DNA from: Bacteroidales bacterium
Lineage (GTDB): Bacteria; Bacteroidota; Bacteroidia; Bacteroidales; VadinHA17
Direction of reading: 5' to 3'
Assembly: GCA_025454775.1 (NCBI GenBank)
Contig: JALONU010000001.1
Coordinates: 1-40,218, forward strand
Length of the DNA stretch: 40,218 nucleotides
Under the pieces are notes generated by a model. It worked only from the letters and a program-made list of their open reading frames with translations. It had not been told where the DNA came from and did no database searches. Made by a program: the position numbers and the translations under genes. The number at the start of each line of letters is the position of its first letter. Positions within the stretch are counted from its first letter, which is position 1. Positions 1-40,218 of this stretch are shown here, one piece after another.

Positions 1-2709
1 ATCTGTGAGGACAGCAGGCAGAATCTGTGGGTGGCCACCCTCACGAACGGGCTCAATCTCTTTGACAGATCCACCGGCAGGTTCAGGCGCTTCCAGTCGC
101 AGAACAGCTCTCTCTGCTTTAATTACCTTAATTACATCACCACCGATGGTTCCGATAACCTCTGGATCTGCTCATCAAACGGGCTGATCTTCTTCAATCC
201 ATCGCAGAACCTGTCGGTCTGTTATACAAATAATCCTGAAAACAGAAGCTCCATAAGCGATAATCATATTTCATCTGTATTTGAGGACAGCAGGGGACTG
301 TTCTGGGTATGTACGGGCAACGGACTTAACCTTATGGACAGGAAAAGGAATACTTTCAGATCCTTCCATGAATCGGACGGGCTTCCATCGAACTGGGTGC
401 TCCGCATGCTCGAGGATAAGAACCATGATCTCTGGATAAGCACCAAAAGCGGACTATCACGGATCAAGGTGACCTGGCTCAGGGGAGGCGATTCGCTGAC
501 TTTCAGCTTCAACAACTTCAGGATAAGTGACGGTCTTCAGGGCAGGGAGTTCAACGAAACGGCCGCAGCGTCAACCTCAGGGGGAGAGCTTCTGTTCGGA
601 GGTCCTGAAGGGCTCAACAGCTTCTACCCGCTCGAAATAAGGCAGGATGCTTCCTCTCCGGGTCTTGTCTTCACAAACTTCAGGGTATTCAACGATATCA
701 TAAATCCGGGAGAGAAATTCAATAACCGCATTCTTCTTGAGAAACCGGTTTTCAATACCACTGAGATCAGGCTCAGGCACAATGAAAATTCTTTTACCAT
801 CGATTTCGCTGCGCTGAACTTTTTCTTCCCCGATAGGACGCAGTATTCATATATACTTGAAGGTTTCAACAGGGAATGGGTCGGAACGGAGGGAAGAAAG
901 AATTTCGCCACCTACTCGAACCTCGACCAGGGAACTTATGTATTCAGGCTGAAAGGGACCAACTCCGACGGGATCTGGAGTGAGAATGAGATATCATTGA
1001 GGATCAGGGTATTACCGCCATTATGGAAGACGTGGTATGCCTATGTTTTCTATGGTTTGCTGATCGCCGGATCACTTGTCATGATCCGTTTCTATACCCT
1101 GAGAAGGGAGAGGCTCAGGACAAGGATGGAGCAGGAGAGAATAGCTGCTGAGCATGTCCATGAAATTGACTCGCTCAAGCTCAAGTTCTTTACAAACATA
1201 TCGCACGAATTCCGGACCCCGCTTACTCTTATTATATCACCGGTTGAGCAGATGCTTGCCAGGCTTAAGGGCAGGCCTGAGGAAAAACACCTGAGTCTTA
1301 TCAGGCAGAATGCCAGGAGGCTTCTCCTGATGGTCAACCAGCTGCTCGATTTCAGGAAGATGGAGGTTCAGGGCTTCAGGTACCAGCCCTCATACGGTGA
1401 CATTATAAGCTTCCTGAAGGAAGCTGTGAATTCCTTTTCCGACCTGAGCGAGCAAAAGCGCATCTTACTGAATTTCTCCTCAGATATCGACCACCTGGAT
1501 ACCTGGTTTGACAAGGACAAGCTCGAAAAGATTGTTTTTAACCTTCTTTCCAATGCTTTTAAATTCGTACATGAAAACGGAAGGATCTCGGTTTCTGTCT
1601 GGCTCGACAGGACAAGCCAGAGCAAAGACCAGTCTGTATCTTCAAGGAAAAACAGGAATCTTGTGATTGAGGTTGAGGACGACGGTATTGGCATAACTCC
1701 CGAGAAGATCGGGAACCTTTTCGATGGTATTTACCAGGATGAGGAGTCAGGACTTACCGAACAGGGGAATGGAATTGGACTATCGCTGGTAAAGGAATTT
1801 GTGAGGCTTCACGGAGGTGATGTGAGTGTCAGGAGTGAACCGGGAAAGGGAAGCACCTTTATCGTTTCAATACCTGTCCAGACGATCGCTGAGGGCATCG
1901 ATCCCGGAACAGGAGAGGAAACAGCAGCTGAATCAGAAGATCCAACGGAGTCAAGACCCGTCATTTTCATCGCGGAGGACAACGAAGACCTTCGTTTTTA
2001 CCTTAAAGAGAACCTGAGTAAGAAATATGTTATACATGAAGCTGCAGACGGCGATTCGGCTTTCAGGAAGATAATGAAAGTAATTCCCGACCTGATCATC
2101 TCCGATATCATGATGCCCGGAATTGACGGTGTTGAGCTTTGCAGGCGGATAAAGTCCGAAAAGACAACTCGTCATATACCGCTTATTCTTCTCACGGCAA
2201 AATACAGTGAACAGAACCAGATTGAAGGCATAGAGGCAGGAGCAGATGATTATATCACAAAGCCATTCAACTTCCAGATATTACAGTCGAAGATCGATAA
2301 TTTCATTAAGACGACAAGGAGCATAAAATCCCTCTTCAGGTCGAAGCTCGATATAGAACCGCCTGAAATTGAGATCACATCACTTGATGAGCAGTTTATC
2401 GAAAAAGCGATATCGGTGGTTGAGAAGAACATGACTGATGCCGATTTCACGGTCGAGGAGCTTAGCAGCCAGATGGGCATGAGCAGAACCCTGCTTTACA
2501 AGAAGATATTGTCACTTACGGGCAAGCCTCCGCTTGAATTCATTCGTCTTCTCAGGCTCAAGCGGGCAGCTGTGCTTTTACAGAAAAGCCAGCTCAATGT
2601 TTCGGAGGTCACTTTCAGGGTCGGTTTCAAGGATCCCAAATATTTCCGCAGGCAGTTCAAAAAGGTATATGGCGTTCTTCCGTCTCATTATCAGGGTAAT
2701 AAGACTTGA
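1..2709 (+). CDS. Hybrid two-component system (HTCS) sensor histidine kinase / response regulator with AraC-type HTH; 5' end lies outside the window
   Basis: Frame 1 is open from base 1 (ICEDSRQNLWVATLTNGLNLFD...), so the GTG at 31 is not the real start. Domains in order: periplasmic propeller-type repeats (LWI.T..GL); a Y_Y_Y-like segment (YSYILEGFNREW...GTYVFRLKGTNSDGIWSE); one TM helix (WYAYVFYGLLIAGSLVMI); the HisKA H-box (FFTNISHEFRTPLTLI); HATPase (GNGIGLSLVKEFVRLHGG); a receiver (IFIAEDNEDLRFYL...DLIISDIMMPGIDG); an AraC HTH tail (FKDPKYFRRQFKKVYG). Confidence 0.92.
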   Translation: MCEDSRQNLWVATLTNGLNLFDRSTGRFRRFQSQNSSLCFNYLNYITTDGSDNLWICSSNGLIFFNPSQNLSVCYTNNPENRSSISDNHISSVFEDSRGLFWVCTGNGLNLMDRKRNTFRSFHESDGLPSNWVLRMLEDKNHDLWISTKSGLSRIKVTWLRGGDSLTFSFNNFRISDGLQGREFNETAAASTSGGELLFGGPEGLNSFYPLEIRQDASSPGLVFTNFRVFNDIINPGEKFNNRILLEKPVFNTTEIRLRHNENSFTIDFAALNFFFPDRTQYSYILEGFNREWVGTEGRKNFATYSNLDQGTYVFRLKGTNSDGIWSENEISLRIRVLPPLWKTWYAYVFYGLLIAGSLVMIRFYTLRRERLRTRMEQERIAAEHVHEIDSLKLKFFTNISHEFRTPLTLIISPVEQMLARLKGRPEEKHLSLIRQNARRLLLMVNQLLDFRKMEVQGFRYQPSYGDIISFLKEAVNSFSDLSEQKRILLNFSSDIDHLDTWFDKDKLEKIVFNLLSNAFKFVHENGRISVSVWLDRTSQSKDQSVSSRKNRNLVIEVEDDGIGITPEKIGNLFDGIYQDEESGLTEQGNGIGLSLVKEFVRLHGGDVSVRSEPGKGSTFIVSIPVQTIAEGIDPGTGEETAAESEDPTESRPVIFIAEDNEDLRFYLKENLSKKYVIHEAADGDSAFRKIMKVIPDLIISDIMMPGIDGVELCRRIKSEKTTRHIPLILLTAKYSEQNQIEGIEAGADDYITKPFNFQILQSKIDNFIKTTRSIKSLFRSKLDIEPPEIEITSLDEQFIEKAISVVEKNMTDADFTVEELSSQMGMSRTLLYKKILSLTGKPPLEFIRLLRLKRAAVLLQKSQLNVSEVTFRVGFKDPKYFRRQFKKVYGVLPSHYQGNKT

Positions 2710-2795
2710 ATCAAGGATCAGCCTCATTCTTAAAATACCTGATTGACCCCCTAAACTTTAACAATAGTGCTTGCTGAAAAAGCTTAAAAATTTCT

Positions 2796-2803
2796 TAAAT
2801 TTG
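2796..2803 (+). promoter_or_regulatory. Candidate Bacteroidota -7 promoter box (TAnnTTTG) upstream of susC
   Basis: TAAATTTG matches the TAnnTTTG consensus, about 90 nt upstream of the susC ATG. The -33 TTTG is only approximated (CTTG at about 2770). This is a motif match only. Confidence 0.25.
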
Positions 2804-2894
2804 AATGACCTGATTAAATACACGGGAATTTTATTCCTGCGTTCAACCTAATTCTAACCAAAATGAGTGATTTCTTATCCTAAAACCCAAGACT

Positions 2895-5800
2895 ATGTTA
2901 AAACGAAGTGTACTAATTTTTTTGTTACTACTGGCTAATCTGAGCCTGATAGCCCAGCAGACCATCTCCGGGGTTGTCAGGGATCAGTCGGGGCAACCTA
3001 TGTCGGGAGTGACAGTTGTTGTGCAGGGTACTTCCGTCGGAACCCTGACCGGCGTTGACGGGAGATACTCACTGCAGGCGCCGGCAGGTGCCGCAACCCT
3101 TCAATTCTCATTCATAGGTTATACCACACTGAACGAGCCTATCGGAGGCAGAACAGCCGTTGATGTGGCTCTTAAAGAGATGGTGACCGGGCTGGATGAG
3201 GTTGTGGTGGTTGGTTACGGAACTCTGAGGAAGAAGCTCGTTACCGGTGCCACAGTCCAGGTAAAGGGTGAAGACATCCAGAAGCTGAGCACGGTTTCAC
3301 CGATGACAGCTCTCCAGGGTCAGACACCCGGTCTATCGATTATTAAGAATACAGGGCAGCCCGGCGACGGATTCAAGGTCAACATCCGAGGCATGGGTAC
3401 CATAGGAAACTCACAGCCCCTGTACGTAATCGATGGTGTACCGGGAGGGAACATCGATAATCTTGCTCCTGCCGATATTGAAACCATCGACGTCCTGAAA
3501 GACGCTGCCTCTTCAGCAATTTACGGTTCGCGCGGTGCTAATGGTGTTATCCTGGTTACGACAAAGAAAGGTGTAAAGCCTGCCAGCGGTTACAAGGCAA
3601 ATATCAGTTACGACGGTTCATTCGGCTGGCAGAACCTTTACAAGAAACTCCCGCTGATGAACGGCCTCGAGTATGCTAACATAGTAAATGAAGCCAGGGT
3701 TAACAGCGGCATGCCTCTGTTCACATATTCAGATGTACCGGACTGGGACAGGATAGTGTCCGGCGCATGGGAGGGAACTGACTGGATCGATGAACTTACA
3801 AATGAGAATGCCCCGGTAATGAACAATGCTCTTAACATTACAGGCGGTTCGGAAGCCGGAACATATTCACTGGGACTCTCTCATTCAAAACAGGAAGGTA
3901 TCTTCGGAACCCCGGTTGAATCAGTCTATGAAAGGTTCTCAGTCCGTCTCAATACCGACTTTATACTCCTCAGGGACAAGACAAATACCTTTACAATAAT
4001 AAGGGCAGGAGAAACCTTAAGATATGTGAATTCCAATTCACATGGTGTGGGGACCAGCAACCAGTACTGGAACGACGTATTCAGCTGCATTATTGCAAGC
4101 CCCTTCCTTCCGTTACTTGCTGCCGATGAAACTGACAAGGCATATCCATACCATTATGCAATTCCGTTCAACTCACAGGCATCTAACCCGATTGCCCAAA
4201 TGGTTTATTCAAGAGGCCTCAACAACAGCCAGAACCACAACCTTAACGGAAGCGTCTATATCGAGATCCAGCCGATCAGGAATTTGGTATTCCGCAGTTC
4301 ATTCGGCTACGGAATGTCAGCAGGATCATGGAGAAGCTATACCCCCGTTTATGATCTGAGTTCAACATCTTTCAACGGAGAGGACGATGTGAGCCATTCG
4401 ATGTGGGAAGGCTACAACTGGACCTGGGAAAACACTCTTTCATATAATTTCATGCTCGGAACCGACCACAATTTCACAGCCCTCCTGGGAACATCTGCTG
4501 AAAGATCAGGGCTTGGCGAAAACCTTAGCGGATCAAATTCCAATTCCCTTTTCAGCGATTTTGAGCATGCTTATCTCGACAACACACCGGTGATTGATGT
4601 GAATCTCACAAATATTGGAAGCAGCCCATGGGGAATCGGTGGTATCATATCCTACTTCGGACGTGTTTCCTACAACTTCAGGGAAAAATATATGGCTACG
4701 GCAGTTCTCCGTGCCGATGCATCGTCGAATTTCATGCTCGGCAACAGGTGGGGTTATTTCCCCTCTTTCTCTGCCGGATGGGTGGTTTCAGAGGAAAATT
4801 TCTTCGCCAACGTTAAGGACAAGGTCAACTTCCTGAAAATCCGCGGAGGCTGGGGCCAGAACGGGAACCAGTCCATCCCCAGGTTCCAGTATCTGGCTAC
4901 CATCTCGTTCGCCAATGTCAACTATTTCTTCGGACCAGATAAAGCTGAGGTATCGACCGGAGGTTATCCCAACATCCTTCCAAATCCGGATGTAACATGG
5001 GAAACTTCAGACCAGGTCAATATAGGATTTGATGCACGCTTCCTGAAAAACAAGCTTACCGCAGAGTTTGACTGGTACAGGAGAACAACCTACGACTGGC
5101 TGGTCAATCCCTCGATGCTTGCATCCTATGGAACAAATGCACCTTATATTAATGGCGGCGACGTTCTCAACACAGGTGTCGAGCTTGCCTTAGGGTACAG
5201 CGACAACGCAGGTGATCTGAGGTATACAGTTGGTATAAACGGATCGTATAACAAGAATGAGGTCAAGAGGATTGCCAACAACGAAGGAATATTCCATGGT
5301 CCGGGTAACGTGCTCGGACAGGGAACGGAAGAGCTCTATCGCGCACAGGTAGGTTATCCTATCGGTTATTTCTGGGGCTATAAGACACTCGGGGTATTCC
5401 AGACAGAGACTGAAGTTTCCGAATACCGGAATTCGGAAGGCAAGGTGATCCAGCCGACAGCTGTTGCCGGCGACCTTATCTTCGATGATACCGACGACAA
5501 CGGGGTGATTGATTATAACGACAAGGTCATGATAGGTGATCCCAATCCCGATTTCATCGTTGGGTTCAGCCTGTCGCTGGCTTATAAGGGATTCGACTTC
5601 AGTATGTTGTCGAACGGAGCTTTCGGACAGCAGATAGCACGCAGCTGGCGCCGCTGGGCCGACTCTCCTCTTAACAACTATACTACCGACGTCTTCGACA
5701 GATGGCACGGAGTAGGTTCTTCAGACAAATATCCGAGGCTTACATACGGAGCCCATCCCAACTGGCAATACAACTCCGATATTTTCATCGAAGATGCAGA

Positions 5801-6041
5801 TTATATGAAGATCAGCAACGTGACCCTGGGTTACGATCTGAAGGCTTTACTGAAGACAATTCCTCTTGCTTCTGCCCGGTTCTTCGTGACAGTTCAGAAC
5901 CTGTATACATTCACTGGCTATTCGGGGATGGACCCTGAGATCGGAGCAGGTTCAGGGACCGACAGCTGGGCAAAAGGGATAGATATCGGATTTTATCCTT
6001 CTCCCCGGACAGTTATGCTGGGTGCAAGCTTGAAATTTTAA
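2895..6041 (+). CDS. susC: SusC/RagA-family TonB-dependent outer-membrane transporter
   Basis: 1048 aa. Signal peptide, then a carboxypeptidase-regulatory-like domain (ISGVVRDQSGQPMSGVTVVVQGTSVGTLTGVDGRYSL), a TonB-box-like DEVVVVGYG, a plug (IDVLKDAASSAIYGSRGANGVILVTTKKG) and a C-terminal barrel ending in F. A susD gene follows 3 nt downstream. Confidence 0.95.
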   Translation: MLKRSVLIFLLLLANLSLIAQQTISGVVRDQSGQPMSGVTVVVQGTSVGTLTGVDGRYSLQAPAGAATLQFSFIGYTTLNEPIGGRTAVDVALKEMVTGLDEVVVVGYGTLRKKLVTGATVQVKGEDIQKLSTVSPMTALQGQTPGLSIIKNTGQPGDGFKVNIRGMGTIGNSQPLYVIDGVPGGNIDNLAPADIETIDVLKDAASSAIYGSRGANGVILVTTKKGVKPASGYKANISYDGSFGWQNLYKKLPLMNGLEYANIVNEARVNSGMPLFTYSDVPDWDRIVSGAWEGTDWIDELTNENAPVMNNALNITGGSEAGTYSLGLSHSKQEGIFGTPVESVYERFSVRLNTDFILLRDKTNTFTIIRAGETLRYVNSNSHGVGTSNQYWNDVFSCIIASPFLPLLAADETDKAYPYHYAIPFNSQASNPIAQMVYSRGLNNSQNHNLNGSVYIEIQPIRNLVFRSSFGYGMSAGSWRSYTPVYDLSSTSFNGEDDVSHSMWEGYNWTWENTLSYNFMLGTDHNFTALLGTSAERSGLGENLSGSNSNSLFSDFEHAYLDNTPVIDVNLTNIGSSPWGIGGIISYFGRVSYNFREKYMATAVLRADASSNFMLGNRWGYFPSFSAGWVVSEENFFANVKDKVNFLKIRGGWGQNGNQSIPRFQYLATISFANVNYFFGPDKAEVSTGGYPNILPNPDVTWETSDQVNIGFDARFLKNKLTAEFDWYRRTTYDWLVNPSMLASYGTNAPYINGGDVLNTGVELALGYSDNAGDLRYTVGINGSYNKNEVKRIANNEGIFHGPGNVLGQGTEELYRAQVGYPIGYFWGYKTLGVFQTETEVSEYRNSEGKVIQPTAVAGDLIFDDTDDNGVIDYNDKVMIGDPNPDFIVGFSLSLAYKGFDFSMLSNGAFGQQIARSWRRWADSPLNNYTTDVFDRWHGVGSSDKYPRLTYGAHPNWQYNSDIFIEDADYMKISNVTLGYDLKALLKTIPLASARFFVTVQNLYTFTGYSGMDPEIGAGSGTDSWAKGIDIGFYPSPRTVMLGASLKF

Positions 6042-6044
6042 AAG

Positions 6045-7838
6045 ATGAAGAATATGAAAAAGATATTTCTGTTACTATTTTCAGTTGTAGTGCTGGCGGG
6101 CTGCACCGAGGATTTTCTTGATACTGTTCCGCTGACATCGAAAACGAACAACGACTTTTACCAGACAGTGTCCGATATGGAGCAAGGTCTTACAGCTGCC
6201 TACCAGACACTTGTCGATGTACCGGGCGGAGGCTGGGTTATTGCCTGTTATCCATTCGCTATGTCCGAGATAATGTCGGATGAGCGGTTTGGCGGAGGCG
6301 GAGACAATGACCGCGGGGTAAGGGCGATATGCGACTTCAAGATCGAAGGCTCTGATATGTTTATTTTTCCCTGGAAGAGAGCCTATACCGGGATCTACAG
6401 GTGCAACATGATCCTCGAAAACATCGACAAACCGAAATGGGAGAGTGAGGCACAGAAGGGTAAGGTGGAAGGACAGGCACGTTTCCTGAGGGCAATGATG
6501 TACTTCGATCTATCAAGAATGTTCGGGGAAGTGCCCCTGATTATTGAAACCAAACCTCAGAATCTGCCTAAAGCACCAGCAGCTGATACTTATGCACAGA
6601 TAGCTGCCGACCTGAAAGCTGCCATAGAAGCCTTCCCAAGTGTTCCTTACGGAGTGGCAACCTATTCTGATCTGGGCCGTGCGAACAGGTGGAATGCTGA
6701 AGCCATGATGGCAAGGGTATTCCTGTTCTATACAGGTTATTACGGCGAAGACGCACTTCCTCTTCCCGACGGAGGAACGGTTACAAAAGCAGAAGTCGTT
6801 ACATGGCTCGAGGACTGCATCGACAACAGCGGTTACCAGCTCATGCCCGAATTCAGGAACCTCTGGCCCTATGCCTTGGCTAATGCAACAAATTCGGAAA
6901 AACCCTACAAGTATGCTGTCGACAACAATCTTTCCTGGTACGGGGAAGAAGGTACGAATGCTGAAACGATGTTCGCCCTGAAATTCTCGACATTTGCCGA
7001 CTGGGGTACAAGCATTTATTACAGCAACCAGATGAACCTCTTTTTCGGATGGCGTCAGTATTCATATAAAGGTGCTATGGGAGAAGGCTGGGGAATGGGT
7101 ACTGTAAATAAAAAGCTCTGGGATGCATGGCCTGATGAAGATATGCGCAAGAGAGGGTCCATCTGCAAGGTCGATGATGATGCCGTTGAGGGTATTGATG
7201 CAAGCTACGGTCTTGGCGTTGATACTCACGACAAGCAGATGGATGAAACCGGCTACTGGCAGAAAAAGTACAGGCCGATCAACCTCTACAATGACGGTGA
7301 ATGGCATAATTACAGCGTTGAGTTTTATAATGCTACCAGGAATTTCCAGCTCGATAACATGCAGGATATAGTTCTGATAAGATTTGCAGACGTTCTTCTG
7401 ATGCATTCAGAACTTACCGAGACAGTTGACGGCATAAATCAGGTGAGGGCACGGTCGAGTGTTCCTATTGCTGACCCTCCCCCTGCAACTACAACTCACC
7501 CTTCGTTACCTCCGCTTGCTACTTATACGCTGGAAGCACTTAAGAATGAACGCCGGTTTGAACTTGCATTCGAAGGCGTCCGTTACTATGACCTTATGCG
7601 CTGGTATGGCAAGAATAACCTCACCGGCCTGGAGCAGCACCTTGAATCGGCACAGAACGGAGTACCCACTTTCAACAATGGTGTATGGGGTGTAAAGAAA
7701 GGAGTTGACTTCAGACCGATCACAGGAGGGTTTATCCAGATACCCAACCAGGAGGTTCAGCTTTCGGAAGGAGTGCTGATCCAAAATCCGGGATGGGAAC
7801 CGGGCGTTGCCCCTGTTTACTCATTCAGTGCACGTTAG
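6045..7838 (+). CDS. susD: SusD/RagB-family glycan-binding outer-membrane lipoprotein
   Basis: 597 aa. Lipoprotein signal (VVLAGC), TPR-like helical core, and typical SusD motifs (RAYTGIYRCN, GQARFLRAMMYFDLSRMFG, ERRFELAFEGVRYYDLMRW). Sits immediately after susC. Confidence 0.95.
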   Translation: MKNMKKIFLLLFSVVVLAGCTEDFLDTVPLTSKTNNDFYQTVSDMEQGLTAAYQTLVDVPGGGWVIACYPFAMSEIMSDERFGGGGDNDRGVRAICDFKIEGSDMFIFPWKRAYTGIYRCNMILENIDKPKWESEAQKGKVEGQARFLRAMMYFDLSRMFGEVPLIIETKPQNLPKAPAADTYAQIAADLKAAIEAFPSVPYGVATYSDLGRANRWNAEAMMARVFLFYTGYYGEDALPLPDGGTVTKAEVVTWLEDCIDNSGYQLMPEFRNLWPYALANATNSEKPYKYAVDNNLSWYGEEGTNAETMFALKFSTFADWGTSIYYSNQMNLFFGWRQYSYKGAMGEGWGMGTVNKKLWDAWPDEDMRKRGSICKVDDDAVEGIDASYGLGVDTHDKQMDETGYWQKKYRPINLYNDGEWHNYSVEFYNATRNFQLDNMQDIVLIRFADVLLMHSELTETVDGINQVRARSSVPIADPPPATTTHPSLPPLATYTLEALKNERRFELAFEGVRYYDLMRWYGKNNLTGLEQHLESAQNGVPTFNNGVWGVKKGVDFRPITGGFIQIPNQEVQLSEGVLIQNPGWEPGVAPVYSFSAR

Positions 7839-7859
7839 AAACTTATAAGGAGAACAGAT

Positions 7860-8690
7860 ATGAAAAGAAAGATATTTTACCTGGTGGCAGGAACAGCGTT
7901 GTTGATAGCTTCCTGCGAACCTATAGAGAAACGGCAGGACGCAGGGCCCATAGTTCCGGCTGAGGACTTTGTCTTCACCATAACGAATGATGCAGCCAAC
8001 GATTACATCCTGTACCTCGACAACAAAACACCCGAGGTAATGTTCTCATGGGATTATGCCTGGGGAGTAACCAGGAAACAACAGGACACTGTACGTATGC
8101 TGGTTCCCGGCAATTATACAATAAAAATAACAGCTCTTACCGCCGGGGGCATAGTAACCACAACGAAGAATGTAACTGTAACCAAATCGGATCCGAACGC
8201 CTTCCAGGAACCTGAATGGGCATATCTGACCAATTTTACGGCAGGAAAAACCTGGGTGTGGAACGACAACCTGTCCGGTGTCTGGGGGAACGGAGGATAC
8301 AAGGGATGCAATGCTCCCTGCTGGTGGGTTGTTAATAAAGCCGGTGTGGACGGACAGGGCGCAGGCAGTGATGAAATGATATTCGACCTGAACGGAGGGA
8401 TGAACCTCACCCTTAAAGCTGCGTCAAGACCAGCGGCATACAAGGGTACGACAAAAGGCACATTTACCCTCAGTTTCACTCCTACCTTTGCCGGCTGGGA
8501 TGTCGGGACTCTTAAATGTACGAATGTCACTATCCCGCTTGGTGTGCAGGTTAATTTCTCAGATCAGATCCAGTATGAATACTATGTGCTCAAGCTGGAT
8601 GAAGATGAACTGAACCTGGCAGCCCCTGAACCCGGAGTAACATGGGACTGGGGGACTGCGTGGTTCTGGATGTTCAAACCGAAAAATTAA
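7860..8690 (+). CDS. PUL-encoded surface lipoprotein, candidate surface glycan-binding protein (function unknown)
   Basis: 276 aa with lipobox LLIASC. N-terminal Ig/PKD-like segment (GNYTIKITALTAGGIVTTTKNVTV) and a Trp-rich C-terminal half. Its position downstream of susD is typical of SGBPs. I recognised no catalytic motif. Confidence 0.6.
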   Translation: MKRKIFYLVAGTALLIASCEPIEKRQDAGPIVPAEDFVFTITNDAANDYILYLDNKTPEVMFSWDYAWGVTRKQQDTVRMLVPGNYTIKITALTAGGIVTTTKNVTVTKSDPNAFQEPEWAYLTNFTAGKTWVWNDNLSGVWGNGGYKGCNAPCWWVVNKAGVDGQGAGSDEMIFDLNGGMNLTLKAASRPAAYKGTTKGTFTLSFTPTFAGWDVGTLKCTNVTIPLGVQVNFSDQIQYEYYVLKLDEDELNLAAPEPGVTWDWGTAWFWMFKPKN

Positions 8691-8709
8691 GAACCAGTCA
8701 TTCTTTTTT

Positions 8710-8745
8710 GCAGAGACGCCCGGGAAGGGCGTCTCTGCTGTTTAT
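8710..8745 (+). terminator. Rho-independent-type terminator hairpin
   Basis: Perfect 12-bp stem GCAGAGACGCCC (8710..8721) / GGGCGTCTCTGC (8727..8738) with a 5-nt loop, followed by TGTTTAT. It lies 20 nt after the lipoprotein stop codon. Confidence 0.6.
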
Positions 8746-8767
8746 ATGCATTTAAATGATCTGCAAT

Positions 8768-8798
8768 TTTGAACTTCGGGTCACTTGATTTAGATTTG
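8768..8798 (+). promoter_or_regulatory. Candidate Bacteroidota promoter (-33 TTTG / -7 TAnnTTTG) for the 8814..23618 gene block
   Basis: TTTG at 8768..8771 and TAGATTTG at 8791..8798 are separated by 19 nt, inside the 19-21 nt window of the Bacteroides consensus. The site lies between the terminator and the ATG at 8814. Confidence 0.35.
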
Positions 8799-8813
8799 AT
8801 CAAATTTATATGT

Positions 8814-9491
8814 ATGAAGGTTATACCTGTCGTATGTCTGTCATTTCTTGCTGTCTCATGCATCAGTAAAGACACCCTGACAGTTAATGGAACTGTTGAT
8901 GATCCTGCCCTGAATAATACAAAAGTATATTTTGTCGCGTCCGACGGACCAGTCACCCATGATGTGGATTCAGCTATAATAATTGACGGAAGATTCAGGT
9001 TTGTTAAAAAAGCTGATTCCATGCGTGTGAGGATCGTAAGGGTCCCGGTCAGATTCCCGGGAGCATTGGAGGATCTTGTTACAGTCCTTGAGAAGGGAAC
9101 TATTGATGTTGACCTGTCAGCAAACAGCAGGGGGGGTGGAACAAGACTTAATAACAGGCTTCAGGAATGGAAGGATTATAAACATTCACATGACTCTCTT
9201 CAGTCGGATCTTTACGCATTAAAAAGACAGGAAGGTACAACAAAAGAATATACCGACAGCCTGTTGATGAAGTCAGCCCTCTTAAACCAGGAATACAGAA
9301 GCTACGTTTTTAACCTGATGAATGAAAACCTTCATAATGGCATCGGCCTGCTTCTTTTCAAGGTGTATTACCATGAGATTGCGGTTGAGGAAAAGAAGAG
9401 GATTCTGGACCTTACAGGGAATATTTATCTTGAAAAAGACGCACAGCTCAGGAACATGGTAATGAACGACAAATCCCTTAACCCGGAATGA
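8814..9491 (+). CDS. Small lipoprotein with a DUF4369-like N-terminal beta domain and a helical C-terminal half (function unknown)
   Basis: I prefer the start at 8814 (MKVIPVVCLSFLAVSC lipobox) over the ORF-track start at 8769. The N-terminus (LTVNGTVDDPALNNTKVYFVASDG...IIDGRFRF) resembles the DUF4369 domain usually fused to TlpA-like thioredoxins in Bacteroidota, but no CxxC or thioredoxin domain is present here. The stop overlaps the next ATG (ATGA at 9488..9491). Confidence 0.55.
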   Translation: MKVIPVVCLSFLAVSCISKDTLTVNGTVDDPALNNTKVYFVASDGPVTHDVDSAIIIDGRFRFVKKADSMRVRIVRVPVRFPGALEDLVTVLEKGTIDVDLSANSRGGGTRLNNRLQEWKDYKHSHDSLQSDLYALKRQEGTTKEYTDSLLMKSALLNQEYRSYVFNLMNENLHNGIGLLLFKVYYHEIAVEEKKRILDLTGNIYLEKDAQLRNMVMNDKSLNPE

Positions 9492-11275
9492 GATCAATTG
9501 CTGTATCCGGTGGCTGGAAGATCTTTTATGCTGCTTTCTCTGCAGCAACTTTTATTTTCTTCGGGGTCTCCTATGAAAACCACCTGATTCGGATGGAACA
9601 GCTCCAGTTGTTCCAGACAACGGCAATTTATTTGGCAGACAAACTGTCTGTTCAGGGTGGATTTGCAGACTATACAGGTGAATTTTTAGTGCAGTTCTTT
9701 GGTCTGCCCTTTGCGGGAGCAGTAGTTACCGGCATCATGCTCAGCCTCGTAATAATTCTGACAGGGCAGATAATAAGACTGGTAACAGCCAGGGAACCTT
9801 TAATGTTGTTTTCTTTTCTCCCCGCCGCAGGCTGGTTCTTGCTGCTGCAAAACGAATTTTATTCATTTTCGGGTGTGCCGGGTTTTCTCATTTCCCTGTT
9901 CGCTTCACGGTTCTACCTGACCCTGAAGCAACCATCAAAAAGAATTTTCGCAGGGATCTTGCTGATACCTATTGTGTACTGGCTCACAGGAGCTGCATAC
10001 ATGACATTTGTACTTGTTATTGTAATTTCAGAAATCATTTTCAGGACAAAGGCAAGAGAACTTAAACCGGTTCCCCTGGCTGTGCTTCCCGCGTACCTTG
10101 TAATCGGGATCATGGTGCCCCTTGCTGCCAGGTTCCTGATAATTGAGGACACCCTTCTGCAGGCATACATTTCAGGATCATACTTCAGGCTAAGCATTTT
10201 CTTCCCGTTTCCACTGGTGTTGATAGTGATCTCAGTTCCTTGTTTTATTCTTTTACAGGAATTTCTGCCCTTTGCACCCTTTGCGCAATCGTCTTTGCGT
10301 CCTTTGCGGTTAAATATCATATCATCCTGTGCCATAATGCTCTTTCTGATCGTCGGTATTTTGGCCTGGGGCGATTTCAGGGCTGAAGATCAGATGGAAT
10401 ACGACAACCTCGTGTACAGGGAGAAATGGAACAGGATCATTGAGAAGGCTGAGAGGGAACAACCAACTGACCGTTTGTCGATGGTCGCGGTGAACCTCGC
10501 GCTTGCAAAAACAGGGCAGCTTTCTGCCAGGATGTTCAGCCTCGGGCAGTCAGAAGACTTCCTGTTTTCTGAATATGAGCGAAGGGGGATGACTCCTTTC
10601 CTGGCAGGAGAACCTTTCTATCACCTTGGATTCATAAATTTCGCACAGATGGTTGCCTTTGAGACACTCGAGTCAACACCCGATGCGAAATTTCCTTCAC
10701 GGTCACTGATAAGGATCGCTTCAACTTACCTTATCAACGGGCAATATGATATTGCAAGGAAATACCTGGAACCTCTGAGCCATACGGTTTTCTACAGGAA
10801 ATGGGCCAGGGAATGCATCAGACTTTCATACAGGGAGGATGAAATCAGAACCCATCCTGTCTGGGCCTATATGAGAAGCCTCAGTGCTAAACATGATTTC
10901 TTTTATAATGCAGGGCAGATGGATGTGGCGCTCAGGTATTTGCTTCTTTCCAATCCGCGCAATAAAATGGCCTATGAATACCTCATGGCTTTTTACCTGC
11001 TCGACAGGGATCTGGACAGCTTCCTGAAGTACCTCCCGCTTACCAGGCAGCTGAATTATGACGGAATGCCAAAATCGTGGCAGGAGGCGGCTGCGTATAT
11101 AGCGACACGTCTGCCTGATGATCTGCCCCAGCTAGAGGGATTCAGACCAGACCAGGAAACAATAAACAGGATCAAAGCTTATGCTGATCTGTTTTCCGGG
11201 GAACCCAGGGATACTACAAGAATAAGACAGGAATACGGAGATACATACTGGTATTATCTTCATTTTGTGAAATGA
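9488..11275 (+). CDS. Module 1 membrane protein (MP1): about 9 TM helices plus a C-terminal helical-repeat (TPR-like) domain of about 290 aa; uncharacterised family
   Basis: 595 aa. Hydrophobic segments run through about residue 300, then a soluble region (NLALAKTGQL, LINGQYDIARKYLEPLSHTVFYRKWA, AYEYLMAFYLLDRDL, C-terminal TYWYYLHF). Clear paralogue of 12747..14552 and 16258..18123. From memory this resembles Bacteroidota proteins labelled DUF6057; I have not verified that. Confidence 0.8.
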   Translation: MRSIAVSGGWKIFYAAFSAATFIFFGVSYENHLIRMEQLQLFQTTAIYLADKLSVQGGFADYTGEFLVQFFGLPFAGAVVTGIMLSLVIILTGQIIRLVTAREPLMLFSFLPAAGWFLLLQNEFYSFSGVPGFLISLFASRFYLTLKQPSKRIFAGILLIPIVYWLTGAAYMTFVLVIVISEIIFRTKARELKPVPLAVLPAYLVIGIMVPLAARFLIIEDTLLQAYISGSYFRLSIFFPFPLVLIVISVPCFILLQEFLPFAPFAQSSLRPLRLNIISSCAIMLFLIVGILAWGDFRAEDQMEYDNLVYREKWNRIIEKAEREQPTDRLSMVAVNLALAKTGQLSARMFSLGQSEDFLFSEYERRGMTPFLAGEPFYHLGFINFAQMVAFETLESTPDAKFPSRSLIRIASTYLINGQYDIARKYLEPLSHTVFYRKWARECIRLSYREDEIRTHPVWAYMRSLSAKHDFFYNAGQMDVALRYLLLSNPRNKMAYEYLMAFYLLDRDLDSFLKYLPLTRQLNYDGMPKSWQEAAAYIATRLPDDLPQLEGFRPDQETINRIKAYADLFSGEPRDTTRIRQEYGDTYWYYLHFVK

Positions 11276-12744
11276 AAACTTTTAACCGCTGTTTGTTTTT
11301 TTTCTTTCTGCTTCCTTTTTCGGCTTGTAATGAGGAATACCGGTCAGTAATCACAATTAACAATTATCCTTCTATATTCCCCGATTATAAAGAGGTAACA
11401 ATACCTTATAATATAGCGCCGCTCAACTTCAGGGTTAAGGAGGAAGCAGAAAGGCTGATCGTTAAAATAAAAGGTAAAGGCCCGGAGCACGAATTCCGCT
11501 TCAGGGGGAACAAAGCCAGGTTCCATCAAAAGGATTGGGAAGGGATAATGAAAACTTCCGCAGGCAATGATCTTGAAATAACTGTAAGTGTTGGTCACCA
11601 AGATTCCCTCAAAGTCTATAAGTCATTTACAATTCATGTATCAGAGGACAAGATCGATGATTACATGGTCTACAGGCTGATTATGCCCGGATTCCAGAAC
11701 TGGAACCAGATGGGCATTTACCTGCGTGAACTGTCATCATTCAGTGAAGAGACGGTAATAAACAGCCGTCTTCTTCCGGGAACCTGCATGAACTGCCATA
11801 CCTTCCTGCATAATGATCCGCAAAATATGGTTCTTCACCTCCGGGAATCTTACGGGGGTACGATCCTGTATCACAATAATGTCCTTGAGAAGCTTAATAC
11901 AAAAGCCGGAAAGATGTTTGCAAACGCAGCATTTCCTGCATGGCATCCTTCGGCAAAGTACATAGCCTTTTCCGTGAACAGGGTCAACCAGGTATTTCAT
12001 GCCAGCGGCTCTTTCAGGGCTGCGGCCATAGACATGAAATCTGATATTTTCATATATGATATTGAAAGGAATGAGATGCTGACTTCCCCTGCGCTTTCGG
12101 CCGGAGATAACTTCGAAACATTCCCCTGCTTCTCTGCCGATGGCACGAAGTTGTTTTATTGCAGCGCCGATTCCGTTCAGATGCCACAGAAATTCCAGCA
12201 GGCAAGGTACAGCCTGTGTTCGGTATCATTTGATCCGGAAACTGGAACCATTGGAAGCAGCCCGGATACAGTGCTATCTGCGGCAGTTACCGGCAAAAGT
12301 ATGTCACTGCCGCGGGTCTCACCCAACGGCAGGTTCCTGATGTTCGTCATGGCTGACCACGGCTGCTTCCCGAGCTATAATCCTGAAGCTGATCTGTGGA
12401 TGCTCGACCTTGAGAACGGTAATTATGAGCCGTTGACCATACTGAACAGCGATAATGTGGAAAGCTGGCATTCATGGTCTTCAGACGGCCATTGGGTGGT
12501 TTTCAGCAGCCGCAGGGAAAACGGCCTTCATTCAAATCCATTCATCGCTTATATTGACAGTAATGGAAAACCTCACAAGCCATTCCTGCTCCCCCAGGAA
12601 GATCCCTCATTCTACGACAGCTTTTTGTTCTCATATAATATCCCTGAGCTGATCAAAGCTCCGGTGAAGGTCCGGCCTTACACTATCGTAAAGACTGCAA
12701 GATCGTCGCCAGCTGTACAGGTCAGCTCAGGGTCAGGACACTGA
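11272..12744 (+). CDS. Module 1 lipoprotein (LP1): N-terminal beta domain, CxxCH motif, TolB/PD40-like beta-propeller
   Basis: 490 aa. Lipobox LLPFSAC; YPSIFPDYKEVTIPYNIAPLNFR; CMNCH at 11785..11799; PD40-like blades (WHPSAKYIAFS, FSADGTKLFYCSA, VSPNGRFLMF, WSSDGHWVVFSSRR). The start overlaps the MP1 stop (ATGA). Confidence 0.8.
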   Translation: MKTFNRCLFFFFLLPFSACNEEYRSVITINNYPSIFPDYKEVTIPYNIAPLNFRVKEEAERLIVKIKGKGPEHEFRFRGNKARFHQKDWEGIMKTSAGNDLEITVSVGHQDSLKVYKSFTIHVSEDKIDDYMVYRLIMPGFQNWNQMGIYLRELSSFSEETVINSRLLPGTCMNCHTFLHNDPQNMVLHLRESYGGTILYHNNVLEKLNTKAGKMFANAAFPAWHPSAKYIAFSVNRVNQVFHASGSFRAAAIDMKSDIFIYDIERNEMLTSPALSAGDNFETFPCFSADGTKLFYCSADSVQMPQKFQQARYSLCSVSFDPETGTIGSSPDTVLSAAVTGKSMSLPRVSPNGRFLMFVMADHGCFPSYNPEADLWMLDLENGNYEPLTILNSDNVESWHSWSSDGHWVVFSSRRENGLHSNPFIAYIDSNGKPHKPFLLPQEDPSFYDSFLFSYNIPELIKAPVKVRPYTIVKTARSSPAVQVSSGSGH

Positions 12745-12746
12745 TA

Positions 12747-14552
12747 ATGAAAGAAAGGAACATGCCGGGGAAAGGAAAATATCTGACTCATAAATACATC
12801 ATTCCTGTAATATTTGTTGCAGGTTCTTTCCTCTGTTTCGGGCTGTTCCTTAGATATAATCTGTGGTTCCGGGAGCAGCTGCAGGTCTTTCTGCTAACCT
12901 TTGATCACCTGCAGGGGTACTTTACCAAACCAGCTTTCCTGGCTTCATGGATCGGGGATTTCCTGACTCAGTTCTTTCATCCCTCGTGGGGAGCTGCCAC
13001 TGTTATTTCTATAACACTGCTGATCCTCTGGCTGCTCCTTCATGTTCTTGTCAAGAAAACCGGGGGCACAAAAGTGCCATTCCTGGTCCCGCTTCTTCCG
13101 GTGATTCTCTGCTGGGCAGCCCTCACCAGTCTTGAATACCCGGTGTCAAATGTTATATCACTCTGCATAGCAATATCTTTCGTGCTTGTATATGTTTCGA
13201 TCAGGCCTGCAACCGGAAGACAGTTATTTGGCATTGTTTCCATTCCGCATGTCTACCTGACAGCCGGCAGCAGTATGTGGATATTTGCAGCGGCATTTCT
13301 TATATATGAACTCAGAGAGAAAAGGATCAAGGGATTCAAATCGCTGTTGCTGCCCCTGGTAATAGTTGCTATTGCGGTCGGTATTCCTTTGATACTCAGG
13401 TTAAAATACTTGCTTACCCCATTTCAGGCTCTGACCTGGCTTTCGGAAATGAAGAGAAACCCGGGAATCTGGGATTTCCTTCCACTTGCCGGGGTCATTA
13501 TCTCTGCATCGGTATCGATGATGGTTATATGGGATAAGGTCGCTTTTAAAAGCAATTCTCTTGTTTCGGGCTTCCTCCAGGCCCTGGTGATCGGGGCTGT
13601 TCTGGCAGGAGGGATCCTGAAAGTCTATGACAGGGATCTGGAAAAGATTCTCAGGCTCGATCGCGAAGCGGCAAACGGGAACTGGAAGAAAGTATATGAG
13701 CTCTCGGAGGAATATGAACTCCGCAATAACATCGCATCATATTTCACAAACATGGCGATGGCAAAGCTCGGCATAATGCCAGACAGTCTTATGATGCACT
13801 ACCAGCCTGCAGCCACCGGCCTTTTCATACCCGTAAATGCCAATGAGAATTATCTGACGATCACATTGAGCAACGAAGTATACTGGCATCTCGGCGATGT
13901 GAATGCCGCCCAGCATTCAGCGTACCTGGGTACAATCTTTTCTCCCAGGGCAGAGAACAGCAGGCTAATGAAAAGGCTTATTGAAATAAACATAGTTAAC
14001 GGCCAGTATGCAGTCGCGGAGAAGTATGTAAGGATACTGGAGAAGACCATGTTCCACGGGAACTGGGCTGAGGATATGCGGAAATATCTTTACAATGAGG
14101 AAGAGTGTGGCAGGTCGGAGTGGATCAGGGCAAAGAGAGCTGTCATTCCTTCCACAGACCTCCTGAAATCCGGGAATGAATATGTAAAAACACTGCGGAT
14201 GCTCGTTCAGAACAATCCGGCTAACAGGATGGCGCTTGATTACCTTCTTTGCTTTCATCTCCTCAGCAGGGATATCCCATCCTTTGAATCAGACTTTGAG
14301 AAATATTATCTTCCAGGCATGGATGCGGTTCTCCCGCGGGTATACCAGGAAGGTCTCCTTATAAACATCGCTTCCAGAAGGAAGACGCCGGCAGATTATT
14401 CCCGGTTCAGCTTCTCGCCGGAAACCGTAAGGCAGATGGCTGAATACACAAGGTTATTTGAAGAAAGCAACGGGAAAGGTTCTGTGTTAATTGAAAAGTT
14501 TGGTAAAACTTACTGGTTCTATTATCATTTTGCAAGGATGAAAGATGAATAA
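12747..14552 (+). CDS. Module 2 membrane protein (MP2), paralogue of MP1 and MP3
   Basis: 601 aa with the same architecture: GDFLTQFF near the N-terminus, IVNGQYAVAEKYVRILEKTMFHGNWA, ALDYLLCFHLLSRDI, C-terminal TYWFYYHF. Starts 2 nt after the LP1 stop. An alternative start is the MPGKGKY ATG at 12762 (compare MP3, MPGKNVK). Confidence 0.8.
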   Translation: MKERNMPGKGKYLTHKYIIPVIFVAGSFLCFGLFLRYNLWFREQLQVFLLTFDHLQGYFTKPAFLASWIGDFLTQFFHPSWGAATVISITLLILWLLLHVLVKKTGGTKVPFLVPLLPVILCWAALTSLEYPVSNVISLCIAISFVLVYVSIRPATGRQLFGIVSIPHVYLTAGSSMWIFAAAFLIYELREKRIKGFKSLLLPLVIVAIAVGIPLILRLKYLLTPFQALTWLSEMKRNPGIWDFLPLAGVIISASVSMMVIWDKVAFKSNSLVSGFLQALVIGAVLAGGILKVYDRDLEKILRLDREAANGNWKKVYELSEEYELRNNIASYFTNMAMAKLGIMPDSLMMHYQPAATGLFIPVNANENYLTITLSNEVYWHLGDVNAAQHSAYLGTIFSPRAENSRLMKRLIEINIVNGQYAVAEKYVRILEKTMFHGNWAEDMRKYLYNEEECGRSEWIRAKRAVIPSTDLLKSGNEYVKTLRMLVQNNPANRMALDYLLCFHLLSRDIPSFESDFEKYYLPGMDAVLPRVYQEGLLINIASRRKTPADYSRFSFSPETVRQMAEYTRLFEESNGKGSVLIEKFGKTYWFYYHFARMKDE

Positions 14553-14576
14553 GATTTTTAGATTGAAGTTAATCAG

Positions 14577-14732
14577 GGTGATCCTTCGCTTCGCTCAGGA
14601 TGACAATTTCTTTGTCCGGATATGGGGAGCAGGGATGCGCAAAGCTCCCAGCTTTGCGCATCCCTGCTCCCCCGTGTGTCTCCCTGGACATTCTGTCATT
14701 TCGAATGGAGCGAAGCGAAATGAGAAATCTCC
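14577..14732. repeat. Nested palindromic intergenic element A (MITE/REP-like)
   Basis: Imperfect outer inverted repeat: GGTGATCCTTCGCTTCGCTCAGGATGACA (14577..14605) versus TGTCATTTCGAATGGAGCGAAGCGAAATGAGAAATCTCC (14694..14732). It encloses a perfect 23-bp hairpin, GGGGAGCAGGGATGCGCAAAGCT (14624..14646) / AGCTTTGCGCATCCCTGCTCCCC (14650..14672), with a 3-nt loop. Same architecture as the element at 23669..23827. Confidence 0.8.
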
Positions 14733-14751
14733 TTGCTCTATTCCCAATTTC

Positions 14752-16248
14752 ATGTTAAAACGCTTTTACGCTCTTTGCGGATTTTTCTTATTCATGGGAT
14801 CTTTGATCCTGTTTTTTTCCTGCAACGGGGATCACCAGCAAATTATCCGGAATGACATTTACCCGTCTATATATCCTGATTACGCTAATGTGACAATACC
14901 TTATAATATAGCTCCGCTGAATTTTAGGCTTGAGGCTGATTGTCAGAAGGTTGAGGCTGTTTTTTCGGGCAGGAAAAGCTCCTTCACCGTCAGCGGAAAA
15001 AGAAAAATCATTATTCCCGTAACGAAATGGAAGAAAATGCTGGAGGAACACGAGGACGATTCCCTCTTAGTTTCAGTTTCTGTGTTGAATGACGGCAAAT
15101 GGAACAGGTACAGGCCATTCTGCCTGTATGTCTCTGCAGACAGGATTGATCCTTTTCTTTCGTACCGTCTTATAGAACCGGGCTATGAAGTTTATTACAA
15201 GCTGCAGATATGCCAGAGAAACCTTGAGAACTTCGACGAGAAGGTGCTCGCTGACAATAACCTGCTCGACATAGGATGCATCAACTGCCATACATATTCG
15301 TTCGCTGATCCTGAAAGATCCTTTTTCCACCTTCGGCATAAGAAGGGTGGAACAATGGTGCAGGTGAATGGAAAATTCAGGAAGATCAATACTGCTACCG
15401 ACAGCACCATTTCATCCGGAGTTTATGGCAACTGGCATCCGGGAGGAAGATATATTGCATTCTCGACCAATGTGATAATCCCGGAGTTCCATTCAATAAA
15501 CAACCTGCGCCTTGAAGTCTACGACACAGTTTCGGACGTGGTTGCCCTCGACCTCGAAAATAATGAGATCATCAGGAGCAGGCTGCTTGACGATCCTCTG
15601 AGGTTTGAGACTTTTCCGGCCTTTTCAGCTGACGGGAAGAGACTTTTCTTCTGTTCTGCCGAAGCTGTAAGCATGCCTGGGAACTACAGGCAGGCAAAAT
15701 ACAGCCTCTGCGCAATAGATTTCGATCCTTCGGCAGGAGCCTTTGGAATAAGGATAGATACTCTGGTCTCAGCGAGAGCAACGGGAAAGACGATCAGCGA
15801 ACCCAAACCTTCTCCTGACGGGAAATACATTCTCTACACATCTTTCGGTTATGGGAATTTCCCTGTCTGGCATAAAGAGGCAAACCTGCATCTACTGAGG
15901 CTTTCTGACCTGAGAGTGGATACATTGCCCCTGGTGAATTCCGATAATGCCGATTCCTATCACAGCTGGTCGTCGGACAGCCGGTGGTTCGTTTTTGCCA
16001 GCAAGCGGGGCGACGGGGTATATGGGAAACCATGGTTTTCCCATATTGACGCGAACGGCAGAACAACAAAGCCTTTCCTAATGCCCCAGAGAGATCCGGA
16101 GTTCTATGATTTCTTCATGAAATCATATAATATCCCGGAATTATCTTCCGGTCCGGCTCCGTTCACTCCGGAAGATGTCCGCAGGGCTTTTATCCAACTT
16201 GAGGCAGAACCTGTTGATGTCAATGATTATAAGACGGAAAAACCGTAG
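14752..16248 (+). CDS. Module 2 lipoprotein (LP2): CxxCH plus TolB/PD40-like propeller
   Basis: I prefer the start at 14752 (MLKRFYALCGFFLFMGSLILFFSC lipobox). The 14545 start would translate the repeat element (ILRFAQDDN...). Motifs: IYPSIYPDYANVTIPYNIAPLNFR; CINCH at 15277..15291; WHPGGRYIAFS; FSADGKRLFFCSA; PSPDGKYILY; WSSDSRWFVFASKR. Confidence 0.8.
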   Translation: MLKRFYALCGFFLFMGSLILFFSCNGDHQQIIRNDIYPSIYPDYANVTIPYNIAPLNFRLEADCQKVEAVFSGRKSSFTVSGKRKIIIPVTKWKKMLEEHEDDSLLVSVSVLNDGKWNRYRPFCLYVSADRIDPFLSYRLIEPGYEVYYKLQICQRNLENFDEKVLADNNLLDIGCINCHTYSFADPERSFFHLRHKKGGTMVQVNGKFRKINTATDSTISSGVYGNWHPGGRYIAFSTNVIIPEFHSINNLRLEVYDTVSDVVALDLENNEIIRSRLLDDPLRFETFPAFSADGKRLFFCSAEAVSMPGNYRQAKYSLCAIDFDPSAGAFGIRIDTLVSARATGKTISEPKPSPDGKYILYTSFGYGNFPVWHKEANLHLLRLSDLRVDTLPLVNSDNADSYHSWSSDSRWFVFASKRGDGVYGKPWFSHIDANGRTTKPFLMPQRDPEFYDFFMKSYNIPELSSGPAPFTPEDVRRAFIQLEAEPVDVNDYKTEKP

Positions 16249-16257
16249 ATTTGTAAT

Positions 16258-18123
16258 ATGCCCGGCAAAAATGTGAAAACGGTTGATGGCAGGCTGGCAA
16301 GAAATTCTGCTTTACTATCTGCCCTGATCTTCTTTGCAGCTGTTTTCAGCTTCTTTGCTTTTTTTTACAACAAGCACCTGCATTTCGAGGAGGAGACGCA
16401 GCTTTTCCTTACGACAGGGGATTTTTTTACGGCAAAAATGAAGCTTCCGGGGGGATTGTCGGGATACCTTGGAGGATTCCTTACCCAGTTCTATCACCTT
16501 GACCTTGCCGGCCCTTTTATTATAGCGGTACTTCTGCTCGGCATACAACAGCTTACATTGAGAATTCTGAACAGGGTGAATGTGAATCCTGCCTGGTTCC
16601 TTCTGAGCTTTCTGCCAGCTGTGAACGGGATGCTGATCCTCTGCGATGAGTTCTATCCCCTTTCCGGCATTGTCGGGATACTGGCAGCCCTTTTTGCCGG
16701 GTGGATCTACACCGGCACAGACAACCGGACAAAAAGATTTATTTCCGGTCTGCTTCTGATAGCTGTGACATATTGGATAGCAGGCGGATCCTTCCTTATG
16801 CTCGTGGGAATAATACTGGCCTGCGAGGCACTAATATTTTTTAAGGCACGAAGAAGGCTTAAGACCCGGAAAGATAATCAATCCAGCACTCTGAAGGGCT
16901 GGCAGCTCACAGTCCTTGTTGTGGTTGCGGCTGCAATACCCCTGCTGGTCAGGCAGTTCCTTGTTCTTCAGCCGCTGGGGCTGGCTTACATAACCGAATT
17001 CTACTATGATATGCGGACGGTGATCCCGACCGCCATCCCCGTGATACTTGCACTACCCGCCATCCTGATGGCACTGGTATATTTTCTTCCTGAAAATAAA
17101 GTAATGCATGGTTCGGTCATTTTTGCACAGGCAGGCATCCTGGTAATCCTATGGTATTTCGGGTTGAAGCTATGGGCGAATTTCAGCGCCGAGCAGATCA
17201 TGACTTACGATCAACTCGTCAGGAACGAGAAATGGAAAGAGGTCCTGGATTATGCAGAGAAGGAGCCTCCGAGAAATAACCTTTCACTGGCGATGCTTAA
17301 CCTTGCCCTGGCAAAGACTAACAGGATGGGAGACCAGCTTTTCAGATACGAGCAGAACGGGTTCAACGGTCTTTTCCTGCCTTTCGCAAAGGAATATGTA
17401 GCCCCGATGATGGGCAGTGAGATATTGTTCCAGCTTGGACTCATCAATGCTTCGCAGGAATACTCTTTCGAAAGCACGGAAACCACACCCAACCTCGACA
17501 AGTCGGTGAGAGCCATAAAGCGACTCGCGGAGACAAACCTCATAAACGGTCAGTACGAAGTTGCCGGAAAGTACCTGAAGATCCTGCAGAAAACGGTTTT
17601 CTACCGTAAGTGGGCAGGGGAGACGATGAAACTCCTGTATAATGAGGATCTCATAAACAGCCATCCGGTCTATGGTGCGAAAAGAAAGCTTGCCCCGAAA
17701 CGGGATTTCTTCTTCAAGATACAGAACATGGAGGAGATACTGAAACTGATGATCCGTGAGAATCCTTCCAATAACATGGCTTTCCAGTACCTGATGTCAT
17801 TCTACCTGCTGAACAAGGATCTCAGGAACTTCATGAACAGTCTCCCCATGATGAACACAATGAAATATATCAGGATACCGGTGGCATACGAAGAAGCTAT
17901 CATGTATGTAATAGGGCTCGCGACTACAAACCCGATGGCAAACACTGATTTCAGGATCAGTAATGAGACCAAGGCAAGGATGCAGGCTTATGCAGATATT
18001 TACACCACCCGAAGAGATGCGCAACAGATACTCGGTACAAGATTCGGGAATACTTTCTGGTATTACCTTCATTACAAGCAGATTGAAATAACCCCCGCCG
18101 AGGTGCAAAGAGAATACCATTGA
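16258..18123 (+). CDS. Module 3 membrane protein (MP3), paralogue of MP1 and MP2
   Basis: 621 aa. Positively charged N-terminus, about 9 TM helices, then NLALAKTNRM, LINGQYEVAGKYLKILQKTVFYRKWA, AFQYLMSFYLLNKDL and a C-terminal TFWYYLHY. Starts 9 nt after the LP2 stop. Confidence 0.8.
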   Translation: MPGKNVKTVDGRLARNSALLSALIFFAAVFSFFAFFYNKHLHFEEETQLFLTTGDFFTAKMKLPGGLSGYLGGFLTQFYHLDLAGPFIIAVLLLGIQQLTLRILNRVNVNPAWFLLSFLPAVNGMLILCDEFYPLSGIVGILAALFAGWIYTGTDNRTKRFISGLLLIAVTYWIAGGSFLMLVGIILACEALIFFKARRRLKTRKDNQSSTLKGWQLTVLVVVAAAIPLLVRQFLVLQPLGLAYITEFYYDMRTVIPTAIPVILALPAILMALVYFLPENKVMHGSVIFAQAGILVILWYFGLKLWANFSAEQIMTYDQLVRNEKWKEVLDYAEKEPPRNNLSLAMLNLALAKTNRMGDQLFRYEQNGFNGLFLPFAKEYVAPMMGSEILFQLGLINASQEYSFESTETTPNLDKSVRAIKRLAETNLINGQYEVAGKYLKILQKTVFYRKWAGETMKLLYNEDLINSHPVYGAKRKLAPKRDFFFKIQNMEEILKLMIRENPSNNMAFQYLMSFYLLNKDLRNFMNSLPMMNTMKYIRIPVAYEEAIMYVIGLATTNPMANTDFRISNETKARMQAYADIYTTRRDAQQILGTRFGNTFWYYLHYKQIEITPAEVQREYH

Positions 18124-18128
18124 CAGGA

Positions 18129-19595
18129 ATGAAAATCAATTTAGCAATACTATCAGCAGCGTTGCTGCTTCTCATAGCTTCCTGTTCGGGAATTCCCGGT
18201 AATCCGGAAGAAGGAAATTCACTGCCAGTGCTTTACCCTGATATCACGGAGGTGACCACTCCTGTCAACATCGCCCCGATGAATTTCAGGATAGAGGCAC
18301 AATCTGAAAAGCTGGTAGTGAGGTTTGAAGGCGGTTCCGTGGGATTTGTGCTGAAGGGAAAGGACAGGATAACGATCCCGTCGGGGAAGTGGCACAGGCT
18401 TCTCAGGGAATCGGCAGGAAGTTCCGTGAATGTAAGCATCTGGTCGAAGGAGCAAGGTTCATGGATAAAGTATTCTCCCTTCAGGATTTATGTCAGGAAG
18501 GAACCCATAGACCAGTACCTGGCTTACCGGCGTATAGCCCCCGGCTATGAGTCATGGAGCAGCATGGGGCTTTACCAGAGGGACCTTACATCGTTCAGGG
18601 AATCTGTGATTATTGATAACCGGCTCCTGCCGGGAAACTGCATGAACTGCCACTCCTTCAACAGGAACGATCCGGGGCAGATGTTGTTCCATCTGCGGGG
18701 GAACATAGGTGCAACGATGTTGGTTCAGGGGGAAGATGTGACCAAGCTGAATACGCGCACGAAAGAAACCGGGCTGAACTGCGTTTACCCGAACTGGCAT
18801 CCTTCCGGATCATATATTGCTTTCTCAGTCAATAAGATAGCCCAGGTGTTCCATACTGTGAGGGATAAGAGGATAGAAGTTTTTGACACAAAATCCGACC
18901 TGGTTGTGCTGGATACACGGAACCGCCGGCTGATCACTTCCCCGCTGGTCTATACAACCGGGAGCTATGAGACCTTCCCGGTATTTTCAGCTGACGGGGG
19001 AATCCTGTATTTCTGCTCAGCCGATACGGCAAGGATGCCCGACGAGTATGACAGGGTTAAATACAGCCTTTGCAGCATTACCTTCGATGCAGCCTCAGGA
19101 ACTTTCGGGAACAGGGTCGACACTGTTATAAGCCGGACACAGACCGGAAAGAGTATCTCTTTCCCACGAACCTCTCCTGACGGTAAATTCCTGATGTTCA
19201 CGCTGTCCGATTACGGGAATTTCAGCCTTTGGCACAGGGAAGCGGACCTCTGGCTTCTGAACCTGGCTGACAAATCTGTAAAACCGATAAACCAGGTGAA
19301 TTCAGGTGAAGCTGACAGCTTTCATTCATGGTCATCAGGCTCCCGGTGGTTTGTTTTTGCCAGCAGGCGTACAGATGGTCTTTACACCCGTCCTTATTTT
19401 GCCTGGCTTGATGAAAACGGGGAAGCTACAAAGCCTTTTATACTTCCACAGAAGAACCCCGACTTCTACGATTATTGCCTGAATTCTTTCAATGTGCCTG
19501 AACTGGTGGCCGGAAAGATAAGGACCGACGGCAGGAAAATGCTGAAGACAATCGGCTCGGAGGCAAAAAGTGTTACTTTTGAGATAAAAGAATAA
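18129..19595 (+). CDS. Module 3 lipoprotein (LP3): CxxCH plus TolB/PD40-like propeller
   Basis: I prefer the ATG at 18129 (MKINLAILSAALLLLIASC lipobox). The ORF-track TTG at 18120 overlaps the MP3 stop. Motifs: LYPDITEVTTPVNIAPMNFR; CMNCH at 18639..18653; WHPSGSYIAFS; FSADGGILYFCSA; TSPDGKFLMF; WSSGSRWFVFASRR. Confidence 0.8.
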   Translation: MKINLAILSAALLLLIASCSGIPGNPEEGNSLPVLYPDITEVTTPVNIAPMNFRIEAQSEKLVVRFEGGSVGFVLKGKDRITIPSGKWHRLLRESAGSSVNVSIWSKEQGSWIKYSPFRIYVRKEPIDQYLAYRRIAPGYESWSSMGLYQRDLTSFRESVIIDNRLLPGNCMNCHSFNRNDPGQMLFHLRGNIGATMLVQGEDVTKLNTRTKETGLNCVYPNWHPSGSYIAFSVNKIAQVFHTVRDKRIEVFDTKSDLVVLDTRNRRLITSPLVYTTGSYETFPVFSADGGILYFCSADTARMPDEYDRVKYSLCSITFDAASGTFGNRVDTVISRTQTGKSISFPRTSPDGKFLMFTLSDYGNFSLWHREADLWLLNLADKSVKPINQVNSGEADSFHSWSSGSRWFVFASRRTDGLYTRPYFAWLDENGEATKPFILPQKNPDFYDYCLNSFNVPELVAGKIRTDGRKMLKTIGSEAKSVTFEIKE

Positions 19596-19601
19596 TTCTT
19601 T

Positions 19602-20756
19602 ATGCCAAAGGCCTATTTTACTTATCTTCCGGAGGTTGCGGGGACTGTTGCGGAAGAAATCGAACAGTGTGTCGGGAAGATCGGGGGGATTATTTCAGAT
19701 GGCTATCTGCCTGTTAAGCTTAACTTCTTTGCCGGCTCTGCTGATCTGTCAGCCTTTCTTAAAACAAGGGAGTATATCCGGAATCGTCTTATGGAAGCTT
19801 TCAGGGACAGTTGTCCGGCGTTCTGTGTTACGGCACAAGCTCCTGAAAAACCGGCAGTCCTGGCCATGGAAGTAACATGTGTGACGAAAAACAATAATGT
19901 TGGTTACAGGAAACATCTTGATATCCCGTATACGGTCGTTAATTCGGACGAGGGGACTGAGCTCTGGGCTGCAGGAGTAAGCAGCTATCAATATCACGAC
20001 GACACCCGTAATGCCGCAACGCAGGCCTTCGAACAGGTAAATAGTATTCTGGCCGCTGAAAGTATGTCGATGAATAACATTGTCAGGCAGTGGAATTATA
20101 TAGGCAATATATTGAAGATCAGTGAGGGGCGGCAGAATTACCAGGTGTTCAACGAAGTCCGGAATGAATATTACACAAGATACCGCTCCGTAAAGGGCTA
20201 TCCGGCTGCAACGGGTGTGGGAATGATGCACGGTGGTGTCATCCTTGATTTCTGCGCCCTCAGGCCCTCTGATGAAACCACGATATTCCCGGTTGAGAAT
20301 CCGCATCAGCTAAATGCATATAACTATGGCCAGCAGGTGCTGAAAGGCGCATCACCGGATGGCCAAATACTCAGGCATCCACCGCAGTTCGAACGGGCCC
20401 TTCTGATTTCAAACCGTTCGGAGGCCATACTCCATATTTCGGGTACTGCATCGATCATAGGGCAGGAGACGGTTGGAACGGGCGATATAGAAAAGCAGTC
20501 GCTGGTCACAATCGGGAACATGAACCTTTTGTCCGATGCTGAAAGGCTGCAAAAGCTTAATGCAAGGATTCATCCTGCTGAAAGCCGGTATTCACTGATA
20601 AGGGTTTATATAAGGAACAGGGAAGATTTTAATATAGTCCGGCTTATATGCGATGAACGCTTTCCGGGTGTTCCTGCCCTTTTTGTGAATGCCGATATCT
20701 GCCGCGATGATCTGCTGATGGAAGTCGAGGCTGAGGCGGATGTCAGTATAATTTGA
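19602..20756 (+). CDS. Chorismatase-like protein (FkbO/Hyg5/XanB2-type, RidA/YjgF fold); tentative
   Basis: 384 aa, no signal peptide. The C-terminal segment HISGTASIIGQETVGTGDIEKQSLVTIGNMNLL matches my recollection of the conserved ISGTASI.G.E(T/S)...GD...Q motif of chorismate-transforming FkbO/Hyg5 enzymes. Starts 6 nt after the LP3 stop. Confidence 0.45.
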   Translation: MPKAYFTYLPEVAGTVAEEIEQCVGKIGGIISDGYLPVKLNFFAGSADLSAFLKTREYIRNRLMEAFRDSCPAFCVTAQAPEKPAVLAMEVTCVTKNNNVGYRKHLDIPYTVVNSDEGTELWAAGVSSYQYHDDTRNAATQAFEQVNSILAAESMSMNNIVRQWNYIGNILKISEGRQNYQVFNEVRNEYYTRYRSVKGYPAATGVGMMHGGVILDFCALRPSDETTIFPVENPHQLNAYNYGQQVLKGASPDGQILRHPPQFERALLISNRSEAILHISGTASIIGQETVGTGDIEKQSLVTIGNMNLLSDAERLQKLNARIHPAESRYSLIRVYIRNREDFNIVRLICDERFPGVPALFVNADICRDDLLMEVEAEADVSII

Positions 20757-20771
20757 AATCACCTTCGGGCT

Positions 20772-23618
20772 ATGAAAGCTTACTTAATATCATTTTTTTG
20801 TTCTATCATTCTGGCTTCCTGCTCGCAACCGGGATGGGAGCAGACTGATAGAGGAGTGATTGTCAGTCTTCCCGGTTCGGGAAAAAATGCGACAAAGGCT
20901 TTATCGGTGGAAGTTGAAGGCGCAAATATATTCCATGTCAGAGCCACACCTGAAGATTCATTCTCAGGTGCTGTAAGCCTGTGCACAGTTGATGATGATC
21001 GCAGTGAAGGTTTCACGGTTACGGAAACTGAGGGAACACTGCATCTGAAAACCTCCATGGTTTCAGCTGAGATATCATTGAGCAGCGGTAGAATTACATT
21101 CAGGGATCGTATTAATAATATCCTTCTGAGGGAAAAGGAAAACGGAGCCAGGGAATTCTCTCCGGTAACCGTTGAAGGCACAAGAGCTTACTCGGTGCGC
21201 CAGGTCTTTGAGTCTCCCGACTATGAAGCATTCTACGGACTGGGCCAGCACCAGTCGGATGAGTTCAATTACAAGGGGCTTAACGAAAGCCTTTACCAGT
21301 ACAACACGAAGGTTTCAATCCCCTTTGTTGTATCGGACAGGAATTACGGCATCCTGTGGGATAATTATTCCCTTACAAAATTCGGCGATCCAAGGGACTA
21401 TTCGGAGATGGACCTTTTCAGGCTTTGGGATGAAAATGGCCAGGAGGGAGGACTGACGGCGACTTACTATGTGAATTCCGATCCGAAAAGAATTTTCATA
21501 AAGAGAAAGGAATCTGTAATAGATTATGAGAACCTGACAACAATAAAGAAATTCCCTGAAAAGTTCCCTTTCTACGGATCAACGATTACATGGACCGGAC
21601 AGATCGAGCCAGCGGAGACGGGGATCTTCCAGTTCAAACTATATTATGCGGGTTATACGAAGCTTTTCATAGATGACAGGGAAGTTGTTGCGGAAAGATG
21701 GAGGACAGCCTGGAATCCAAATACATACAAGTTTTTCTTCGACTTGGAGAAAGGTTCCAGGCATACCATCAGGCTGGAATGGAAACCTGACGGGGGGATG
21801 TCGTACATTGGATTGAAGGCTCTCAGCCCCAGGCCGTCAGAGGAACAGGGCGAGCTCTCACTCTGGTCGGAGGTGGGCGATCAGATAGACTACTGGTTCA
21901 TTGCGGGCGACTGCATGGACGATGTAATAAGCGGGTACCGTACAGTGACCGGGAAGGCCCCGGTGATGCCCAAATGGGCAATGGGATACTGGCAGAGCCG
22001 CGAAAGGTATAAAACGCAGGATGAGCTTCTCTCAGTCGTTAAGGAGTACAGGGAAAGGAATATCCCTCTCGACAATATCGTGCTCGACTGGTCGTACTGG
22101 CCGGTGGACTCGTGGGGATCGCATGACTTTGATCCGAAATTCTTTCCCGATCCGGAAGGAATGGTCGATGAGGTGCACCGTCTGAACTCACACATAATGA
22201 TCTCAGTATGGCCTAAATTCTATCTCACGACGGAGCATTTCAGGGAGTTCGACAGCAGGGGGTGGATGTACAGGCAGGCCATAAAAGATAGTATACGTGA
22301 CTGGATAGGAAAAGGTTACATTGGATCCTTCTATGATGCCTACAGTGAAGGTGCACGAGACCTCTTCTGGAAGCAGATTCACGACAAGCTCTACACAAAG
22401 GGATTTGACGCGTGGTGGATGGATGCATCTGAACCGGACATCCTCTCCAATGCAAGCATTGAATACAGGAAGCAGCTGATGACCCCCACGGCCCTGGGCC
22501 CCTCTGCTAAATACTTCAATGCCTATGCCCTGATGAACGCAATGACCATCTATGATAATCAGAGGAAAGCTGATCCGGATAAACGCGTGTTCCTTCTTAC
22601 CAGATCAGGATTTGCAGGACTGCAGAGATATTCAACTGCGACATGGAGCGGTGATATTGGCACAAGGTGGGAGGATATGAAAGCCCAGATCCCGGCAGGC
22701 CTGAATTTTGCACTGTCGGGAATACCGTACTGGACTTTCGATATAGGAGGCTTCTGCGTTGAAAACAGGTACACCAGGGCCAGGGAAGGTTCCGAAGATC
22801 TCGAGGAATGGAGGGAGCTCAACACAAGATGGTTCCAGTTCGGATCGTTCTGCCCGCTCTTCAGGAGTCACGGCCAGTATCCTTTGAGGGAGGTGTTCAA
22901 CATTTCCCCTGAAGGACATCCTGCCTACAATTCCATGGTTTATTACGACAAGCTGAGATACAGGCTGATGCCCTATATATATTCCCTGGCGGGTTTCACA
23001 TACCTTAAGGATTATACCATTATGAGGGCTATGGTGATGGATTTTGCAGGAGACCAGGAAGTTAAGAACGTGGGTGACCAGTATATGTTCGGACCTTCTC
23101 TTCTTGTTGCCCCGGTTTATAAGTATAAGGCCAGGACGAGGGAGGTCTGTCTTCCTTCAAAGTGTGGATGGTTTGACCTGTATTCAGGAAAGTATTATCC
23201 AGGAGGGCAGAGAGTTACAGTCGACGCACCATACGAAAGAATGCCTTTGTTCGTTAAGGAAGGATCGGTGATACCCGTTGGACCTGAAATCCAGTATGCT
23301 GATGAGAAGCCTGCCGATCCGCTTACTCTTTGGGTATACACAGGCCGTGATTGCACCTTTACACTATACGAAGATGAGGGTGTTAACTACAATTACGAGA
23401 AAGGGAAATACAGCACCATAAAATTTGTTTACGATAATCTGAATGGTGAGCTTACCATATGCGGACGTAACGGTGAATTTGAAGGTATGCTGAGAGAGAG
23501 GGTTTTTAACATTGTTTGGGTGAGCAGGGATAAGCCGGTGCCGCTTAATTTTAATGCTACCGTGAATGACCAGGTCAGATATGTTGGCAATGAAATCATA
23601 ATCAGGAGTAAAAAATAA
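20772..23618 (+). CDS. GH31 glycoside hydrolase with PA14 insert (alpha-xylosidase / alpha-glucosidase type)
   Basis: 948 aa with lipobox ILASC. PA14-like insert (GLTATYYVNSD...FQFKLYYAGYTKLFIDDREV). GH31 core motifs: KWAMGYWQSRERYKTQDE, NIPLDNIVLDWSYW, the nucleophile region DAWWMDASEPD, and SGDIGTRWEDM with WTFDIGGF. The architecture resembles Bacteroides PA14-bearing GH31 alpha-xylosidases. Confidence 0.9.
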   Translation: MKAYLISFFCSIILASCSQPGWEQTDRGVIVSLPGSGKNATKALSVEVEGANIFHVRATPEDSFSGAVSLCTVDDDRSEGFTVTETEGTLHLKTSMVSAEISLSSGRITFRDRINNILLREKENGAREFSPVTVEGTRAYSVRQVFESPDYEAFYGLGQHQSDEFNYKGLNESLYQYNTKVSIPFVVSDRNYGILWDNYSLTKFGDPRDYSEMDLFRLWDENGQEGGLTATYYVNSDPKRIFIKRKESVIDYENLTTIKKFPEKFPFYGSTITWTGQIEPAETGIFQFKLYYAGYTKLFIDDREVVAERWRTAWNPNTYKFFFDLEKGSRHTIRLEWKPDGGMSYIGLKALSPRPSEEQGELSLWSEVGDQIDYWFIAGDCMDDVISGYRTVTGKAPVMPKWAMGYWQSRERYKTQDELLSVVKEYRERNIPLDNIVLDWSYWPVDSWGSHDFDPKFFPDPEGMVDEVHRLNSHIMISVWPKFYLTTEHFREFDSRGWMYRQAIKDSIRDWIGKGYIGSFYDAYSEGARDLFWKQIHDKLYTKGFDAWWMDASEPDILSNASIEYRKQLMTPTALGPSAKYFNAYALMNAMTIYDNQRKADPDKRVFLLTRSGFAGLQRYSTATWSGDIGTRWEDMKAQIPAGLNFALSGIPYWTFDIGGFCVENRYTRAREGSEDLEEWRELNTRWFQFGSFCPLFRSHGQYPLREVFNISPEGHPAYNSMVYYDKLRYRLMPYIYSLAGFTYLKDYTIMRAMVMDFAGDQEVKNVGDQYMFGPSLLVAPVYKYKARTREVCLPSKCGWFDLYSGKYYPGGQRVTVDAPYERMPLFVKEGSVIPVGPEIQYADEKPADPLTLWVYTGRDCTFTLYEDEGVNYNYEKGKYSTIKFVYDNLNGELTICGRNGEFEGMLRERVFNIVWVSRDKPVPLNFNATVNDQVRYVGNEIIIRSKK

Positions 23619-23668
23619 TACTTTGGGTTTATTTAAGAGTTATTTTTGTAGAAATCTTTGATTAATAC

Positions 23669-23827
23669 GGAGATTCTTCGCTTCACTTCGTTACGCTCAG
23701 AATGACAGGTAATTTTTGTATATGAGGAGGAGGGAGAACGGCGGAATCCCGCCGTTCTCCCTCCTCCTCCGGCTCCTCAAAAAAACTGTCATTCCTGAAT
23801 CCCGAGGACTCGGGATGAGGAATCTCC
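23669..23827. repeat. Nested palindromic intergenic element B (same family as 14577..14732)
   Basis: Outer arms: GGAGATTCTTCGCTTCACTTCGTTACGCTCAGAATGACA (23669..23707) and TGTCATTCCTGAATCCCGAGGACTCGGGATGAGGAATCTCC (23787..23827). Their termini are complementary (GGAGATTC...GAATCTCC; ATGACA...TGTCAT). They enclose a perfect 21-bp hairpin, GAGGAGGAGGGAGAACGGCGG (23724..23744) / CCGCCGTTCTCCCTCCTCCTC (23749..23769), with a 4-nt loop. Confidence 0.8.
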
Positions 23828-23862
23828 TTAAGCAGACTGTAACTATCATAATCATTTTGCAC

Positions 23863-25878
23863 ATGAAAAAATCAGCAATTTTATTTGTTATTCTTTCACT
23901 CTTTGTTTCAGCCTGCCAGGAAAAAACACCTGGCTTCATTAAATTGTCTTCCCTCATTAGCGACAATATGGTCCTGCAGCAGAAAACGGATGTCAGGATC
24001 TGGGGATATGCCAATGCAAACCATAAGATAAAGATTACCCCGGAGTGGGGTGATCCTGTAACGGCAAAGGCGGGGCAAGACGGGAAATGGCTTGCAATAG
24101 TCCCCACCCCCGCAGCGGGTGGTCCGTACACCATAGGGATTGCAGGAAGCGATACGACAATTACTGTCAGTAATGTAATGATTGGAGAGGTGTGGTTCTG
24201 CTCTGGCCAGTCGAATATGGAGATGCCTCTGAAAGGATGGCCTCCCAACGATACCATAATGTATTCGGCAGCATCAATAGCCTCCGCTTCGATACCGGAG
24301 ATAAGGCTTTTCAACGTTCAGAGAAAAGTGTCGGGAGTGCCCCTGGAGGATTGCACCGGTTCGTGGCAGGTATGTTCGCCTGAAACAGCCGCTTCATTCT
24401 CTGCAACGGCATTCTTTTTCGGCAGGAAGCTCCACAGCGAGCTGGGAATTCCGGTTGGGCTTATTGCATCATCATGGGGAGGCACACCATCAGAAGCATG
24501 GACTTCGGCTGAGGTCCTGAAGAATGCAGGTGAATTTGTGGAAGAGATTAACACCATGGCAGCTTCTGCGTCAGCCGTGGCTGAATATCAAACCTGGCTG
24601 AGCGGTCATAAACGGCTTGAAATCAGTTCTGCAGGTGATGATCAGTGGAAGAACCTTGATTTCGGAGACTCCGGACTGGCATCAGTAGATTACGATGATT
24701 CCACATGGCCGTCAATAAAACTGCCCGCGATGTTTGAAAGCAAACTGGGTGAATTTGACGGGGCTGTATGGTTCAGGAAAACAATAGAACTTCCGGGAGA
24801 GCTGAAAGGTAAAAACATGATCCTTTTCCTGGGTCCGATAGACGACATGGACCGGACTTACTTTAATGGTGAACTCGTAGGGGCAACCGAAACTGGCGGT
24901 TTCTGGCAGATCGGCAGAAAATATGAGGTCCCGGGCAGGCTGATCAGGGAGGGAAAAAATGTCATTTCTGTCCGGGTCATAGATACCCAGGGAGGAGGAG
25001 GAATATGGGGGGAAGCCGGCTCAATGAGGTTTGTTACGAGGGATAGTAAGATGTATAACTTCAACATTGAAGGAGACTGGAAGTTTCAGCCTGTGGCAGA
25101 GCTCGAAGGAAATAAGTTTTATGTTTTTGATCCGTCAGAACAGGATTTTCTTAAGCAGGCAAGGCCAAAATCCATCGGACCAAATTCGCCTTCCACGCTT
25201 TACAATGCAATGGTTAATCCTGTAGTCAACTACAGGATAAAGGGCGCGATATGGTACCAGGGCGAATCAAATGTCGGCAGGGCAGATCAGTATGCAATGA
25301 TCTTCCCCCTGATGATACAGAACTGGCGCACTGCCTGGGAAATAAGTGACTTCCCGTTCTATTTCGTCCAGATCGCACCCTATGTCTATGCCGGAATCGA
25401 CTCAAGCAACTCCGTTCTTCTTCGCGAAGCACAGGCAAAATCACTGTCGGTTCCCAATACCGGTATGGTGGTCACACTCGATATTGCGACTGTGATGAAC
25501 ATACATCCCCCCTTCAAGCTTGAAGTAGGTGAGAGGCTGGCTAACCTGGCCCTTGCCAACGACTACGGCAAAGCTGTTACGGCTGTGGGCCCAGGCTTTA
25601 AATCACTGGTCGTTGAAGGGCAGACAGTGAAAATTTCATTCAGCAATGCAGGATCGGGTCTGGTCTCAGCGAGTGAATTTATTCCCGAGTTTGAAGTTGC
25701 AGGAAAAGACGGTAAATTTGTAAAGGCAGTGGCGAAAATCGTCGGCAGCGAAGTGTGGGTATCCTCACCGAAAGTGCAGGAGCCGGAAGCTGTCAGGTAC
25801 TGCTGGCGCAACGGAGCCACAGGCACACTATTCAACAAGGAAGGGCTGCCTGCATCACAGTTTAATACAAGGAAATAA
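23863..25878 (+). CDS. SASA-family (sialate O-acetylesterase-like) carbohydrate esterase; probable glycan deacetylase
   Basis: I prefer the start at 23863 (MKKSAILFVILSLFVSAC lipobox). The 23716 start would read through repeat element B. Signature GEVWFCSGQSNMEMPL (GQSNM), plus WGGTPSEAW and IKGAIWYQGESN. Confidence 0.85.
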   Translation: MKKSAILFVILSLFVSACQEKTPGFIKLSSLISDNMVLQQKTDVRIWGYANANHKIKITPEWGDPVTAKAGQDGKWLAIVPTPAAGGPYTIGIAGSDTTITVSNVMIGEVWFCSGQSNMEMPLKGWPPNDTIMYSAASIASASIPEIRLFNVQRKVSGVPLEDCTGSWQVCSPETAASFSATAFFFGRKLHSELGIPVGLIASSWGGTPSEAWTSAEVLKNAGEFVEEINTMAASASAVAEYQTWLSGHKRLEISSAGDDQWKNLDFGDSGLASVDYDDSTWPSIKLPAMFESKLGEFDGAVWFRKTIELPGELKGKNMILFLGPIDDMDRTYFNGELVGATETGGFWQIGRKYEVPGRLIREGKNVISVRVIDTQGGGGIWGEAGSMRFVTRDSKMYNFNIEGDWKFQPVAELEGNKFYVFDPSEQDFLKQARPKSIGPNSPSTLYNAMVNPVVNYRIKGAIWYQGESNVGRADQYAMIFPLMIQNWRTAWEISDFPFYFVQIAPYVYAGIDSSNSVLLREAQAKSLSVPNTGMVVTLDIATVMNIHPPFKLEVGERLANLALANDYGKAVTAVGPGFKSLVVEGQTVKISFSNAGSGLVSASEFIPEFEVAGKDGKFVKAVAKIVGSEVWVSSPKVQEPEAVRYCWRNGATGTLFNKEGLPASQFNTRK

Positions 25879-25915
25879 TTTCGGATTTCGGATTTTGGAT
25901 TTCGGATCTCGAAAT
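25879..25915. repeat. Short tandem heptamer array (TTCGGAT-type) closing with an inverted copy
   Basis: TTTCGGAT TTCGGAT TTTGGAT TTCGGAT CTCGAAAT begins at the first base after the esterase stop. The last unit is roughly the reverse complement of the first (ATTTCGGA / TCTCGAAAT). Confidence 0.7.
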
Positions 25916-25944
25916 GAACACATAAATTATTAACCATAAACTAT

Positions 25945-27066
25945 ATGATCATGAGAAAAAATCTGATTCTGCTGCTTTGCTGTGTCGTACTAATCTTTAC
26001 AGGTTGCGGACCAAAGCAGGAAATGGTAAAGAAAGAGCTCTTCGGAACCTACAAGGGAGGCGAAGTGTATCTTCTCACTCTTACGAACAAGGATGGTAAT
26101 GTGCTTAAACTTACCAATTTCGGTGCAAGGATAACCTGGATTGAATTGCCTGACAGGAATGGCAATAAGGACAATGTGACTTTCGGCTTCGATACCTTCG
26201 ACGGCATGGTCGCAGGTGACCGTTACTTCGGAGCAGTTGTGGGAAGGTATGCCAACAGGATCGCCAGGGGAAAATTCACACTCGACGGTGTTGAATACAC
26301 GCTCCCGATAAACAACGGACCGAATTCACTTCACGGCGGGCCCGATGGATGGCACAGTGTTGTGTGGAACATTGAGATTGTAGAAAAGACTGAATACCCA
26401 ACAGTGAAATTCACCTACAGAAGCCCCGATATGGAAGCAGGATACCCCGGGAATATGGATGTTGAGGCGCTTTATACGTGGACAGACAATAATGAGATCA
26501 TCATTGACTACACACTTACAACCGACAAGAAGACTGTATTCAACATAACAAACCATGCATATTTCAACCTTCACGGAGCAGGCAATGGCGACATCCTCGA
26601 CCATGAGCTGATGATAAAGGCATCAAGGTTTGTTCCGGTTGACACCTTCCTTATCCCGACAGGAGAATACAGGCCGGTTGCAGGATCACCCTTCGATTTC
26701 ACAACACCGCATAAGGTGGGGGAGAGGATAAATGAGAATTACGATCAGCTCATTTTTGGCAAGGGCTACGATCATACTTTTGTTTTCGATAACACCGATG
26801 AAGTTGATGCCACCGTTTATGAACCCGTGAGCGGCAGGTTCATGGAAGTTATCTCCGACCAGCCGGGTGTTCAGTTCTATTGCGGAAATTTCCTTACTGG
26901 AAAGATGATAGGTCATGGAGGCAAGCCTTATAATTACCGTTCGGGTCTGTGTCTCGAAACAGGTCACTGCCCTGACAGTCCGAATCAGCCTGCATTCCCT
27001 TCCACGGTACTGAATCCGGGTGAAACTTTTAAGTCGAGAACTATTTACAGGTTCTCTGTTAAATAA
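25945..27066 (+). CDS. galM: Aldose 1-epimerase (galactose mutarotase family)
   Basis: 373 aa with lipobox IFTGC. Hallmark segment GAVVGRYANRIARGKFTLDGVEYTLPINNGPNSLHGG, plus TNHAYFNL and GLCLETGHCPDSPN. Confidence 0.9.
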   Translation: MIMRKNLILLLCCVVLIFTGCGPKQEMVKKELFGTYKGGEVYLLTLTNKDGNVLKLTNFGARITWIELPDRNGNKDNVTFGFDTFDGMVAGDRYFGAVVGRYANRIARGKFTLDGVEYTLPINNGPNSLHGGPDGWHSVVWNIEIVEKTEYPTVKFTYRSPDMEAGYPGNMDVEALYTWTDNNEIIIDYTLTTDKKTVFNITNHAYFNLHGAGNGDILDHELMIKASRFVPVDTFLIPTGEYRPVAGSPFDFTTPHKVGERINENYDQLIFGKGYDHTFVFDNTDEVDATVYEPVSGRFMEVISDQPGVQFYCGNFLTGKMIGHGGKPYNYRSGLCLETGHCPDSPNQPAFPSTVLNPGETFKSRTIYRFSVK

Positions 27067-27084
27067 TTAACAGAAATATTGAAG

Positions 27085-27130
27085 CGCTGGTTATGAGCTT
27101 TGTACAGTTCATCAACCAGCGCCTTTTATA
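27085..27130 (+). terminator. Hairpin plus T-run downstream of galM
   Basis: 9-bp perfect stem GCGCTGGTT (27085..27093) / AACCAGCGC (27115..27123) followed by CTTTTAT. The loop is long (21 nt), so confidence is modest. The ATG at 27093 sits inside this structure, which favours 27132 as the next gene's start. Confidence 0.4.
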
Positions 27131-27131
27131 C

Positions 27132-27737
27132 ATGAATAACCAACTTCTCATAGCAATCATTCTTTCTGTCTTTTTTATTTCCGGCTGCGACGGCAGGAAG
27201 GAAAGAAAAGCAGAACCTCAAAGCCCCAATAGTGTGCAGAGGGTCAATCCACAACCTCTGCCGGAGGTTTCGTTCCATGAGGCGGCATTGAACGGAGACG
27301 CAGGACAGGTCATCGCGCTGCTCGGAAGCGGAACGGATGTGAACCTTAAGGACCCTGAGGGACGGACACCTCTCATGTATGCTTCATACAACGGTCATGA
27401 AGAGATCATCAGGAAGCTGGTAGAAAAAGGAGCTGATGTGAACATGCAGGACCTTTACGGACGCAGTGCGCTTATGATGGCATCGTCGGGGTCTTATGCA
27501 CCTTCCGTAAAGTATCTTCTTGAACACGGGGCAAACCCGAACCTTGCTGATAAGGAGGAGCATTTCACTGCACTCATGTATGCAGCCGCCGAAGGGCAGC
27601 TCGATGTGATAAAGATCCTTCTGGCAAACGGGGCAGACCCCGGAATGAAGGATGTTGACGGTGATGATGCATTAAAATTTGCAGGCGACAATGGACATCC
27701 CGCAGTGGTGTCGCTGCTGAAATCGGTTAGAAAATAA
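27132..27737 (+). CDS. Ankyrin-repeat lipoprotein
   Basis: Start at 27132 gives MNNQLLIAIILSVFFISGC (lipobox). At least four ANK repeats follow (GRTPLMYASYNGHEEIIRKLVEKGADVN; GRSALMMAS...YLLEHGANPN; FTALMYAAAEGQLDVIKILLANGADP; GDDALKFAGDNGHPAVVSLL). Confidence 0.85.
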   Translation: MNNQLLIAIILSVFFISGCDGRKERKAEPQSPNSVQRVNPQPLPEVSFHEAALNGDAGQVIALLGSGTDVNLKDPEGRTPLMYASYNGHEEIIRKLVEKGADVNMQDLYGRSALMMASSGSYAPSVKYLLEHGANPNLADKEEHFTALMYAAAEGQLDVIKILLANGADPGMKDVDGDDALKFAGDNGHPAVVSLLKSVRK

Positions 27738-27742
27738 AAGAT

Positions 27743-28957
27743 ATGAAAAAATGTCTTCTGTTCCTCGTTTTCCTTCCGGCAGTTTCTGTTCTTTCCTGTA
27801 GTCATTCTTCTCCGGGTGACCGCTTTGCAGGATGGGATTATAAGCACATGCTGGTGGTAAAGAAGGATATAAAGAGCTCCTCATCTGTTTATTATCCTGC
27901 ATATATCAAACTCGTTGAGGATGCTGATGAAGCGATGACCTCAGGACCTTTCTCAGTTACTTACAAGGATATGGTTCCGCCGGGAGGAACAAAAAACGAC
28001 TATATGAGCCAGGGGCCCTATTGGTGGCCCGATACAACAAAACCTGACGGATTGCCATTTATCCGCCGCGATGGCGAGAGATATCCGCAGGCCGGGATCG
28101 ACCGCAGCCAGCTTGGAAACTTGATGGAATCGGTAAAAACCCTGTCTCTGGCCTGGTTCTTTACCGGAGAAATAAAGTATGCAGAAAGAGCAGCATTCCT
28201 GCTTAAGGTGTGGTTCCTCAACCCGGAAACACTGATGAACCCGCACCTTGAATATGCCCAGTCGATTCCTGGCATAACAACAGGAAGAGGGATAGGAATT
28301 ATTGATGTAAGAGGAATGTACACGCTTGTCGATGCCATTACTCTTCTTGAAAATTCAGGTGCAATTCACCCCGACGATATGAACGGGATAAAACGGTGGT
28401 TCTCTGATTTCTTTCAATGGCTTACAACCAGCAAGAACGGGAAAGATGAGGATGATTATAAAAATAACCACTCGGTGGCATATGATGTTATAGTAACTGG
28501 CATAGCCAGGTTCCTAGGCAATAATGAGTATGCTGCGAAAAAAATATCCGGGATGCCAGCCCGCCGAATAGATCCCATGATTGAACCTGACGGACGTCAA
28601 CCTGAGGAACTTATCAGAACAAATGCTTTTGGATACTCGGTATCCAATCTCGGGAATTTTTTTGATGCCGGAGAGACCGGGTTGAAGATGGGGGTCGACA
28701 TTTTCAGCTATTCAAATCCTGAAGGCGGTTCTCTGCGCCGGGCCCTCGACTTCCTTGTCTCATACATCGGGAGGGAAGACGATTGGCAGTGGCAGCAGAT
28801 AGGAGGCTTCAAGGGTTCAATGAACAACCTCGGGCTTCTTATCCGCCGGGCTGCACGCTACTACAACGATCCGGGGTACGACATTCTCTGGAAAAATAAA
28901 TTTGAAGAAAGCATGAGATCACACTGGAGCCTGCTCGTAATCCCGGGATTAAAGTAA
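27743..28957 (+). CDS. Alginate-lyase-superfamily (PF05426-like, alpha/alpha toroid) protein; candidate polysaccharide lyase
   Basis: 404 aa with lipobox VSVLSC. The segment GGTKNDYMSQGPYWWPDTTKPDGLPFIRRDGE matches the (D/N)Y.S.GPYWWPD signature I associate with 'alginate lyase family protein' entries. Starts 5 nt after the ankyrin gene. Confidence 0.5.
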   Translation: MKKCLLFLVFLPAVSVLSCSHSSPGDRFAGWDYKHMLVVKKDIKSSSSVYYPAYIKLVEDADEAMTSGPFSVTYKDMVPPGGTKNDYMSQGPYWWPDTTKPDGLPFIRRDGERYPQAGIDRSQLGNLMESVKTLSLAWFFTGEIKYAERAAFLLKVWFLNPETLMNPHLEYAQSIPGITTGRGIGIIDVRGMYTLVDAITLLENSGAIHPDDMNGIKRWFSDFFQWLTTSKNGKDEDDYKNNHSVAYDVIVTGIARFLGNNEYAAKKISGMPARRIDPMIEPDGRQPEELIRTNAFGYSVSNLGNFFDAGETGLKMGVDIFSYSNPEGGSLRRALDFLVSYIGREDDWQWQQIGGFKGSMNNLGLLIRRAARYYNDPGYDILWKNKFEESMRSHWSLLVIPGLK

Positions 28958-29069
28958 ATACTGTTTCACTTTAACGTCATCGATGCCATATCCCACTCTG
29001 CAGGGTTGAACTTCCTGTAATCGGGTTTGAAAGAGAGGTATCTCCCAGGATATTTCATACTTACATTCA

Positions 29070-29182
29070 CTTTGTGTTACTTCGCGATAACCTTTGAGTT
29101 CCTTCGTGGTTTGAAAGAATTTAACCACTAAGGCGCACAAAGGTCCCGATAATTATCGGGATCACAAAGGAGACACAAAGGG
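29070..29182. repeat. Word-array inverted repeat element C (CTTTGTG / CACAAAG words flanking GTGGTT...AACCAC)
   Basis: Left arm CTTTGTGTTACTTCGCGATAACCTTTGAGTTCCTTCGTGGTT. Right arm AACCACTAAGGCGCACAAAGG...ATCACAAAGGAGACACAAAGGG, with an internal mini-hairpin TCCCGATAATTATCGGGA. Lies in the 287-bp spacer between 28957 and 29245. Confidence 0.7.
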
Positions 29183-29244
29183 TTACGCAATTCCGGCAAA
29201 CAAGTAAGCTTTCAGGTAATTCAGTTTATTCTTAAATTGCGAAT

Positions 29245-30651
29245 ATGATTCATAGAACAGTCATAGCTTCTTTCCTCTTCCCCCTGTGCCTTGTAAACAG
29301 TTCCTGTCGAACCGGGAAGACTCCCGTTGAAGTTGACGAGAGCCATATGAGAGACTCTGTTGTACAGGTTATTGAAATCGACAGGGTATGGTCGGGACAT
29401 CCTGTGGGCTTTGCCCTTCTTACACATAACGGGCGCCAGTACATCGCATATTATAATGCCGGTCGCAATATGGTTGTCGGCCAGCGAGACCTGAATGATG
29501 ACAAATTCGATCTCCGGGTTATGCCTCCCACATATCGCGAAACTTCCGGGGGAACAAGCACAGTCCTTGGATGGGACAGCCACAACTATCTTACAATGGA
29601 TATTGACTGCCGGGATTTCATTCATCTTGCCGGCAACATGCATGTCGATCCGCTTACCTATTTCAGGAGCACTGCCCCGGAAGATATCTTTACTTTAAAG
29701 CAGCAAATGGAGATGACGGGAAGGGATGAAAAGAAATGTACTTATCCGAGGTTCATGAAGAACAGGGATGGGGAGCTGCTTTTCCACTACCGAGACGGCT
29801 CAAGTGGAAGCGGGAATGAAATATATAACATCTGGTCCTGCGAAACAATTAAGTGGAGCCGTCTCCTCGATCAACCGCTCACCGACGGAAAGGGCCTGAT
29901 GAATGCCTACCAGTCTCAGCCCACACTCATGGCTGATAACTGGTACCATGTATGGTGGGTCTGGCGCGACACTCCCGACTGTTCCACAAACCATGATCTG
30001 TCGTACATGAAGAGTCCCGATCTGAAATCCTGGTATAATGCAGATAATGAACCTGTGGAACTTCCTGCCACGATTGACAACAAAACGCTCATCATCGATC
30101 CGATCCCCGTAAAGGGAGGGATCATCAACCTTGCTGCAAAACTCTGTCTCGACGATAAACTAAAGCCGGTGTTCGCCTATCACAAGTATGATGCCGCGGG
30201 GAATCTCCAGTTTTACGTTGCTGAGAGGATTGGAGGCAGATGGGTTTCAAAACAGGTCACAAACTGGGACTACAGGTGGGAATTCTCAGGAGGAGGGAGC
30301 ATTGTTTTTGAAGTGAGGCTTAACAGTTTCATAAGGAGAAAGGATGGAATGTATGAGTTGAGCTATTATCACATAAAATATGGAAAGGGGACGCTTCTGC
30401 TGAACGATGATTTTCAAGTCGTTGGTACAGTAAAGAAACCCTCTTCAATATTCGACAGTATGAAACCAGAAGGCAGTTTCCCCGGACTTGCTCCCCTGAC
30501 CTCTGACGACCTTGGAAGATCTGATGAGCCCGGAGTAAGGTATATGCTGAAATGGGAGTCCCTTCCGAGCAACCGCGACAGGGCAAGACCGGAACCATGG
30601 CCCGATCCTGCCGTATTGTACCTTTATAAATTAAAAAGTCAGAGATTCTGA
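29245..30651 (+). CDS. BNR_4-like (PF15892-type) beta-propeller protein, function unknown
   Basis: 468 aa with lipobox-like LVNSSC. The segment DSHNYLTMDIDCRDFIHLAGNMHVDPLTYFRS, followed by LLFHYRDGSSGSGNEIYN, resembles the BNR_4 family signature as I remember it. Tentative. Confidence 0.45.
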   Translation: MIHRTVIASFLFPLCLVNSSCRTGKTPVEVDESHMRDSVVQVIEIDRVWSGHPVGFALLTHNGRQYIAYYNAGRNMVVGQRDLNDDKFDLRVMPPTYRETSGGTSTVLGWDSHNYLTMDIDCRDFIHLAGNMHVDPLTYFRSTAPEDIFTLKQQMEMTGRDEKKCTYPRFMKNRDGELLFHYRDGSSGSGNEIYNIWSCETIKWSRLLDQPLTDGKGLMNAYQSQPTLMADNWYHVWWVWRDTPDCSTNHDLSYMKSPDLKSWYNADNEPVELPATIDNKTLIIDPIPVKGGIINLAAKLCLDDKLKPVFAYHKYDAAGNLQFYVAERIGGRWVSKQVTNWDYRWEFSGGGSIVFEVRLNSFIRRKDGMYELSYYHIKYGKGTLLLNDDFQVVGTVKKPSSIFDSMKPEGSFPGLAPLTSDDLGRSDEPGVRYMLKWESLPSNRDRARPEPWPDPAVLYLYKLKSQRF

Positions 30652-30702
30652 ACTTCAAGTTGTCTTAAATCACTCATTGTAATATATACTTGCCGTAATA
30701 CT

Positions 30703-32346
30703 ATGAGAAGGTTAATTCTTTTTTTACCGCTTCTTTTAACAGGCACGATGTCTTTGGCACAGGTCTTATCTGAAGCTGAGAAAAACCAGTTGAATCTTCT
30801 GAACAAGACTTTTGCTGAAGATTCATCCGCGGTATCATTGAACTATTCATGGCTCCTGTACAGGTCCGGAGGGGAGGGTTCTAAAGTGAAAGCTGATTAT
30901 GTCCTTAACAGTGTAATTGCTCTGCAGGATCACAATCCCGAATCATTCATGTACGGCCAGTGGGGCTGGAGAGAAGATGAAGCGGGCAGAAGGTCCGGCG
31001 ACCAGAACAACGCCCTTTTCCAGGCCCATATCATGTTTTGCGGACTCTGGAATGAGCAGGATAAAATGTCACCTGAGACAAGGGAGAATTTTCTGCTCTC
31101 GTGCCGCCACATGACAGAAGCTGTTGTCAGGAGATGGGATTACGAGGTTTTTGATATCTACCGCGATTTTACCGCATACAGCAACGCCTTTGTAATGTAT
31201 GTTCAGACATTCATCCTTGCCGGTGAAAGGTTTGATAATGAGAGACTGAGGAAACAGGCACGGGCACAATGGACCAGGTGGTATAATCATATATCATTCT
31301 TCGGTATTGACGAATTTGCTTCGCCGGGCTATAACAGGGTAATATTCAACGCCCTCGACGACATCAGGAACTTCAGTCCCGACGAACGGATAAGAAATGA
31401 AGCAAAGGAGGTGATGGACCATATATACCTCCTGCAGTCAGCTATCACCCATCCGTTGCTCAAACTTCCACTATCAGGCATAAGCAGGGATTACAGGAAC
31501 TTTATAGCTCAGGGAGACATGCGGTCAGAGATCTTCATCAATCCGCTCCCTGCCTCCTATGATCCTCCGCATGAAGCAATTGAAATAAACCGGGACCGCA
31601 AATACCCTTTCGAAGTCACCGGCAAAGCATCTGCTATGCCTTTCATTTTCAGATCGTACCAGATGGAGAATGCAGCCATGGGAAGCATGACTGGCGGGGC
31701 AGTATTCCAGCAGCAGATACACTGTATTGCGGCAGTGGGTAAAAATGAGAACGAACGTGCAGTCGCCTTCCTGCAGGGATCCTTCACTCCTGTGAACGGC
31801 TATACTGATCAGATAGGGACTTCAACTTTATGCATTTATAACAGGCTCCCGGCTTACTGGCATCTGACTCAAAAGCACGGTGTATTGGATATGGATATAT
31901 ATAAAGAGACTTTCGGAGAGTTCGGACTGGGGATCACCCCCGGCTGGAAGGAGAAACTCAAAGCCCCTGATCATATCGTACTCGAGGCATATGGCTATGA
32001 CCTTCATATATTCCCTTTCCGGATCACCGAAGACAAAATCGTCCCCTGTGACCTTGAACTGAAACACCGTACGACAACCAGCCCGGTCTATCACCCCCGC
32101 CCGAGGGTGTTTGACGAATATGTGTTCCCTGAAGAACCTGAATGGTTTGGAGCGTACCTGGTTCTTGCAGAAACCGGGGAAAAGGTGAAAAAACCGGTAC
32201 TGGGGTACAGAAATGTTCAGGGTATCAGAACATTCAGTACAAACGTTGGACACACCATCAGACTTTTTGTTGCCGAAAAGGGCGATACACGTCAGTTATA
32301 CAATGTCGATCCTGCCCTGATACCGCTGCTGAAAATTTCAAGATAA
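30703..32346 (+). CDS. Secreted protein of unknown function (helical N-terminal half, beta-rich C-terminal half)
   Basis: 547 aa with a signal peptide (MRRLILFLPLLLTGTMSLAQ). I recognised no family motif. The composition suggests an alpha-helical toroid-like N-terminal half and a beta-sandwich-like C-terminal half, as in some lyases and hydrolases. Confidence 0.6.
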   Translation: MRRLILFLPLLLTGTMSLAQVLSEAEKNQLNLLNKTFAEDSSAVSLNYSWLLYRSGGEGSKVKADYVLNSVIALQDHNPESFMYGQWGWREDEAGRRSGDQNNALFQAHIMFCGLWNEQDKMSPETRENFLLSCRHMTEAVVRRWDYEVFDIYRDFTAYSNAFVMYVQTFILAGERFDNERLRKQARAQWTRWYNHISFFGIDEFASPGYNRVIFNALDDIRNFSPDERIRNEAKEVMDHIYLLQSAITHPLLKLPLSGISRDYRNFIAQGDMRSEIFINPLPASYDPPHEAIEINRDRKYPFEVTGKASAMPFIFRSYQMENAAMGSMTGGAVFQQQIHCIAAVGKNENERAVAFLQGSFTPVNGYTDQIGTSTLCIYNRLPAYWHLTQKHGVLDMDIYKETFGEFGLGITPGWKEKLKAPDHIVLEAYGYDLHIFPFRITEDKIVPCDLELKHRTTTSPVYHPRPRVFDEYVFPEEPEWFGAYLVLAETGEKVKKPVLGYRNVQGIRTFSTNVGHTIRLFVAEKGDTRQLYNVDPALIPLLKISR

Positions 32347-32365
32347 CCATTCAGATACCAGCATC

Positions 32366-34477
32366 ATGATTAAAGCCACAGAATATATTTTTCCCCGGAT
32401 CAGGATTTTAATGGTGACGACACTGATTTCATTATCGTGTTTCACTTCTGCTTCTGCTGAAACCGGATATGAGGCATGGCTGAGGTATAAACCGGTGGAT
32501 GACCCTGTCCTGTTAGAGGAATACAGGTCCATGGCAGGCACTATCAGAGTATTCGGGAAATCTGAGATAATCAATTCCGCTGTGGAGGAGCTTATTTCGG
32601 GAGTGACAGGAATTACAGGGATAACGCCATTTATATCAGCTAAGTACAGGTCGGGGATAATCATTGGTAAAGCATCAGATATACCAAAGTCATTATGCAG
32701 GTTCTCTTCTGATGAGTTAAGAAAGCTTGACACTGAAGGTTTCCTGATAAAGAGAAAGGGGAAGCGAATAATAATTACTTCAAGGGAAGACAGGGGTCTC
32801 CTGTATGGTGCATTTCACTTTCTGAGGCTCATGCAGATGGGTGAATCGCTGAAGGGAACCTATATTCTTGAGAATCCTGTTACCCCATTACGACTACTGA
32901 ACCACTGGGACAACCCGGGGATATTACCTTCAGGAATTCCGTCAATTGAACGGGGCTATGCTGGAGAATCAATATTCAGGTGGGACGAGCTTCCTGTACT
33001 GAACAGACGGTATACCGACTATGCCCGGATGCTTGCTTCCGTCGGGATAAACGGGACGGTAATCAACAACGTGAATACTGCCAAGAACGGCCTTGAAGGC
33101 TGGAAGCTGCTTACTCCTGAATATCTTCCCAAACTCAAAGCCCTGGCATCAGAGTTCAGGAAGTATGGTATCAGGTTATACATTTCAGTCAATTTCTTCA
33201 GCCCGGTAATGATATCCGGTATCAGCGACGCTGATCCTGCGAACAGCAGGGTAAGGCTCTGGTGGTCTGACAAAGTTAAGGAGATATACTCGGAGATACC
33301 CGATTTCGGAGGATTCCTCGTCAAGGCTGATTCGGAGGGAGAACCCGGCCCCATGAAATACGGAAGGACTCATGCTGAGGGAGCAAACCTTATCGCTTCT
33401 GCACTAGAACCATTCGGTGGGCTTCTCATATGGAGGGCTTTTGTTTACGGGCAGAAGGATCTGAGCCCCGACAGGGCATCCCAGGCTTATCAGATCTTCA
33501 AACCGCTCGATGGAAAATTTTCCGCAAATGCTGTTGTCCAGATCAAAAACGGACCGATAGACTTCCAGGTGCGGGAACCTGTATCTCCATTGTTCGGAGC
33601 TATGCCCTTTACAAACCAGATCATTGAACTACAGATAACCCAGGAATATACAGGTCACGACAAGCATGTCTGCTATCTTGTGCCACAGTGGAAAGAGATA
33701 CTTGATTTCGAGACTCACGCCAGGGGTCCGGGATCGACGGTCGCAAATATTATCAGTGGTTCTGTCTTCGGTAACAAATATTCAGGAATAGCCGGAGTAT
33801 CAAATATTGGCGCTGATCCCAACTGGACAGGGCACCTGCTTGCCCAGGCTAACTTTTATGGATTCGGCAGGCTGGCATGGAATCCTGCTCTCGAAACAGA
33901 ACAAATCACGGACGAATGGATAAAACTCACCTTCGGTAACGGAGAAAAGGTATATTCAGTCGTAAAAGAGATACTTCTAACATCTCTAAAGACCTACGAG
34001 GATTATACTTCTCCCCTTGGAGTGGGGTTGATGTGCAATGGAGGGAATACAGGCCACCAGGGACATTTCTCCCCTGCACCCTCATCGAGAGTCACGTATC
34101 ATAGGGCTGACAGGTCAGGTGTCGGGTATGACAGGACCATGAAAACAGGCTCGGGATTCACAGCCCAGTATAATGAACCGGTCCGTTCAATGTATGAATC
34201 CATTGAGACATGTCCCGACGAACTCCTGCTGTTCTTTCATCATGTGCCTTATAGTCACAGGCTCAGATCGGGCAGAACGGTCATCCAGCATATAATTGAT
34301 ACTCATACTGGAGGTGTGGAAATGGTCAGAAAATATTATGAGAGATGGAAAACACTTGACGGGCTTATAGATAGTGAACGGTACATGCATGTACTTGAAA
34401 GGTTAAGAGACCAGATCGGATACGCAGAAGTATGGCGCGATTCGGTAAATAACTATTTCCTTAAGCTATCGCGGTAA
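32366..34477 (+). CDS. aguA: GH67 alpha-glucuronidase
   Basis: 703 aa. GH67 hallmarks: ETGYEAWLRY just after the signal peptide, DTEGFLIK, RGLLYGAFHFLRLMQ, RLLNHWDN, ERGYAGESIF, GFLVKADSEGEPGP. The real start may be the internal Met at 32411 (MVTTLISLSCFTSASA). Confidence 0.9.
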   Translation: MIKATEYIFPRIRILMVTTLISLSCFTSASAETGYEAWLRYKPVDDPVLLEEYRSMAGTIRVFGKSEIINSAVEELISGVTGITGITPFISAKYRSGIIIGKASDIPKSLCRFSSDELRKLDTEGFLIKRKGKRIIITSREDRGLLYGAFHFLRLMQMGESLKGTYILENPVTPLRLLNHWDNPGILPSGIPSIERGYAGESIFRWDELPVLNRRYTDYARMLASVGINGTVINNVNTAKNGLEGWKLLTPEYLPKLKALASEFRKYGIRLYISVNFFSPVMISGISDADPANSRVRLWWSDKVKEIYSEIPDFGGFLVKADSEGEPGPMKYGRTHAEGANLIASALEPFGGLLIWRAFVYGQKDLSPDRASQAYQIFKPLDGKFSANAVVQIKNGPIDFQVREPVSPLFGAMPFTNQIIELQITQEYTGHDKHVCYLVPQWKEILDFETHARGPGSTVANIISGSVFGNKYSGIAGVSNIGADPNWTGHLLAQANFYGFGRLAWNPALETEQITDEWIKLTFGNGEKVYSVVKEILLTSLKTYEDYTSPLGVGLMCNGGNTGHQGHFSPAPSSRVTYHRADRSGVGYDRTMKTGSGFTAQYNEPVRSMYESIETCPDELLLFFHHVPYSHRLRSGRTVIQHIIDTHTGGVEMVRKYYERWKTLDGLIDSERYMHVLERLRDQIGYAEVWRDSVNNYFLKLSR

Positions 34478-34537
34478 AGAAAGATGGCAATTTATTCTCT
34501 GAATAAAAAATTTAATTAATTTCATCTTTCCTTATTG

Positions 34538-34632
34538 TTCTTTGTGTCGTCCTTTGTGTCCTTTGTGGTTAGAAAAAAAGCTTTTAAACCACTAAGGGAG
34601 CACCAAGGTAAAGCACTAAGGGGCACAAAGGG
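34538..34632. repeat. Word-array inverted repeat element D (same family as C)
   Basis: Left arm TTCTTTGTGTCGTCCTTTGTGTCCTTTGTGGTT (34538..34570), A-rich centre, right arm AACCACTAAGGGAGCACCAAGGTAAAGCACTAAGGGGCACAAAGGG (34587..34632). Lies between the GH67 stop and the transporter start. Confidence 0.75.
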
Positions 34633-34651
34633 ATTAAAACAATTTTGAAAA

Positions 34652-36112
34652 ATGACAGAAAAAATTTCATTCAGGGAAAAGATCGGCTTCAGTCTGGGTG
34701 ACGCTGCGGCCAATTTCATCTTTCAGACCATTATGCTGCTGCAGCTCAGTTTCTACACCAACACCTTCGGAATAAGTGCAGCCGCTATTGCAATCCTGTT
34801 TCTTGTTGGCCGGCTCGTCGGAGCTTTTGCCGACCCTGTGATGGGTGTTCTGGCCGACCGCACAAACACACGCTGGGGCAAGTTCAGGCCATGGATACTC
34901 TGGACGGCAGTCCCGTTCGGGATTATCGGTTTCCTGGCTTTTTATACCCCCGATCTGGAACAAACCGGGAAGATAGTGTGGGCCTTCGTTACATACATCT
35001 TTCTGATGCTGGTTTACTCAGCCAACAATATCCCGTATGCAGCACTCGGGGGCGTCATAACCGGAGACCAGAAGCAAAGGAATAACCTTTTCTCGATCCG
35101 TTTCGTCTTTGTGGTGCTTGCTACCATAGCCATACAGGGATTTGCCATTCCGATGGTCAACCATTTCGGTGAAGGCGACAGTGCAAAGGGTTACATGATC
35201 ACCATGGGCATATTCTCGGCCCTTGCAATGATATTTTTTATACTCACATTCTCCTGGACCAGGGAAAGGGTTAAGCCGAGCCCGGAGCAGAAACAATCCC
35301 TTAAACAGGATATTTCTGACCTTCTTCATAACAGCCAGTGGGTAATCATGTTCCTTGTTTTCCTGATGATCTTCATCTTCCTGGCGATCAGGAACGGTAT
35401 GCTGCTGTTTTACTTTCAGTACTACCTTGACCCATCAGCTCTGGCCGGATTTATGAATAAACTCAACAGCAGCCTGGGCGGATTCCTGGCAGTTATAGGC
35501 CTTGCGGGTGAAAATGCTGTTGCTTCCGACAGCGTGTTTGGCATCACAAATATCTTCGGCCAGCTGGCTGCAATTCTGGGTATTGTGGTCTCGAATCTGC
35601 TGGTTAACCGTATGGGCAAGCGTAATGTGTTCGTTTTCGGGCTTGGACTGGCAGCATTCTTTGCAGCAATGTTCTACGTAGTCTCCCCATCAGCAATCCT
35701 GATGGTTCTCATACTCCAGATCCTGTTTAATTTCTCGTGGGGAATAACTATGCAGGTGCCATGGGCAATGATGGCTGATGTTGCAGATTTTTCAGAATGG
35801 AAATACCGCAGAAGATCCACAGGCATCGTATTCGCAGGAGTTGTAATAGGTCTTAAGGTGGGATTGGCAATAGGAGGTGCTATCAGCAGTCTCCTTCTGA
35901 AGTGGTACGGTTATGTGGCTCCGCCTGCAAAGGTATCATGGATTGACCAGACGCCGAAGGCAGTTGAGGGAATCCGCCTGTCAACCAGCATCTATCCTGC
36001 GCTGGCTGTAATAGCTGTGATAATCATATTGTTCTTCTATAAGATTTCCAAAAGCAGGGAGTTGCAGATGCAGAACGAACTGGCGGAAAGAAGGAAAACC
36101 TACACTAACTAA
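34652..36112 (+). CDS. MFS glycoside-pentoside-hexuronide (GPH):cation symporter family transporter
   Basis: 486 aa with about 12 TM helices. N-terminal signature EKIGFSLGDAAANFIFQ and DRTNTRWGKFRPW, typical of MelB/XylP/YicJ-type oligosaccharide symporters. Confidence 0.85.
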   Translation: MTEKISFREKIGFSLGDAAANFIFQTIMLLQLSFYTNTFGISAAAIAILFLVGRLVGAFADPVMGVLADRTNTRWGKFRPWILWTAVPFGIIGFLAFYTPDLEQTGKIVWAFVTYIFLMLVYSANNIPYAALGGVITGDQKQRNNLFSIRFVFVVLATIAIQGFAIPMVNHFGEGDSAKGYMITMGIFSALAMIFFILTFSWTRERVKPSPEQKQSLKQDISDLLHNSQWVIMFLVFLMIFIFLAIRNGMLLFYFQYYLDPSALAGFMNKLNSSLGGFLAVIGLAGENAVASDSVFGITNIFGQLAAILGIVVSNLLVNRMGKRNVFVFGLGLAAFFAAMFYVVSPSAILMVLILQILFNFSWGITMQVPWAMMADVADFSEWKYRRRSTGIVFAGVVIGLKVGLAIGGAISSLLLKWYGYVAPPAKVSWIDQTPKAVEGIRLSTSIYPALAVIAVIIILFFYKISKSRELQMQNELAERRKTYTN

Positions 36113-36130
36113 AATGATGTAACCGGTTAT

Positions 36131-36224
36131 TGGGTGCTGGATGCTGGGTGCTTGTTAACTAGACCCAGGACCCAGGACCCAGAACCCAGAACCCAGAACC
36201 CAGAACCCAGAACCCAGAACCCAG
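36131..36224. repeat. Inverted heptamer array: 3 x CTGG(G/A)TG-type words, a GTTAAC-centred spacer, then 9 tandem (G/A)ACCCAG heptamers
   Basis: TGGGTGCTGGATGCTGGGTGCT (36131..36152), then CTTGTTAACTA, then GACCCAG x3 plus AACCCAG x6 (36162..36224; 63 bp, exact 7-nt register). Ends 31 nt upstream of the GH3 ATG. Confidence 0.85.
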
Positions 36225-36255
36225 AAACATCTTAATAATATAAACCAGACTCATC

Positions 36256-38535
36256 ATGAAAAGCAAAAAAGCAAAAGGACTTCCATATAAAGATCCGAAA
36301 CTTCCGGTTTCGAAAAGAGTTAAAGATCTTCTTTCGAGGATGACGATTGAAGAAAAGGCGTGGCAGCTTATGGGCCTCTGGAACGGAGGTGTTGAGGATT
36401 TTGACGATAAATTTCTCAACGACCCTGAGAAAATGAAAGCGGCTTTCAGCAAGGGAGCTAACTCAGTCCACCCGGCCTTCTGGCATATCAGGGAAACGGT
36501 CGAACAGCGGAACAGGATCCAGAAATACTGTGTCGAGGAGACAAGGCTGGGAATACCTGTACTGTTTGTTGATGAAGGCCAGCATGGGATGATGAGATAT
36601 GACACGACAGGATTTCCGCAGGCTATAGGACTAGCGTGCTCATGGGATCCTGATCTTTTTGAGAAGGTATACGCAACGGTTGCAAGGGAGATGAGGTCGA
36701 GGGGCACACATCATGCTCTTACACCGGTTATCGATGTCTGTCGTGAACCGAGGTGGGGGAGGGTGGAAGAGACTTACGGAGAGGACCCCTGGCTTAACGG
36801 AACGCTGAGCTGTGCAGCAGTAAAAGGACTTCAGGGATCATCGGACGGAACAATCGCCCCTGATCATGTTGCTGCCACACTCAAGCACCTTGTCGGTCAT
36901 GGCCAGTCAGAAAGTGGTCAGAACACAGCGCCTGCAAACTACTCCCAGAGAGTCCTGCGCGATTATCATATGCCGCCGTTCAAAATGTGTATCGACAAGG
37001 TAAAGCCGGCAAGCGTGATGCCTTCATATAATGAAGTTGACGGCCTCCCGTCTCATTCCAATAAATGGCTCCTGAAGGATGTGCTGCGGAAATAATGGGG
37101 ATTCAAGGGCATGGTAGTCTCGGATTATTATGGAGTGGAACAGCTCTGTAATAAGCACTTCGTTGCAGAGGATATGAAAAAAGCGGCCGAGGTCGGATTT
37201 AACAGCGGAGTACAGTATGAGTTTCCGGCAGGCAACTGCTACAAGCTTCTGCCTGAGTTGGTCAGGGAAGGTAAGGTTGCACAGGCTGATGTTGACAAGG
37301 CGGTTTCGCAGGTGCTTGAACTTAAGTTCCGGCTTGGCCTCTTTGAAAATCCATATGTCGATCTCGGCAGGGCTTTAAGGATCAGCAAGGATAAGAATTC
37401 AAGGGCACTCGCTTTAAAAGCCGCACATGAATCTATTGTACTTCTGAAAAATGACGGCCTGCTGCCGCTTAAGAAGAATAAATATGGAAAGATAGCCGTG
37501 ATCGGTCCCTGTGCAAAAGATGTTTTCATGGGGGGCTATGCAGGTGAACCATATCAGAAAGTCAGCCTCTTTGACGGAATAAAAGAAAAAGCTGGCAGTA
37601 AGACGGAAGTAATATTTGCCCAGGGTGTCCGGCTTACGACCAATGCAACAATCCCGTTCTTTAACTGGAAGCTCGATGAAATCAAATTCCCATCGCCGGA
37701 AGAGAATATGAAGCTGATAAAGCAGGCTGTCGGCGTTGCTAAAAAAGCTGATATTGTCATATTGGCGGTTGGGGAAAATGAACATCTCTGCCGCGAGGCC
37801 TGGGCAAAAACCCATATCGGCGACAATATGACACTCGACCTTATCAGTCAGCAGGAGGAGCTGGTGAAAGCTGTGGTGGAAACCGGCAAACCTGTTGTTG
37901 TTTACCTTATGAACGGAAGACCTCTGTCGATTAACTATATTGAGAAGAACGTTCCTGCAATTATCGAAGGTTGGTATATGGGTCAGGAGACAGGAACAGC
38001 TGCTGCCGATATATTATTCGGAGACGTCAATCCGTCAGGCAAACTCACCATAACCTTCCCAAAATCGGTTGGACAGGTCCCTATGTTCTATAACTTCAAG
38101 CCGAGCGCCCAGATGAATGATTATATTTCAATGGACAACAAGCCATTGTATTATTTCGGCTTTGGGCTCAGCTATACCAGCTTCAGGTACTCAGATCTGC
38201 GGCTTGAAAAGGCAAAGATCAGATCCGGCGGGTCAGCGAAGGTGAAGGTTGATGTTACAAATACCGGCAAGATGGCTGGCGACGAGATTGTCCAGTTATA
38301 TATCCGCGACAAATTCAGTTCAGTCACACGTCCGGTGAAAGAGCTGAAAGGTTTTAAGCGAATAACCCTTAAGCCGAAGGAATCAAAGACAGTAACCTTC
38401 GAGATAGGTCCGGAACACTTGGCTTTTCATGATGTAAACATGAAGTTCACAGTGGAGCCCGGCGATTTCGAAATAATGGTCGGAAAGTCATCACGGGATG
38501 AGGACCTGCTGAAAGTTAATCTTTTAGTTAGCTGA
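36256..38535 (+). pseudogene. GH3 beta-glucosidase / beta-xylosidase-type hydrolase interrupted by an in-frame TAA at 37093..37095
   Basis: ORFs 36256..37095 and 37111..38535 are in the same frame. The junction reads LLKDVLRK-TAA-WGFKGMVVSDYYG, against the GH3 consensus LR.EWGF.G.VVSD, where the SD Asp is the nucleophile. A single GAA to TAA change explains it. No signal peptide, so the protein would be cytoplasmic. The C-terminal part carries the GH3 alpha/beta sandwich and an FnIII-like tail (VVVYLMNGRP, GYMGQETG, FGFGLSYT). Confidence 0.85.
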
Positions 38536-38559
38536 TTTATAAGTCGATAACTTTCTTTT

Positions 38560-38643
38560 AACCACGGAGTATTACGGAGTTAAACGGAGTTACACTGTCA
38601 AAGCAGTGTATACTCCGTGTAAACCCCGTGTCACTCTGTGGTT
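38560..38643. repeat. Word-array inverted repeat element E (ACGGAGT / ACTCCGT words, AACCAC...GTGGTT at the outer ends)
   Basis: AACCACGGAGTATTACGGAGTTAAACGGAGTTACACTG - TCAAAG - CAGTGTATACTCCGTGTAAACCCCGTGTCACTCTGTGGTT. Sits between the convergent GH3 and esterase genes, so it is a likely bidirectional terminator structure. Confidence 0.75.
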
Positions 38644-38668
38644 AGTCGGATTTACCCGTAAGAGTAGA

Positions 38669-39958
38669 CTATTCTTTCAGCTTTCCGGCAAGCCAGTTGT
38701 TAAGCATCTCAGATTGTTCCGGGAAAGTCCAGTGCCCCGTCTCCAGGAAGAGTCTAAGCTCCTTCGGTGCCGTTATTACATTGTATGCTGAATACATTGA
38801 GGTCGGCGGGCATGTAAGGTCGTTGAATCCCCATGTATAGAATCCCGGGACCTTTACTCTTTTTGCGAAATTAACTACATCATAATACTGGAGTGTTTCA
38901 ACTTCTCCTGGTTTTGGCGGGGTGTTTTTAAAGTAATGAGGCCAGCCGCCGGCCCTGTTGTTAAGATATCCGGTATGGTCACAGAGAGCCGGATACATCG
39001 CTGCAGCGTACTTTATTCTCTTGTCAAGTCCGGCTGTAACAATAGTGAGTGCTCCTCCCTGGCTGCCTCCGGTGACGGCAACATTGGTCCCGTCGAATTC
39101 CGGCAGCGTGAAGATAAAATCGACAGCTCTGACGCAGCCAACATATACTCTTTTATAATAATGTGAATTTTTATCATTCATCCTGATGGCATTGTAGCCT
39201 GCCAGGGCTCCTGCATTGAGGTTCGCGTAAACCTGCGCATCGAGGTTTACAGGGATCCCGTGGATACCGATCTCAAGCGTAATAAATCCCATTGAAGCCA
39301 GCCTTGTGTCTCCGGCATAAGGACGGATACCTGCGCCGGGAACTTTCAGGATAGCGGGGTATTTGCCGGGTCTTTTCGGAACAGCAAGGATCCCGTAGAT
39401 CCTCGATCCGAACGAGTTATTCTGGAACCTTATATGATAAACGTTGACATCGCTGGTGCATCTCTCAGGCATAAGTGTGATGATCGGATCGAGGCTGAGC
39501 TTGCGGGCTTCTGAAATTGCTTCATTCCAGAAAGCATCAAAGTCGGCCGGATCGGTAACTGTAGGTTTTATTTTTTCGGGTTCAAAGCCAGCTGTGGCAA
39601 GGCCTTCATAGCGGCGGCCGTCAACAACAGCCCAAACCCGTAGGCGGTAGAATCCCGGGACTTTCAATGTTCCCGACAGGTCCATTTTCCCGTTCTTAAG
39701 CACAACTCCTTCCTTCCTGATGTCCGGCAGGGCTTCCGGGCCGGCTTCATAATCGACGGTTACATTTTCGAGAAGGTTGCCGTACTGCATGACCTGTACG
39801 GCGAATTTGGCCGTTTCGTTAACTTTATACGTCCAGTCCCTATGGTCGGGTGAAACTATGACCTTAACAAGAGGGGTGCCTGCCTGTGCGGCTGCGGTGA
39901 CTGCGATTGCTGAAAGCACAATCGTCTGGATCAGCATCCTGAGAGTCTGCTTTATCAT
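38669..39958 (-). CDS. Acetyl xylan esterase (AXE1 / CE7-like alpha/beta hydrolase) with an N-terminal Ig-like domain
   Basis: 429 aa with a signal peptide (LSAIAVTAAAQA). Nucleophile elbow VAVTGGSQGGALT (GxSxG), then DHTGY...GWPHY and a late His (ETGHWTF). The only minus-strand gene in the window. Confidence 0.8.
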   Translation of the reverse strand: MIKQTLRMLIQTIVLSAIAVTAAAQAGTPLVKVIVSPDHRDWTYKVNETAKFAVQVMQYGNLLENVTVDYEAGPEALPDIRKEGVVLKNGKMDLSGTLKVPGFYRLRVWAVVDGRRYEGLATAGFEPEKIKPTVTDPADFDAFWNEAISEARKLSLDPIITLMPERCTSDVNVYHIRFQNNSFGSRIYGILAVPKRPGKYPAILKVPGAGIRPYAGDTRLASMGFITLEIGIHGIPVNLDAQVYANLNAGALAGYNAIRMNDKNSHYYKRVYVGCVRAVDFIFTLPEFDGTNVAVTGGSQGGALTIVTAGLDKRIKYAAAMYPALCDHTGYLNNRAGGWPHYFKNTPPKPGEVETLQYYDVVNFAKRVKVPGFYTWGFNDLTCPPTSMYSAYNVITAPKELRLFLETGHWTFPEQSEMLNNWLAGKLKE

Positions 39959-40059
39959 TTGCGTGTGTTTTGGTTTGTAACAAATTTAATTACTTTTTAA
40001 ACTTGCAAATAGCGGATGTCTCATTTGATTATTTATTTTTACTGCTCATTACCGCGAAA

Positions 40060-40218
40060 ATGCCTCAGGAAAACCATCTTCTCCAGAAACGCGTCAACCT
40101 GTTTGACGGGATTTCCATAGTTGCCGGCGCCATGATTGGCTCCGGCATTTTTATTGTAAGCGCCGACATCGCAAGAAGTGTCGGATCACCGGGCTGGCTG
40201 ATGGTCGTCTGGCTGATT
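40060..40218 (+). CDS. APC-superfamily amino acid permease, N-terminal 53 codons (3' end outside the window)
   Basis: The ATG at 40060 opens MPQENHLLQKRVNLFDGISIVAGAMIGSGIFIVSADIARSVGSPGWLMVVWLI. The G(A/S)(M/I)IGSGIF motif in TM1 is typical of APC permeases. The frame stays open to the window end. It is absent from the ORF track because it is under 60 aa. Confidence 0.6.
   Translation, partial: MPQENHLLQKRVNLFDGISIVAGAMIGSGIFIVSADIARSVGSPGWLMVVWLI

Follow-up and report, generated by a model that had tools for sequence, protein, structure and literature searches.

A tandemly amplified DUF6057 membrane protein–propeller lipoprotein pair with a candidate haem-c motif beside a SusCD system in Bacteroidales

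Introduction

Several described systems partly resemble the unit analyzed here, which couples a polytopic membrane protein (MP) to a beta-propeller lipoprotein (LP). XusABC-type Bacteroides loci encode a TonB-dependent transporter, a beta-propeller lipoprotein (the surface-exposed, siderophore-binding XusB) and an inner-membrane protein (the PepSY-type XusC), and SusCD, LP and MP follow the same gene-level logic of importer, propeller lipoprotein and polytopic inner-membrane protein; there is, however, no homology, LP lacks an export signal and the MP–LP pair is multiplied. TolB/PD40 propeller proteins share with LP the PD40 repeats, the succession of an N-terminal domain and a propeller, and the periplasmic location, whereas LP is a lipoprotein with a CxNCH motif and a DUF6057 partner, outside any tol-pal context. 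Cytochrome cd1 nitrite reductase, hydrazine synthase subunits and quinohaemoprotein dehydrogenases combine a c-type haem with a propeller, as LP would if its haem is real, but homology is not detectable, LP has neither a separate cytochrome c domain nor an evident second cofactor, and it occurs in fermentative hosts and in a PUL context. Finally, TMTC1-4, TMEM260, PMT and O-antigen-ligase-TPR proteins resemble MP in their polytopic core, a non-cytoplasmic helical domain with possible repeats and an acidic first-loop residue, by itself not diagnostic, but differ in that no sequence or fold match was found and the membrane core of MP is smaller.

Searches of Pfam, NCBIfam, the PDB (sequences and folds) and the literature yielded no characterised relative of the module, in line with an earlier note on this DNA which knew of no characterised PUL component of this organisation. 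Here, we describe the module in a 40,218-nucleotide stretch of Bacteroidales DNA (the window) and in 156 related loci, comprising 76 genome loci (L001-L076) and metagenome loci.

Results

Three ancient MP–LP pairs in a hemicellulose-type PUL

The window encodes HTCS, SusC, SusD, GH31, GH67, GH3 and esterases, so that the cassette is here a component of a PUL, which is xylan/xyloglucan-like. ORF calls and a check of the junctions agree with the three tandem pairs of membrane protein and lipoprotein proposed earlier, that is, six head-to-tail ORFs spanning 9488-19595 (Table 1), with MPs of 595-621 aa and LPs of 488-498 aa. ATGA overlaps are found at the DUF4369/MP1 junction, where the MP1 start shares its ATGA with the DUF4369 stop, and at the MP1/LP1 junction, and the remaining junctions are gaps of 2, 9, 5 and 6 nt and a single gap of 199 nt. 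The latter is filled by an insert with a perfect 23-nt palindrome (14624-14672) and 12-nt arms at 14585/14708, which occurs once in the window and was not found in the 76 genome loci; cognate MP/LP junctions in other loci are short. A long ORF at 14545-16248, considered as LP2, was rejected as an artefact of this insert, the true LP2 start being the one that provides a lipobox.

Table 1. Features of the cassette and its surroundings (positions in the window)
Feature	Position	Strand	Description
SusC, SusD, BfSGBP-B-like surface glycan-binding lipoprotein (SGBP)	2895..8690	+	Pfam; upstream of cassette
Hairpin	8710..8738	+	12-bp, GC-rich, after SGBP gene; then TAnnTTTG at 8791; consensus matches only
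DUF4369 lipoprotein	8814..9491	+	PF14289 E 2.2e-9; translationally coupled to MP1
MP1	9488..11275	+	DUF6057 inner-membrane protein, 595 aa, pair type W1; PF19529 E 4.4e-141
LP1	11272..12744	+	490 aa, beta-sandwich + PD40 propeller; PD40 E 2.4e-12; lipobox FSAC; haem-type motif CMNCH at 11785-11799
MP2	12747..14552	+	DUF6057, 601 aa, pair type W2; Pfam E 1.5e-151
Inverted-repeat insert	14553..14751	.	199 nt between MP2 and LP2, nested inverted repeats
LP2	14752..16248	+	498 aa; PD40 E 1.9e-16; lipobox FFSC; haem-type motif CINCH at 15277-15291
MP3	16258..18123	+	DUF6057, 621 aa, core pair type W3; Pfam E 4.4e-165
LP3	18129..19595	+	488 aa; PD40 E 3.9e-12; haem-type motif CMNCH at 18639-18653
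FkbO/Hyg5-like chorismatase homologue	19602..20756	+	TIGR04444 E 2.8e-43, below curated cut-off

Judged by sequence comparison, the three copies are genuine duplicates, but old, because paralogues still find one another by BLASTP (E 1e-47 to 1e-156) while their DNA similarity is nearly gone. Global identities between paralogues are 28/37/30% for MP and 39/42/46% for LP, which upholds the previous view that the copies are not recent, and the conserved motifs formerly listed for both proteins are present in the sequences. The proposal that pair 2 is the outlier held for the membrane protein, MP2 being the most divergent (28-30% identity to MP1 and MP3), but not for the lipoprotein, since LP1 rather than LP2 is the most divergent within the window; averaged over the family, LPs of the pair-2 type are the most distant, though by a narrow margin.

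Upstream of the cassette, the 276-aa SGBP matches BfSGBP-B (PDB 7KV5, E 4.9e-14) and carries an acidic post-Cys motif, a surface-export signal that is absent from the DUF4369 lipoprotein. The DUF4369 gene usually opens the cassette and, in the majority of complete loci, lies ahead of the first MP. The strong hairpin and the TAnnTTTG element (a match to the Bacteroides-type -7 motif) ahead of it may form a boundary or an attenuator in front of the DUF4369-MP-LP block, and they make the single transcription unit including susCD, as formerly assumed, doubtful. Downstream, the FkbO-like protein, which has no signal peptide, matches PDB chorismatases (E 1e-25 to 1e-20); its gene is a frequent downstream partner of W3-type pairs and, where present, usually follows the W3 pair.

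MP belongs to DUF6057 and probably exposes a helical domain to the periplasm

The earlier description of MP as a membrane protein was confirmed but had missed its membership of a catalogued family: MP1, MP2 and MP3 are full-length DUF6057 proteins (PF19529; 472, 507 and 551 bits against a gathering score of 29.8). The Pfam entry gives neither function nor structure and records no obligate partner, and the searchable literature yielded no paper on DUF6057 and no experimental study of the MP–LP unit.

About nine predicted membrane segments in 306 residues are followed by a 300-residue all-helical, partly TPR-like domain, and the AF2 model of MP3 (pLDDT 83.7) displays a helical membrane core and a helical domain. 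Candidate TPR signals are a Pfam TPR_8 match in one of 42 members (E 0.19) and local Foldseek matches to designed TPRs (probability 0.82-0.85, ∼160 columns, but E > 2). The number of K+R per loop alternates (2.9 / 1.5 / 0.6 / 0 / 3.2 / 5.9 / 0.9 / 2.0), and this bias, the lack of a surface-export signal in LP and natural MP–LP fusions without an intervening membrane segment (see below) all support the N-in topology suggested before, with a periplasmic helical domain able to meet LP there. AF2 draws residues 157-203 as a single helix, whereas the charge-based topology requires a hairpin or re-entrant segment at this place.

The combination of a multi-TM core with a periplasmic helical-repeat domain had been likened to GT-C enzymes. 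MP would then transfer or ligate lipid-linked sugars, its TPR-like domain choosing a protein or glycan acceptor, as in TMTC, TMEM260 and PMT, and LP would be the acceptor or specificity subunit. Right after TM1, where GT-C enzymes have a conserved acidic catalytic residue in the first extracytoplasmic loop, 97% of MPs keep a glutamate, E45, with two short loop helices behind it; being a single residue, it is not diagnostic. The PDB holds many GT-C, WaaL and SEDS structures, but Foldseek against it, of limited sensitivity given the whole-protein query and the low 3Di information in helices, returned nothing below E 0.2, the best GT-C match being STT3B (E 1.0, TM 0.20). Likewise, no GT-C family (PMT, PMT_2, STT3, DUF2723 and others) was matched among the 42 members with Pfam at E ≤ 5, save one weak Wzy_C match in a single sequence (E 0.017), and a profile search against PDB sequences (E ≤ 10) was empty. 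GT-C enzymes have 11-14 membrane segments, more than MP, and a D-T-L sequon candidate in LP is not conserved across the family. The resemblance is not supported by these searches, and we consider a GT-C-like function very unlikely.

LP is a periplasmic propeller lipoprotein distinct from TolB

LP consists of an Ig-like beta-sandwich, a linker of ∼60 residues with the CxNCH motif and a PD40 beta-propeller, and beta-sandwich and propeller are both seen in the AF2 model of LP3 (pLDDT 89.2). The signal peptides end in lipobox cysteines, and the acidic export signal of the neighbouring SGBP was not found in LP. NCBI names LP a 'TolB family protein', an identity which we rejected since LPs reach only 16-35 bits against the TIGR02800/NF002183 equivalog cut-offs of 343-405 and are neighboured by SusCD, DUF6057 and FkbO, with no tolQRA/pal genes in the neighbourhood.

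These data also bear on an envelope scaffold, in which the TPR-like domain of MP and LP would form a Tol/Bam-style bridge between inner and outer membrane that organises or stabilises SusCD and does not act on glycan. A TPR protein together with a beta-propeller lipoprotein recalls BamB/BamD and TolB/CpoB, LP has weak similarity in sequence to TolB, and contact between LP and MP could span the periplasm, as the outer membrane is the default destination of Bacteroidota lipoproteins; a stand-alone copy among housekeeping genes (see below) would also suit a general envelope role. Nevertheless, besides the low equivalog scores and the missing tol-pal genes, fused forms tether LP to the inner membrane, and a scaffold leaves unexplained the invariant CxNCH/R190 and why conserved polar residues are so dense in MP and LP alike, so that we regard it as distinctly unlikely.

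The LP linker carries a nearly invariant haem-type motif

CxxCH is kept in 146 of 150 LP representatives (≤50% identical to one another), and across 142 representatives C171, N173, C174, H175 and R190 are conserved in 139, 136, 140, 139 and 139, corresponding to about 97% for CxNCH plus R190. Of 230 LP ORFs, 220 contain the motif, compared with none of 233 MP ORFs and a background of 0.017 per 1000 aa. The earlier note had listed C.NCH as conserved, with CxxCH in its title, which is borne out, while the reading as a haem-c site is made here. The three sequences that lack CxxCH also lack R190 and H188. Since CxNCH is nearly universal and lost jointly with R190, we infer that a single haem c is covalently attached to the linker. 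Conservation is higher at H175 (98%) than at H188 (89%), a pattern more in keeping with a proximal haem ligand than with a Cys2His2 zinc site. All three LPs combine CxxCH with a lipoprotein signal peptide, as expected of a c-type cytochrome exported to the periplasm. On the other hand, no recognised cytochrome c domain was detected, the only matches being sub-threshold and motif-driven (Paired_CXXCH_1, E 0.082; CCP_MauG, E 0.084; 2 of 10 linker segments), no cytochrome was among the top fold matches of LP, and no distal haem ligand is invariant. The AF2 model of LP is without haem, and none of the 156 loci contains a cytochrome c maturation gene (ccs-like). In addition, a PUL with a periplasmic redox enzyme would be unusual for hosts that live as fermentative anaerobes.

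CcmI and NrfG are membrane-anchored periplasmic TPR proteins that recognise specific apocytochromes, and by this precedent MP could be a chaperone or assembly factor dedicated to its cognate cytochrome LP. One-to-one co-evolution and strict cognate pairing would thereby be explained, and the nearly invariant aromatic C-terminal motif of MP, T(Y/F)W(Y/F)YxH(F/Y), would agree with such a role. However, haem-handling motifs of the WWD type are absent from MP; invariance of H605 holds in the 42-sequence alignment only, and over 104 MPs of three types the sole histidine above 93% is H40, which, like H42, is absent from MP2. Moreover, fusions wholly devoid of the C-terminal motif retain CxNCH, and genes that are coupled in a stoichiometric manner, and at times fused, are more readily explained by a stable complex than by a chaperone. 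We hold this to be the least probable of the alternatives.

MP and LP are paired, co-diversified and occasionally fused

In the metagenome loci, MP lies directly upstream of LP for 83 of the 86 LPs that could be tested, and MP followed by LP is found in nearly all 76 genome loci; orphan DUF6057 genes without LP, which speak against an obligate pairing, also exist (L021, L025, L027 and L037). MP and LP trees give the same three ancient pair types, and 104 MPs and the 104 LPs paired with them, when clustered separately, fell into identical groups (ARI 1.0, k = 3-6), with a Mantel r of 0.93 reached by 0 of 999 permutations. These results substantiate the co-occurrence asked about earlier and the suggestion that the pair duplicated as a unit whose partners co-diversified. 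W3 is the most frequent type (60 of 104 pairs), in a scan whose patterns favoured W3. In at least four lineages (P0245, P0260, P0312 and P0262), both proteins form one polypeptide, in which the DUF6057 part is followed by the LP part with neither a signal peptide nor a TM segment between them; the P0245 fusion, which adjoins SusD, was confirmed on its contig.

The unit is common in Bacteroidales, human-gut species included, and is not PUL-specific, so that its earlier designation as a PUL component was too narrow. Parabacteroides distasonis has one stand-alone pair among housekeeping genes, between cmk-ispH-pfk and meaB, CAZyme-free SusCD-(MP-LP)x2 loci exist, and different types of PUL host the cassette, including mannan PULs in B. 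luti and B. hominis.

An alternative is a role in transport or hand-off, in which MP would be an inner-membrane permease or receptor and CxNCH would be structural (disulfide or metal) instead of a haem site; SusCD-imported oligosaccharides would be bound by the LP propeller together with the helical periplasmic part of MP and passed inward. The CAZyme-free SusCD loci hold only SGBP, DUF4369 and MP–LP pairs, with no other transporter; conserved positions in the periplasmic domain of MP are often R/E/N/Q/Y/W, as is common where sugars are bound; and a cytoplasmic FkbO-like enzyme is often next, while several pair types could suit several ligands. Yet cassette-bearing PULs already encode a standard MFS sugar transporter, neither a transporter fold nor an internal repeat was detected in MP, the P. 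distasonis copy has no link to any importer, and an exported CxxCH with a solely structural role would be at risk of haem attachment in hosts with cytochrome c maturation systems. We consider this explanation unlikely.

Discussion

The explanation that we favour, and to which we give about an even chance, is an obligate complex of inner membrane and periplasm with a haem-c propeller subunit, recruited and amplified in hemicellulose PULs and probably serving a redox step. The two proteins of each MP–LP pair would be obligate partners in a single complex on the periplasmic side of the inner membrane, in which the LP linker, with its almost invariant CxNCH...(H)xR signature, would hold one haem c. 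Speculatively, LP may perform a non-hydrolytic, probably redox-dependent step in the periplasm on SusCD-imported material, either an oligosaccharide or a non-sugar decoration of it, and the cytoplasmic FkbO-like enzyme would often act downstream. MP, we infer, would place LP at the membrane and, speculatively, link it to either uptake or the quinone pool; MP itself has neither invariant histidines in the membrane nor a known quinone-site motif.

Because stand-alone copies such as that of P. distasonis exist, the pair would represent an autonomous module, which may have been recruited beside SusCD importers in several Bacteroidales lineages and amplified there, giving rise to as many as four old pair types that are not interchangeable with one another.

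Three old tandem pairs within a polysaccharide utilisation locus

From 31 to 38535, every gene of the window lies on the plus strand, and the layout is that of a Bacteroidota-type polysaccharide utilisation locus (PUL), as listed in the table. The lipoprotein encoded after SusD is homologous to BfSGBP-B, a surface glycan-binding protein (SGBP) of PKD plus beta-barrel architecture whose ligands are beta-1,3-glucan and mixed-linkage glucan (PMC7974029).

Features of the window (coordinates as forward-strand positions)
Feature	Coordinates	Strand	Remark
Hybrid two-component regulator, 892 aa	31-2709	+	First gene of locus
TAnnTTTG site	2796	+	Intergenic, before SusC
SusC	2895-6041	+	
SusD	6045-7838	+	
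276-aa lipoprotein, BfSGBP-B homologue	7860-8690	+	PDB 7KV5, E 4.9e-14; no Pfam match
12-bp hairpin	8710-8738		9 GC; 3' of SGBP gene
TAnnTTTG site	8791	+	Intergenic, 23 nt before DUF4369 ATG
DUF4369 lipoprotein	8814 (probable ATG)-9491	+	Listed ORF begins TTG 8769
Six MP/LP ORFs	9488-19595	+	Between DUF4369 and FkbO-like gene
Repeat insert	14553-14751		Palindrome at 14624-14672
FkbO/Hyg5-like chorismatase homologue	19602-20756	+	Directly after LP3
GH31 with PA14 domain		+	
TAnnTTTG site	23641	+	Intergenic, before SASA
SASA-type esterase		+	
Aldose epimerase		+	
Ankyrin protein, 214 aa	27093-27737	+	Ank_2, E 7e-33
Alginate-lyase-family protein		+	
BNR_4 protein		+	
Unknown protein		+	
GH67		+	
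MFS transporter		+	
GH3	36256-38535	+	In-frame TAA at 37093-37095
AXE1 esterase		-	Last in listed order, opposite strand

Between the DUF4369 and FkbO-like genes, six ORFs alternate between DUF6057 (PF19529) polytopic membrane proteins (MP1-MP3, 595-621 aa) and their partner CxNCH/PD40 propeller lipoproteins (LP1-LP3, 488-498 aa), in exact agreement with the earlier note, whose account of the junctions (ATGA overlaps, short gaps and one repeat-element insertion) was also borne out throughout. The overlaps are those of DUF4369/MP1 and MP1/LP1, and the short gaps measure 2 nt (LP1/MP2), 9 nt (LP2/MP3), 5 nt (MP3/LP3) and 6 nt (LP3/FkbO). The MP2/LP2 gap of 199 nt is filled by nested inverted repeats, comprising a perfect 23-nt palindrome (GGGGAGCAGGGATGCGCAAAGCT/AGCTTTGCGCATCCCTGCTCCCC) and outer 12-nt arms (TTCGCTTCGCTC/GAGCGAAGCGAA), and gives rise to a spurious 69-codon N-terminal extension of LP2 (ORF 14545-16248). 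In appearance this insert resembles a MITE/REP-type element, or else a strong RNA hairpin; no further copy was found in the window or in 76 of the other loci compared (L001-L076).

MP1-MP3 are full-length members of Pfam DUF6057, and LP1-LP3 carry Pfam PD40 repeats. Global identities among the paralogues are 28/37/30% for the MPs and 39/42/46% for the LPs, with BLASTP E values of 1e-47 to 1e-156. At the DNA level only traces of similarity are left and the duplications are therefore old, as had been proposed from the sequence beforehand; the MP and LP motifs described at that time were found and are conserved. The further proposal that pair 2 is the outlier in both components held for the MP; among the LPs of the window, LP1 is the most divergent. 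Family-wide, the pair-2 LP type is most distant by a small margin only, its means against the other types being 0.38 and 0.41, versus 0.43 between those two.

The hairpin 3' of the SGBP gene, the Bacteroides -7-like TAnnTTTG before DUF4369 (one of nine such sites on the plus strand of the window, three of them intergenic) and the intergenic gaps from DUF4369 through GH31, all <=15 nt with the repeat insert excepted, point to DUF4369-(MP-LP)x3-FkbO-GH31 as a possible separate transcription unit, judged solely at the level of consensus motifs.

Elsewhere in the locus, the regulator has a short periplasmic part with one Reg_prop and one Y_Y_Y match, and its ORF seems to be N-terminally shortened, by a stop just upstream or by the window edge. 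The ankyrin-repeat gene, between those for the aldose epimerase and the alginate-lyase-family protein, is unusual within a bacterial glycan locus. The TAA in the GH3 gene, which separates two ORFs sharing one frame and splits the Pfam GH3 N-domain at profile positions 240/247, reflects either a nonsense mutation or an error in sequencing. Rfam gave no match over the whole window.

MP and LP diversify together

Seen from the MP side, in 76 Bacteroidales (GTDB sense) genome loci from taxa including Rikenellaceae, Muribaculaceae, Tannerellaceae, Bacteroides, Parabacteroides and Prolixibacteraceae, the LP nearly always follows the MP; seen from the LP side, in 80 metagenome loci, an MP lies directly upstream of 83/86 LPs. 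This neighbourhood survey of co-occurrence was a check proposed in the earlier note, together with the claim that the partners co-evolve, which is upheld by the 104 adjacent pairs: MP and LP distance matrices correlate with r = 0.93, a value reached by 0/999 permutations, and independent clustering of the two proteins gave identical partitions (ARI 1.0 for k = 3-6). The main pair types are three (W1, W2 and W3), each represented once in the window, in that order. W3 is the commonest in the sample (60/104 pairs, the scan patterns being biased towards W3), and FkbO, when present, usually comes after a W3 pair. The number of pairs per locus ranges from one to four, and gene order differs among lineages.

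Exceptions to the pairing are orphan DUF6057 genes in four loci (L021, L025, L027, L037). In all four, as at 10001-12601 of L037, the LP-less DUF6057 gene is convergent to that of a 231-aa CarboxypepD_reg plus TonB Plug protein with no barrel, and the PULs around the orphans contain GFO/IDH/MocA, DUF6807 and xylose-isomerase-like genes. Apparent LP-FkbO and LP-GH9 fusions (L007, L019) were artefacts from masked N runs.

The module is autonomous and has been recruited into PULs

The pairs recur within a cassette of SusC - SusD - SGBP-B-like - DUF4369 - (MP-LP)n - FkbO-like, alongside GH31, esterase, epimerase, GH67 and GH3 in the window and Rikenellaceae-like MAGs; GH27-like, AXE1, GH3, GH26 and GH130 in Bacteroides luti; and GH26, GH130 and 2-epimerase, plus corrinoid methyltransferase genes, in B. 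hominis. A SusCD-SGBP-DUF4369-(MP-LP)x2 block stands without any CAZyme in L051 and L062 (Parabacteroides sp. PF5-9). In Parabacteroides distasonis (L117, 3168-6434), a pair lies amid housekeeping genes, with cmk, ispH/lytB and pfk upstream and meaB, DUF1573 and alpha-2-macroglobulin downstream. From the varied CAZyme sets, the CAZyme-free loci and the housekeeping-gene copy it follows that the module is autonomous and that its PUL copies have been recruited and amplified; the framing of the pair as a PUL component was not sustained, the P. distasonis pair being far from SusCD.

A second P. distasonis locus reads SusC-SusD-MP-LP-MP-LP (ABR45279.1, A6LHW5_PARD8), and the 90%-identity cluster of the L117 LP comprises 6,087 sequences, from P. 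distasonis. The module is common in human-gut metagenomes and recurs, in multiplied form, within hemicellulose PULs of Bacteroidales from gut, rumen, termite, digester and wetland sources.

In the B. hominis locus (L061), the region 1169-4929, just upstream of GH26-GH130-MFS-epimerase-MP-LP-FkbO, encodes two URO-D-like methyltransferases, a B12-binding corrinoid protein and a Met_synt_B12 activation-domain protein, which looks like an anaerobic O-demethylase set within a mannan PUL. The FkbO-like protein of the window matches PDB 5ag3/4bps (E 1e-25 to 1e-20) and TIGR04444 (148 bits, below cut-off), is without signal peptide and is syntenic with W3-type MP-LP in many genomes. Such a chorismatase-fold enzyme is odd within a glycan locus and might act as a hydrolase of another enol ether.

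Topology, location and natural fusions

AlphaFold2 confidently models MP3 as all-helical (pLDDT 83.7, pTM 0.82), residues 9-306 making up the membrane region and 309-606 a helical domain. In LP3 (pLDDT 89.2), which is modelled with confidence too, the signal helix is followed by a beta-sandwich (~26-136), then a linker, then a propeller up to the C-terminus. Counted across 42 MPs, K+R per segment alternates, with 2.9 at the N-terminus, then 1.45 in loop 38-65 (net acidic), 0.6 in 105-110, 0 in 129-134, 3.2 in 153-160, 5.9 in 196-213, 0.9 in 235-258 and 2.0 in 276-284. This alternation predicts an N-in MP with a periplasmic C-terminal domain. For the charge-based topology, residues 161-195 have to turn back towards the cytoplasm, in conflict with the AlphaFold2 model, which draws 157-203 as a single helix.

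After the lipid-modified Cys, the LPs have just 3-22% D/E at +2 to +7, in agreement with a periplasmic location; SGBP homologues carry the post-Cys motif C-(D/E)-P-I-E-D-R (74-87% D/E), which fits the Bacteroidota surface-export signal. Periplasmic placement also agrees, as an independent line, with natural MP-LP fusions, found in at least four representatives (P0245, P0260, P0312, P0262; mutually <=50% identical), in which the DUF6057 part precedes the LP part with no signal peptide or hydrophobic segment between them. One fusion was confirmed on its own contig, immediately 3' of a SusD gene. A homologue search seeded with P0245, limited by its word filter, brought up P0245 and a single DUF6057 protein. 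These fusions argue for a probable physical association of MP and LP. Three lack the final 100-160 MP residues, including T(Y/F)W(Y/F)YxH(F/Y), a loss that would suit a role of the MP C-terminal region as LP-docking element when the proteins are separate.

Taken together, these results show that MP and LP constitute a strictly paired, co-diversifying and sometimes fused two-protein unit of inner membrane and periplasm.

Comparison with known families

Searches of the MP against PDB sequences, with single sequence and profile, gave no match, and the fold search gave nothing below E 0.2 (the best being MprF, E 0.22; STT3B, E 1.0 and TM 0.20; and weak matches to TPRs over local stretches). The 42 aligned MP homologues share no Pfam family besides DUF6057. 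The resemblance to GT-C enzymes raised in the earlier note is thus unsupported, and kinship with GT-C, WaaL or Wzy found no support in sequence, profile or fold searches; the sole pointer is E45, a conserved residue of the first periplasmic loop, and a GT-C-like transferase with the LP as acceptor is very unlikely. A binding and transport relay is a doubtful reading of the module; by hhalign, neither the membrane nor the periplasmic half of the MP contains an internal repeat, a sign of transporters.

For the LP, PDB sequences yielded nothing beyond TolB (E about 0.06), and fold matches were generic propellers only, among them ROS1/Sevenless, prolyl oligopeptidase, DPP4, sialidase and GH74. The NCBI/UniProt names 'TolB family protein', 'PD40 domain-containing protein' and 'Translocation protein TolB' rest on the repeat only. 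A Tol/Bam-like envelope scaffold is an improbable reading of the module; the sequence similarity of the LP is far below the TolB family threshold.

No paper in the searchable literature mentions DUF6057, and nothing relevant was found there on the MP-LP pair, chorismatase in PULs, CXXCH in Bacteroides PULs or P. distasonis TolB. The gene families are catalogued (DUF6057; 'TolB family'), and the module as a functional entity fits no known kind of system.

A CxNCH motif in the LP linker

The C.NCH motif, reported as conserved beforehand without a haem-site reading, is one of the features kept best across LPs. When 1.84 billion representatives were searched with an LP profile, 767 clusters (50% identity) came up with E <= 1e-30; of the best 150, 146 have CxxCH exactly once, almost invariably in the form CxNCH. 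Among 142 aligned LPs, C171 is kept in 139, N173 in 136, C174 in 140, H175 in 139 and R190 in 139; the three LPs without CxxCH also lack R190 and H188. The motif occurs in 220/230 LP ORFs and 0/233 MP ORFs, and at 0.017 per 1000 aa in other ORFs. As judged from the alignment, the higher conservation of H175 (98%) than of H188 (89%) would suit a proximal haem ligand whose distal counterpart varies or is missing, and a Cys2His2 zinc site less so.

In a Sec-exported protein, CxxCH is the recognition site of cytochrome c maturation systems, and gut Bacteroidales probably carry a CcsBA system beside NrfAH. We infer that the LP probably bears a single haem c, held by the linker that joins beta-sandwich and propeller. 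Against this reading, no cytochrome c domain was recognised in the linker, and none of 156 loci has a cytochrome c maturation gene near the module. A dedicated cytochrome maturation pair, as another reading of the module, is very unlikely.

A candidate Bacteroidota O-glycosylation sequon, D-T-L, in the LP was discarded: it is invariant in close homologues, yet family-wide the counts are only D 62 / E 53 of 142.

Possible function and implications

Speculatively, a haem-propeller LP would act on material that SusCD brings in, through a redox-type step other than hydrolysis, the MP would link this LP to the membrane through the quinone pool or uptake, and the cytoplasmic FkbO-like enzyme would process a downstream product. 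In its full form, this proposal makes DUF6057 and its lipoprotein a new class of membrane-tethered, quinone-wired haem-c beta-propeller enzyme for periplasmic redox chemistry in anaerobic Bacteroidales, acting on oligosaccharides from plant cell walls or on the non-sugar groups that decorate them, with the three or four ancient pair types as substrate-specific isoforms; we hold it as tentative and, taken whole, unlikely.

Overall, the feature is genuine and ancient, and although uncharacterised it is widespread. Current PUL models run from SusCD import through periplasmic glycosidases to an inner-membrane sugar transporter, and the module adds to them an uncharacterised component of inner membrane and periplasm; the haem-c redox reading, if true, would be an enzyme layer previously unseen in PULs. 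Were the LP a c-type cytochrome, redox chemistry would be tied to glycan use in fermentative anaerobes, and the list of c-type cytochromes known from Bacteroidales, a very short one, would gain members. The question can be tested directly in hosts that grow in culture and are accessible to genetics (P. distasonis and B. fragilis strains), and strict cognate pairing with natural fusions offers a clean system for co-evolving membrane-periplasm protein pairs. The module matters, being common and testable in cultured gut species, and it may put a c-type cytochrome in PULs.

Follow-up and report, generated by a model that had tools for sequence, protein, structure and literature searches.

The three β-propeller lipoproteins encoded in the window, the whole 40,218-nucleotide stretch of DNA analysed here, are each the 1:1 partner of their own DUF6057 membrane protein, as shown by genomic evidence. 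Together they form a two-gene system found widely among Bacteroidales and previously unstudied. Each lipoprotein (PROP1, PROP2 and PROP3) also carries one CxNCH motif followed by a His and an Arg, and the best reading of this site is a putative covalent haem c with bis-His ligation, to which we give about an even chance. Taken as a whole, the best explanation is a haem-bearing PROP in partnership with DUF6057, and here too we judge the case for and against to be equally balanced. The genes and sites concerned are as follows.

2895-6041, forward strand, SusC-like TonB-dependent transporter, heading the conserved module
6045-7838, forward strand, SusD-like lipoprotein, heading the conserved module with SusC
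7860-8690, forward strand, 276-aa lipoprotein, no Pfam match, conserved member of the three-pair module
8769-9491, forward strand, DUF4369 protein, conserved member of the three-pair module
9488-11275, forward strand, DUF6057-1, polytopic membrane protein carrying a TPR-like domain on the periplasmic side, partner of PROP1 (PF19529, E=4e-141; pair orthology)
11272-12744, forward strand, PROP1, 490-aa lipoprotein with an N-terminal β-sandwich and a propeller of about six PD40 blades (ORF; Pfam PD40, E=2.4e-12; lipobox FSAC/N)
11785-11799, forward strand, CMNCH motif of PROP1 (C172, N174, C175, H176; translation, alignment)
11836-11844, forward strand, H189-L-R191 of PROP1, His as candidate distal ligand to haem and Arg as candidate for propionate binding (both lost with the motif)
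12747-14552, forward strand, DUF6057-2, partner of PROP2 (Pfam, E=1.5e-151; pair orthology)
14752-16248, forward strand, PROP2, 498 aa from ATG 14752 (ORF, Pfam, lipobox FFSC/N)
15277-15291, forward strand, CINCH motif of PROP2 (translation, alignment)
15328-15336, forward strand, H-L-R of PROP2 (sequence)
16258-18123, forward strand, DUF6057-3, partner of PROP3 (Pfam, E=4e-165; AF2 model, pLDDT 85.9; topology)
18129-19595, forward strand, PROP3, 488 aa from ATG 18129 (ORF, Pfam, lipobox IASC/S)
18639-18653, forward strand, CMNCH motif of PROP3 (translation, alignment)
18690-18698, forward strand, H-L-R of PROP3 (sequence)
19602-20756, forward strand, FkbO/Hyg5-like protein (chorismatase/RidA fold), cytoplasmic, often following the PROP gene (Pfam)

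Two of the mechanically called reading frames begin upstream of the starts given here. The PROP2 frame opens at 14545, and its first 69 codons cross an intergenic palindromic element and are a spurious extension. The PROP3 frame opens at TTG 18120, upstream of ATG 18129.

The preliminary description had reported a single aligned CxxCH in the three lipoproteins, and this was borne out by the coordinates and translations. The motifs begin at residues 172 (PROP1), 176 (PROP2) and 171 (PROP3) and share one alignment column in proteins of 39-41% identity. Neither CxxC nor CxxCH was found in any other of the 24 proteins of the window (12,727 aa), and the composition predicts 0.0006 CxxCH per 490-aa protein. 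The alignment of homologues that had been proposed as a check was run. Exactly one CxxCH was present in 118 of 120 close homologues, the two exceptions being truncated fragments, in 146 of 150 representatives of 50%-identity clusters, and in all 103 family ORFs counted as genomic copies (from 82 loci taken from genomes and assemblies, the window included). The family consensus is C-[MVIL]-N-C-H. This uniqueness and near-invariance support the earlier claim that the motif is functional rather than a chance occurrence, as judged from conservation. The context around the motif is conserved as described, with an HLR triplet downstream in all three proteins, except that the FHLR given before should read (F/L)HLR, since PROP1 has VLHLR.

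All three PROPs have lipoprotein (SPII) signals with a lipobox Cys, as read from their sequences, and the lipobox C19 was conserved in 88% of the representatives. PROP would therefore be exported unfolded via Sec, the route needed for cytochrome c maturation. The PD40 family (PF07676) scored 46-60 bits against a gathering cut-off of 20.9, and the AF2 model of PROP1 is a propeller (pLDDT 91.7, pTM 0.90). When this model was used in Foldseek, propeller matches down to E 1e-8 were obtained, all of them generic propellers. A P-x-W-S-P-D-G signature is visible at the blade junctions of blades 2-5, and between blades 1 and 2 its place is taken by the CxNCH motif. The motif had been located between the N-terminal domain and the first blade; the model puts it in the last strand of the first blade. 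The family comprises 726 clusters (50% identity, E<1e-30) and was found in hundreds of reference genomes, Parabacteroides distasonis among its carriers.

Three full-length relatives (P0142, P0199 and P0208) lack the motif, and in all of them C172, N174, H176, H189 and R191 were lost together. C175 was lost in two and retained in one. Most other conserved residues are kept, including H225, H400, W402 and R415, and we therefore regard the motif, His189 and Arg191 as one cofactor site. Such a joint loss is what one would expect if a single cofactor were held by two His as axial ligands and by an Arg bound to its propionates. Among representatives bearing the motif, His176 and Arg191 were conserved at 100%, and about 9% had Q, Y, G or S in place of His189, which counts against haem c. 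The distal ligand that had been sought near the motif thus has a candidate in His189, accompanied by Arg191. In the mechanism we propose, System II (CcsBA) would attach one haem c to C172 and C175, His176 would serve as the proximal and His189 as the distal ligand, and Arg191 and Asn174 would hold the haem propionates. PROP would then represent a novel type of mono-haem cytochrome c, whose haem is housed in the propeller and not in a cytochrome domain.

The same residues bear on whether the cysteines are purely structural, forming a disulfide or packing in the core, with the His incidental. CxxC pairs often form disulfides, and in the model C175 and the hydrophobic x1 residue would face the blade core. 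However, His176, His189, Arg191 and Asn174 disappear in concert with the cysteines, a pair at i and i+3 within an extended strand cannot make a disulfide, and PROP has several further conserved, unpaired cysteines. To our knowledge many anaerobic Bacteroidales also have no DsbA/DsbB oxidative folding pathway, and we consider a purely structural role very unlikely.

Structure prediction, as suggested in the preliminary description, speaks against haem c in that it does not give the motif a helical turn. Known haem c CXXCH motifs adopt such a turn. According to DSSP on the AF2 model, residues 171-178, motif included, form an 8-residue β-strand, with a pLDDT of about 91 in this region.

This geometry also bears on the main rival to haem c, in which the Cys/His/Arg cluster between blades 1 and 2 holds no haem and is either a metal centre (Zn, Fe or Cu) or a redox-active or catalytic thiol-imidazole site, used in ligand binding, sensing or catalysis. 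In the model the strand would put C172, N174 and H176 on one face, and H189 and R191 on one face of the next strand, and these predicted faces match the set of residues lost together. The motif-less variant that still has C175 fits this reading too. On the other hand, a fully conserved His directly after the second Cys is a hallmark of haem c, and a His so placed seldom binds one metal ion together with the cysteines. Along an extended strand neither C172/H176 (i, i+4) nor C172/C175 (on opposite faces) could bind one ion, so the β-strand model counts against a metal site as well. Cys2His2 sites do not typically come with an invariant Arg and Asn linked to them, and the tolerance of Gly, Gln and Tyr at position 189 is easier to reconcile with a distal haem ligand that varies than with a structural ligand to a metal. 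In addition, an exported CxxCH would be a substrate of CcsBA (PMC13645880). We regard a non-haem site as possible but doubtful.

Similarity searches agree with a non-haem site in that no cytochrome domain, fold or family was detected in PROP. None of the cytochrome c families of Pfam and NCBIfam matched any of 72 members even at E<=5, and the PSCyt Pfam did not match PROP. A profile of the motif region against the PDB reached cytochromes at a non-significant E of 0.4-6, driven by the CxxCH itself, and the family profile against PDB sequences gave weak TolB/propeller matches only. The earlier idea of a cytochrome domain fused to a propeller was therefore not upheld; the motif is built into the blade 1/2 junction. 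Also in line with the non-haem reading, maturation or redox-partner genes were not identified nearby: within 10 kb on either side of 92 loci there were no multi-haem genes and no identified ccsA-like genes, with one ambiguous match to the tryptophan-rich motif. A 42-aa segment of the Bacteroides thetaiotaomicron CcsBA (PDB entry 25vk), used as query, matched only 13 short fragments. B. thetaiotaomicron has a functional fused CcsBA, its c-type cytochromes have been counted as six, and haem lyases are said to place haem on each CxxCH that an exported chain contains (PMC13645880). Pentahaem NrfA is commonly encoded in Bacteroidales (PMC12998184). Our literature search found no relevant paper on CxxCH propellers in polysaccharide utilization loci (PULs) and none that mentions DUF6057.

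The DUF6057 partners match PF19529 over their full length (E 1e-141 to 1e-165). They have about nine transmembrane helices in an N-in/C-out arrangement, an invariant C-terminal W-x-Y-x-H motif and a C-terminal TPR-like domain, which is periplasmic by the positive-inside rule. The DUF6057-1 and PROP1 genes share a 4-nt ATGA overlap of stop and start codons, and in nearly all of the 90 loci examined that have upstream DNA the PROP gene comes directly after one for DUF6057. In one locus (L003) the gene order is rotated, and the paralogue-specific DUF6057-PROP pairs travel together. Natural DUF6057-PROP fusion proteins exist in which the motif is retained, and as these join PROP to an inner-membrane protein, PROP itself is placed in the periplasm. 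No sequence match of DUF6057 was found in the PDB, the best Foldseek match had E=0.12 with only TPR proteins listed, and 51 members gave no consistent weak match to other Pfam families. A GT-C glycosyltransferase or a Wzy/O-antigen ligase was unsupported by these PDB, Foldseek and Pfam searches. The protein also has no conserved transmembrane His or Cys pairs for electron relay, a point against the haem c reading.

Strict 1:1 pairing with paralogue-specific co-evolution could also mean that each DUF6057 serves specifically to mature its own PROP, by delivering haem or acting as an apocytochrome chaperone in the manner of NrfEFG or CcmI, and is not a working partner. The periplasmic TPR-like domain and the W-x-Y-x-H motif would suit such a role, and a CxxCH in so atypical a setting might need a lyase of its own. 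However, DUF6057 lacks a WWD haem-handling motif and conserved His pairs, and neither Pfam nor Foldseek relates it to CcsA or CcmF; a CcsA/CcmF-like haem lyase was accordingly unsupported. DUF6057 is moreover still paired with the motif-less PROPs, which lie in SusC/SusD or CAZyme-type loci, and the stable fusions point to a permanent complex rather than to an enzyme and its substrate. A maturation role is thus improbable in our view. Since the motif-less PROPs stay paired, the site is not essential to the DUF6057-PROP pair, and because these rare paralogues lost it yet keep their partner, the haem of a haem-bearing PROP would be a redox or ligand-sensing cofactor, not a scaffold.

The window has the gene content of a PUL (HTCS, SusC, SusD, GH31, GH67, GH3 and CE genes, with others), and the same SusC/SusD-headed module is seen in five loci (L001, L003, L083, L084 and L087). 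The DUF6057-PROP pair is also found outside PULs, alone amid housekeeping genes, for example in P. distasonis. The PROPs are therefore not confined to glycan loci; the true unit is the pair, which genomic evidence shows to be a self-contained cassette, drawn in beside SusC/SusD importers on repeated occasions. The complex may work on the material imported by SusCD, or respond to it, either within the periplasm or at the inner membrane.

Gut Bacteroidales are considered poor in c-type cytochromes and rely on scavenged haem. If the haem is real, it would be an unexpected haem or redox component in the cell envelope of dominant gut bacteria, it would extend the structural repertoire of cytochrome c to a propeller-blade haem, and it would be a first functional handle on DUF6057. 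The PROP family is nearly always coupled to this orphan group of membrane proteins and frequently linked to SusCD importers. A more far-reaching proposal, which we put forward only tentatively and think less likely than haem c as such, is that PROP is the founder of a structurally new class of c-type cytochromes, in obligate complex with a novel-fold DUF6057 and coupled to SusCD import by haem-auxotrophic gut Bacteroidales. If so, DUF6057-PROP would be an unrecognised periplasmic/inner-membrane machine, serving for example to gate or process imported substrates in a redox- or haem-dependent way.

Like the TolB/PD40 six-bladed propellers (PF07676), PROP is a periplasmic propeller with PD40 repeats above threshold and P-x-W-S-P-D-G junctions. 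However, the three PROPs scored 35, 16 and 22 bits against the TolB equivalog (TIGR02800/NF002183), whose cut-off is 343, and their neighbours are DUF6057 and SusC/SusD, not tolQRA-pal. These scores and the gene context rule out a TolB of the Tol-Pal system. PROP further differs from TolB in its N-terminal β-sandwich, its lipid anchor, its DUF6057 partner and the CxNCH...H.R site that takes one blade junction. A relationship to TssR was also rejected: only the N-terminal barrel matches, and weakly, and TssR is not a propeller protein (PMC10781749).

CcmI/CycH, NrfEFG and the CcsA isoenzymes resemble the pair in that a membrane protein whose TPR-like domain lies in the periplasm is encoded beside a CxxCH protein, whereas DUF6057 lacks both WWD and conserved His ligands, shows no homology to them that could be detected, and also pairs with PROPs that lack the motif. 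The PSCyt/DUF1549/DUF1553 and DUF1501 pairs of Planctomycetes and marine Bacteroidetes, uncharacterised and found in polysaccharide-degradation loci, are likewise two-gene cassettes with an exported CxxCH protein, but their domains are unrelated to PROP. BtuG (B12) and XusB (enterobactin) of Bacteroidetes are lipoprotein β-propellers encoded beside the TonB-dependent or SusC-type transporters that they partner, and they bind a cofactor-like ligand. Unlike PROP they are surface-exposed, and they are not known to have a CxxCH or a DUF6057 partner.

The cytochrome cd1 nitrite reductases and quinohaemoprotein alcohol dehydrogenases, like PROP, combine a periplasmic β-propeller with a CxxCH. The cd1 reductases were among the top Foldseek matches, but at TM 0.32-0.34 this is a generic propeller likeness, and we rejected matches of TM ~0.33 as evidence for haem. 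PROP showed no signatures of d1 haem or PQQ. In these enzymes haem c is carried by a distinct class-I cytochrome domain, whereas in PROP the motif lies inside the propeller itself.

The three propeller lipoproteins of the window (PROP1, PROP2 and PROP3) each contain one CxxCH pentapeptide, which translates as CMNCH, CINCH and CMNCH. The gene models are listed below; each protein has a lipoprotein signal peptide and a lipobox Cys at its N-terminus.

11272-12744, + strand, PROP1, motif from residue 172
14752-16248, + strand, PROP2, motif from residue 176
18129-19595, + strand, PROP3, motif from residue 171

The three paralogues are 39-41% identical to one another and their motifs share a single alignment column, which confirms the matching position claimed in the preliminary description. 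No other CxxC or CxxCH was present in the 24 window proteins (12,727 residues scanned), and the expectation from composition is 0.0006 CxxCH per 490-residue protein. The earlier view that the motif is not due to chance is thus borne out.

A nested-palindrome intergenic element occurs twice in the window, at 14575-14735 and about 23669-23830. The ends common to both copies are GGAGATTCTTCGCTTCGCT..AGAATGACA / TGTCATTC..GCGAAATGAGGAATCTCC, and the central GC-rich hairpins vary. The RNA folds have energies of -88 and -99 kcal/mol (z-scores -10.4 and -8.5), and the element resembles a MITE or REP. Its first copy, located between the second DUF6057 gene and PROP2, is the source of a spurious N-terminal extension (ORF from 14545).

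Searching 5.8 billion proteins for homologues yielded 4,721 relatives; exactly one CxxCH was found in 118 of the best 120, the other two being C-terminal fragments. When 1.84 billion cluster representatives were searched exhaustively with a profile, 726 clusters had E<1e-30, and 146 of the best 150 representatives contained exactly one motif. The motif was also present in all 103 family ORFs covering the region, from 82 loci of genomes or assemblies including the window. Frequent absence from homologues, which the preliminary description had named as evidence against its reading, was therefore not observed. The family consensus is C-[MVIL]-N-C-H, with the Asn conserved at 99%. The family ranges over Bacteroidales and Marinilabiliales (Parabacteroides, Odoribacter, Phocaeicola, Bacteroides, Alistipes, Tannerella, Dysgonomonas, Draconibacterium, Marinilabilia and Anaerophaga), under the database names "hypothetical protein", "TolB family protein" and the automatic "cytochrome C biosynthesis protein".

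The AlphaFold2 model of PROP (72-sequence alignment; pLDDT 91.7, pTM 0.90), read with DSSP and PD40 signatures, predicts an N-terminal β-sandwich (about residues 25-124) followed by six four-stranded blades. PD40 signatures mark the D-to-A junctions of blades 2-5 (WHPS..YIAF, FSADG..LFY, VSPNG..LMF and WSSDG..VVF), and TCMNCHTF-LHNDPQN-MVLHLR appears to stand in for the signature at the junction of blades 1 and 2. The motif is thus predicted within the propeller, not between the N-terminal domain and the first blade as proposed earlier; nor is there a separate cytochrome domain to be fused to the propeller. Foldseek against the PDB returned generic propellers only (S9 peptidases, cd1 nitrite reductase and WD40 proteins; TM 0.2-0.4), and no cytochrome family match was found for the 72 family members even at E<=5. 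The N-terminal β domain (window 11272-11650) carries a near-invariant PDY..VTIP.NIAPLNF motif, and in 20 of the 72 members it weakly matches the Pfam N-terminal barrel of TssR, a T6SS-iii membrane-complex lipoprotein (best E=3.7e-5).

The CXXCH of known haem c sites adopts a helical turn. In the PROP model, DSSP assigns residues 171-178, the whole pentapeptide included, to a β-strand. This predicted placement genuinely weakens the case for a canonical haem site. A CxxC disulfide and a single-ion metal site would be disfavoured just as much, since residues i and i+3 point to opposite faces of the strand. A non-haem metal or thiol site is possible but in our view less probable than haem, and a purely structural role for the motif is very unlikely.

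Three full-length relatives lack the motif, and have the following residues at its position:

P0142, SMGCY
P0199, KLDYL
P0208, FIDSY

Among about 70 positions conserved at >=85%, C172, N174, H176, H189, R191 and V252 (PROP1 numbering) are altered in all three, and C175 in two. The three retain most of the remaining conserved residues, including H225, H400, W402 and R415. H176 and R191 are invariant in motif-bearing representatives, and residue 189 is His in 91% of them and otherwise Gln, Tyr, Gly or Ser. Because of this concerted loss, both cysteines and both histidines, together with the Arg and the Asn, behave as a single evolutionary unit, as would be expected for a cofactor pocket. In a haem c site the cysteines would form the thioether links, the His pair would be the proximal and distal ligands, and further residues would contact the propionates.

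Each PROP gene in the window is preceded by a gene for a DUF6057 membrane protein (Pfam E from 1e-141 to 1e-165), with stop and start codons overlapping at two of the three junctions. This order is kept in nearly all loci with upstream DNA present. In both proteins, window pairs 1, 2 and 3 are closest to pairs 1, 2 and 3 of other loci, and in L003, where the pair order is rotated, the two members of each pair rotate jointly. By these relationships, the three paralogous pairs are ancient. The motif-less PROPs, whose loci are of SusC/SusD or CAZyme type, likewise have a DUF6057 partner, so the cofactor site is not needed for pairing itself. That DUF6057 is a dedicated maturation factor for PROP seems improbable.

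Three natural DUF6057-PROP fusions (P0125, P0144 and P0200), mutually divergent at 33-55% identity, consist of a DUF6057 cut off within its helical domain and a PROP that lacks the signal peptide and keeps the motif. The DUF6057 model (pLDDT 85.9) has eight or nine transmembrane helices and an all-helical C-terminal domain. The loop charges fit the positive-inside rule if the N-terminus lies inside and the C-terminus outside, which places the C-terminal domain in the periplasm, in agreement with the fusions. DUF6057 had no match among PDB sequences and no consistent weak Pfam match, and Foldseek returned only TPR proteins (E>=0.12). At its C-terminal end, DUF6057 has an invariant W-x-Y-x-H motif (TYWYYLHF; residues 601-605 of the third copy, window 16258-18123), found at the equivalent position in the other two copies. 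The fusions lack this C-terminal stretch and have the propeller in its place, so the motif may be a docking element for PROP.

The window is a PUL. It encodes a hybrid two-component regulator together with SusC and SusD, a 276-aa lipoprotein without Pfam match (7860-8690) and a DUF4369-only protein without thioredoxin domain (8769-9491). The three DUF6057-PROP pairs and an FkbO/Hyg5-like gene follow, and then GH31, SASA esterase, aldose epimerase, ankyrin protein, alginate-lyase-family protein, BNR_4, GH67, MFS transporter, GH3 and AXE1. The GH3 is split into two adjacent ORFs, 36256-37095 (N-terminal domain) and 37111-38535 (C-terminal and Fn3-like domains), a split that could stem from a frameshift or sequencing error, or mark a pseudogene. 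The segment running from SusC through the FkbO-like gene is found again in L083/L084, there with another regulator (ECF sigma factor and FecR), and in L003 without downstream glycoside hydrolases. The minimal form (L087) comprises sigma factor, FecR, SusC, SusD, DUF6057 and PROP, and single pairs lie amid housekeeping genes (such as PFK, IspH and Cmk) in Parabacteroides distasonis and other genomes. The 276-aa lipoprotein and DUF4369 genes, between SusD and the first DUF6057, are kept in most two- or three-pair loci and missing from minimal single-pair loci. In one relative (related loci L085/L086), a GH9 gene sits between one DUF6057 gene and its PROP gene, and HicA toxin and integrase/transposase genes flank the module, which shows that mobile elements rearrange the cassette.

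The FkbO/Hyg5-like protein (19602-20756) is cytoplasmic, with a chorismatase/RidA fold, and scores 148 bits, below the TIGR04444 cut-off of 325 bits. In many loci, single-pair ones included (L001, L006, L008-L011, L017, L022, L038, L047, L079, L083 and L085, besides the window), its gene lies right after the last PROP gene, an arrangement that suggests a three-gene functional link.

We consider the odds of a covalent haem c on PROP to be about even. The exact CxxCH with its invariant His, the coupled second His and Arg, and the predicted Sec export speak for it. Bacteroidales have System II; in B. thetaiotaomicron, "its six c-type cytochromes" are matured by CcsBA, and every CxxCH in an exported chain is described as a substrate of haem lyases (PMC13645880). 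NrfA is commonly encoded in Bacteroidales (PMC12998184). Against haem stand the strand placement and the lack of a cytochrome fold or family match; DUF6057 shows no obvious electron path, and no maturation or redox genes were identified next to PROP genes in a neighbourhood scan of related loci. Our literature search found no paper mentioning DUF6057 and none on this propeller family. In our working model, DUF6057-PROP would be a periplasmic/inner-membrane module acting downstream of SusCD, in which the haem cofactor would serve redox chemistry or sensing. If haem is not attached, PROP still has a conserved, unexplained cofactor site. If it is, the site would give the first clue to the orphan membrane-protein family DUF6057, and PROP would represent a structurally new variant among c-type cytochromes.
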